Assembly (NCBI GenBank): GCA_021613535.1
Contig: CP075493.1
Coordinates: forward strand, 14,942,001-15,006,000
Origin: Adineta vaga
Lineage: Eukaryota > Animalia > Rotifera
DNA length: 64,000 nucleotides
Direction: 5' to 3'
A program made the translations under genes and the position numbers. The notes beneath the pieces are model-generated. The model was given only the letters and a program-made list of their open reading frames with translations, did not search any database and was not told the origin of the DNA. This document shows positions 1 to 64,000 of this stretch, piece after piece. The first letter of the stretch is position 1. Each line of letters opens with the position of its first letter.

Positions 1-548
1 TAGCTTTTACAAGAAGGAAAATTGTCTCAATTTCATTTCAGATTGTTGATATTCTTTTGTTGAAGTATACAGTATGTCTCATCACAATACCAAAGAAGTG
101 TAAATACACCAGGATTTTGATGTTTTAACTCAATACCATCGTTAGAATTGGATGATTAATTAATTAGAGATATTTGCAAACCTACACGATTTTCATCAGA
201 GGCAAAATATCTTGTCAAATTATTGTTTGAATCGAAATTAAAACGAAGGGTGTGGGAGTATGGATGTTTCTTCTTGCATTATTCAATACTAACTTATACA
301 CACTCTCAAAATGAATCGAGAAAGAAAATATTCGAATATGTTGATTAGATATCCTCATGCGTGAACCAATGAATGAAAGCTCGAACAATTAATAAATGTG
401 AAGCAATTGCAATCGTGAACTTTTCATACTTACCAGAAAATTTATTTGAAAAAAGAATTGGTTAGAATCAAAGTAAGACAAACTTCTTTTTAGTAAAGCA
501 GATATGGGTTTCTATATTGAAAAGAAAAGTTGAAGCAAAATATATCGT

Positions 549-2341
549 CTAGTATCCAAATGAAATGCATAAGTCATCAAAAGCAAATTCTGTTCCATTT
601 TCTGCTAGACCACTGACGGGAGTGCCACCTGATGTTGTGAAAATCAATCTATCCAAATTCGTACAACCTCCACATGAGACAGTTGTCGAATTTACTGGGT
701 TTAAAGCAAAGCTTCCACTCAACATATTTACACCCAAACGATAACCATATATAGTCCATATGAGACCTGTTCGCCAACCGGCAGCTATGTTGACTTGATC
801 AAAAGAAAAACTCGTACCATTAGCTGATACTATTTCAACAGCGGCACCTCCTGGATTATAAGCAACATATGATGAAGAAACCTGAGCCATTTTATAACCA
901 CTTGATGGCACTGTTGATGTATTGATATACATAACATTAGTCCAATTGAGATTATTATATCCATTATGCACAACACCTGATGTTGGCATTTGACTAGGAA
1001 TATCATCAAATGTAACACGTGTTGTGCATACTAATACCGAAATAACAAAATTGAAAGAAAAGTTGAATCATAGACCCCCGATAATATGAAACTTACAGGG
1101 TTTTGTTGTAGTCGTTGTAGTAGCAGTTATCGTAGTGAATGTATTAGTAGTAACTGCAATTGAAGTGGATACTGTACCTAAGGGAAAAGAATATGTAAAT
1201 ATGAAAAATAACTAAACATCTCAATGGTATGATCACTCATCATGATTGATTATTATAACATTCGAGTGAAACTTACTAGTACTAGTAGTAAAATTAATTG
1301 AACTAGAACTTGACGGTGAGGGTGTAGTTATTTGAGCCGTATTTCCTAATAAAAGCATGAGCAATAATATGAAATCATCGAAAAAAACAAAGTATGATAC
1401 GAACGTAATATGAGAATTGCTATTAAACTAGCTAGAATACCAAGAAGAAGGAGTGCCAATATACATATAGAAGCTATACAACAACATTGTCTACATGTAC
1501 ATAAACGTGAACAAATTCGATGCCATTTATTTCCCTTTCTACGTACATGAAATAGACAAAAAGAATTTGATACGTAGAAAGAAAGAAAAAAATTTTAAAA
1601 TTCAAACCTTCTAACAGAACTGCTTTGTGTTAAATCGTTCAGTTGACTGAATGTTTTTGATGAAGTGACCTTATAATTGTGACTATCTGTTGAACGTATT
1701 ATTCTCTAAGAAAAAAAAGAGAATATATATATATATATATAAGGGTGAGTGAGTGAAAATGAGTGAAGGTATTAAAGAAACTGAAATATACGTCTTTAAA
1801 ATAATCAAGAACTTTCCGGGCATCATTGGATTTCTCTGCTATAGTAATAAATGTTCTTTCTAATGAAATAACATGTACGTACCGATGGAATTTGAAATGG
1901 AACATTCTTATTTGTACGATGATAGTACTGACGTGGTTCAATCAATCGTTGAAAATTGGTATCACTCGATCCTATAAAAGGTCTTTTATTGAAATTGTGA
2001 GTATTTTTGATCGTTCGTGAATCGATTGAATTGTTTATTGTATTGAATTTCGAATTGGATTCTGTGGAAATTTGTTGATGAATACTTGAATTAATTGTAT
2101 GGTCGGATCGTTTTACATGTTGAATACGAACGTGACTAAGTACATCACTGGTTGGTGTAATAGATGAAAATTTTATTTTGGTCATTTTAGTTGCTTTAGC
2201 TACTTGAAAATGAGTAAACGAAATATCAGGTGATCTCAGAATGAAATAACTTTGGTAGATGAAATGAAACGAATGTGAAAAACCACGCCTTTCATATTCT
2301 TTTGTCTCATTATGAGAGTACGGCTTGAATCGAGGTTCCAT
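549..2341 (-). CDS. Multi-exon type II membrane protein: long N-terminal cytoplasmic region, Cys-rich segment plus TM helix, Thr-rich stalk, C-terminal extracellular domain (RVTFDD...NGYNNLNW...FAFDDL)
   Basis: The ORFs at 1823-2380, ~1790-1840, ~1610-1705, ~1404-1540 (KWHRICSRLCTCRQCCC-IASICILALLLLGILASLIAILIL), the Thr-rich exons and 549-~1030 can be joined through GT-AG introns. I checked phase for the upstream junctions. Start at MEPRFK (2341) is inferred. Confidence 0.65.
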
Positions 2342-3217
2342 ATAAACAAACTCAGTCTGATTATCAACATCACAAAACAAAGAAACCTTATTTAGATTTG
2401 TGTTTTTTAATTAGTATTGTTCTGTTTATGTCAATAGCGTAAGACATTATTTCATGGAGTACAATGTCACAAAAGTTAAGAACAATTTTTTGAAAGCAGA
2501 CGCTTCACAAACATGTTTATAACTTTCGAAAGAAATACGATAGATCTTAGTATACCACGTTGTGGTATGAAGTAATCCGGCATTCCGATAAGATTTATCA
2601 TACTAAATTTTTGTGTATAATTTTAGCAAGACTGATCTCTATATTTATGGTTCGAAGAAGATACCAGCACACCAATGTTCACACCGACACCCTCGCCTAC
2701 TATGAAACTTGGTTTTTTAAACAACGCGAATTTTTTTGCTTTCTTTATATTAACTTTTTTTGTTAGAAAAAATAATACGACGAAAGAAGAAATCTATCGA
2801 GCTCACACACACCCTCCCATCTCCTTGGTTTTTTTTTCTCATAGTAATAAAGTATAACGACTGTATCTGACAAACGTACAGAAAATATTCCCACGTATAC
2901 AATCCATAGGCGTCAACAACATATTTTTCTTCCTTTTTTGCGCAATTAATGTCATTAACGATTACTTTTATCTCGTTAATCACCACAGCTATTGGGTTTT
3001 TAACCATTTTTAATTAAAAAATATATGTCAAAAATTATATTTTTGACAGTGCTCCAGTCCCACCAAGTAATTGCGACACTGGACACTTCTATAGATGAGT
3101 AGATGACAAACGAACGATTGATTAGGATTTAATGATGCATGACTTCAAGTATAAAATGTATACGGTTGTAAAAGGAAATCAGTTGGTTTTGCTCAAAACG
3201 ACAATTCCATTGAAATA

Positions 3218-6190
3218 ATGATTGTCGCTATTTTTGTTACATGGATTGCTGTCTTCATTGCTGCAAATGTACATGCAGAACTAATTATAACAGTAAGTAA
3301 ATTATGTATGTAGAATTGTATTGAAATTATCATAAATATAATTTAGCCTTTCACCGAAGATCCTCGACTGGGATATAGAAAATCAGTACAAACACGTAAG
3401 TTATTCATCATTAGACTGTATTTTTATATTTTATTTCCGTTTTATCTTTAAGCGGGTACAATAGAGGGAGATATAATTCCTTCGCCACGATTAAAGGTAG
3501 TTTATTCAGAATGATTATTTTATTTAAGTTCTTATTTTGTCTTTGCATATAGCGTGGATTGGGACGCAGTGATACAAATGCACGATGGCCAAATGGTATT
3601 GTTCCTTATATGTTTGCGCCAGGATACAGTATGTATCTTGTTGAATTGTGTGAATAGCTATTATATAAAACTTCAAAACAATTCCGAGGAGAATTTTTAT
3701 TCGAAAACTAACTTGCCCTTTTTGTTTATCTTCTAGCAACTGAACAACAAACAGATATTCTTATGCGAATGCGAAAGTTAGAAATTTTAGTAGCCATAAA
3801 TAATGTTCGATGTGTACAATTTCGACCAAGAGTTCCAGAAGACATGTTTTATGTCATAATACAAAATGGCACAGGTTGTCGTGCAACAGTATATAAAATA
3901 TATATCACTCTTTGTTTATTTTCTATAATATTGCTTTTATTCTTTATAGATTGGAAAAACGATAGGATACATAGTTTTAAAATATCCAGATTGTTTTGAT
4001 GATGGAGTAACCTTTCATGAATTATTGCATACATTAGGTAAACAACATACCATTGGTTCATTCATTAAATTATATAAAGAGAACAATCTATAATTCAAGA
4101 AAGGAGTTTTTTCAATATATTGTTTTTGTTTTCAAATAGGTTTTTATCATGAACAATCACGATTTGATCGTAATTCATATGTTCGAGTATATGAACAGAA
4201 TATACAGAATGGTAATGTTACTTTATATTCATATGAAAACTTCTTATCAATATCTTTGTTTTGTTTTTTTGAACTTAGGATCGGAAAGTGATTTTAAGAT
4301 TGTTGGAAATCCAGTCGCTGATACATTTGATACCTTGTACGATTATTCATCCATCATGCACTATGGAACATATGAATTTTCTAAGAACGGTTTGCCCACG
4401 ATTGAGCCAATTCAATCAAATGTTAAAATCGGCCAAAAGACGAATTTAACTTCCGCCGATATTCAACTTGTTCGTAGTTATTATAATTGCTCAGCAACTG
4501 GACCAACATTACCATCAGTTACGATACCGATAAAACCAGGTAAATATTGTTAAGATAGTAGTGATTAGACGATGATCTATCTATTCTTGTATTAATAATA
4601 TGTATATTAGAAAATATTCTTCCTCCTATTTCATTCTAGCATTTGCGGACATGATCACTACAACATATTCAAGTGAATTAACAAACCAAAATCTCAAATA
4701 TGCTCGTAATGGTACTTCGTTGAGTAACTTCTATTATGAAACTATCCAAATAAATATTTCCAAAAATGGTTTATATGTTTTTCAATGCTACAGTAATATC
4801 GACACATTTGCATATATCTATATTCCATCATTTAATCCATTAAATCCGGCTGCCAATTTACGTTATGCACTTGACGATAGTAGTTCAGGGAATTGGCAAT
4901 TTAGCTTCAACATAAATGTTACCACTCCACAAATACTTATTCTAGTTCTTACCACATACAATCCAAATGTGACGGGATCATTTTTTATTGTTGCAAGTGG
5001 ATACTATAGTGTAAATTTTACTCGTATAGACGCTGGCGTTCAATCAACAACAACTCCTGTGACGACCACAACAACTCAACGGCTCCGATGACCACAACAA
5101 CAGCTAGTAGTAAGACAACTATAAGACGATGATTCATGAGAAATATTTTGATTATTTATTCTTAGATGTATTCAATGTTGGTCGTTGGTCAGTAACAGGT
5201 TCACTTGCCATAGGCCGTATCACACATACATCAACTCTTCTTTTTGATGGCCGTGTAATAACTATAGGAGGTAATGAAGGTGGTAGTTCTGCGGAATTTT
5301 ATAGTCCAGCAACAGGAACTTGGACTCAAGGCCCATCAATGATTGATGCTCGATCATATCATACTGCAACTCTTCTACCAGATGGTCGATTATTTGTTAC
5401 TGGTGGTTGGTACTATAATACAAATATTAAAAGTGCTGAAATTTACAGTCCTGCTACGAATAGTTGGACAGCCGTTGGTAATATGAACTTTGGTCGATAT
5501 GGACATCAAGCGATCTATTTACCAGCACCAATAAATAAAATTTTGGTAATGGGTGGATATGGGACCTCTTATTCTATTTTACAAACATGTGAATTATATG
5601 ATTTTGCTACAAATCAGTGGACCATTACTACGCCTATGATTAATGGACGAACATATTTCACAGCAACTTATCTACCATCGTTGGGTAAAGTAGTAGCCAT
5701 TGGAGGTAGTTTTCCAGATAAATCGGCAGAAATGTTTACACCCTCAACGTTACAGTGGACTCGAAGTATAAATACCATGGATTGGAGACAGGAACATACA
5801 GCTACATTACTGCCAAATGGACAAGTGTTAGTTGCTGGCGGTTCTGGATATATCAAAACGGTATATTTATTTAATCCAACAACAAATTCATTTCTTTCTG
5901 CAGCAAATACTACTGATATACGAACAGATGCTAGTGCAACGTTATTGCCATCAGGTTTAGTTCTCATCACTGGTGGATATGACAGCACCAATACAATTTA
6001 TCGTTCGGCTGAAGTCTACGATTATAATCTTGATAAATGGCGTCCTGTAGCGAGTCTGAACAGAAGTCGTTTTCGTCACAAATCTCTTTTGTTATCAAGT
6101 TCTTCTTCACAATCCTCAACAGTACTTGTAGTTGGAGGACAGAAAGAAATGAGTATGTCCTTAACAAGTTGCGAACTATATTCTATTTAA
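3218..6190 (+). CDS. Secreted astacin (M12A) metalloprotease + PPC-like domain + Thr linker + Kelch-repeat propeller; apparent 1-nt frameshift at ~5077
   Basis: Signal peptide MIVAIFVTWIAVFIAANVHA; WPNGIVPY; HELLHTLG|FYHEQSR zinc motif split by an intron; SIMHY Met-turn; Kelch repeats (R.YHTATLLPDG.V...GG) in 5166-6190. TGA at 5089 precedes a phase-compatible intron 5110-5165. Confidence 0.8.
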
Positions 6191-6333
6191 CACTTGATTT
6201 TCAAAGTTTTTCTCATTTTTATTCAAGAAATTTCTATTTTTTTTCGAAAATAAATAAATAAAGACAATATCTTTCAGTTAATTAGTAAAAAATGTCTTTG
6301 TATTAGTCAATTAAATAGCTACTGACGGAATGC

Positions 6334-7478
6334 TTAATATCTTTCACATAAACAGATATGACGATAATCAGCACCAGCATCATGAACATCACGACCATAA
6401 TTAAGATAAAGTGCTAGAAAATAACAACTACAAGTAGCACCATCACGTTTGATGAAAAATTTGTAACGTTCATGACGCCAAAGATTCCATTCATTATTAT
6501 CCCATTCTTCATATTTGTATAACCAATCCCATAGAGGTGGATCATTAGAACATTTCCAATCACGACACTTGTGACATTTTGCACAAGGGCGACCTTCACA
6601 AAAGAGTTTGATGCCTTCGGCAGGTTCAGCAAATTCTTGATCTTCTAAAATGAGGACATAATATCTTCACGATGGCAGATTGTTTGTTCTTACCTGAATT
6701 CGATTTGCCGAATTTATGTGCTATAGAATTCGCAATTGTAGGTTTTGAATTTCTCTGTTCCTTGGATTCATCTTTGACAAAATTCCTCTCATCTTCATCT
6801 TTATCATTTGTCTCAATTTCTTGCAAACGTATTGTATGCCAATCACCATGATCACGTGATTGTTCTGATACAACTTGAAATGTTGCACCCGGCATAAATA
6901 TAACCTCTTCTATGCTTTCACAACATGTGTATTCTGAAATAGATTTCCCAGTTAAACATCGAATTTCAAATAGAGTTTTCTGAGAAGCCTCGCTCAGAAA
7001 TGACGAAATGACACTAATGGATGTTGTACCTGAAGTAATACTACACCAAGTTATTTTTTTACCTATCCCAAATGAGCGAACATCTTTATCAACTCCACAC
7101 CAGACTTTACATTTAACATTTGGTAATTTAGATACTGCAGAGTTCAATAATTTTAAATATGCAAACCAAGGCCGAACTCGAGATCGATCATCGTCGCGTA
7201 AGATCTTTTAATATGCGACATACAGGAGCCTTCTTTGCTATTTTCATGGTATAGAGATATATAGCAGCAGCTTCGTCTTTTGTCAATTTGTGTTTCTTCA
7301 AAGATGGACAGTGTTTCTTTGCATATTTAGCATATTTATTAATTTCAGGTATTAAGTATTGTAGATCTATTACAGCCTTTTCAATTGGTAATAACTTCCC
7401 TTTCTTGTATTCGAGAGGTGTGGGTGAATATTTATGAACCAAATCAATATCTACGAAACGCTTTTTGGATGAATTCAT
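6334..7478 (-). pseudogene. ADP-ribosyltransferase-like (ART, R-S-E clade) gene with C-terminal Cys-rich domain; frameshifted
   Basis: EAAAIYLYT...(frameshift ~7203)...LRDDDRSRVRPWFAYLKLLNSAVSKLP...VWCG (catalytic Arg appears as Cys)...SITS...EEVIF. Intron ~6645-6693, then terminal exon CEGRPCAKCHKCRDW...CLCERY*. Confidence 0.75.
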
Positions 7479-8636
7479 TGATTGATAGTTCGCGTTCAGG
7501 CAATCACTTTCTTATATGAAAGAAAAGAACAAAGTTAGAGAATGAAAATCTTTGTTATTTTACTTTTCAACATATACTCACATATATATATATATCTACT
7601 AATTTGAATAAGCGCTTTTTGTTGAAGAATGAAGTTCGTTCGTACTTGTAAAAAGTGCACAGTTTACATGTTGCTCAAACAAAAGTAACCGACAAGGGCA
7701 TTGTTTTTTGTTCGATCCTTTCTTCAAATTTTTTAATTTTTTAATCGAAAAACAAAGCTGCTTTGCTATCGTTAACATTTAAACAGCAGTGAAATAGTTT
7801 TTGTTAAGAAAAAGCACATGTACACTAGATGGCAAACAGAATTTAGATTCATTTTGCAGAATATCTGAAAAGAAAAACATTACAGCTTAAACAATTACAA
7901 CTACAATGTCATATAAATGTTAGGCGATTGCTCATTGAAATTGAAAAAAACTTTTATTATTTCGATTGATTTTCTCTATAGATCTAACAATCGCAAGAAC
8001 ATTGTGTAGGTATTAACTAAAAGTCTTCTTTTTTTGCACTTGATCATCAATAGTTTGGTTTTAGTTTTTTTCATAATGAAAAAATACATCGTTTTATCTT
8101 AAAGCACGGAAAAAGTTTGTTTAAGTTTCAAAATAATGCATTCAAAATGGCAATTTGCTATCATATTTATTGACAAATGTAGCACAATTATCATTAATCC
8201 AATTATATTCATTTTCTGACCAGTTCATTGCTACACATTATATGCAGTGTGTAACGATTGATTACCTATTTGTCGACCATTTTCTTCACATAGATATGTA
8301 GCATAACAAAAACATTGATGATCTACTGCTGCATGCTCACTTCTCTTTTCTTTTTCGACTGTTCATCGTTGCTTGCCATGTACTTCACATTCTACGTATA
8401 AGTATACAATCGCGTAAACACACACCCCATTTGCGGCCAACATCAGAACCGAATGAAGAACCAGATCCACTCATTAGGGTGTGGGTGTGTTATATAACTC
8501 TTCTTCAGCATACATCGATACCCTTAGAAAAAATACAAGATTGCTAGGGTTATTGATCCGCGCAAAAGTAAGAGTCTTTACGCCGTCTCTACACACGGAG
8601 CGAAGCACACAATAGTAGTTTTGCAAATTAAAATGT

Positions 8637-9488
8637 TTAAAACATTATATGAAGATGTTCTTCTACTGGTTGATATCCAATATTTTGATAAATTTTGTTT
8701 GAAACAGGATTTGATTTATCAGTAAATAGAGCACAATGTTTCTGTCGAGTATCAATCAGTAATTTTGTTAGTTTGTGAACACTAGTCGTTGCAAATCCAT
8801 TGCCTCGTAATTCTAATGGTGTATAAACCCAACTAAGAATAGCAAAATTATCTGTTTCACGTACTACAGCAACCATAGTGACGGGTTGTTGATTTTCATT
8901 TCGCATCAACTTGTAAAGAGCTTTCTTTTCAATTTTATCTTTTATGATAATTTGTATTTCTTCATCCGAACTTACAGAAGTTAAACCGACATCGATCTGA
9001 AAATTTCTTAGCCATATTGAAAGAAAAGGAAGGTCTCGAATAGTTGCCAATAATAGTTCACTATTTGAAACTAATTCAATATCTCGAAGGTTATTCAAAA
9101 TATTTATAAACAGAGTTGTTGATTTCCTAACCGATTTCTGGTAAACTTCTATAAATGTACTAACTGCTGTAATTTCACCGGATAAATCTTGTAAATCTAT
9201 TTGATGATGATTAAAATATGTTGCAAGTGTCTTAATAGCAGCATTCGATTGTGTGTTGCATGTCGCTAAGATAGTTTTATTATGTCTTGTAACAGCACAT
9301 GAGATAATCGTACCATTTTGATCAATTGTAGAAAGGAGAATAAATTCTTTCGGATCAATTGATTTGTTAAGATATTGATTACATATTCCAAGAATAACAT
9401 TATTTTCACATTCTCTTTGCATAAGGATAGATTTACAATCAGCCACAAATGCATTCATACTATCATATCGTTTAATTTCGTTAGACAT
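8637..9488 (-). CDS. GNAT-family acetyltransferase, bacterial-like, intronless
   Basis: 283 aa ORF with VYTPLELRGNGFA (acetyl-CoA motif A) and LFTDKSNPVSNKIYQNIGY, typical of bacterial ~280 aa GNATs. Confidence 0.85.
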   Translation of the reverse strand: MSNEIKRYDSMNAFVADCKSILMQRECENNVILGICNQYLNKSIDPKEFILLSTIDQNGTIISCAVTRHNKTILATCNTQSNAAIKTLATYFNHHQIDLQDLSGEITAVSTFIEVYQKSVRKSTTLFINILNNLRDIELVSNSELLLATIRDLPFLSIWLRNFQIDVGLTSVSSDEEIQIIIKDKIEKKALYKLMRNENQQPVTMVAVVRETDNFAILSWVYTPLELRGNGFATTSVHKLTKLLIDTRQKHCALFTDKSNPVSNKIYQNIGYQPVEEHLHIMF

Positions 9489-9987
9489 TTTCTTTTGTAT
9501 AATCTAAAACGAAATAATACTGTTAAAAAACAGCCTTTTATTTACTAGATTCTCTCTGACAACACAACACTCAACATACTTTTCAAACGATAAATTTAAC
9601 TATCATCAAGTTGAAGCAAAAAGAAGTAAAAAAACTTAAATAGAGAACTGCTAGTAATGTAAAGCAAAGAGATAATGAAGTGTTTGATCATATTTCTAAA
9701 GGCAGATTTTATCTTTGTCACACAGAATTGAAGGTTTCTTTATGTATCATCTCATCAATCTCAAAAGTGTTTTCAATTTGCAAATACACAATCCAGTACA
9801 TGATGATTGTCGATCGAAGATTAAACGTTGAAATGAACTTCATTACGATTGATTTTCATTTTAATGTTCTTCTGATAGATGAACTCGACAATATTAATTT
9901 CTTAACTAAGATTTCGAGTGAATAAGAATGATTTTGATCAAAACTCTCACTGTCAATAACTTTAAACATTAATTAGAAATGAATACA

Positions 9988-11123
9988 TTAATCTCTTTTC
10001 GACGGTCTTATTACATTGTCAGTCGTGACCATATTCGTTCGTCGTTGGCATCGGAACAGATTTGCTAATTCTCGACGAAACAAAGGACTTGATAATGTAA
10101 ATAAATAAAAACTCGTACATGCTGCTGTGATTGATAATAAACCACTGATATTAATAAATAAAATGTCTTTCGCAGTCTGTAGTGCATCTGATATTACATT
10201 GATTCTCACAGCTACATATAAGTATGAAACCGAGATAGGTGTTGATAACAAACCAAAATAAAGACATTGAGCAAGCATCATTCGAGTCAATTGTCGATCC
10301 GTTGTTTTTCGATGTGCCAATCGATTTTGTATAGGTGCAACACATTCATTTGAAGTTTGTAGTTGGATATTATCTGTCCGTGCTCTTCTCACTACTTGTT
10401 GAACATGTCGAATAGTGAGTAAGCCAAAAATGAGCATGAATAGCGATGGACCCAAACTGAATATCAATAAATTCCAAATCCCATTAAAAAGTGGATAAGT
10501 GGTTTGAGCTCCAGGACATTTGAAATTTGTTTGAATGTTTTCAAATTGAATTGGAACATAAAGATAAAACAGTCCAACAACTACAATGACAAACAGAATG
10601 GCACGATAGGTCATACGAAGATTACTCCATTCTCGCACATTTCTAGATGTTGAACTGCATAGAAATCTGTAAGAAGTAAAAAGAATATTTTTCAAAATAC
10701 GAAAAGATATTTACCGATCGATTGACGCGAGAACAATAAACCAAGATGTATTACATCTAAAATAAAACTAATACAAAAATCTTTTCTACAAAGATCAAAT
10801 TTTTACCTGAAACAATAGGCAATAAACGTAAGTATTTTACATGACGCGGTAGAATATCCAAATGGATTGTAATTAGGATAAATACTTTGAAGAAGACGAA
10901 GTAAAGTATTGACATAAGTACAAAAGATTCCACCAATAGTTGCTGCTAAAAAGTAACGAGCACATGGATTTGAACGTAGAGTTGGACGTGTGAATACATA
11001 AACATTCAATACATGACCAACAGTCCCAAGTACGATCAATAAATATGACCAGACTTGATAAAAAATAAGATTCGCATTGATTAATGCATCGATTTCAGTA
11101 CGACTCACATTTGATAAGGACAT
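9988..11123 (-). CDS. Rhodopsin-like (class A) GPCR, tandem copy 1 (3 exons)
   Basis: 7TM pattern. Exon 1 ~10806-11123, micro-exon ~10715-10757 (CNTSWFIVLASIDR), exon 3 ending FYLFTLSSPLFRREL. Confidence 0.85.
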
Positions 11124-11576
11124 TTTCTAATTCAACAACAATCAGATAACTAAAGAATAAAGTCAAGAATTTTTTCTATTCTTTATTAGTGAAATCTATT
11201 GTAACAAACATTACACAGAAATTTTGTTGTTTATATGAATACATATACTTATCAAGTAATTATGTATATACGTCACTTCGACATCTCTCTCTTTCTGACC
11301 TTTTTAATGAGAACATAGATGAAAAGCTTTCATAATTAAAATGCATTTTTATATTAAATCAAGCCAATAATATAATTGAAGTGTTTCATTACTTCGACGA
11401 AGAAAATACTTCGTTGGAATGTATAAATTAAATCCCATCTAAAAGATAATTATAAACTGTTAAAAATATTTATTAGTCGACATGCTTTTCTTGTAATAAT
11501 TATTCAGAATTTGATACCCATATAATTGAAAAAGAAAAATTGAAAATGAAATTTAATCTTAATGAAGATTGCCGCC

Positions 11577-11638
11577 ATCTTGAGAGTGGGTGTGGGTGAG
11601 TGTTTTTGTTAATCCACAATCATCATCACTCCCAAGAT
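11577..11638. repeat. Short palindromic element with telomere-like arms
   Basis: ATCTTGAGAGTGGGTGTGGGTG ... CATCATCACTCCCAAGAT inverted arms. Confidence 0.7.
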
Positions 11639-11703
11639 TAAACTTTTTTTTTCAAATAGATAAATCAATTTCTAAAATAACAACAAAGTTATGAATATGT
11701 TTG

Positions 11704-12521
11704 TTATTAATTCGCATTGTTTTGCTGTTGTTCACTATTTGGAATACGTTTACGAAGGTCAGAATATGTGTTTTCAATAGATTCCTTCAATATTATATCT
11801 TGTGTATCAAAGCTTTGAGTAACCTTTAAAAAAGGAAAAGAAACATGCCAAATAGAAATATATATTCGAAAATATGTTTACCATTCCATATAGGTTATTT
11901 AGTTTGTCAAGACGCTCAAGAATTTCATTGGTAAGGTCATTAACAGTATAGACATGCGATCATCGTTGATCGTCGGATCGACGACCGGCACGGATGAGCC
12001 AACTTGTTCTGTAGGTAATGGTACGATATCTTGTGTAATGTCATCCAACGAATCTGCTATATCGTCTAAATTAGAAGATGTTCAAATAGTAGATTGGCAA
12101 AAATGTTTTCTTCTCGTTTAAAAACACCCATACACGCTCACATTTCCTTTTTAAAGCGAAGAACGAGCGAATATTTACCAGAATTTTTTGGACTTGTCGA
12201 TGATTCAGATGGAAACGCTTCAAATATTGTATTTTCATTTGCTTGAATAGGTGTAAATCCGTGATTCTCTGCTTCATTCACTTCTATCCATGGTGTATCC
12301 GATTGTCTGATGAAACAAATGGATAAAAACGATCTCTTTTTTCATTCTAATTATTACATTTTTTCTATTGATTGTTGACGAAACTTCAATGAAATACTAT
12401 TTTTCCGTGACAACTGACGGTTTTGTAAACCTAAATTATTAACTGGTGTATCGATGGTTGAATGTTCAAGAACATCGTTTTCATTACGAAATGAACTAGC
12501 CCTTTCATTTGAAATCGTATC
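11704..12521 (-). pseudogene. Duplicated 3' fragment of the WDR62/MAPKBP1-like pseudogene
   Basis: Near-identical to ~20940-21760. Homology stops abruptly at ~12521, where Penelope-like sequence begins. Confidence 0.85.
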
Positions 12522-13049
12522 GGCACTAGGTCAATTCGTCGCATGGATAATTAGCCGGATATCCATTCAGTTCGCTGATAAATTCAATAAATTCAAATTC
12601 TTCATGCAACTGTTTATATGAAGAACATATTCTAATTGCCCTATAAACCATACTACTTATGGTGCTGATTTTATATGAGTGTGGTACGTATGATTTCCAT
12701 TTAGTTAATAATCCTGTATATGTTGGTTTTCTGTATATTGTTGTAGAGAATGAATTTAATATATGATATGAACTTCTATCAATGGTACAATGATAGAAAT
12801 CTTTGGTATTAGATGTTTTAATTTTCGATGAACAATTATACGTATTATATGTTCTGGTGCTATGGTTATTATTAAATTCAATAGATGAAATACTGGATAG
12901 TTTATTATTTGACAAAGTGTTAAATTTATTCAATGATTTTGTTTCAATGTGACTTATTGTTGACTCATTTCCATTTATGTTTGTGTTGTGTTGCTATATC
13001 AGTATTACTTGTATTTAAATCTGATAGCTTATTTGATCGATCAACTGTT

Positions 13050-13263
13050 CCCTGGTCGACAGATCCCGTCGGAACCAGAACATTCCGGCAATTTCATGGA
13101 AGCAGGATTCCGAACCAGATATTTTCGGATTTTTCCGCTCGCTTCTGACTAACTTTCAGTCGTTTTCAGACAATTCCGACTGGAACTGTCTGGAATATCC
13201 TCGGAAAGGAGTGATTTCCGACAGGTTCCGTGCGGATCCGTAGCCGGGAAACATCGTCCTGGG
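13050..13263. mobile_element. 214 bp MITE (CCC...GGG ends, 2-bp TT TSD; CMC/EnSpm-like) nested in the Penelope element
   Basis: TT|CCCTGGTCGA...TCGTCCTGGG|TT. GC-rich island with internal TTCCG/CGGAA repeats. Excision restores the Asn-rich frame (NA|TVDRSNKL). Confidence 0.8.
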
Positions 13264-14565
13264 TTGCATTTAATGGATTCTTATTTAAACTATTCATGGA
13301 TAAATTTAATGATTGATTTATATTATGGTTTGATTGAACTTTATTAGAAATATTATTGTTTATATGTAATATATTTAAATGATTAAATGGATTATTAGTC
13401 AGATCAAAAGTGACTGTATTATATGATTTGGATTCATGATTGATAGTTTTATCTAGCATAGAATTTGTATTGGTTGAGTTAATTCTCTTATCATTATCTA
13501 ATAATAATTCATTTTCTATTCTATTGTTTAGATTAGTTGTTCTATTAGTATTTGTTGGTATGATATCTATTCGACTATTTAAATCAATTAATGTTGTATC
13601 ATATGAACTATTATTTACAATGATATCTGTATGTGTTAATGTTAATGGTTGATTTATATAAACGTTGGATGTCAAATGATGAACATTAATGTCACTTGTA
13701 TTTGATGTGTTACAAAAGTTAGTTGTTCTATTGTTAGAATTATATCTGTATATATTATTTGATTTAGATTCAAGTAAAATTTTGGTATCTGGAGTAATGA
13801 TAAGATCCTTTGAATTAATATCAATATTCTTGTCAAAGTTAAAAATCAATTTCTTATCTGAATCTTTTATTAAATCTGAAAACAATTTTTTATTATTTTG
13901 TTTGATAGATGGATTGATATTATTGTTATTAGTCAAGATATTTGTTGCATTTTTATTGGTTGTGTTTGTTTGATCATTATGTGTATTATTATTATTATTA
14001 TTAGATTTATTATTTACACTCATTATTGATTTCTTTTTCGTATCTATTAATGATTTAATAAATGAATTGATCTTTTGATTATGATCTGTATTTGAAGATG
14101 TCGAACTATTTATATTATGATTTGAATTGTTGTTTAATTCATATTATTTCTATTAGAATTTTGTCGTTGATTATTATTGTTATTGTTGTTCTTAAAGTTT
14201 TTCTTTCTTCCATTATTATTAGATTAAATAGAAGAAGATCTAAATGATTTATCTTTATGTTCTTTTGTTTGTTCAACCTGATAAGAAGGTTTTTTTGTCA
14301 GTATATTTTAATCGTGTTGATGTGAAATAATTTAAATAATTAATAAATAAAGACAGAAGGTAGAATGGTAAAATGCTCATTTTTTTCAGGTTCGAATAAA
14401 AAAATCGATAGAAAGCTCCTAGACGAATGAAGTTAAAATTATCATTTGTGATATAAACTAAAGTCTTGTAAGGGTGTTTATAAAGTTTCTGATTGGCATA
14501 TAGAACAGTCGATTTTTTCTTTCTTTAATCCTTTCTCTTGCTGTCTTTATGAATCATTTAACATC

Positions 14566-14606
14566 TGGTCTTGAAAATGAAGTGTTAATCCTCGAAACTT
14601 CGACTA
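14566..14606 (+). ncRNA. Minimal hammerhead ribozyme, U3/A8 core variant
   Basis: TGGTC-TTGAAAA-TGAAGTGTTAATCCTC-GAAA-C-TTC-GACTA. Stem I tggtc/gacta, core UUGAAAA + GAAA, cleavage triplet UUC. Adjacent to a PLE. Confidence 0.6.
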
Positions 14607-15521
14607 ATTTTGTCAATTTTTCTTTTTGTAAATTAATATTATTTATTAAATATATTATAATCATTATAATAAATTATTATTTATTATTTTTAATTAAAAT
14701 TTGAAATTAAATATTTAATGAAAAAATGTAAAGCTGCTGTAATAATTATTAAATATAATTTTTCGTGTTCCAGTTTCGCCTTTCTCATCCCATTGCAAGT
14801 CAACATCTGTAAATGAGAGGCAATAGCGATGTCTCCAAAACAAGCGCAAAACTTTTATATGTTTCTCATTTCATAAATATTTGCTGTGGACAATTTTGAT
14901 CATTCGTTTGCGTTCTCTGTACGTCCACATATAATTACTGTAGTTCTTCCTGTGTTGAAAGGAAATCTTTTGAGCTCAACTTTCCGTCGCTCTGCTCATT
15001 TCATATTTTTCTGTTTTATTCTATTGCTGAATAGTTCCTCATTATTATATTTTCATGTTAATCTATTCTATCTTTTTGTAAATCTTTGTGCATTGAATAA
15101 TAAAGAAGTAAACTTCTTTCATTTTATTACTAAGAATCAAGGACTCTGCTGGATATAAAAACTCGATAAAGGACAACACACAATGACAAGATGGAAAAAA
15201 AAGATAAGTGAGTGACTTTTGTATTCTCTATATTGTAAAACGCTCTCCTTCTACAATAATATTTGCCCATCGTTTTGCGTTTTTTTTATCTCCGGCATTG
15301 TGTTCGCACGACGACATCCTCAAGACAGAAGGCAAAAAAATTACTTTTACCTCCAGCAAATAAACTTGCGCAGTTATCGATGTTGACTATAAAATATGTT
15401 TCTTCCCCAGTACATGCAACTGATAGCCTAAAAATACAAGTCATTTTACTACTGACGTAGTAGCGTATAAAATATTACGTATTACGTGGATTCATTTTGC
15501 AGTATATATATAGAGAGAGAA

Positions 15522-17865
15522 ATGGGTGCAGATCATAGTAACCACGAGAACTGTAATGATCATAATGATAGTTCATCTTCTGAATCCAATGAAATCGAGA
15601 ACACAAATTCGATCAGTCAAACAACGGAAGAGAATTCTGTAGTAAAAAATGAGAAAGCACAATTCAATACGGCTGATGGTAAGTGTCCTACTTCTATTCT
15701 TCAATAGTAGAGTAATGATAGTCACTATCATTCATAGATTTAACACTCGAAAGCAAGTATGGTATGTTGGAGATATTGCTTAATGCTGCTGGCATAACCT
15801 TTCATATTCATCCGGCAAATATTAATCGACAAGTATTACCACTTGTTTACATTGAAGGTTCCGATGAGTATAAAATTATATGGTTGCATGATGAGAAACT
15901 TGATAAAGCAATAAAAGAGCAAACACAAACGGAATTATCGCTTCTTTTCAAACAAATATACATTTTTGATGATGTCGAAAGTTGTATCGATTTTCTTCTT
16001 TCACTTGATACAAATTCCGATCGTTTGTTTTTTATTTCAAATCTTGTCTATGATGACAAAGTAAGTTTCAAATGTTGAAATAATACTCATACCCGTATTA
16101 TTAATTCTTTATTCATAGTTTGTCGGCTCGATCTCCCTCTTAATTGATGATGAACATCCTATATCAATAATTCTACGACAATTCAAATACGAACATCATA
16201 TTCATGGTCATATATTAGATTTGCTGTCTATGAATTATATTCATTACTTAGGTGAAAAGTTTCTAAGTAGTAAAGTCGAAGATGAGAATAAGATAAATGT
16301 GACATTTGATACCAATCAAAGTTCTCACCAAACTATTTTTCTTAAATCACCATTACTATCATCGAAGATTACTTTGGATGTACTTATCAATGGTCTTACG
16401 TCAGTTTTTGATTCATTTACAGTTTTTGAAAACCAACTAGAATGTTTACAATATATGAATTCGATCAACCTAACAATTGTCAACGTATATCTGATCGTGT
16501 GCTGTTCGGAAGATCTTGCAAAGTTTCAAAACGTTAAGAATGTGAAGAAAATCTATCAAATCAATTCGGAAGAAATAGATAAATTTATACTTGGCATTCG
16601 TAATGATGTACGCGCTGAAACTGCTCTACCAGTTCGTCTTATCGAGAAATCTGTGCAGTATATCAACGACAAATACACTCCGTATATTTCTTTGATGGCG
16701 AATTTAGATTTATACTTGACTTTAACGCGTGATGTACAAGATCGAGAACGAATGAAACAAGAAATGATAACTGAATGTAAGCGTGTTTATCAAGATAATG
16801 AACAACAATTAAAATGTATTGAAGAATTTGATAGGAACTATGAGATACAAAAAGAAGGCAAAGCAATCTATTGGTATACACGTAAGTATAAAATTGTATA
16901 AGGATATTTTTACGTTGACAAGAAAATGACGTTTCGTACTATTTTTAATTAATTATATAATTTCTTCTTCAGGTGATTGCTTTCTTTATCGATTGATCAA
17001 TCGAGTCCTTCGTACATATGATCCAGATCTTATTTATCCTTATCGTTTCTTTATCAATGAACTCAACGATGAAATCACCAGTATAGATCGGCACTATTGT
17101 AATGAAGTTGATGATTTGATCGTTTACCGTGGACAAGGTTTGACTCATTCAGAACTTCACTATCTTCAATACAAAGTTGATCAACTCCTTGCATTATCTA
17201 GTTTTACGTCAACCACTATTGATCGAGAAATGGCATTAGGATATGCAATTAGTTCTGGAAATGATCAAGTTGTTCCAGCTTTATTCGAATTCCATCTTCA
17301 TCCGACGATAAATAATACACGTCCATATGCATATGTTGCTGAATATAGTGCTTTAACTAATGAGTATGAAGTCTTGCTTACATATGGCATTATTTTTCGT
17401 CTGGTTTCTATAACTTACGACTGTAAACAAAATGTTTGGATCATAGTAGGTCATCTTCTTCGCCTACAAAATCATGACATTAAGAATTTATTATCGAAAA
17501 GAAATGAAAATCAATTTAAATTGAATACTTTTGATGCAGACACTTGTCACTATCATAAAAAGAAACGTGAGCTGTCAACTAGTTGTCCACATAATACCGA
17601 CTTGCCTTCGTCGGAATCTATGCAATCAAAAGATTTACCATGCGTATTTGACTTTTTTGATAGTGATGGTACAGACGATGGCGTGCATCCCACATTATGT
17701 TTATTAGTACGTACAATCCTTCATTTATTTACTACTAGAAAGTCAACCGATGGTGAAAATAGTCTGACTCTAAAAGAAGAAATCAATATTACTAGAAATT
17801 ATTTAGATTACTTATTCAAATTATATGAACTTAGATGGTGTCGATCGTCTCTTTCACAAAATTAA
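15522..17865 (+). CDS. Multi-exon ADP-ribosyltransferase (R-S-E) domain protein
   Basis: MGADHS start; AIYWYT|RDCFLYRLINRVLRT; VYRGQ, SSFTSTT and NEYEVL motifs are intact; GT-AG introns link the ORFs at 15486, 15764, 16221 and 16993. Confidence 0.8.
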
Positions 17866-18592
17866 CAAGACATTTTCAACAAATGATACACTATGAACAT
17901 TTTATTCAGTAAAAGAGTTTCTAAGAATATCATTATTAGTGAAGAGTGAAGATGTAAATCTTCTTATGTTTTACATCCTCACTCTCAAGAAATATTAATT
18001 CAATGAAACGTGTGACAATGAATATAATATTGATTACTCTTTTATCATTGATTTTATTGCTAGTTGTTGAAGTTTCTAATTATGGATTATATAATTCAGC
18101 ACTATTATTTGAGATCACAACACATATTCTGCTATAGTTCGTGAATGTCAATTTTATCATTTATTAGGAAATTCTAATTAGAAAATACACATTGAAGAAG
18201 AATGACTACATAATTTATCTACGATAAAAGATTTATCAAACGGCAAATGTTAGCATCCTTTTTCTCGAACCTAATCTATGGACACTGCACATAAGATGAA
18301 CGGACAATTATAATCAACTTAATAAAATTTCCTACTGACTAAAGATTTAACGTTTGCTATAATCTAATAGGTTAGGTTAGTATCAGTCGCATTCATTCTT
18401 ATACTCTTTAATCATAAAATAAAGTGTGCATACAAATAGACCATTTGAGACATTCGGTTCTATATTAATATTATCGATTTATTTATTTGTAATATTATAT
18501 GTTGAGAAGGCTCACATCTCCTTCAATAGTTGGATTTAATGGATTTAAGCTACATAATTATATAACTCACCTGTTTGCTGAGCAATAGTAGT

Positions 18593-18879
18593 CGTGGGTG
18601 AGGGTGTGTGGGTGTGGGGTTTGAGGGGTGGATGATGATATGAGTGAGAGAAGAAGTATTAGTATCCCCATCCCCATCCCCATATCCTCAACTTCATCCC
18701 ACATTCTCACCTTTCCGTTTCACCCCCTCCCGTCACAAAAACCCGATGCTTCGAGCCTATCACATTGTCCAATCATCTTCGTAAGACACAACTTCACAAC
18801 CACCTGATGATACTTTTGAGCGAAGTTGAAACACGTTGTAATCTACTTGACTCACCTACACACACACATCCTCAAGATT
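18593..18879. repeat. ~285 bp telomere-like-arm element containing a hammerhead-like core, copy 1
   Basis: Left GTGGGTGAGGGTGTGTGGGTGTGGGG, right CACCTACACACACACATCCTCAAGAT, internal CCAATC and CTGATGA...GAAAC. Duplicated at 29030-29298. Confidence 0.7.
18798..18843 (+). ncRNA. Degenerate hammerhead ribozyme motif
   Basis: AACCAC-CTGATGA-T-ACTTT-TGAGC-GAAGT-T-GAAA-CACGTT-GTAATC. Core intact, 5-bp stem II, stem I imperfect. Confidence 0.5.
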
Positions 18880-19255
18880 AACAACTGCATGATAAATCAA
18901 TCGTCTTAACAACAATTCTGTTTAACTGTTTTGTTATTTGACTGAAAAAACTTTCAGATATTTATATGATCAAAGATCGCATGACTAATGTATTGTTATA
19001 ATAACGGTCCTACTCAATTATTTTTTATTTAAGAGACTTTACATAATAATGTGAAAAAAAACAAGGCAATATGATACAATGCCTATTTCACGTGAAGTAA
19101 TAAGAATCTGTTTCGCCGGAAACAAGATCAGATCAAGAACAATGTGAATTTCATACTAAGATATGTGTAAATACGTTTATTTCTAATGAAATACAACACT
19201 TAAGAAGGATGTGAAAACAATTACAGTTAGAGAACAATAATTAGAAATGAATACA

Positions 19256-20400
19256 TTAATCCCTTTTTGATGGTCTTATTACATTATCAGTCGTGACCAT
19301 ATTCGTTCTTCGTTGACATCTGAACAGATTTGCTAATTCTCGACGAAACAATGGACTTGATAATGTAAATAAATAAAAACTTGTACATGCAGCTGTGATT
19401 GATAATAAACCACTGAATATTAAGAAATAACCTATCTTTAGCAGCCTGTAGTGCATCTGTTACTACATTGATTCTCAGCGCTACATAGAAGTATGACACT
19501 GAGACAGGTGTTGATAACAAACCAAAATAAAGACACTGAACAAGCATCATTCTAGTTAACTGTCGATCCGTTGTTTTTCGACGTGCCAATCGATTTTGTA
19601 TAGGTGCAACACATTCATTTGAAGTTTGTAGTTGGATATTATCTGTCCGTGCTCTTCTCACTACTTGTCGAACATGTCGAATAGTGAGTAAGCCAAAAAT
19701 GAGCATGCATAACGATGGACCCAAACTGAATATCAATAAATTCCAAATCCCATTAAAAAGTGGATACGTAGTTTGAGTTCCAGGACATTTGACATTTGCT
19801 TGGATGTTTTCAAATTGAATTGGAACATAAAGATAAAATAATCCAACAACTACAATGACGAACACAGTCGCCCGGTGTGTCATACGAAGATTACTCCATT
19901 CTCGCACACTTTTGGATGTTGAACTGCATAGAAATCTGTAAGAAGTAAAAAGAATATTTTTCAAACTATGCATAAACGAGAAGATATTTACCGATCGATT
20001 GACGCGAGAACAATAAACCAAGATGTATTACATCTACAATGAGAAGAATAGAAAATTCTTTTCTACAAAGATCAAATTCTTACCTGGAACAATAGACAAT
20101 AAACGAAAGTATTTTACATGATAAAGTTGAATATCCGAATGGATTGTAATTAGGATAAATATTTTGAAGAAGACGAAATAGAATATTGACATAAATACAA
20201 AATATTCCACTGATAGTTGCTGCTAAAAAGTAACGTGTACATGGATTTGAACGTAGAGGTGGACGGGTAAATACATAAACATTCAATGCATTACCAACAG
20301 TTCCAAGCAAGATCAATGAATATGACCAAAGTTGATAAAAAATAAGATTCGCATTGATTAATGAATTGATTTCAGCACGACTCACATTTGATAAGGACAT
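19256..20400 (-). pseudogene. Class A GPCR tandem copy 2, 1-nt insertion frameshift in TM7 region (~19416)
   Basis: Same exon structure as copy 1. CCACTGAATATT versus CCACTGATATT in copy 1 shifts the frame (ORFs 19287-20021 and 19256-19456). Confidence 0.8.
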
Positions 20401-20940
20401 TTTCTAATTCAAGAACAATTATACAACTAGAAAATAAAGTTCAAATTTTTTCTTTCCTTTATTAATAAAAACTATTGTAACAAACATCATAGAGAAATTT
20501 TGTTGTTCATAGGAATACACGTATTTATCAAATAATTATATGTATACGTCACTTCGACATCTCTCTCTCTCTTTCTGACCTTTTTGATGAAATACAGATG
20601 AAAAGCTTTCATAATTAAAATTTATTTTTATATTAAATCAAGCCATTAATATAATTGAAGTGTTTCAATACTTCAAAGAAGAAAATACTTCGTTGGAACG
20701 TATAAATTAATGCCCATCTAAAAGATAATTATAAACTGTTAAAGATATTTATTAATCGACATTCTTTCCTTGTGATAATTATTCAAAATTTTATACTTAT
20801 ATAACTGAAAAAGAAAAATCGAGGGTGTGGGTGAGAGTTTTTTTCTAATCCACAATCATCATCCCTCCCAATATCAAACTTTTCATTTCAAATAGATAAA
20901 TCAATTTCTAAAATAACAACAAAGTTATGAATATGTTTGT

Positions 20941-23900
20941 TATTAATTCGCATTGTTTTGCTGTTGTTCACTATTTGGAATACGTTTACGAAGGTCAGAA
21001 TATATGTGTTTTCAATAGATTCCTTCAATATTATATCTTGTGTATCAAAGCTTTGAGTAACCTTTAAAAAAGGAAAAGAAACATGCCAAATAGAAATATA
21101 TATTCGAAAATATGTTTACCATTCCATATAGGTTATTTAGTTTGTCAAGACGCTCAAGAATTTCATTGGTAAGGTCATTAACAGTATAGACATGCGATCA
21201 TCGTTGATCGTCGGATCGACGACCGGCACGGATGAGCCAACTTGTTCTGTAGGTAATGGTACGATATCTTGTGTAATGTCATCCAGCGAATCTACTGTAT
21301 CGTCTAAATTAGAAGATGTTCAAATAGTAGATTGGCAAAAATGTTTTCTTCTCGTTTAAAAACACCCATACACGCTCACATTTCCTTTTTAAAGCGAAAA
21401 ACGAGCGAAAATTTACCAGAATTTTTTGGATTTGTCGATGATTCAGATGGAAACGCTTCAAATATTGTATTTTTATTTGCTTGAATAGGTGTAAATCCGT
21501 GATTCTCTGCTTCATTCACTTCTATCCATGGTGTATCCGATTGTCTGATGAAACAAATGGATAAAAACGATCTCTTTTTTCATTCTAATTATTACATTTT
21601 TTCTATTGATTGTTGACGAAACATCAATGAAATAATGTTTTTTCGTGACAACTGACGGTGTTGTAAACCTAAATTATTAACCGGTGTATCGATGGTTGAA
21701 TGTTCAAGATCATCGTTTTCATTACGAAATGAACTAGCCCTTTCATTTGAAATCGTATCACCATCTAGATAAATAAACGTAGAATTCATGTTCTAGTCGA
21801 ATAAAGCGAAGAAATAACCTTCATCAGATAAAACTGATTCATTCTCTTTCGGACCAATCATTAGAACAAATGATCTAAATAGTTTTTTTTCTTTCTTATT
21901 TATGGAAAATAAATACGACTTTTATATTTACTCTTCATTCGTCAATTCAGTCTCGCTTGACTAAAAATAGATAGATCGTTTGCAAACGAAAACGGTATTT
22001 TCGATTCAATACATACTACCGTAGAAAGTTCAGAAGGTGTTTCAATAACACTCGATGCCTATAATCAGACTAAAATATGCTTTTAATCATAATCGTTATA
22101 TCAAGTTCAACCTGTAGCAATGGTTCACAAACTTCAATTCTAAACAAAAGAAGGTGATAAGAAAAATCTAAGTTTGACAATCATCCGACTTTGATCGAAA
22201 ACTTGACGATAAGAATAATTTTCATATAGAAATACAACTAAAATTTTCGAACTGCAAAACAGAACCAGTCTAAACAATCGAATTGATGATACCTATCACC
22301 CACTATCGAATACAGACGATGTCCATCATGACTAAATTTCAAATCGTTAACGTCTTTATCATGGGCGTATAAGGATGCAATACATTCTTATGTTTTCAAA
22401 TCCCAAATATAAATATATTTGTTTAAACGTGATGTTGCTAAATATCTGCCAGATGCATCAATATAAATTTTAATTAAATAACCATCTTTGTCACTCGTTG
22501 GGCATTTCCATGTTTGAATTTGTTTACCGTCTTCAATATTATATACTCAGAACATCGAAAATAAAGAAAAGGTTTAATTTTGAGAATAAACAGAATATAA
22601 CCTTATAATTCGATCTCGACAAGTTGTATAAATACGATCACGTTGATGATCGATTGCTAAATTGTGAAATTTATAATGTTCAAAAATATTACGTAAACGA
22701 GCAAATTGATATATTCCATTTTCATTCTAAAGGAAAAAGAATATATATATATATATATATATAGACTCTTTCTCTTCCACGTGTAACATTGCATGTGAAA
22801 TAAAACTCAAACTTACTTTCGATATTGTTTGAAATATCAATGATTTATCAGCACTAGCAGATATTAATCCTAGTTTGAAAGTTATAGGCGACAATGTAAA
22901 GCGAACAGCAGTTACAATTGCTGAGTGATCAGCGAATGTTGTAATTAATTGATAATTTTTTAATGCATCAAATATATGGATATTTCCGTCAAGACCGCCA
23001 ACTTTAACTACAGATCGAATTCGTTTCTTTCGTTCTAAATTTCATTCATTATACCTTGTTTTGAATTATCTTCATTTAAATAAATAATCTTCGTTAATGT
23101 TTCATTAATTGTATTGTCAGTCTGAGATGATGCTGAATCTAAATTCACTTCATCATAATTGAAAGACCAAAATCGTACAGTATTATCAGATAACGATGTT
23201 ATCAATGCTAATTGATTTGTCTGAAATAAGTGAGTTAGAAGAAGTGTTGAATCATGTAGAACCAATTTTTAATTCAATTGCCCAACCATATTCTGAATGT
23301 TACATATGAGTTTCACGTTTTTCTATTGATTGACTATTCGTGATATCCCAAATATAGAAACTATGATCATTGTAAAAACACGTTATCTAAAATAGGAAAA
23401 CGTATTCGATAAAATAAAAAAGCAATCGTGTAACTTGCCAATGATTTAACTTCATCTACACAAACAGCTATTACATTCGGAAAAGAAGTAGAACGTAGAT
23501 TGTTACCGATAAGATTTTTGTTTGCATTATTGTTTGAAGATCGATTCTTACTTAAAGATTTCTATGAGCAAGTAATTTTCGATTTTTATCAAATTGACAG
23601 ATAAGACCATTCGTACTTGCCGTCCACAAACCACATCAATAAAGAAATTTAATTTATGTTCACCTAAGATTGGTTCATTTCCAAGCAATGGTGAAACACT
23701 ATCCTATTAGAAACAAAGCTGATCGTTTTCAGAAGAACACAAATCAAAGATAAATCGATAATATTAGATTTTATATTATCGAAGAAATTGAAATAATAAA
23801 ACTTCCTTTCGGGTAAATCTCTCGAAAAAATAGATCATCATACAGTTGTTTTTGGAATAAAATTCCAGAATTTAACATGATGATGACCAATTGTGACAAA

Positions 23901-24710
23901 GCGACTTCCATCTTCCGCAAATACTATACCATATATCTAAAGTATGAAGGTATCAATAAACCTTTTTGAAAAATACATAAAATGATGAGATTTTTTGCTT
24001 ACAGGAACGAGACATTTATTTGAAGCGAGTTTTGTTTTATTTTTCAAGTTCCATACACATATATATCCATCATCTTCCGAACCAATCGAAACTAAATAAC
24101 CAGGTTTTGTTGAAAAACACTAAAATGGATCAATAGTTAAAAAGAGAACGACAGAAACCTGCTCGATATACCACACAATTAATAGCAAATTTGTGATCTC
24201 CTAATTCGATACAACTTGTTCGATCACCAGTTAAATCCCAAATACGTATTTTAGGATCATGACCTTTCTATCAACATTCATAAGCGATGTTTTCGTATAA
24301 AAAAAGCTTTAAATCCTTACTTCGCCTGTTGCTAAATAACGACCACCTGGTGAAAATGATATTGATGTAATAGCTCTGCAGGCGTTACAAATAATGAAAT
24401 CTTGTTTTCGCGTGTTTTTGTTGTAAAGAATAGTAGTTGAACTAAAAAGATCATGTTCAAAAGAAATCGATTGAATGCGGTGAATTAGATATCTTTTTAC
24501 ACAGCACCATAAGCTATTGTTGATTTGGTTTGAGTAACAGCTGAATTAGAAATAGATGTGAAGCCAAGCACATGCTCAAGCTTAACTGGAAACTGTCAAA
24601 GAAATATTCGACTATTTTTTAACACATCATACTTCGAAATAGGTTCATACTTGAGATTTCTTTAATGGTATATTTGCTTCACGTACAGCACGCGCACAAT
24701 TCGAGGACAT
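20941..24710 (-). pseudogene. WDR62: WD40-repeat WDR62/MAPKBP1-like pseudogene (multi-exon)
   Basis: VKLEHVLGFT...AYGA...AITSISFSPGGRYLATGE...HDPKIRIWDL matches the WDR62/MAPKBP1 N-terminus. In-frame TAA at 22388-22390 (WDLKT*ECIASL) and 23300-23302 (ETHM*HSE). The 3' end is approximate. Confidence 0.75.
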
Positions 24711-25107
24711 CGTGTTAAGTTGCACTTTTCTACAAAGACTCAGAATGAGTAAAGATATTGAGGATGAGGGTGAGCGGGTATAATCGAAACAGGAAAAAAC
24801 ATTTTTCACTTTTAAAATTTCAAAGCTATGCCCGGTATGATGATAACGAGCATATTTCATCGTGCAAATAGAAGTCTCTCTAGAAGAATACAGCTACAGA
24901 TAAAGAGACTTATTCACATACTGATGTGGAAAAAAAAGCAAAATAGTATGACACGATTTCTATTTCGCCGAAAACAAGAGCAAATCAAGAACGATGTGAA
25001 TTTCATACTAAGATATGTGTAAATACGTTTATTTCTAATGGAATACAATACTTAAGAAGGATATGAATATAATTAGAGTTAACGAACACTAATTAGAGAT
25101 GAATACA

Positions 25108-26251
25108 TTAATCTCTTTTTGATCGTCTTATTACATTTACGGAAGTAACCATATTCGTTCTTCGTTGACATTTGAATAAAGACGCTAATTCTCGACGAAA
25201 CAAAGGACTTGATAATGTAAATAAATAAAACGTTGTGCATGCGCTTGTGACTGACAATAGAGAACTGACACCAGTAAATAACGCATCTTTCGCAGTTTGT
25301 AATGCATCTGATACTACATCGATTCTCACTGCTACATAAATATATAAAACTGAGACAGGTGTTGATAACAAACTAAAATAAAGACACTGAATAAGCATCA
25401 TTCGAGTCAATTGTCGATCCGTTGTTTTTCGACGTGCCAACCGATTTTGTATATGTGCAACACATTCATTTGAAGTTTGTAGTTGGATATTTTCCGCACC
25501 AGTTCTTCTTAATGACGCGTGAATATGTCGAATAGTGAGTAAGCCAAAAATGAGCATGCATAACGATGGACCCAAACTGAATATCAATAAATTCCAAATC
25601 CCATTAAAAAGTGGATACGTAGTTTGAGTTCCAGGACATTTGACATTTGTTTGAATATTTTCAAATTGAATTGGAACATAAAGATAAAATAATCCAACAA
25701 CTACAATGACGAACACAATCGCCCGGTGTGTCATACGAAGATTACTCCATTCTCGCACACTTTTGGATGTTGAACTGCATAGAAATCTGTAAGAAGTAAA
25801 AAGAATATTTTTCAAACTATGCATAAACGAGAAGATATTTACCGATCGATTGACGCGAGAACAATAAACCAAGATGTATTACATCTACAATGAAAAGAAT
25901 AGAAAATTCTTTTCTACAAAGATCAAATTCTTACCTGAAACAATAGACAATAAACGAAAGTATTTTACATGATGCAGTTGAATATCCAAATGGATTGTAG
26001 TTTGAATACATAAGCTGGAACAGACGAAGTAAAATATTGGCATAAATACAAAAGATTCCACTAATAGATGCTGCTAAAAAGTAACGAGCACATGGATTTG
26101 AACGTAGAGTTGGACGTGTGAATACACAAACATTCAATACATGACCAACAGTCCCAAGTACGATCAATAAATATGACCAGACTTGATAAAAAATACGATT
26201 TGCATTGATTAATGAATCGATTTCAGTACGGCTTGCATTTGATAAGGACAT
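25108..26251 (-). CDS. Class A GPCR tandem copy 3
   Basis: Same 3-exon structure; frame intact. Confidence 0.85.
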
Positions 26252-26472
26252 TTTATGACTAGAAAATAAAGTGTAGATTTGTTCATCAGAAAATCTTACA
26301 ATAATTCTGTTGTATTTATATGAATATTTGCGTTCATCAAATACTTACCAACGTCATTTCGATATGTCTCTGATCTTCTGAGTAAAACATATATCAGAAA
26401 TACTTTTTATATCAAATCATAGTAATTAGTACGTTTCAAAGACCTTATTATATTTTATAGAAGATTTCATTT

Positions 26473-26812
26473 GAGCCCCCTCCGTACCCTCAAAAATCAA
26501 ACTCGGTGCAGGAAAGTTCAAATGAGCTGGGAATTGGAGCATATGTTAATGCTAAATTGAGGAGTCTGTGGTAAACATTTCAGCTCGATATCACCTTGTT
26601 TTCTAGAAATATCAGTCAAACAAGGGTTTGGAAATAGCTCATTTTGCTTCCAAGATTTCTCGGTCCAGAGCCACGGTTCAATTTTTTTTTGTTAGAAAGA
26701 GCATGTTAGAGTTTAAGACACCCACAGAGTCCTTTTTGTTTTAAATTCTTACTTTTTTATTGAAAACAAGGCATCATAAGTTCAACGACCAAGAAAAATG
26801 GGTGTCTAATCA
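26473..26812. mobile_element. Putative non-autonomous DNA transposon fragment
   Basis: Homology between the upstream regions of GPCR copies 3 and 4 ends at ~26472. A GC-richer segment follows, with GACACCCA/TGGGTGTC inverted motifs. No clear TSD. Confidence 0.35.
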
Positions 26813-27963
26813 TATAAATGTCTGCATCTTCTCATTTTGAGGGTGTTGATCTCCCTCCTATATATTCAGACCCATTCCCCCCCCCCCCCCGCTCTATCTA
26901 TATCTGCGGTATAAATTATGTATGATATAACGTGATCTATTTATTTTCGAATTCGTATATTGAGTGTGATTAAAATGAATTAGAAAATAAATCGATCAAG
27001 ATAAATTTGTATACTAGCTATGTATATATGGTTAGATAACTTTGAAAAGTCGTAATAATTAAGTAGAAATTCGAGATCTCGCTCTCATTCACTCATTTCG
27101 TGAAATATACCATTATTATATTTACGGAATTCGCAATTTTTTCACTTTGATGGATGAAATAATAATACATAAGCATGACTTTTACTATTTAGAAATTTGA
27201 ATTTAGGTTTGGGTCATATTTGATCGTATATCAAATAAATATGAATGTCATATACTCTCTGAATATAAAATAATTCTTTATCGATAATGAAATCTGCATG
27301 TGACACACACTTCTAAATTGCATTCTAAGCTCATTTTTGAAGAAATATTTTTGTACAAATACTTGTCAAAAGACGATTACCTGTGACTGTATTAAAGATG
27401 ACGAATCTAGAATTAAAAATGGTATTACATAATGAGAAAATAAAGTAGATCTGAGTATTTTTCAAAATTTGAAGTTACTTATGTAAATCATTATACTGAA
27501 GAAACAGGATAAGAAATTCTAACTTTTGTCAAATTAAAAGACAGAAAAAAACCCTTTCATTTGATCAAAGCTGAAAAGTAAATGAAGATGAAAACTAATC
27601 TTCTTGTTAATATAAAATAAGTGTTCCTGACAAGTAAAAGAATACTGACAAATATGTGCGTCATCAACATAAACTGCTTAAAGGATGTTTCAATACGAAT
27701 TTATAAAATAAATTAAATCTTCTAAATAAAGAGGAAGAAACAAGTCTTTTTTCAGCTATATAACAAGATTTCAAACATAACGAGAGTTTAGGAAGTACAA
27801 TAAATTTAGAGGCAAGATTTGAAAATAATGAAATTAATCTCTAGTATTAGTACCAATAGTCTATTGATGAATTCTAGAAATCATTTTCCACCATGTGTAA
27901 CTTAACTTTACTTTATTACAAAATATTTATCCAAGATGACGATCTTTATTAGTGAATGAAATA

Positions 27964-28261
27964 TTAACCCTTTGGTTGCGTGTTTTAAAGTATGATACTC
28001 GCTTCAAAACAACCTACCACACTGATAACGTGTTTTCTTACACTATTTCCTGCTGTTCTTGCTGGAACTAGGGAGAATGTAAGAGACTACACATACACGT
28101 ATAGTAGTGCGAGATAATGACGATGATGTAGTAATGTTCTCAAGAAAAAAGAAAAAAATAGGAGTTCTTTGGAAAGAATCTAAAGGATATTGTAATGATG
28201 ATAATATCTGGAAAACTTCAAAACATATATATGTATATGTGATTCGTAACCAAGAGATTAT
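27964..28261. mobile_element. Degenerate piggyBac-like MITE
   Basis: TTAA-CCCTTTGGTTGCG ... CGTAACCAAGAGA-TTAT imperfect TIR with TTAA at the left end. Confidence 0.45.
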
Positions 28262-29029
28262 ATGAAAATAACGACGTATATTTCTTTTTTATTAGAAAAT
28301 TTTATTAATATAAAATACTGGTTCAATATTATTTTGGTCTTATAGAATATTCTGACACAGGAAAAGAGTATTAAGTCAGTAGGAAATTAAAATGTCAGCA
28401 TCGAGTTTATCTTTAAAAAAAGGAACAAAAATTAAAAGCTATGAAAATGTATGAAAAAAATTTCAATCGTTAAAGAAATTCATTTTCAATATAGATTTTA
28501 TTATATTCACTGATAAAGAGAATAATATGAACGATTATTCAAAAATTTTACTTTATTCTAACAACTAATTTATTCTCTCTAAAGTTAAAGTAACAAACAA
28601 ATATAAATAAAATACTTGAAAAAGAATAACGAAAATAATCTCTTTTTCTTTTTGAAATCAAAAGCAATATGATAAACTCAAAGATGAGATGAAAAGAGAA
28701 ACGAGTATCATCTTATCATAATGATGAATACATATAGAATATTTCTTCATATATATAAACAAACAACTTTCATATGACATTTGGTTACATAGAAATTGTT
28801 TTTTCTTTAAATCTGTGTAAAAGTACAAACGAGTTGATTTAATCTCATAAGAAAAAAGAGATTAGAAGATAAGATTCTATAAGGACAAATAAATCAATAA
28901 GTTTTTTTCAGAATAAAATTCAAAACGATTGAACTACAGATGTAGAAAATATGAAAAATGTTATTTTCAATTACTAATTATCTAATAGAGCATAAGCATA
29001 TTATCAACAATCGCATCAAATTTTTATTG

Positions 29030-29298
29030 CGGGTGTGCGTGGGAGTGTGGTGTTTGAGGGTGGATGATGATATGAGTGAGAGAAGAAGTATTAGTATCCC
29101 CATCCCCATATCCTCAACTTCATCCCACATTCTCACCTTTCCGTTTCACCCCCTCCCGTCACAAAAACCCGATGCTTCGAGCCTATCACATTGTCCAATC
29201 ATCTTCGTAAGACACAACTTCACAACCACCTGATGATACTTTTGAGCGAAGTTGAAACACGTTGTAATTTGCTTGACTCACCTACACACCCTCAAGAT
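29030..29298. repeat. Telomere-like-arm/hammerhead element, copy 2
   Basis: Near-identical to 18593-18879. Hammerhead-like core at 29224-29269; right end CACCTACACACCCTCAAGAT. Confidence 0.7.
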
Positions 29299-29673
29299 TA
29301 ACAACTGCATGATAAATGAATCGAGTTAACAACAATTCTATTTAACTGTTTTGTTATTTGACTGAAAAAACTTTCAGATAGTTATATGAACAAAGATCGC
29401 ATGACTAATGTATTATTGTAATAACGCTCCTACTCAACTATTTTTTATTTGAGAGACTTTACATAATAATGTGAAAAAAACAAGACAATATGATACGATG
29501 CTTATTTCACGTGAAGTAACAAGAATCTATTTCGCCGAAAACAAGAGCAAATCAAGAACGATGTGAATTTCATACTAAGATATGTGTAAAAAGTTTATTT
29601 CTAATGGAATACAATACTTAAGAAGGATATGAATATAATTAGAGTTAACGAACACCAATTAGAGATGAATAAA

Positions 29674-30817
29674 TTAATCTCTTTTTGATGGTCTTATTAC
29701 ATTGTCAGTCGTGACCATATTCGTTCTTCGTTGACATCTGAACAGATTTGCTAATTCTCGACGAAACAAAGGACTTGATAATGTAAATAAATAAAAACTT
29801 GTACATGCAGCTGTAATTGATAATAAACCACTAATATTAATAAATAACCCATCTTTAGCAGCTTGTAGTGCATCTGATACTACATCGATTCTCACTGCTA
29901 CATAAATATATAAAACTGAGACAGGTGTTGATAACAAACTAAAATAAAGACACTGAATAAGCATCATTCGAGTCAATTGTCGATCCGTTGTTTTTCGACG
30001 TGCCAACCGATTTTGTATATGTGCAACACATTCATTTGAAGTTTGTAGTTGGATATTTTCCGCACCAGTTCTTCTTAATGACGCGTGAATATGTCGAATA
30101 GTGAGTAAGCCAAAAATGAGCATGCATAACGATGGACCCAAACTGAATATCAATAAATTCCAAATCCCATTAAAAAGTGGATACGTAGTTTGAGTTCCAG
30201 GACATTTGACATTTGTTTGAATGTTTTCAAATCGAACTGGAACATAAAGATAAAATAATCCAACAACTACAATAACGAACACAATCGCCCGGTGTGTCAT
30301 ACGAAGATTACTCCATTCTCGCACACTTTTGGATGTTGAACTGCATAGAAATCTGTAAGAAGTAAAAAGAATATTTTTCAAACTATGCATAAACGAGAAG
30401 ATATTTACCGATCGATTGACGCGAGAACAATAAACCAAGATGTATTACATCTACAATGAGAAGAATAGAAAATTCTTTTCTACAAAGATCAAATTCTTAC
30501 CTGGAACAATAGACAATAAACGAAAGTATTTTACATGATGCAGTTGAATATCCGAATGGATTGTAATTTGAATAGATAAGTTGGAGCAGACGAAGTAAAA
30601 CATTGACATAAGTACAAAATATTCCACTGATAGTTGCTGCTAAAAAGTAACGAGCACATGTATTGGAACGTAGAGTTGGACGGGTAAATACATAAACATT
30701 CAATGCATTACCAACAGTTCCAAGCAAGATCAATGAATATGACCAAAGTTGATAAAAAATAAGATTCGCATTGATTAATGCATTGATTTCAGCACGACTC
30801 ACATTTGATAAGGACAT
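29674..30817 (-). CDS. Class A GPCR tandem copy 4
   Basis: Same 3-exon structure; frame intact; mosaic similarity to copies 1-3. Confidence 0.85.
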
Positions 30818-32139
30818 TTTATGACTAGAAAATAAAGTGTAGATTTGTTCATCAGAAAATCTTACAAAAATTCTGTTGTATTTATATCAAATCGTAGTAA
30901 TTAGTATGTTTCAAGGACCTCATTCTGCTTTGTAGAAGATTGCATTTAATAGCTAATTATAAATAGCAATAAAAAAACATTTGTCAATCGGTATGACGAA
31001 CTTGTAATAGTTATTTAAAAATACACGTAGAAAATTTAGTTTGCTGTATTTAGACAGAACGTCATATACTTTTTACTTTGGTATAACATAATCCACTCTA
31101 TCGAACTATATACTTTTATCTTTATTTAGAATAACAGACTACACTTTTCTCTATTAACCTGTGTATTTTTCATTCTGTTTATGTATTCAGTTTCACAATA
31201 AGCTTGACAAATTTTCCAAGTCGAAGCTATGATCTTTTCTGTAGATGATTTTTGAATTTCTCTTCAAATTTTAGTTACTTTAGCGTTTAGACCTTCTTCC
31301 TTAATATATAAGATGTAGCTGAATAAAACGCTTGCTTCATTATTGTTTTATGTACTTTTAATTAGACTAACGATCGATTTTACAGATGAATTTTTGAAAA
31401 AACTTTTATAAAGCCGGATTTTGATAAGTACAAAAATGAGCTAAATCTTATTAATAAAATATAATTTTCTTCTCAGTATATTCAATTACTTTTGCTTGAC
31501 GTGTTTTTTTTTTTTCATTTAAAGCAATTTTCATCATCGATGGCTTCGATCAGAGTGAATATGAGTATGCAAAAGTTCCGACTCAAAACCTCTCAAATAC
31601 TATTAAACTTTTGAACAAACTGCAAAATAGAAAGTATATGAAATTCTTTTCTCGAAATACAACAAACTAAATAAAATGGTCAAAATCAACGTGATTATGC
31701 TGTATAGTTTCGTTCCAACGTAAGATATGAAAAATCATGATCTTATCGATGCTAGTAAATCAATCTACTATTTGAAATATATAAAATTGATTTATTACCT
31801 ATCTTTGTTTATGTTTGTTTTAAGAAAAAAAATTGAACACGTAACGTATTTACTTTCCACTAAATTCTGTGCACAATAAAATGCTCTATGATAATATTAA
31901 CATATGAATGCGATAGCACACACATCTGTTGCGATACATCTAATGAACATGTCAAAGTAGAGGAACAGGAAATTGACTGACTTAGACAAAGATATTATAA
32001 CATGGAGAGAGAAAAGAAAGTAATTAAATTGGATTATGGTGTCAAACACGTATGCATATTACCATCTACTTTTTTTAGCATTTGAAATTAAAAAATAAAT
32101 TATCATCTGTACTAAATATATTACGTTTAATTACATATT

Positions 32140-32470
32140 CTAATAGAATTGATCAAATTCAGAAAAAATTAAAATAAACTGTAATACAAAATGTTGGGTT
32201 TATCATTCGATTTTCCATTGGAACAAAGAACGTCTATTATTTTAAATTCATGTCAGAAATTTCAAACAATTTGTCGTAAACAACATATGGAAATGTAAAT
32301 GAATGTATTTCTATACTTTTTTATACGCAATTGTACAAGAGATATCTTTCATATGACAAATCAATCGTTCCAAATGATATCTGTATTAATGAACCTTGTA
32401 CTAGATCATAATTCTAATGTCATTTCCAGTGATTAACGAACTCCTTTGAATATTTGCCAAGATCTTTATT
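32140..32470 (+). pseudogene. Decayed, internally deleted paralog of the last exon of the 32924-34997 gene
   Basis: ATTGATCAAATTCAGAA, TTCGATTTTCCATTGGAACA and TTCAAACAATTTGTC are collinear with 34246-34725, with stops and deletions. Confidence 0.75.
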
Positions 32471-32751
32471 GACATCGTATATATATAATAAAGTTTCAGC
32501 ATAGAAAAAAGAACAAATATCACCTGTTTGAAATACTTTAAAAACAAAATTTATGATATCCATAAATCGTTACAGACAACTGTATATTTTTGCAAGTTTT
32601 TATTACTGATTCTTTCTGATAATATATCTCGAAGATCTCATAAAAATGTTTGAGATCTTTATCTTTACAAAATAAGTATTTGTCCTTCGAAAGAAGTCAT
32701 TATCTTCAGTAACCTTTTGAAATATAATAATATATTAGAGATCAGCAGCCT

Positions 32752-32761
32752 GTCACGTGAC
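32752..32761. promoter_or_regulatory. Perfect palindromic E-box/CLEAR motif GTCACGTGAC upstream of TATA (32841)
   Basis: Exact 10-mer ~80 bp upstream of TATAAAA and ~165 bp upstream of ATG 32924. Confidence 0.45.
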
Positions 32762-32923
32762 GTAAAAATATACATATATATATATATGCTTTTCTCTATT
32801 AGATAGATTTATCTATTTTTCTAGGCTTTGCAATCAGAAGTATAAAAAGGCAAAACTTTTTGTGAAAGTTGACTGATTGTGACAAAAACAAGTATATAAT
32901 TCCTTAACTAGTTTAGTCTTTAT

Positions 32924-34997
32924 ATGGCTGAATCTGCCGAGACAAATATTCGAAATGAAAATCAATTCGAACTACAAGATATGACGATGACAGATGTTCA
33001 ACAACAATTCGTTACCTACACAACGTTGAAGCAAAAAAAGTGAATATTATTCTATAATTATATTGATCACACAGCTGACATGTTTATCTACATGTTTAGA
33101 TCACCAAGAACACGTTTTTCGTTTATATTTCAAAGGAAAATCTTATGGACATTGTTGTCAGTATTTCTGATTGTTAGTGTTTCCACTGCAGTGTGGATCT
33201 CTCGTCATACGATGAGTCAGAAGGAAAATAATATGATGGTCATACAAGAACAAGGTAAAATAGATCGATACATATAATGTGATAATTTGAATGAAAAAGA
33301 ATCGATAGAGATGGATGATGAACTGCCTCAATTACGATCATATAGATACAATGATGTGAGTATATATTCAACTTAGTGATATATCATGTTTATGTATTGG
33401 AATAGAAATCTGAAGAAGATGATGATATTGGTTATTTGAATGTTTTTATTCGTAAAGATGCTGATGACAGAAGTCGTCGACCGGAAAGATTTAGGTTTCC
33501 TGCTGCTCGTTATGATCGTCGACGAATTCGTATGCTATGAACTTGATTAGAATCATTTTATACAGATCATATCTTCTTTTTCTTCTTCTTTTATAGCTGT
33601 CAATGGTCCTTTCTTTCATTTCATGCCACGAATTCCAATCTTTGCTGATCGACTTACAAAACAAACACTCATTTTTTCAACATCAGGAGGCGGTACTTAC
33701 TTCATTTTTTAGAAAAATGAATTCACTCTCCTTATTCACATTTGTAGTGTACATCCTACCGCCATTGGTGAATAACTATGGTAAACTCTTCTCAGTTGCA
33801 GAACTCATAGCTTCAGGTTACGCTAGTCTGGTTAGCAGTGGTGTCTCACCAACTGGTCCTATCAATATGGTTCCGTTTTTTCAACCAACACCATGTTCGT
33901 ATTATTTCTTTTCGAAATCTTCTAAAATTGAATTTCATTTTGTTATTTGATAGTAATTGGTCCAAATATTCCAGTATTACGTCCTCGTCATGGTGGCTTC
34001 GTTGGTGGTATTCGTACGAAACTGGAATCTATATCCATTCCTAAAGATTATTACAGACCATCAAATCTATATTCTACAATTGACGAAATGAACGACGACG
34101 AAAGTGAATATGAGGATGACAACGATCACTATCGGCCATCTCATTCATACAATCGACCTACACGAAAACCAAGTATATTATATCAAATTCAATTCTTATA
34201 TTTCATATTTCATTTTAGGCACAACTACATCATATCCTAATAATATTGATCAAATTCAGAAGAAATTAAAAAAATCTACAGAAAATATTGTGCAAACATT
34301 CAGACAAGGTATCTGTGCAGAAATGATTTTGAATTCCACTGTACGTGATCAATATATATCAAAGAATTTAATTGGTCGTGTTCTACCTCTCGGAACATTT
34401 TCATCAACAGAATTGGCAGTAGAATATTTATATGGAATTCTATGTACTATACCAAATCTACCACCACGAACAAATTTATTTGATACAGTAGATATAATAC
34501 ATTTGACATATGATGCCAAATACTACCGAGTATCATTTAAAATCCAAGTCAATTTTATATCGAAAAAAAGACTGTTTTTTTTCGGAATATTTGCTTTCGC
34601 GAAAGATATGAAATTATGTGGATATGAAGCTGTGATACAAAATGCTGGTTTAACATTCGATTTTCCATTGGAACAGAGAACGTTTGTTATTTCAAGTCTA
34701 TGTCAAGGAGTTCAAACAATTTGTCCAGTTGGTTCATCAAATGAACAATATGCAAGTGTAAGTGAATGTATTTCATTTCTTAGTGAACCACAAACGCCAT
34801 TTGGAACATATGATCGAGGTGATCAAAATAATGTTATTTGTCGAACAATTCATCTTTCACTGGCATCAATTGCACCTGATATTCACTGTCCACATGTGGG
34901 GAAAACAGGTGGTGGTGCTTGTACAAACAAAACACCAGAATCCTATTTTGAAGGAACATCTGATTTTGTCAGTTGTGCATATCAGTATCAAAAATGA
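32924..34997 (+). CDS. Multi-exon type II membrane protein with C-terminal Cys-rich domain (CRTIH...HCPHVGKTGGGAC)
   Basis: ATG 32924; TM ILWTLLSVFLIVSVSTAVWI; several short exons; long last exon ~34220-34997. The C-terminal motif resembles fungal/myxobacterial secreted proteins (from recall). Confidence 0.65.
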
Positions 34998-35085
34998 GAA
35001 TTTGAATGAACATTCCAAGAATCTTTTTCTATAACATTCATTATTTTGAGGGAATACGATTGTTGATATTTCAATAAAATGGACA

Positions 35086-35140
35086 TTCTTTGAGAGTGGG
35101 ATTGATGCGTAAATATGCCGTACCTACACTCCTCAAGAAT
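35086..35140. repeat. Short palindromic element with telomere-like arms
   Basis: ATTCTTTGAGAGTGGG ... CCTACACTCCTCAAGAAT, ~90 bp after the stop codon at 34997. Confidence 0.65.
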
Positions 35141-35486
35141 CATTCCATGAAAAGTAAGTGAAAAAAAGCCCATGAGAGAGACGCATTCATTAATTAATCA
35201 TATCTACTTCTTTTGTTTCTCAAGAACGAGAAAAAGAAATTTTCCTAGCATAAATGATGATATATGTCATATTCTATTTCTATCGTCTGTTCAATCCATA
35301 TCTCATATTTTCAAGATCACAAATCATTATGCACGCAAAACAGATCTTGCGAAATGATGTATACTATTTTCATGGTTTCAGAAATAGAATAAAACGCGTG
35401 ATTTTACGTTTGATTTATTTCCTTAATGGAAAAAGAAAAACATACAATGATGGATGATGCTTCTTTTGTTCGTTTAAAACGTCCGA

Positions 35487-36500
35487 TCATGTTCTAGCTG
35501 TTCTACCACCTTGTGTACGTGTTATTCCTGTTGTTGTTGGATTGACTTGTCGTGTCTGTTGCCAACAAAATAACATCATTCGGAATTTCTTTCGGAGCTC
35601 AGGTAATGATAAACAACATACGAATGGAAAAACGAATACAACGTAATAATACAGAAATCCTGTATATACTAATGCAACACCTGCAATATCCGATGGTAAA
35701 CCATATTGATAGCCAAAAATGACTAAAACCCAAGGTGCATTGAATACAATATAAATAGTTGATATTGATAATAACTGTATAATCATTTTTCGATGTTTTC
35801 GCCAATTGATACTTTGTTGTAATCGACGTTTTTGCCAGATTGAACGTACTAACAATCCCATGCTGAAGAATACAATAACTAACGTTGGTACAACTTGATG
35901 AAAGTTAAGATCCCACATTCCCAATACTGTATGATCGAACACACAAGGTATATGAATACCACCAGCTAAAAATGGTTCAAATGAGCTTGTACAAAATTGA
36001 ACAAAATGAACGATAGCAAAGTAGATGAGATAGTAAACAATGATGATGATGACTGGTAAATAATGAACAAGAAATCGTTTTTTTCTAGTTGAAACCCATT
36101 GATCATGAAAGATTAGTATATGTCTTTCAATTGTTGCCCAAGCAAATAATTCAATTTGTAATGAATAAAATGAATAGTTGATATATGTCCAAAAGTAATA
36201 GAAAATATTTGATCTAAACAAAGGTGCACCATTGTAATCATTGTAAAGAATCCATGGAATATTTGTTGTTTCATAGAAGAGACCAAGAAAAAGTAAAACA
36301 ATGATGACATGATTATTTAATGCATGGTAAAGTGTTCGATCAGAAAGAAGAAAAAACAGATCGAACAAAGTGCAAACAAGAGATAATATGTTCGATATAA
36401 GATAAGCCAGAAATCGAACTGAATGTACCATAGACTGAATTGACTGAGCAGCATCAATTGGTATTGTTGTATTTAAATTCGTAGTGATATTTGAAAGCAT
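35487..36500 (-). CDS. Class A GPCR, intronless
   Basis: 337 aa with seven hydrophobic helices, WATIERH (DRY-like), FPFVCCLSLPELR. Confidence 0.85.
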   Translation of the reverse strand: MLSNITTNLNTTIPIDAAQSIQSMVHSVRFLAYLISNILSLVCTLFDLFFLLSDRTLYHALNNHVIIVLLFLGLFYETTNIPWILYNDYNGAPLFRSNIFYYFWTYINYSFYSLQIELFAWATIERHILIFHDQWVSTRKKRFLVHYLPVIIIIVYYLIYFAIVHFVQFCTSSFEPFLAGGIHIPCVFDHTVLGMWDLNFHQVVPTLVIVFFSMGLLVRSIWQKRRLQQSINWRKHRKMIIQLLSISTIYIVFNAPWVLVIFGYQYGLPSDIAGVALVYTGFLYYYVVFVFPFVCCLSLPELRKKFRMMLFCWQQTRQVNPTTTGITRTQGGRTART

Positions 36501-37149
36501 TCTTTTTAAGACGAGTGAAGAGTTTGAGTATTTTAATAATGAGAATTACAAATGAACTTCTATGGTGATGGAAAAAAAAGAATTAATAAAAGAAAAATAT
36601 CACATCAAGATGGTATATAATAGTTTTTTTTCATTTTTCAACATTTGATTGGTTTACTTTGTATATGGAGGCGGAAGCTCAGCCGCCTCTGTCATCATGA
36701 CAGACATGTAGATTTCAGATTTTTAAACACTGTCAGTATTGAACAGAAGCTCTTAGCTCTTTTCTAATCTAAAATCTTATTACGTACCGAAGTATAAAAG
36801 CTACATTGGAAAAAAGATATTCATCTCACTTGTTTCATTCGTAAATCTGTGAACGTTGTCGATCCGGAACAAGATTACTGAATTATCAAATGTATGTCCT
36901 AAAAAGAAAAATGTTCACTCCTTAATTGTTTTTTTTTCTTCAGCAAATCGAAATAGAGTGTGAGTGTACTTTTCTCAAATGCATCTGATAATTCAACACA
37001 ACAACATGGAGCAAATTTTTAGCGTTTCAATGCTATTATATCTCGTCCTTCATCCCACAGTTAGTATTAAATGACAGGACTAGACTCTTCGTTTTTGTGT
37101 GTTTGTAACTTATTTTCGTTATATTATTCGAGATTATGCAATAAACGTT

Positions 37150-37512
37150 TTCGATAATCTTATTCTCTTGTCACTAAAACAACATCCATGACAAGAAATA
37201 CCAAGCCATTCGCATTCAACTGGTAATTTTAATCCACCTTGTAACTAAAATTGAATAGCTTCAGCATTTTTTTCGTAAATATCACCTACACCATCATGAC
37301 TGATTATTTTCTCATCGGCTGATCGAATAACTATAGAGTTGGAATACCATCCACAATGAGTTTTTCAATCTGAAAATATATACGAAGGATTAAAACAATT
37401 GATAGTTCGATAATTACTTAAATCACTTGTTAGTATTCGACGATATGATTCGTCATATTCATTGTTAGGATTCATTTCGAGTAATTTGATATCTTTTAGA
37501 TCAACCACCATT
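37150..37512 (-). pseudogene. Relic of a nucleoredoxin/tryparedoxin-like gene
   Basis: Broken frames give VDGIPTL..IRSADEKIISHDGVGDIYEKNAEAIQF*...EWLG.(S)CHGC, with stops and frameshifts. Confidence 0.4.
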
Positions 37513-37703
37513 TTCTGTATAAACCGTAATGAAAACGTGAAATATCAGTTATTTTATATAGAATTTCATGCAAAACGAAAAAAAAACAAACAAACAACGC
37601 TTACATATGAAGAATGAGTCATAATGAATGCGTATTTTTCCTTGTCAAAAATGAATCATGTCATGACTGTATAGACCATTTCAAAATGAGATATGATTTA
37701 TTA

Positions 37704-37730
37704 AATAATAATAATAATAATAATAATAAT
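37704..37730. repeat. (AAT)n microsatellite
   Basis: About 9 AAT units directly downstream of the C1A stop. Confidence 0.9.
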
Positions 37731-37740
37731 ATCAATATTA

Positions 37741-38674
37741 CTATACAACTAACTGAAGTACGCTAGGTAATTTATTTGATCGTGGTATTATTTGTAAAAT
37801 AGTCCATAAATTATCTTTATAATTAACACGCCGACGATTATATATAAAAGTATATGGCATATAGAAATAACCTCTATCACCCTAAAAAAATGACTTCATA
37901 GATAAAGCAGAACTATATAGAATTTCATTTACCCAATTTTCTCCCCAAGAATTCCGTACGATGAAATGTTGAGCCGATCGATCATAACCGACAATAACAA
38001 CAGTATGAAAAGCATTTCTATCAATAAATCGATCATGAAGAAGATGCTCTACTAAAAATCCATTATTCATTTGAATATTAATTGCAGTATCATTATCAAG
38101 TATAATATCAATAGGTACTGGTATACCATTATGTAAACATGTTTCAATAGCGAGAATATCAATTGGAACACGAAGTAAAATAACTGTAGAATTCATTGCT
38201 TCTTCATATGCATCATGGGATGGTTGATGATTTAGAAACCGTTTACTGTATGGCCAACGATATTCTTCACAAACTCCATAGTTTCGAATACTTAATGCAA
38301 TATCTCTTTGATTAACACCTAAATCTTTCATCTTAAATCCATATTGTGTTCGTATTTGACCATTATAATTAATGAATAAACGAGATACATCAATATGATA
38401 ACCCGTTGTACGTTTAATTAAATATTCATAGATACCTGCAAATGCATTAGCACAACTGAAAAGAAAAAGATCAAATTATTGTAGATTATTAAATAAATAT
38501 TTACCAAGTGTTCATATCTTGTTGATATTCAACTGGTGTCATAAATGGTCGTAGATCAACTTTGGGTAATAGCGATGGATTTGGAAATGAATAAAGTCGT
38601 TGTAAATCACGATGTTCATCTCGTATATTGGTAAAATATTCATTTGTATACGTCAGATAATCATTCCATATCAT
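37741..38674 (-). CDS. Papain-family (C1A) cysteine peptidase, bacterial type, 3 exons
   Basis: LPKVDLR, QQDMNTC|CANA (Gln/Cys), SRLFINYN, FHTVVIVGYD (His), RNSWG (Asn), W|GDRGYFYMPY. No signal peptide or I29 prodomain. Confidence 0.85.
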
Positions 38675-39361
38675 TATTTTCCTATGTTTAAGATTGATGA
38701 AAAAAATAAGAAGGTATCTATCTCTTTATATTGTCCTTCAAAGTGAGAAAATAGATGTTATAGTCATGATTACCTTTTTTTTTATTGAATTTTTGCAATA
38801 TAAAAATCAGAGAGTGAATATGATGCACGTTATATGATGCAATTACATAAATTAATTACCCACTATTTTATGACATATTTTTCTTCTCTTCAACTTCTAA
38901 TTGAAACATACACACACACACATGCAAAGGTGAACAAACTGATTTCTATGATTTCATGATTTCTATGAATTCAAATGATTTCATGATTTGAAATAAGTTT
39001 GTTTCATCTTGCATAGATACAATATTTTAGCTATTGTATTAAACATACATGTATAGTAGATGAACAGGGACACTTATTTATTGTTCATAAAGGCCGTTTT
39101 CTTATTGTCATATTGAAATGTTAAGAAGAAGATTTCTTGAGGGTGAGTGTGAATACTTCCCTTTATCTCGCACTCTATTTTTGCTAGATTATCTAAAACT
39201 TAATTTTCAAGCTTCTTTACATTATTTTGAATTCACGTTGGTAACAAAAATGCTCGTTTTATCGTTCTATGTCTGTCGTCTATAGCTTTTGCACATCATT
39301 GATCGATATCCGGTCAAGCATAAATCGCGAAATACTTCGAAAAAACTCAATGTTTCGAACA

Positions 39362-39424
39362 TTCTGAGAGTGGATGAGGATTTGTACGTGAAGCAGAAGA
39401 GCACCCACACCCACCCCTCAAGAT
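39362..39424. repeat. Short palindromic element with telomere-like arms
   Basis: TTCTGAGAGTGGATGAGG ... CACCCACACCCACCCCTCAAGAT; a half-site TTCTTGAGGGTGAGTGTG also occurs at 39134. Confidence 0.7.
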
Positions 39425-39642
39425 AATAAAGTAAGTTCTTCTCTGAAATAATTCATTTTTTTTATTTCCATGTCGACTTTCTTCCATAGACCCTGAAACC
39501 ATTAGATATACGACGGAATCAAGTAGGAAAAACATAGTGTATGTTAAGTGAGAAAGAAATTTATTGACTTAGAATTCAGACTATTATAAAAATTCAATTT
39601 TTTTTTATTTCACGTAAACGAAATAGTTGAGTTTGAGTTGCT

Positions 39643-40833
39643 TCAGTGCCCGTAAATTGTGTGACAACAGCTACACGATGATTTCGAAGAAGAATATTTA
39701 TTACATTGAAAAATTCTTGACGAAATAATCGACTTGATAAACAATGAATATAGAAGGAAGCCTAAAATTAAGCATATTTTCGAAGAAAAACAAATCTTTT
39801 TGTGTTAAACTTACTGCATAATTGATTGAAGCAACTAAAACAGCAAAATTATTGAATTGAAATAATTGTTCTAATGTCAATCTAAATCTTAAAACATAAG
39901 TCATAAGAATATAGAAGAGACTTAACGGAATTTGTGTAATAAAAAAAAGAAAAATACTCGATATCATAATTAATAAGATTTGTCGATCGAGAAAAATGCG
40001 ACGTCCACGTGTTAGTTCTGATTTTTGTTTTTGTTGACGACGAAGTTCAATAAACATGTTTATACTAAATCCGAGAAAAAGTATTGTTGGCAAAACTATT
40101 TGAAGAATCGTTATTAAAATTGGCCAAATCTTTTAAAAACATAATTGAGAAATATTTGATAAATTAATATGAAAAAACTTACAGTCATATAAAAGTATTG
40201 ATATGTTGGACTTGATGTTAGACTAGCAGAACATACAGTTGCACCACTAACAACATTTATGAATGGTAATGCTAAGTGACAATTGAGCATAGCAGAAATA
40301 ATCACAATGACACATGTACCAATAGAAACTCTTTTTCGTGTACAAAGTTGTTTAACTCGAAAGGGAAATCGAACACGAATCCATCGATCAATTGTTATTG
40401 TTAATAAAAGCCATGCTGTACAACACATACAAAAATATTGAATAAATGAATAAGCACGGCACAATTGATTCATCAGATTTGTATTTGTTGTTGGAATGTT
40501 AAAACCAAGAAAAATAAAAGTATAAAAACATGTTAATAAATAGATGAAATCGGATATTGTCATATAAATGAATAAACTACTTGTAGATACTTTACGAAGA
40601 GTTTGACGATGAAAGATGGTAATACTTATTGAATGACCAAAAAAACCAAAAACAAAAAGAATTAAATAACCATACAGAACAACATTTCTTTGAAGAGGTG
40701 TTATGGCAGATGAACCAAATCCTGGTGGAGGACCCATTCCACCACCACTACCACCACCAGGAGGAGGAGGACGAGGACTCATCCAATTATCACTACCTGG
40801 AGAAACAGTGCTGTTGTTGATATCGCTATCCAT
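39643..40833 (-). CDS. Class A GPCR with Pro/Gly-rich N-terminus (3 exons)
   Basis: TIDRW; TM helices; introns after FYMT and NYA; last exon ASFYIHCLSSRLFRQEF. Confidence 0.85.
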
Positions 40834-40899
40834 TTATACGTGCAAAGTTGAAAGAAGTGAAGAATATTTACCATATATATATATGTGATGATTATTCAA

Positions 40900-40942
40900 T
40901 GTCGTAAAACTGTCGTAAAACTGTCGTAAAACTGTCGTAAAC
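40900..40942. repeat. Tandem 11-mer TGTCGTAAAAC x~4
   Basis: Direct inspection; ~70 bp upstream of the GPCR ATG. Confidence 0.9.
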
Positions 40943-42334
40943 AGATGTATGTATGCATTTGTATTTGATAATCATCATATCAATTGTAAAAAGGTTAATT
41001 AGTTGTTCAAAAGCACACACAAATCATATAAAACCAGAGAAATATGCGAAAAAAAAACCTTATGACTTCTATCGACCAACGAAAATGAAAAAAAGCAATA
41101 GACTTATGCAGGTTAGATAACTTTTAAAAACTTTTGTTAATTAATCTAACATACGTTTATCGATCATAATATATTGTCTTTTTTTCCAGATATTCATCAA
41201 TTGATCATTATGAACGATAATGGAAATATTTGTATCGAAATTTTCAAGATCTTATTTACATAACAATATATTTCTCTTTATCTGATCAGATGAGATTCTT
41301 TTTGACGGATAAGTAAAAAGAATCTTGCCTGAGAATCAAGAACAAAAAGAACCTGGAAATAATAGGCCAAGATCGTCGATTAGTAAAGAGTTAAGTTTTT
41401 GACATTTTTACCTTAAATGAATTGTGACAGATTTTTATTAAAATAAAGTGACTATTCTCTTTTCTTATGACAAATCAAATACAGACAAAATATATAATTG
41501 TTTTTTTTTTCAAATTCGAATCTCTATGCTTGTCCTTTGTATAACAAGAAATAACAAATAACTTTCTTCGAATCTACTAGAAATAATTTTAGGTTCGATA
41601 TTAATTTTCAAAAAGGTATGGGTGAAGAGAAGAGTATTACCTACACTCTCACGATATTTTATTTGACATTCTTGTTTTCGCTATGCGTGAATGAAAAATT
41701 ACATTATTCTTTATCATATTAGAAGCTTATTAGTAATGATTTCTTTCATGTGGTACGTTAATTTATGGTCAAATAAATTTATTTATCTCTCTTTGTTGTT
41801 ATCTAGATATTGGTGATAATATCGACACACCTCTGTTAAATGACAATGACGATGAAAAGGCATCATATATAAAAACATTTGCATCTGAAGGAACAGTTTC
41901 TGATAAATAGCAGTGATAATATTTTTGGCATTATAATTGACAATTATACTAATTTTTTAATCATCTATAATAATGTAGTAAAACATTTTTTTTATTCGCT
42001 ACAATTAATAAATTTGTTATACAAAGTGTGTTTTTCTATGAAATCCAATCTTAATGTATATTCAGTAATCATCTATATAGTTACCTTTAAAAGATAAATG
42101 AGAATTGTGCGTTTCGATTTTATTCTTATACTTACACACTCGCTATCTCAAATGATAAGCACATAATAAAAGAAGCGTGTAAGTTCCACACATTTAAGAA
42201 CTCCAGAAAGAAGTATGTGAGTTTAAAAGTAAATTGAAGATTTAAAAATACTTTCATATGAATAAAGAGAATCGGAGCTTTTTAAGAAATATTTATTTTT
42301 TTTATTGTAAAATAGAATTTAATTATTGAATTTA

Positions 42335-42914
42335 TTGTGTCATCAATTGTTGTTCACGATTCGCACAATACGCAACATAGTGAAGCCAACGACATATATG
42401 TGTGCATGCCATCGATACTTGTTTAACACGTTCTATTTAACATTCATCTCAAGCTAGAATCGATGTAAGTCGAGATAATTGTTCTTTATTAACTTTGCTT
42501 ATATCAAAACATAATAGCATATTCAAAAATTGATCATTCATTAATTTCTTGGCATCTGCCCATTCGAATCTGGTTTTTGTAGGTTCAAATAGAACTGCAA
42601 TACCTTCGAAAACCAATTGACAAACTAGAGGTGGCCTGGAAAATGATTTTAGCTCTACTATTGAGCTCTTCTTAATCTGAGACAAGTGTTCCTTTGCTTC
42701 TAAATACAAGATGTATGTATATAGTTAAAGATTCATATAAAAGTCTAAAGATATTGAAATATTTACGTTGTAAAGAATCGGATGTTATTTCTTCGGTAGC
42801 GTTTTTTGTTGTCTTTTTCTAAATACCATGTACGAATGTATAATAAAAAGAAAAATAATATAAACCTCCGTTTAAATACAAACAAAAAGAAAGAATTTCA
42901 AACGATGACGCCAT
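42335..42914 (-). pseudogene. Stand-alone dynein heavy-chain stalk/microtubule-binding-domain-like mini-gene with two in-frame stops
   Basis: IVELKSFSRPP..CQLVFEGIAVLF...WADAKKLM..QFL..L..FD...ILA*DEC*IERVKQVSMACTHICRWL resembles the dynein MTBD. No flanking AAA exons. The 5' end is inferred. Confidence 0.65.
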
Positions 42915-43484
42915 ATGGATGGTTGTGATTGATGTTGAATGAATCAGGCAAAGAAAATTTCGTTAATCTTACAAAAGTATGATTGTATATTCTTCAGTTA
43001 ACATATATGACAGACAAGTAAAAAATCATCGTATAGACATTCGCTATTGTCTATTACAATAGATTATCGAGTAAAAAAATAACAGATATAAAGTTAGATC
43101 GATGTCATTTCTATATTCATCTCGTAACTATACATTCAAGATTACTGCAAAAGGTCTCATCTAAAACTTCTATACTTCTTTGTCTGAAATGCATCTATTT
43201 ATGTTTTAAATAGAATAAGATGTCATCAAAAGTTTTGATAAAAGCATTGAGAAATTAATTAAAAGTGTCTATTTTGTTCAGATACTTCAATAAGAAATCC
43301 TTTTATTAAACACAAATCATACCTGCATCTTATCATATTATGTATGATTTAATGTATAGAAAAATATTTATTTGATTGGATTTTTTTGTTCTTTGATGTT
43401 ATAGGAATATACGATCTGAATAGAAAACGTACTGAAGAAAATACCCTCCCACTCACACCCTCAAGATCAACTCCATGTTGACGA

Positions 43485-43793
43485 TTAGCAAACAGCTCGC
43501 TTTTCTGCTTCATCACCTTTATACTGAAAACAGCTGCCACATGTTCGATCCCAATAACATTCGACGTCGACAGTACATTGTTGCCAAATTGATCGCTTTC
43601 CAGTAATTCCATACATTTGAGTGTAACACTATCAATCACCGCCATTTGCACGGGCTGCATCAGCATAAGCCCAGCAGTAACCCTTGTAACAGCCACAACG
43701 TCCTCCGTCGCAATCACCTGCAGCTACTTTATCTATCATCATCCCAAAGATGATGAACGCACTGATAGTAACGAAAAGAGTTAATTTGAACAT
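43485..43793 (-). pseudogene. Small secreted Cys-rich protein (Tha p 2-like pattern) interrupted by tandem TGA TAG
   Basis: MFKLTLFVTISAFIIFGMMIDKVAA-GDCDGGRCGCYKGYCWAY...GGD**CYTQ...WQQCTVDVECYWDRTCGSC...AVC*. Otherwise the frame is clean; TATA-like sequence ~43886. Confidence 0.75.
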
Positions 43794-44743
43794 AGTGATT
43801 GTTAACTTAAAATGAAAGGAAAATATTTAATTGAAAGAACTTCGCATATTATAATCGAATGAGTGATGATAATATCATTTTGTGTATATAAACGGCATAG
43901 AGCACAAAGAGATACGAATGATTGGTCGAGAGTCATACATCTAGGTCAATTATCTCTCTCCCATTGTTTACCTTCGTTCAATATAGGATGATCAACTGTG
44001 TGGCCGGATAAAAAAGTTGAAGATCAGAAAGGGCGATTTTTACAACTTAGAGGAAACTATGTTTACATGCTGGTGCTCAATACTTTATTTTTAAACGTCA
44101 GCCATTTCACTGTAATCGCGACGAGTATCTATGAATGAATAGCTACTCTTTTGCGGAAAGCTCCTTATTTTCATTAGTATTCGAGATCATGATATTGATG
44201 TATTTGCTGATGATGTTATTTCAGTCTTTTCTTCTCCAGTATCATCTTCACTCATATTTCATGTTGTTGATTAGGTCATTTTATTTAATTGTGCAATCTA
44301 CGATAAGATCGAAACAAGAGAATTATCAAAACTTCAGTTCACTAACTGACTGTGAAACTCAGAAATATGTTCAGATTTCAAAAACTAACTTTGCTTACTT
44401 ATCAGAAGATATGACCTTCTTGTTCGCAATATAAATATACATTATTATTCAACAGGATATTAAAATGAACAAAAACCAGCACATTATATAGAAGGATACA
44501 CGTGTGTGAGTCTTTCGATTGTCGATACACTCAACACGAATATTAACAGAAGAAAAAATGAGAAAATCACGTCACACAATTCATCATATAATTAAAGTTG
44601 TGTAATACAATTATTTACAGTGTTATGTTCTGATTCGAAGTTTACTATGCAGGATTAACATGATCAATCATTGACAAAAAAGGACAGATATTATTCGTTT
44701 TAAGTTTGCTTATTGGAATTTAAAATCTTTCTAATTGATATAT

Positions 44744-47239
44744 TTATGTTACAGTAGAATGCCGTGGAACTTTGGTGACAATAACTCCACTTTTAACATG
44801 TGGTTTTTGTTCTTTCGTAACTGATGTACTTCTTAACTTGTTTGGAATTGATGATTTTCTTTGAATTTTATCATTGTTTTGTTGTACAAGTTCGATTTCA
44901 TTCGCTTGAATTATTGATATTGATGTAGATCGTGATTTTTCGTTCGAAATTGTCGATAATCTCTTAATTCTTTCTTCTCCTTTATTCGTTCCAACAATAG
45001 TAGTTATCGAATGTGCATCGGTTTCTGTTTTGATATTGTTATTCATGGATTCAACTGGTTTTTCATTCTTATTAATTCTTATAATATTCACTGCTTTACT
45101 TTGTTTAGTTAAAGATAATCGTGAATTGATATTCTGTTCAGAATTTCTCATAGTAGTGAGAGAGTTTGAAGGATTTGCATTGAATGAATGTAAAGGTATA
45201 TCAGATGGTGATGTACGTTCTATATTATCATTTGTAGTTAATTGATTATAGTTAAATTGTTTCTTTCGTATTTTTTCAACTCCAAGTATTTGATTAAGAG
45301 GATGATTATTATCAGACATATTTCGTGGAATTCTTGGTAAAATTGTATTCTGTTGATATTCATCTTTAGTACTTCTTTGTCGACGACGTCTTCCTAATGG
45401 AACCCTATTATAAGAGTATAAATGAGATTTTCTAATGATATTTAGAGGAAGAAAAAGAAAAAGACTTACCAATAGAACCAGTACAAACAGCAACAACAAG
45501 AACAACAAAGAGCGAGAAGTAGAGCCAATAAAGATAAACCCACAATTAATGGCCAATCTATGAAGCGTTTTAAAGATATAATAAACATAATAGAGAGAAA
45601 AAAGATTTTATTTACTTGTTTCTTTTGTTGTTTCTTTTGTTTTTCTAAAGAAATAAAACTTATAAGATTTCTATTTGATAGATTAATTACGTACGTAGAT
45701 TTTGCGCATGACGAAACTGACGATATAACATCGAATGTAACACAATATTGTTGAGATTGTATTTGTTCACTAAATAATTTCAAATAAAAAGGATTAATTA
45801 AAAAACAATAAAGATTTACTCTGAATAGGCCAGTGTACAGAATTGTTGAGATCCAAGTTGATTTATTTGAGGTTGCCAAGTAAATGTAACATAAGATATT
45901 GATGAATTTATTGATGAAGTCACAAGACTACTTATATTCATACCAGAAATTATACTTGTTGCAACAATTGTATCAATATTTGAGATAATTGGATCACATA
46001 AAGTCATTGCAGATATATTAAATGTTATTAAAACACCGACTTGTACATCCAAACAATGATCAAGAGAAAGAATAATTGGTGCTAATCCGCATGGTGGTTG
46101 AGCCATAACGTAAATTAAAAACTGAACAGGTACTGAACTCATTGAAACATTACTGTTACTATCAATAAAATCTTCAACCTGTAATAAATAAAAAAGTTCA
46201 ATTATTCAATTTTGATGTTAAGTAAAATAAATGTTTTCATTTTATTTACTTGAAGAGCAATTCCATACCAAGTATCAGGTATAAGACCAGTAAATGATAT
46301 TGTACATCCAGTTAGTGTTGTTGTATTAGGTACACTATTCGGAAAACAAATTCCACCACATTCATCAATAGGTTGACGATTTGGATATGATATTGTCGTT
46401 TTTAATGTACCTGGTATTTCAGTTGTCGTAGTTCCAATCGGACAACCCCCACTTATAGAACATTTTCTACCACTACAAATCGTACCTGCACATCCTGAAC
46501 ATGAACAATAACAATCATATGCACATGTACTTCCACAATTTGAACAATAACTTCGTCTTTTTTTTCTAATATGAATCATTTGAGAATGTTCTTCTTCATT
46601 CGATCGTTTTCGTCTTCGATAACCTGGTGTAATACGTGACCATCTACAACGTATATCATCACCTGAATTGGCATCAGAAACCGGAATTGTTATTAATGTT
46701 GTTTGATTAACAATTGCATATTGTGGTGAAATAATATTTGCAACAGGTGGTGTATTAATAAATCCATCAGGTCTCATTCGAAGATCAATTGAACAAACAA
46801 TTGACCATTCAAGTCCACTTTCTGCAGGATCATTTAATGCAATCCATGCAGTGCCAACATATGCAAGATAAAAATGTGCATATGCAGTTAAATTAATATT
46901 TACTGATCGTTGACTTGTCATCATACCTAATGATGTACTAAAACTTTGACAATCAGTTAAAATATCAATTGGATTTGCTGAATAACCACCATCTGTTGAA
47001 CAATCAGTAACACATGTTAAATTTGTATTTTCATTACTTCGACCATTTGTTGTTATAGGAACATCATTAGCACAAGATATTGTTGGATAAGTCCATGAAT
47101 ATGTTTGAATAATGTTTATAGAAACTATACTTGAATTAATCGTAGGATTAATTGGTTCCCATCGAATTGTACCACCATTGAAATGTCGACCAAGAACAAA
47201 ATTCGAAGAAAAAAATAAGAAGAAAAAGAAATTTATCAT
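44744..47239 (-). CDS. Single-pass secreted/surface protein (HFNGGTI N-terminus, Cys-rich region, TM, Cys string, cytoplasmic tail)
   Basis: Signal MINFFFFLFFSSNFVLG; RRRKR/RKKRR furin-like sites; exons in ORFs 46202-47239, 45816-46142 and 45466-45879 (TM WPLIVGLSLLALLLAL, CCSCCCCLY), last exon to 44744. Confidence 0.75.
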
Positions 47240-48709
47240 TGTCTTTGATTGTCGACAAATGAAAATTTCAAAGAAAAGTGTTCTATAGTATCGATTGTTA
47301 ACGCATAAAACTGTCGAAATTTCATTCTTATTTTATAACAACGCAATAATGATTTTGTAGTCAATCGTCTTTTTTTCTTTTTCTTGTTTTTTAATTATGA
47401 AAATCAAATAATACAAAAAAAGAAACAAATGAAATTAGTAGTTTTCTTTTGTAAACCTTGTTATTTCTATTGAAAATATTAGACAATAAAAAAAAGTACA
47501 CATATTTTAATTTAAATACCTTCTTCTGAATTAAATCGCTCATTCTAAATCGTTTAATGGGAGAAATCAGTAGATTTAATCACGAACGAAATATTTAAGT
47601 GAGATTATTCAAAATGAAAGTCAATAGAGGGTGTTTTTTTCTCTTATTTTCATTTTCTAAAGATAGAACTGCTGTTTCTATTTATATTATTGTAATCAAG
47701 TTCGATTGATAGATGTTTTTAAAGAAATGGAAAGTTTACTTGCACCTTTTGTCTAGAAAACTAAAGAGATCGTTTCAATTAGTGAAATAACACCTCGATT
47801 AATTATTATAGTTCATTGATCTGTTACAGAACATATGATTGGATGATTATGTCTTTTCAATGAATTTATCCGACATATAAAGAAAAAATTTGTAGATTGT
47901 TCTACTCTATGCTATTCAGATTGCAAATAATCTCGTTTTGTCAAATGATTTATCAGTGGTATTCGTAGAACGAAATGCATATTGGAGAAAATTATCCTCA
48001 AATATCAAACTGATAATGGACCACATACACATGTCGATGATTCAGATCATCTAATCTTTGAAGTTTTTCTAGTTGTGATCGTTATTTATTGATTATGAAA
48101 GAAAGAAAGAGCTTGTATTATGCATACATCTAAAAACTGTCTTAATTACACTTTTTCGACAGTTATCGAATGTCGAATACGTAATGTTCATTTTTTAGAT
48201 ATTTTAGGTGACTGACAACTTCTCGGAACAAAAGAGAACGACTAAGGAATTTTACAAAATCAACCGATTGTTATAATTTTTCAAATTATATCGATAGAGT
48301 TTTGCCCATCTTAGATCCGTACATTTCGCTCAGATTAAATAGTCATCGATAAACTTCTGAAAAACTTATGGGTGACGTGGGTATGAGCAACGGTTAAACA
48401 TCACACCCACATCCAGCGCGATTATTTTAGAAATCGTCCAAATCGTCTTGATTTCTATAATATGGGCACAACTACACTTACCCATATATCTTATGATTTC
48501 GACATTTCTTTTTTCTGTTCTCCGTCAAAAGTTTTATTTATTTATTTTTCGAAATTCGCTTTCCTATTGGATCGTGTCCTTCACTTTTTCGTGCAAAAAA
48601 GAAATTGCACAATCACGACGAATGCTGAATGTATACTGTCAATAAATCTTCATCACGTGTTTATATAAATACATTCTTTTCTAGGGAGATTTGTATCGCT
48701 CAAAAGAAA

Positions 48710-50910
48710 ATGTCTGGCAATATTATATTTTCTTTTCAAACATTACCTATTGAACTTGTTTATCGTATTTTGGACAATCTCGATCAACTAACAATTTTAC
48801 TTTCAATGCGTGATGTTTGTACACGATTAAATTCAATTATTGACACATATTTTCAATATAAGGTAGAATTTAACTTGGGTTTTTTAAGTAAAAAAGTCAT
48901 TTTATTTGAATCAAAAGTGATAGAAGAGATTTGTTGATGAATTATAATCGTTTGACATTAAATTCTTTTCTTATTTTTCATTGAGATAGACTTCTACTGA
49001 ATTAAATCTTCAACACAAAAAAATAAGTTGTGCGAAATTGATGCAATTAGCCACTGCATTACAAACGAATACGGTGAGACAATATTTCTTTGTATATCTT
49101 ATCATTATCATCTAATATAGACACTTACAACTTTGCATCTTGAAGGTAATACAATAGACCTGGAAGGATTAAAATATTTGACAAATGCATTAAAAATTAA
49201 TAAAGTCAAAACAATTTTCTTTTATATCTATCAAATATTCCTTAGTTTTATTTTATACAGACTCTTACAACATTGTATCTTGTTTCGAATAATATTGACG
49301 GCAATAGATCACAATACCTAGCCGATGTTCTATTAAAAAATTCGGTGAGATAGTTATTCTTCTTGATTATATTACATATTCATCATTATCGATGGATATA
49401 TTAGAAGTTAACAACATTACATCTTTCTTCGAATAAAATTGGTGTAAAAGGATCACAATATCTAAGTAATGCTTTACAAACTAATTTGGTGAAATAGTTC
49501 TTTCTTCCTCTACTTTATCACGTATTTCTTATTATCATTTAATACAGACACTTCAAACATTAGATGTCAGGTCGAATGAGATCGGCATAGAAGGATCAAA
49601 GTATTTAGCAAATTTATTACAAATCAACAGGGTCATCCATTTTCTTTTTCTTTTTTTTATTATTATCATCATCTATTTATTCTTACTATTCGATATAGAC
49701 ATTGACAACACTAGATATTGGATGGAATCGAATAAGTTTTCAAGGAGCAAAACATTTAGCGAATGCTTTACAAGTTAACAAGGTGATAGAAGTTTTGTTC
49801 ATATTGATTTCATTTTTATTGTTTTCATTTAATATAGACACTGATAACATTAGATCTTAGAGAGAATGAAATTGGTATACAAGGAACACAATATCTGACT
49901 GATGCATTAAAAATTAATATGGCAACATATTTTCTTTTCTTGTCTATTATATATTCATTCTTATCATACAATATAGACACTCACAGCACTTATTCTTGGA
50001 GGAAACGAAATCAAACCAAAAGGAGCGGAATATTTAGCCAATTCATTAAAAATGAACAGAGTAAGACAATTATTGTGCACATATAATATATTCTCTGTTA
50101 TTATTCAATATAGACATTGACAATACTTGATCTTAAATGCAATGAAATTGGTATAGAAGGATCATATTATTTATCTAATGCCTTGAAAATTAACAAAGTC
50201 AGTTATTTTCTATTCTTAGCTATGCAATATTGATTCGATATAGCAGACATTGACAACATTGGATCTGGGATGGAACAAAATCGGCATCGAAGGAGCTCGG
50301 TATTTGGCAAATGCATTACAAATAAATATGGTTAGATAATTTCTATTCTTATCTGTTACATATCTATCATTGTTATTCAACATAGATACTGAAAACATTA
50401 GATCTTGAACACAATCAAATCGGCATACAAGGAGCACAATATTTGTCTAATGCATTAGAAATTAACACAGTAGAAAGTTTTATGTTATCATTCATCATTT
50501 GTTTGTTGTTATCATTCAATGTAGACACTTACAACGCTTATTCTTGGAGGAAATGATATTAGTAATCAAGGAGCACAGGACTTAGCAAATTCTCTGCTAG
50601 TTAATAGAGTAAGAAAATGTTTTTTCTCATATATCGCTTGCTATTCGATGCCATTCAACATAGACACTTCTAGTATTAGATCTTAAATGGAACAAAATTA
50701 ACGATCAAGGGGCAGAATATTTTTGTCATGCGTTGAAAAGTAACTCTGTAAGACAATGTTCTATGTCGTCAATCATTTATTTACTATTATGATTCAATGT
50801 AGACACTCACAATGCTACAACTCGAAGGAAATAGCATCAATGTAGACAATTCACAATACTTACCTCATTTATTACAAACCATTCCGAAACGAATTCAGCT
50901 ATCACAATGA
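48710..50910 (+). CDS. F-box + ribonuclease-inhibitor/NLRC3-type LRR protein built from 84-nt exons
   Basis: TLPIELVYRILDNLD (F-box). About 13 phase-0 exons of 28 codons (TLTTLDLxxNxIGxxGAxYLANALxxNx) plus a terminal exon. One GC-AG intron at ~49922. Confidence 0.9.
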
Positions 50911-51079
50911 AGAAACAATGTTTTCTATCTATAAAACATTTGACTATATTTTAGATAACATCATATATTGCATAGTTTTGTTTTCTATAATCAAAATTTA
51001 TTAGCCAAAACGTGTGTGTGAAGATATGATATTTACATATCAATCACATCCACAGCCACTCTCCAGAAGTTCTGTAATA

Positions 51080-52267
51080 TTACAAATTGGATTGATAATG
51101 ATTATAATTGATTATTAAAAGATTGTTTTTTTTAATATGATCTATAGTTTGACATCCACATAACATCATAGCTAATCGAAATTCTTTTTTCAATATATCT
51201 AATACTTTTCTAACACCTTGCTCTCCATCAACTGCCAATCCCCATAAGACTGGTCGTCCGATAAGTACTGCTTTAGCACCTAATGCTAGTGCTTTCAAAA
51301 TATCTGTTCCTCGTCGTATTCCACCATCAATATAAACGTCTATTTGTGAATTTTCTGTATGAATAGCATCAATAATATGAGGTAATGCATCAATTGCACT
51401 TATACATGTATCTAATTGTCGTCCACCATGATTCGAAACAATAATACCTTGTACAGAATATCTAAGAGCTTTCCGAGCATCATCAGGGTGAATAATACCT
51501 TTAAGAATTAAAGGTAATGATGTGATTGATCGTATCCAATCAAGATCTTTCCATGATAATGCATCATCCTCTGATGGTGCACGATAATTTTTAGCAAAAT
51601 CACTCGTTTCATCATCATCGATCATATTTTCAGCTTGAATTCCATTAGGTAATGAAAACTGATTCCGATCATCACATTCTCTGTTACCTACAACACATAA
51701 ATCAACCGTTAGAACTAAAGCTTTATAACCCGAATTTTGGGCTCGTTCGATAAGTCTTTTAGTATATGGACGATTTTTTAATACATATAACTGAAACCAT
51801 AATTGCGAAGTACTATGAGGATAATTTGTTTTAATTTGTTGTTGATGTTCTTCAGCAATAAGTTCCATACGTGTTGATGCAGCAGTACTAACACACATTA
51901 TTGTTGAACAAGCAACAGCTGCTCGAACAGTTGCCAATTCTCCATGTTCCCTATGAGCAAGTCGATGTAATGCTGTCGGAGCAATAATACATGGAAACGA
52001 AATTGTCGTTGTAGAATGTAAAAGTTGTGTTTGACAATTGAGAGAATTTTCTGTTTTATGTGATGAGACATCAATGAGTATTTTTGGACGTAATTTTATT
52101 CGATGAAAAGATTCTTGATTATCAATTAATGTTAATTGATCATCTGAACCATTACTATAAAAGTCATATGTCATCTTGTCTAATTTTTCTTTTGCTCGTT
52201 GATGATAATCTTCTACATTTAATAAAGCACGTGCTGAGTTGTTTTCTAATACTTTGTGTGGCCACAT
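51080..52267 (-). CDS. HAO1: FMN-dependent alpha-hydroxy acid oxidase (glycolate oxidase/HAO-like), peroxisomal
   Basis: APTALH, WFQLY, LTVD, LKGI, SNHGGRQLD, DGGIRRGTD, GRP; C-terminal SNL (PTS1-like); intronless. Confidence 0.9.
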   Translation of the reverse strand: MWPHKVLENNSARALLNVEDYHQRAKEKLDKMTYDFYSNGSDDQLTLIDNQESFHRIKLRPKILIDVSSHKTENSLNCQTQLLHSTTTISFPCIIAPTALHRLAHREHGELATVRAAVACSTIMCVSTAASTRMELIAEEHQQQIKTNYPHSTSQLWFQLYVLKNRPYTKRLIERAQNSGYKALVLTVDLCVVGNRECDDRNQFSLPNGIQAENMIDDDETSDFAKNYRAPSEDDALSWKDLDWIRSITSLPLILKGIIHPDDARKALRYSVQGIIVSNHGGRQLDTCISAIDALPHIIDAIHTENSQIDVYIDGGIRRGTDILKALALGAKAVLIGRPVLWGLAVDGEQGVRKVLDILKKEFRLAMMLCGCQTIDHIKKNNLLIINYNHYQSNL

Positions 52268-52458
52268 TCTTTTTTTGTATGTACAAAGCAAAATGTCTAA
52301 TTCAATACATTCTTTATTCTTTCCTATGATGTTAAAAGATAAGGGTCGTTATTTATTCTACTCTTATCTCTATGAAGATGAATGAAAGATTTTTCATCTT
52401 TTCAAATAGTTCTTTATCGCATTGTTGATGAATTGAATAGCACAAAAGAAAATGAAAG

Positions 52459-52510
52459 TTGAGGGTGTGGGTGTGAGTGACAGAAGATAGGAATACTCAT
52501 ACGCGCACCC
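52459..52510. repeat. Telomere-like-arm element
   Basis: TTGAGGGTGTGGGTGTGAGT ... ACTCATACGCGCACCC. Confidence 0.65.
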
Positions 52511-52558
52511 ATCGTGGACGTATGTGTATTCGTAATAAATGGAACTTTAACCCAAAGT

Positions 52559-53106
52559 CTAAAGCTTTTTAGGTGCGAACTGTAAGAAAACGAGTGGATT
52601 TGGAATGCTACATAGTATACGTTGTTCTACCTCAGATATGTATAGCGAGATATGTTGTGGTAATAGATGAAAAATTTCACCTGCAATCCTCTTTGCATCC
52701 TCCGCCATTTTTGGTCCTATGAAGGATTCTGGAAGAACATCAGATACCTCCGCTAGTACTACATAAGAGCAGAAACACAATGAAACGATTACAATACTTT
52801 AGCAAAGTTTCTAATATTAATTCTGTCGATTATTCGGTGGCATATTTATACTGTTTATATAGGACTGACTTGTGTTGTTGTATGAATTCGCCGGTACTCT
52901 TCTGTCATCCAACATAGCATAATCTGTTGGACTTCTGTTAGACTAATGAGTCCAATGAATGGACCAGAGAGATTAGCTAGATAGGCAAAATAGACAAGAT
53001 ACTGTGTATAAACTATGAATATATTCATCAGAATTGATTCAAAAATAGTCACCAAGACGGCGATAATGATTGGCAGGCAAGAAACGTTAACTACCATGGT
53101 CATCAC
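52559..53106 (-). CDS. Hypothetical small membrane protein, probably multi-exon
   Basis: Hydrophobic ORF 52855-53106 plus downstream exon 52559-~52765 with plausible GT-AG borders; no recognisable domain. Confidence 0.4.
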
Positions 53107-53821
53107 AAGTACAAATTTTGATTCTCAATCGTCGTTAAAAAGAAAGCATTCCTCTTACGTGCGCAAATTCGAATATAATCAAAATCAGAATAATAGAATT
53201 ATTAATTTGTTTTAGTAATGGTCGATTCCGACACGAAAACATGTGATAAAGTATAAATAATGTACAACATACAGACAGAATGAAGAGCATAACGATTTGC
53301 TGGAATAACGTATTAAAACGATGAAATATGACAATTTATTGTTTACATGCGTGCAAGGCACAAACTATAGGTTTCTTCTTTCTTCAAGATATTTTAACGT
53401 GTGAAATTTGATAAGATGAGGAAAAATAAATGTACTGAAATGTGTAAATGATTTCTTTTAATACACTATATAAAATAAAAAAATAATGAATTTCTATAAA
53501 TTGACTTTGAGATTTCCTCTTTCTCCTGTTCATCAATATCACAAGATCTGATTCATTTGCAAATAAGTTATTAAAAACTGACAGAATCATAATTTCTATT
53601 CGAAAATTTAAAAGATTGTGTATGAAGTAGATTATTTCATTTCTTCGTCGTGATTGGTGACCGTTACCCTTCACTACTTTTCTTTTTCTTTCTCGTCTAT
53701 TCATGACTCTTGATCATAATAACCTTTGTTTCTCTTTCCTTTTGTTTAACTTTTATATAAAAGTTCATTTTGATTGAAAAAGTGGGTGTGTTCCTATTGA
53801 CATTATTTCTATGCATTTAAA

Positions 53822-56204
53822 ATGAAATTTGGTGCTCATTTATTAGCTAATTTAACACCTGAATGGAATGGTCAATATATTCAGTATGAATATCTTAAAG
53901 AATTTCTCGATAAAACAATCAATGAATCATCAATACTGATCAATGATGATAAAGAAAAAGCAACATTAGGTGAATATTTTCTTCGTGTTGATCGTGAATT
54001 TTTCGAATTTTGTGAGAAAGAAATGACGAAAATTAATACATTTTTTTCTGAAAAATTAGCTGAGTAAGTTGATTCCTATGGATTTGAAAGACACACGATA
54101 TATTTTTCATAGAGCAATGAGACGTTTTACTACGTTAAAAGATGAAATTGAATATCGAAAAATGATTGCTGAAGAAAATTCATTGCGTCAAAAGTCGTCG
54201 ATTTCTTTTATTCAAAAAAGTAATCGAATTTCTGATTCAATGAATCCAATCAAACAATTTAAAACTGAAAATCACGAATTAAATTTAATCAAACAAATCA
54301 CACGTATTTTTCCTGATCGATTTTTAAAAGATCCAAATAAACATCATAAAAATTTAAATAATCTCAAATTAGCATTCAGTGAATATTATCTTATGTTAAT
54401 TCTTTTACAAAAATATCAATTATTAAATTTTACTGGATTTATTAAAATTCTTAAAAAACATGATAAATTATTTCAAACAAATCGTGGAGAACAATGGAGG
54501 TAAATTCACATATGTAGAAAGATATTTTATTTTTCTATGAATTTCTAATTATAGAAAATCTCATATTGAAACAGCAGCATTTTATACATCAACGAAAGTG
54601 ACGGAATTGATCCGTGATGTTGAACAAATTTATACAAATCAACTGGAATTAGGTGATCGAACACGAGCGATGAAACGTCTTCGCGTTCCACCATTGGAAG
54701 AAATACAATCGTCCATGGTCACATTTCGTCTAGGAATTTTCATTGGTTAGTTTTCTAAGTCGGGATGAATTCATTTGTAATTGAAATTCTGTTTCTAGGT
54801 ATTCTTGGTGTTCTATTACCATTATTGATCATTCTTATCATCGTTTTAAATAAAAGTCAAACAGGAAAAAAGATTCAATGGCGTGATGGTCTTCATTTAT
54901 ATCGTTCATCATTTTTAATAATCCTTCAAATAATCTTAACTGGTATCAATATCTATGGTTGGTCATCATCTGGCGTCAATCATATTCTTATATTTGAAAT
55001 CGATCCACGTAATCATCTAACCTATCAACAATTACTTGAAATTGGTACATGTTTATGTGTTCTATGGTCGCTGAGTTTCATTGTATTTGTAATTACATCG
55101 TATTTTGATTGCTATCCATTTCTTCATCCATTAATCTTTGTTATCTTTCTAATTCTATTTTTTCTCAATCCATTTCCTATCTTTTATCCTTCGGCACGTT
55201 ATTGGTTAATGAAAACGTTATGTTTAGTCTTTACTGCTGCATTTCATCCCATACGTTTCGCTGATAATTGGCTTTGTAATCAATTAACATCGATGGAATT
55301 AGCATTCTTTGATTTGGAACATTATTTTTGTTTCTATTTTTCCAATATTCAATGGTGGAAAACGAATCTCATGTTTTCATCAATTCCAGTGGGACTTTTT
55401 TGTACAGGTTGGACACGATTTCTTCTTCAAGCATTTCTTCTCGCTATTCCATCATCACTTCGTTTAACTCAATGTCTTCGTCGATATTACGATACGAAAT
55501 TAAAATATCCACATCTTGTTAATGCAGGCAAATACGTCATGGGTTTAACAGTTGGAATTACAAATTCACTTCGGCGTGCAAGTTTCTCTTTGAATAAAAC
55601 TTATTCGAATAATCCTCTGCAGAATCCATTTATGTATTTATGGATTATTACAGCATTGATTAATTCAACTTATAAATTAATTTGGGATATTAAAATGGAT
55701 TGGGGATTATTTCATAAGAATGCAGGTGAAAATCGTTTTCTTCGTGATCATATTATTTATTCATCGAAAAATTATTATTATTATGGAATGATTCAAGATG
55801 TGATTTTACGATACAGTTGGACAATCAATATTTTCATACAATTTCATACGAGTACAGCAGAATATTCGGATGTAATAGGTTTTGTTTTTGGTCTATTGGA
55901 ATTAGTTCGAAGATTTTCATGGAACTTTTTTCGATTAGAAAATGAACATTTGAATAATTGTGGAAGATATCGAGCAATTCGTGATATTTCAATTAAACCG
56001 ATTGCAAATGGAGTAGATTTGAATCTAATCAATTCGAAATTAAATAAAAAATTTGGAATTCGAAATAGAAAGAAAATTAATCAATGTCAAACGATTAATG
56101 AAGATTTACAAAATAATATACAAGATTTTCTTAATAATCAAATGTCAACATCAAATATATCTCATTCGTTATCATCTGCAGATATATCACATTTAAAAAA
56201 ATAA
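53822..56204 (+). CDS. XPR1: XPR1/SYG1 phosphate exporter (SPX + EXS)
   Basis: MKFGAHL..NLTPEW...[70 protein letters not shown]; 4 exons. Confidence 0.95.
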
Positions 56205-56408
56205 GTTTTCAACTTTAAACTCAATTTGATGTGCCATTGGTCTTTACATAGATCATCGATTTTATATTAAAATAAATACAATTTATTGATCAGTTTTTCC
56301 TCTCTGGAGAGCATTTGATTGAAATCAATATTTTATTTCGTAAAAAGAATAGAAAATGTCGAATGATAGACTTGTCTGGTTTCATTCTTCGTCGTCCGAA
56401 GAATCATT

Positions 56409-57545
56409 CTATTTATCCAACAAAGACATATAAACTTCAATTTCTTCTACCATAAAATTCTTTTCTCCAGTAAAAAGTGTTTCACCTTTTCCAGTAGTAT
56501 CAATATAGCTGGACGGAAATGCGGATATTGAATCTTGATTTTTGTTTGAATTACCAAATATCTGAATATCTATGAAATGTTCTTTATTTTTTACAACTCC
56601 ACCAAAATAAGGACCACTTGATTTTGCATGACAAATAGCGTACATTGTGTTTGACTTAATGAGAAATTTAGTCGGTTTTATGTCATGTGGATTTCGTAGA
56701 GTGAAGAGAAATGCTTTTGGATCCTTTTTATAATAGTTATCCGAAGTCCAAGGTATCTCTGTATAACCTCCAAATAAATAATTTTCACCTTTAGATTGTA
56801 TAACAGTGATTGTAGGACCTTTATTATCAGAACAGCGATGAAAATCTTTCGCATCAAAACCATCTACTGTTGCTTTGTAAATAATTTCCCATTTCTTCTC
56901 TGGATGGCCATAAAACTCATTTAGTTTCTTTTGATAATCAGTGGAAAGAAGTGTACCGCCATACATAAAATTATTTATAGTAGGGTAGACCATAATCGAG
57001 GCATAATCAATAAATAAAGGTGTTATATCACAACGAATTAAACTGGTGTGTGTTTCATTTACATTATTTTCTAGTTCATTTAATTTTTGTTTGAGTATTT
57101 CCAATTGTTCAAATGTAACTTCATTTTCTTGAATATTTGATACTGTTTCGTTTTTTAATGTATCAACCACTTTTAAGTGATTAGTTGTCTGTTCTCCGTA
57201 GACCACTTCATTTTCTTGAAAAAGAAATTCGAGTCTTTGTTTCTTTAACTCATACAATTTATTGATATCCTCTATAGCTTTATCGTGCCATTTAGTTAAT
57301 TTATCCAGTAGTTCTTGTTTATATTTTTGTACGGAGAAAGAGTGAAGTGACTCACCAAATCCATTCATTCGATCGACTAATGGATGCAATTCTTCAACAA
57401 GTTGATCTGCATGTTCAACAAAGTGACGTCGACAAACATTTTTCTGACAGTGATGGCATAATGTAGCAGACATACGTTGACAATTATCAATTTCACATGG
57501 TTTTAACACAATGTTTGGCGCTGTAGAAGACGAAGAAGCAGCCAT
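56409..57545 (-). CDS. B-box-like Zn finger + coiled coil + TLDc domain protein
   Basis: CHHCQKNVCRRHFVEH; IYKATVDGF..KDFHRCSDNKGPT, FGGYT, GPYFG, EEIEVY (TLDc). Confidence 0.9.
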   Translation of the reverse strand: MAASSSSTAPNIVLKPCEIDNCQRMSATLCHHCQKNVCRRHFVEHADQLVEELHPLVDRMNGFGESLHSFSVQKYKQELLDKLTKWHDKAIEDINKLYELKKQRLEFLFQENEVVYGEQTTNHLKVVDTLKNETVSNIQENEVTFEQLEILKQKLNELENNVNETHTSLIRCDITPLFIDYASIMVYPTINNFMYGGTLLSTDYQKKLNEFYGHPEKKWEIIYKATVDGFDAKDFHRCSDNKGPTITVIQSKGENYLFGGYTEIPWTSDNYYKKDPKAFLFTLRNPHDIKPTKFLIKSNTMYAICHAKSSGPYFGGVVKNKEHFIDIQIFGNSNKNQDSISAFPSSYIDTTGKGETLFTGEKNFMVEEIEVYMSLLDK

Positions 57546-57931
57546 TGCAGAAGAAAAGCAACTTTGTCTTGGATTTCTTTTTACCCAAAGAAGAAAAAAA
57601 AGCCAAATTCTTTTTTTCCAGTTTCAAAACACAAATATTTTTGATTCTGTCATGTTTTTCTTTATGTTATGTTGGAAAAAAAAGCGTACAAGTAATACAT
57701 TATGAAATGAAAAGTACGAAAAAAATCTGTAGATATTATTTATTATAAAATATGGTCGTGTTTCACTATCAAAAGACATAACAACTGAGAACAAATGAAT
57801 TAATGCCTTTTAAAATCATTTTTCTCTGTCTCAAAGTTCTTTCTTTATAGATGTTTGATGGTTAAAATGTAGAACGTGAGTGTCAGTATTTTAGTTATTA
57901 GATATCGTTACACATCCTATATGGATTCGAT

Positions 57932-59153
57932 CTATTCTCGTTTTTTTGTAGTAGAAAGAAGTACCATGGGTGAATGCACTTTCTGAGAATATGCAATACA
58001 CTTCCAAAGAGAATATCGTTCACATGCAGGACAGTATATTTCGATATATTCTATTCGGCGATGACCATGTTTCTTTTCCTCAATACGAAGTGATGTTCTT
58101 TGTGAGTAACTAAGATACCAAGTGTATGGCTTTGGTTGATGTTCATTTAGCGGCAATGTAAGAAAAAGCTTCTGATCACACTTTAGGCATTTGATTAGAC
58201 CATCACAGATGTTGGGCCACATCATATCACCGTTCGAATCTAGTAATGGTTCGAATTCTGTAACTAGATAACGACTGTGGTCGTCCATGGAAACTGTTGA
58301 GTTTATAAAACCATTTTCGTAGTAAATGCCTTTAAAATGAAAACAAGAAGAACCTTACATTCGTCAAGCACAATTGGTTTTGAAAATCTGACAATACTCA
58401 CATAGTTTATCTAATGCGTGCTCTTTTCTAACAGATAATATTGGATTTACTGTAATATATCGACGGAATAGTGTCCAGTTGTATTCAGTTTTCGAAAGAC
58501 CCGAGCATCCACCACGAATAATACTTAAAACTTCTGTCCACGGATTTGCTCGTTGCTTTCGTTTCATAAATAAAAATTGAAATTTTGCTTTCATACTTTG
58601 GAAGTTATTTGAGCATTCTTCATCTGAAATATAAAGAATAATATTTAACTTGTGTTTCTGACGATTAGCAACAATGATCGTCAGTCTTATTCTATTCAAT
58701 TTTATTCCTCATGTACATTGCGACGTGATATCTACTAGAATACATTCAAAGAAACGGCTCATATTCATCTTGATGACACTTTCAAAGTAAATGGTCGCAA
58801 GTAAAACTAATCCTGTCGTTATACGATTACCTAACATTTCGTCTTTGATACATTTAGTCCATAGATGAGCCGACAGTTCTTCGATGTTGTGATCGATTGA
58901 TGTAAGAAGATTGTGGAAGAATTTATTGACTTGAGAGATGGCAAAGATCCAAGAATGTTAGTTTTGGAAAGATATTATAAAGAAGTAATTCGGCTGGTAT
59001 ATCAGGAAGCGAAGGGTAGTATGCAGAGTCTAGTTCGTCTATAGACGATAATTGTCTAGGTCGAAATATTTGTTCCCGTAATATTTCTGTTGTTACTGTT
59101 TTTGGTGGAGGTAGAGGTGATGGTCGAAAGCATGAGATAAGTTTTTGGCCCAT
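57932..59153 (-). pseudogene. F-box-like protein gene with multiple lesions
   Basis: MGQKLISC..., LPDIPAELLLYNIFPKL (F-box). Probable 2-nt deletion at ~58934 (LSQVNKFF expected), in-frame TGA ~58710, a further shift before the intron at ~58358, and a Cys-containing last exon. Confidence 0.6.
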
Positions 59154-59520
59154 TTATTATATTCAAAAATAAAAATAAAAATAAGAATGGATTTAGTTTT
59201 TTTTATACACTGTGATTGCTATTTCTGTACCTTTTCAACTGATCAATGAAATGTGCACAAATATCGTGTTTATATTTATTTATAATTCGTTATCACTTAA
59301 GTTATATTACTAATATACAAGATATACATCAAAATATCACCCGTTGCCGTCTCTCATTAAAAGATATTTCGCATGTGCGTATGCGTATGCTTGACTGCAT
59401 TGCAATCGATGTACAGGTAGAGAGAGAGAGTACAGGGTAATATTATGGTTACTCATCTCTTTTTCTCTTCGAACATGAGTATACATTAATTGTTTTTATA
59501 GCATCAAGTCATTATTTATT

Positions 59521-61007
59521 TCAATTAAATATAAGTGGATAGGCTCGACAATCATTGTTAAAGAAAACTAAACTTTCACCAGATACTTGTTGTGCCGTTG
59601 TGCTTGTGCCATATAATTGATTGCTGCACTGTACACGACACGGCCAGTCACATCGATTAGTTTGCTGATTCCACCATAAATCATAGGGAATATTATTGGC
59701 ACGAGGACATCTTAAGTCGAATCGAACGCCAGACACACATCGGTGAAAAATGTTACAGTAGCGACTAGGTAAGAATGTACCATCTGCTTGACCATTGCAA
59801 TTGACATCTGAGTCAACAGTAAATGTACCTGAAAGAAATAAGATGGAAGAATCCAATCATACAGCTTCAAAAAACAAAGTGACAAGAACTCGCAAGATAG
59901 GGCTGAAAATAACTTACCTCCAGTATTTGCTTGATTACTTTGATTTCCTCCTCCTACTCCTGTTTGCCCGCTGCTCAACTGTCCAGTTCCTGTCTGACCG
60001 GTACCGGATTGTCCTGTACCTGTTTGACCGGTACCAGTTTGGCCTGAGCCTAATTGTCCGTCATTGAAACCTGTCTGTGAAGTCTGATTAGAACATGGAG
60101 ATTGTTTAAATACGTTTGCGGCTTCCTGTTGACTTTCACTAATTTGATTTCCGTTTTCTACTAGAATTCCACCGGCACTTGAGCATTGTCTACCAGTATC
60201 ACACGGATAGGCGCAGGTTGCCGATGGACTTTCTGGTAAACCTTGAGGCGAGCCATGTTGAATCCACCATAGGCGTGCACCACCTCGTTGTAATGGACAA
60301 AGAAATGCATTGGAAACGCCACTGAAACAGCGATAGAATACATTACACCATCGACTAGCATAGAATCCATCTTGTCGCGCTGAATTAAAAATAAATAAAT
60401 ATCTCATGTACTGAAATATGTTCGTCTTACTTGCACAGTTAAATTGTTCTCGAGATTGTGCAAAGATTTTCCATGGTTCAGTAGGAGCTTGGTAAAAGAA
60501 AGAAAATATATTTCATAAGTTACTAAAGTTCCACACAAATAAAATTTATTAAGTCTACCTTGTGTACTTAGTTGTGCTCCAGTAGGTACAGAGGCATTTG
60601 TGATTGAAGTAAAATACTGATTTCCCTGGCAACCACTGGCATCTTTAGAGGCAAACTCACATCTACAGAGAAATTATAGAAGTCATCGTAGTTAGAGGCT
60701 TACCTTTGAGTTTTATCATCGAAATAGAATCGTTCTCCAACTTGAGGACATCCGTACGATCGTTTTTGTTCACCGGCAACACACGCATGAAATACATCAC
60801 AATATCTTAAATCACGCCAGAAACCATCCAGACGGCCTCGACATTCAAATGGAACATTTGTTAAAACTGATTGATTTATAGTTGGTGATATGAAAATCGA
60901 TATTATAACTACCATTAAACAGAAAAAAGAAAACGGAAGTCAATTTTTTAATGTAAAATTAAAAGAAAATTACCAATGAAAAAAATTTGTTTCATAGCAT
61001 CAATCAT
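59521..61007 (-). CDS. Secreted chitin-binding protein with three peritrophin-A (CBM14)-like domains and GQTGT repeats
   Basis: CRGRLDGFW..YCDVFHAC, DGFYASRWCNVFYRC, CNGQADGTFL..YCNIFHRC; (GQTGT)n linker at ~59960-60060. Confidence 0.85.
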
Positions 61008-61477
61008 CTTTTGTTTGAATCGTCAATATAATATTCAATTGTATGAGTATCGCCTTGAAAACATTTATAGGTCTTCTCTCCCACGGATTTATTCATGTTA
61101 AGAAGATGAAGAAAAACGATAGTTGACGAATGTTGTCGTAAACAGAGAGAGAAAGGATTATGATAAAGTTTAGTTACTTTTGCTATTGTTTTTCGATAGA
61201 ATGAAAATATAATCGATGTCTACTCATTACTTTTCTAAAGGTTAACCCGGGGATGTATTACGATAGAAAATATATTTGTGATTGTGATATTTTTAAGATT
61301 AACGAATAGGTTAACTATTCTATTTTCAATATATTGATGTTAAGAAAAAAAAGAAGATATCACATCAATCAAAAGAGTTATTAATAAATAGAAATAGTTT
61401 TGAGTGTGTAGAGTAGATGTATATGTATCTTATTTTAAATCAGACTTATTCTGAGTCACATCTTCAAAGACTTTTAT

Positions 61478-61786
61478 TTAAAAATTGCCAAATGTTTCTG
61501 CAACACCTTCATTTTCAATCTGATCAAAAAATGAACAATTTCTATTCCATATTGTTGATAAAAATTGTTGATCAGGTGTTATATGAGAATATGTTGGTTT
61601 AGATGAATTATAATTTAACCATTGAATCAATGGTCTTCCCATCGTTGCAATATTGATCCAATGTGAAATAATTTGATCAGAAAATCTTCGTGTTTGATTC
61701 TTCCAAGTACACTCAAATTCTTCTCGTGAATCGGCATCACTCACAGTTCCGAAAACAAATGGAAGTTCGGATGAATGTCTGATCAT
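61478..61786 (-). pseudogene. C-terminal fragment of a type-B carboxylesterase
   Basis: HSSELPFVFG (catalytic His region), IISHWINIATMGRP. No upstream GESAG exon found nearby. Confidence 0.65.
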
Positions 61787-62851
61787 CTACGGTACTGCCG
61801 TAGAATAATCAACCCTTCTCGTATGTGCGTACGACAATATAATCTAAATACGTACAGTAAAATACTATTCTCGTTTCATCATTTAATTAATAAATTTTGA
61901 TCGTTCGAGAATCAATCCTTTTTTGAAAACGTAGATGAATCAACCTTATATAGCAGAACAATAAACCTTTCGTCAGCGAAAGTAGTATAAAATATCAACC
62001 TGGAGGTAACGTTCAAGGTTCTATCTTTCTTCGTATAACAATAAATCCTAGTGATGTGGCCAGGAAACAATCTACTCATGTTGTTAGAATAATATACGGT
62101 TGTTCAGTAAACATAGAACTATCTACTCTGAGGTATAGATTAGAAAATCGTTTTCTTGCATAAACGTATATCAATAAACCATTAAATGACGTATTCTTCC
62201 CTTTTCTTTTCCAAAACCCTTGTACTCATGCACTCACTATCTAATAAACTTCTCATCAGTTTTTTCTATCGAAAGATATCCTTCAAGCATTGTTGTAAAA
62301 AACGTTTTAAGTGCAAGAGTTCATGAAAAAACGCTTTTTTTTATGGTGCACCTATATTCTCATATTTCATCTGCAAAACCTACGATGGTCACGTTGTGAA
62401 CTACTTAAGTATTAGAGATTAATACTTATTATCCATCTTTAGATATCATTTTAATAAATAGGTCGACTATATCCAAGAACTAACTTTTCACCTTTATTCA
62501 ATTTTTTGCCTCTCGTTATTTTCTTTTTCTACTTTTAAAATCAAGCTTTCGATTATTAATTTTTCTTTTTTCCGTTCATTTTATTTTTCATTCCTAAAAT
62601 AAAAGGAGAGCCCTGAAGAGTGTTTGTAATTTTACATAAATATACGAAATCTTTTGGCGATGCAAACATCTCCATTTATTTTTAAGTAGATATCTATCAA
62701 ACAGATATATCATTAGGCACAAAAGATCAATTGCGGAAAACCTAAAGTTGAAACTAGCAGATTAATTTCTATCATAGATATATAAGTTAATCTGTTGTCC
62801 ATGGATTGCATATAATTGCTTTGAAGAGTTTTCTTTTTTTCTTTCTGCTCC

Positions 62852-63105
62852 TTAGACGAAGCGAGGACATCAACTATAGTATTCTACGTCGAACACACCA
62901 TGCTAGGAAGCATGCGTTGGTTTGATCGACTGACAGAAAGAAAAAAAGGAGAAGACGACATTCTCGTGGGTTCCATATATTTTTTACGCGTTTTCTTTTC
63001 TTTCCTTTTTCTTCGTTAGACGAAGCGAGGACATCAACTATAGTATTTTACGTCGAACACATCATGGTAGGAAGCTTGCGTTGTTTTCTTTCGACTAACA
63101 GAAAG
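62852..63105. repeat. Two ~90 bp direct repeats (62852-62940, 63016-63105), Helentron/HINE-end-like
   Basis: TTAGACGAAGCGAGGACATCAACTATAGTATT.TACGTCGAACAC...CAGAAAG twice, each after a pyrimidine/T run. Confidence 0.75.
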
Positions 63106-64000
63106 AGAAAAAGTAAAAAACGAAACATCTCTATAAAAAAGTTCTTGCAGCTTCGGCAGTATCAAGTTTTCAGTCGTTTTCTGCTACATAAAATGCATTG
63201 TGATAAGAATATTATTCCACTAGATGGCGTATCAAAACCATATCGATGTCAATGATGATAAGTTTTTTTTACGCTCCTCCTTTATCCTCTAGAGAAAAAA
63301 GTTTACAAATTAGAATTGTCGTAAGATAGAGGCTTTTGCAAAAACTGTCCGTTTCTAAAAATATCAATCAAGATATCGATAGATAATGGAAAAGCTAAGT
63401 TCCTTGTGCTTTACTATTTCGAGATACATAAATTTATTGAGGTATATCAGAAAAATCTTTCCAACAAACGTTATTTTGTCGTTACAGAATACTTGACGAA
63501 CGAGAATCACCATATACCATAGTGACTTTCATAAGGAAATAGCAGTTAAGTGCAAAGATCGGGTATTAATTTGAGTTCATATAAATGATTACGAAGAACA
63601 CTTTAATCTACAACAATCACTATTGAATGTATTTTTGTTATTTTTTTTCAAATAAAAAATGATGAACATGAAAATATTAAAAACTGTTATGTAACAGTGA
63701 AGTAGCATGAACGTTTTTTTTAGAGATGTTTCGTTTTTTACTTTTTCTATTGACGATTCTGTTTTTGAGAAAATATTTCTGCTACAAAACTTACGGTTTA
63801 AACTTAGTTCGTTCTAACGAAAAAAACTGACTGATTTGTCAGTTGATCAAGATTTTCTCGTAGACATAGGAGATCGTCGACAATTTCTCGGTCGAGTATT
63901 ACTCTATCGTAGGTTACACGAGAGGGCCTCTATAATTAGCAGAAATTCAGTTGACTGTTACTTGGTTGGTAGGAGGATGATTAACGAGAAATATAGCTAT

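What the first reader, a model, noticed from the sequence alone, without database searches (positions are those of the whole stretch)
18593..18879. Telomere-repeat-armed ~285 bp cassette enclosing a hammerhead ribozyme core (retrozyme/Athena-pLTR-like)
Seen: G-rich telomere-like left arm, C-rich tract, CCAATC box, then AACCAC-CTGATGA-T-ACTTT(TGAGC)GAAGT-T-GAAA-CACGTT-GTAAT, then the family right arm. A second copy lies at 29030-29298, where two A->G changes (GTAATT->GTGGTT) would restore a 6-bp stem I with AACCAC. In both copies the left arm marks where GPCR-unit duplication homology starts. Known: Penelope-like elements, including telomere-associated Athena/Terminon elements of bdelloids, carry minimal hammerheads in pLTRs and abut telomeric repeats. 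Inference: a non-coding, ribozyme-bearing non-autonomous element mobilised by PLE RT. It may link the short palindromic family to retrotransposition and to duplication breakpoints.
Basis: partly seen in the sequence, partly recalled or inferred. Interest (0 to 1): 0.75.

Follow-up and report, generated by a model that had tools for sequence, protein, structure and literature searches.

The report
Decayed telomeric retroelement tail with hammerhead
Beside a receptor gene in a bdelloid rotifer lies a worn, predicted-inactive self-cutting (hammerhead) RNA motif followed by telomere-matching letters; it is likely the leftover tail of a known telomere-attaching jumping gene that was copied onto a DNA break, and probably not a new mobile ribozyme cassette.

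Summary
Rfam misses it. Three AT-rich metagenome contigs carry a better-formed hammerhead followed by the same CACACCCTCAAGAT end; one of them is shown to be bdelloid. Helix II covaries between two of them and the window copy. This layout matches the published 3' end of Athena/Terminon elements. The window copy is decayed: helix I has 2 contiguous pairs, helix III is not palindromic, and G10.1-C11.1 is absent. The 285 bp are not one mobile unit. I found no independent genomic copy of the hammerhead part in four laid runs and no target-site duplication, and another form lacks the middle 100 bp. The 'arms' read as telomere-repeat caps joined head to head. Retrozyme features are not met. The breakpoint link rests on one junction of about six. 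One detail may be new: loop II is complementary to the terminal CUCAAG in 3 of 4 hammerhead-tail modules, a predicted pseudoknot. I could not read the primary Terminon paper to check it. Verdict: new member of a known kind, modest interest.

The parts
18594..18631 (+). G-strand telomere-type tract (four TG[AT]GGG hexamers); read as the cap on the left broken end; the duplication junction with 29028 lies in it
   Evidence: sequence; hexamer count; junction; bdelloid repeat TGTGGG in PMC7943196. Cap reading inferred
18632..18663 (.). filler between the facing telomere tracts, with GATGATGAT and GAGAAGAAG motifs like those in other short two-armed elements
18664..18691 (+).
   Evidence: table 5c; polarity fits PMC6431247. 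Inferred
18697..18796 (.). 100-bp middle bounded by 8-bp direct repeats (18689-18696, 18789-18796); absent from a short form in runs X1, X6, X13; contains the chance-level CCAATC
18798..18843 (+). decayed type I minimal hammerhead: helix I 5' strand 18798-18803, core 18804-18810, helix II 18812-18826, GAAA 18828-18831, predicted cleavage site after 18837
18815..18820 (+). helix/loop II hexamer complementary to 18871-18876 (predicted pseudoknot)
18851..18878 (+). telomere-complementary tail with the fixed end CCTCAAGAT, joined to host DNA about 400 bp past the stop of a convergent GPCR gene
29028..29298 (+). second copy, duplicated with the GPCR unit (core 29230, tail end 29298); best hit of a model built without the window

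Best explanation
The stretch is a decayed, predicted-inactive hammerhead plus telomere-complementary tail that is likely the 3' end of an Athena/Terminon-type Penelope-like retroelement, probably copied onto a broken DNA end beside a GPCR gene and later duplicated with it. Shown: the motif, its relatives in other AT-rich contigs (one shown bdelloid), its decay, the polarity of the tracts and the duplication. Inferred steps: (1) a break about 400 bp past the GPCR stop left a 3' end on the minus strand that began with ATCTTGAGGGTGTG, either as a telomerase seed or as the first letters copied from the element RNA. (2) The element's reverse transcriptase, supplied in trans, copied the RNA through the hammerhead and stopped after about 90-190 nt. 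(3) That end was capped with telomere repeats (C-strand tract 18664-18691). (4) The other broken end was capped too (18594-18631), and the two capped ends were joined head to head, which put the piece inside the chromosome. (5) The GPCR unit was later duplicated, with one junction in the left tract. In the intact parent the hammerhead would cleave as a dimer through a palindromic helix III; this copy has lost those features.
For: Published layout: hammerhead, then (ACACCC)n/(TCACCC)n at the 3' end; copies 5'-truncated by telomeric repeats (PMC6431247 passages; PMC8557442). The plus strand has this polarity: C-tract, body, hammerhead, C-tail, host. Host is bdelloid. Of 52 metagenome hits, I judged 10 bdelloid-like by GC and context. 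Three of the 10 (L008, L016, L037) have a structured hammerhead before the same end, and L037 encodes a protein whose named relatives are all bdelloid. Helix II: 3 of 4 pairs change on both sides across L016, L037 and the 29230 copy (3 sequences). A covariance model from L016 and L037 ranks the two window copies first and second in 64 kb (30.7 and 22.5 bits). Of 24 prokaryote/virus loci forced to hold core, GAAA and tail, 23 score 5 or less or lack a core on my additive score. L008 also has U.U at the helix II base and a second hammerhead with the palindrome CACGTG. Telomeric repeats and Athena fragments at deletion breakpoints are reported in A. vaga (PMC13564844).
Against: No Athena RT or other element body was seen next to any hammerhead-tail module (one search tested only with the PLE proteins), so family membership rests on the end structure. 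The metagenome relatives were fetched with a pattern taken from the cassette, which inflates the model score. The 18804 copy (22.5 bits) is not clearly above chance loci forced to hold the tail (up to 21.7 bits, different filter setting). One control (L068, A/T runs) scored 8 on my additive score against 7 for the cassette. No empty site was found. L016 and L037 are 74% identical, so they are not independent.
Confidence: 0.72

Rival explanations
1. The tail and its fixed AAGAT end come wholly from telomerase (template plus 3'-flank) added at the break. The hammerhead RNA then annealed only through a short ACACCC/TCACCC stretch, and the loop II match is chance. This is a variant of the best explanation and is not exclusive of it.
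For: The same end closes unrelated sequences: 6 window sites within 1 mismatch against 0.13 in shuffles, and 21 within 2 against 2.9. 7 of 10 bdelloid-like loci have it without a hammerhead. The inner cap also ends in CCTCAA. L009 and L010 share AGCCA beyond it. Vertebrate TERC-ITS are a precedent (PMC8537989).
Against: Loop II is complementary to CUCAAG in L016, L037 and the window, with two one-sided changes that keep G.U pairs; shuffle p about 0.015, 0.07 and 0.02.
Confidence: 0.45
2. The 285 bp are a mobile non-autonomous element or retrozyme with terminal arms, mobilised as a unit.
For: Inverted G and C tracts bound the stretch. L008 shows that non-coding hammerhead-tail sequence can sit in a 1170-bp repeat. 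Penelope pLTRs can move host genes in A. vaga (PMC3846280).
Against: Only this locus's contigs were laid on 18789-18878 in 4 runs at 80% likeness. Flanks show no duplication. A form without the middle 100 bp shares the right flank. No tandem monomers; no unusual folding.
Confidence: 0.1
3. A chance hammerhead-like string inside a telomere-repeat scar or MITE arm; TGATGAT is a motif of the short family anyway.
For: TGATGAT/TGAGGAT occurs in several short elements. Rfam gives no hit. Helices I and III are broken.
Against: 0 of 20000 cassette shuffles meet the descriptor. Better-formed relatives exist with the same spacing to the tail, and helix II covaries.
Confidence: 0.1

Closest known systems
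3' terminal module of Athena / Terminon endonuclease-deficient Penelope-like elements of bdelloids (as described in PMC6431247, PMC8557442, PMC5537684, passages read; the primary papers Arkhipova 2017 and Gladyshev 2007 were not held)
   Same: Type I hammerhead followed closely by reverse-complement telomeric repeats; 5' truncation capped by telomeric repeats; bdelloid host.
   Different: No RT or other ORF attached; internal, gene-flanking position; hammerhead decayed; a fixed CUCAAGAU end that I could not check against the primary figures.
Minimal hammerheads of metazoan PLE pLTRs (PMC4209133; parts 1-2 of 4 and supplement passages read)
   Same: CUGANGAH core with the extra base, GAAA, NUH, short helix I, dimer-type helix III in the relatives.
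   Different: Window copy lacks G10.1-C11.1 and a palindromic helix III; no pLTR pair around an ORF.
Non-LTR retrozymes of animals (PMC7229834, passages read)
   Same: Small, non-coding, type I hammerhead; size within 170-400 nt.
   Different: Not a tandem of monomers, hammerhead minimal and broken, no strong self-pairing, no dispersed copies seen.
Head-to-head interstitial telomeric sequences and TERC-ITS (PMC8537989; abstract and section 3.2 read)
   Same: Facing telomere tracts with filler at an internal site; no target-site duplication seen.
   Different: Here one side carries a hammerhead module; no empty orthologous site was found and the bdelloid telomerase RNA was not available to compare.

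Membership tests
Athena/Terminon 3' end | type I hammerhead core | tested here: met
   decayed in helices I and III
Athena/Terminon 3' end | reverse-complement telomeric repeats just downstream of the hammerhead | tested here: met
   18851-18878 and 29268-29298; same end in L008, L016, L037
Athena/Terminon 3' end | 5' truncation capped by telomeric repeats in the same polarity | tested here: met
   C-tract upstream of the hammerhead, cleanest in the short form
Athena/Terminon 3' end | co-oriented Athena-clade RT or other ORFs upstream | tested here: inconclusive
   none in the cassette, as expected for a short truncated copy; upstream DNA of the relatives is short or non-coding; no Athena query was available
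Athena/Terminon 3' end | sequence match to named Athena/Terminon families | not testable with these tools
   no genome held; primary papers not held
PLE minimal hammerhead | G10.1-C11.1 pair | tested here: not met
   U.U at the helix II base; met in L016 and L037; L008's tail-side hammerhead also has U.U
PLE minimal hammerhead | palindromic helix III for dimer folding | tested here: not met
   CACG; self-duplex -4.1 kcal/mol against -8.6 to -12.9 for L037 and both L008 motifs; L016 is also weak at -2.3
PLE minimal hammerhead | helix I of 3-5 pairs | tested here: not met
   2 contiguous pairs, then 2 mismatches
PLE minimal hammerhead | self-cleavage | not testable with these tools
   bench assay needed
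non-LTR retrozyme | tandem 170-400 nt monomers, each with a hammerhead | tested here: not met
   copies are 10.4 kb apart inside a gene duplication
non-LTR retrozyme | highly self-paired RNA | tested here: not met
   z -0.4
non-LTR retrozyme | abundant circular RNA | not testable with these tools
   only contigs were available
Penelope pLTR-mediated gene mobilisation | host gene framed by two pLTRs and a target-site duplication | tested here: not met
   cassette on one side of the GPCR unit only; 2 of 4 units lack it
MITE | terminal inverted repeats with a fixed target-site duplication | tested here: not met
   no flanking direct repeat seen at 5 two-armed elements inspected by eye; no empty site available

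The most novel reading that the evidence does not exclude
The fixed CUCAAGAU end belongs to the element RNA and pairs with loop II as a pseudoknot. After self-cleavage the roughly 35-nt 3' piece stays docked on the ribozyme as a template-plus-pseudoknot RNA. The Athena reverse transcriptase, the closest relative of telomerase, uses it like a telomerase RNA to seed telomere-type tracts on internal breaks. This would produce the many short ATCTTGAGGGTGTG-ended scars (roughly one per 4 kb in this window) and nucleate gene-family duplications. A sister reading is that the same end, CACCCACACCCUCAAGAU(AGCCA), is the template region of the bdelloid telomerase RNA, which my one search did not find described.
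Probability: 0.15. Interest if true: 0.72.

Novelty: new member of a known kind. Interest (0 to 1): 0.3.

Why it matters
As a relic it is ordinary, but it is a compact record of how a bdelloid likely mends breaks: retroelement-end capture, telomere capping and rejoining inside an expanding GPCR cluster. The more useful by-product is a fixed 14-nt terminus shared between this genome and bdelloid-like metagenome contigs. It gives a search key either for a loop II pseudoknot in Athena/Terminon hammerheads or for the bdelloid telomerase RNA template. Both can be tested directly.

Tried and rejected
No whole genome is held, so no genome-wide BLAST was possible. Rfam gave no hammerhead in the window or in 10 loci, including the well-formed relatives, so it is insensitive to this type. 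Monomer folding does not recover the hammerhead fold, and none of the 6 cores folds better than shuffles. IMG/VR scans (3 and 4 loci) and the GTDB scan (20 loci) gave chance hits, which I used as controls. RNA: no RNA holder is on record. X12 and X13 (RNA is only a guess) hold pieces at depth 2-3, which is no evidence on expression. Laying 33500-48900 to find empty sites of the short elements gave truncated tables and no answer. An alternative cleavage register (after 18840) leaves helix I unpaired and was rejected. The 92-aa frame over copy 2 (28955-29233) has no Pfam match. The arm count was an undercount from my regex flag and is replaced. The Atlas gave no usable hit for the L037 protein and only leads under 0.9 for the PLE fragment. 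tblastx of 10 loci against the window gave nothing. A full-text search for the terminus returned 12 papers, 11 listed, none on rotifers by title; figures are not searchable. File 1 of the PMC4209133 supplement was not searchable, and its figure S5 may show the rotifer motif.

Full report
Setting. The window is about 30% GC and holds four partly duplicated GPCR units between 9888 and 30947. The receptor exon matches rotifer 7tm_1 clusters. A fragment at 12547-12963 matches RT-bearing proteins of Adineta ricciae and Rotaria. The host is therefore a bdelloid rotifer.

Observation. The motif and both copies are as described. The core pattern has 2 hits and 0 in 100 shuffles. A descriptor tuned afterwards to the motif gives 16 hits in 300 shuffled windows and 0 in 20000 shuffled cassettes. 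Rfam finds nothing here or in better-formed relatives. CCAATC is common (32 sites).

Variants in public runs. I laid 4 of 24 listed runs. Over the hammerhead and tail, only contigs of this locus or its duplicate were laid at 80% likeness. A second call showed that pieces under 90% alike and joints with 20-letter sides are picked up, so close copies elsewhere would probably have shown; distant ones would not. The first 84 letters, including most of the left tract, were skipped as repeats. X1, X6 and X13 hold a short form that joins 18661 to 18789 through 22 other letters, a clean ACACCC-type tract. It lacks the 100 bp between two 8-bp direct repeats. Contig depths in X1 (83 plus 58 against 144) suggest it is the other allele, though the tool warns that depth is no copy number. 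One X1 contig joins window 34294-34321 to 18894, 15 bp right of the tail; this is a single-contig hint.

Relatives. A metagenome scan for the tail with TGA[AGT]GAT 25-55 nt upstream gave 52 loci. I judged 10 bdelloid-like from GC of 0.27-0.40 and telomere-type context. Only L037 was confirmed by protein: 19 relatives, all named ones bdelloid, 48% identity to the best Adineta vaga hit. Three of the 10 carry a structured hammerhead before the same end: L016 (helix I 5 pairs, helix II 4), L037 (palindromic helix III) and L008. L008 has a palindromic helix III and U.U at the helix II base like the window, plus a second hammerhead 184 nt upstream with CACGTG. None of the other 42 had a structured core before the tail. 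Of 24 GTDB and IMG/VR loci forced to hold core, GAAA and tail, 23 scored 5 or less or had no core, and one scored 8 on A/T runs against 7 for the cassette. A covariance model from L016 and L037 ranks 29222-29298 (30.7 bits) and 18796-18878 (22.5 bits) first and second in the window. Chance loci with the forced tail reach 21.7 bits and L008 only 20.7, so only the 29230 copy stands clear. On three aligned sequences, 3 of 4 helix II pairs change on both sides. In that alignment the window row is out of register for helices I and III.

State of the ribozyme. Against the consensus in the PMC4209133 supplement, the window copy keeps the core and the extra base. It lacks G10.1-C11.1, has a non-palindromic helix III and has 2 contiguous helix I pairs. 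Even intact minimal hammerheads cleave weakly and only as dimers. I predict this copy is inactive; that was not tested.

Loop II and the tail. L016, L037 and the window have a loop II hexamer complementary to the terminal CUCAAG. All 18 cells pair, with two one-sided G.U changes. Shuffle p values are about 0.015, 0.07 and 0.02; L008 fails (longest run 3, p 0.98). Pseudoknots between helix I and II regions are common in hammerheads and raise the rate (PMC3088659 passages). L016 and L037 are 74% identical, so this is a lead from few sequences.

The arms. The 12-mer end occurs 6 times in the window within 1 mismatch (0.13 expected) and 21 times within 2 (2.9 expected). It closes unrelated sequences, often with a facing G tract and no flanking duplication. 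The cassette reads as a composite: a left G tract and an inner C tract facing each other, then a truncated body, the hammerhead and the tail. This is the polarity described for 5'-truncated, telomere-capped Terminon ends (PMC6431247 passages). Telomeric repeats and Athena fragments at break sites are reported in A. vaga (PMC13564844 passages).

Breakpoints. Of about six junctions among the GPCR units, one lies in the cassette's left tract. The tails are 200 bp or more from the other junctions, apart from one 2-mismatch site 33 bp from 21803 that may be chance. In 2 of the 10 bdelloid-like loci the tail abuts a repeat boundary: a 98% inverted copy starts 3 bp after it in L010, and a 1170-bp repeat restarts at it in L008. 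This fits break repair but is not a test.

Literature seen. PMC4209133: parts 1-2 of 4 and supplement passages. PMC3846280: parts 1-3 of 5. PMC8537989: abstract and section 3.2. Passages only: PMC7229834, PMC6431247, PMC7943196, PMC13564844, PMC5537684, PMC8557442, PMC3088659. Arkhipova 2017 and Gladyshev 2007 were not held. Searches were. None showed the fixed end, the pseudoknot or a bdelloid telomerase RNA, but the primary figures may. Hammerhead position numbering is recalled. Earlier AI notes on other rotifer windows reach the same family call; my reading was written before them, and they are not independent support.

Verdict. The motif is real, decayed and of a published kind. The mobile-cassette and retrozyme readings are not supported. 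Interest 0.3; the open lead is where the fixed CUCAAGAU end comes from.

Noticed in passing
window 12528-14300, minus strand: Broken Penelope-like RT fragment with an asparagine-rich insert, as described for A. vaga Penelope families. It is cut at about 12528, where homology between GPCR units 1 and 2 ends.
   Followed up: partly
window 13040-13260: GC-rich insert with inverted ends inside the Penelope-like fragment; looks like a MITE.
   Followed up: no
window 61397-61475, minus strand: Third hit of model R1 (21.8 bits): core-like start, 4-pair helix II and a tail-like end, but no GAAA; possibly an older relic.
   Followed up: partly
window 240-313, 11577-11638, 20815-20875, 35090-35143, 39364-39424, 52456-52515 (two-armed); 26834, 39134, 43467 (single ends): Short telomere-type elements sharing the CACCCTCAAGAT-like end. 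The 39364 element shares TCACGTACAA with L010 and GGATTTGTRCGTGA with L023, which could come from one conserved RNA; no statistics were run.
   Followed up: partly
L008:13-1678: Repeat with period 1170 bp holding a tRNA-like segment (Rfam tRNA, 36 bits), a duplicated hammerhead 3' half, two hammerheads and the tail.
   Followed up: partly
L010:1383-1707: A 98% inverted repeat with a telomere-type insert ending in the tail at its centre; looks like a fusion of two capped ends.
   Followed up: partly
window 34294-34321 joined to 18894: One contig of run X1 joins these places, suggesting a further rearrangement 15 bp from the tail.
   Followed up: partly
window 15722-17865: Multi-exon gene with a weak ADP-ribosyltransferase match, below Pfam's cut-off, converging on the cassette from the left.
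   Followed up: no
L048:385, minus strand: A hammerhead-like motif (helix II 6 pairs, helix I 4) without the tail in an unrelated locus.
   Followed up: no
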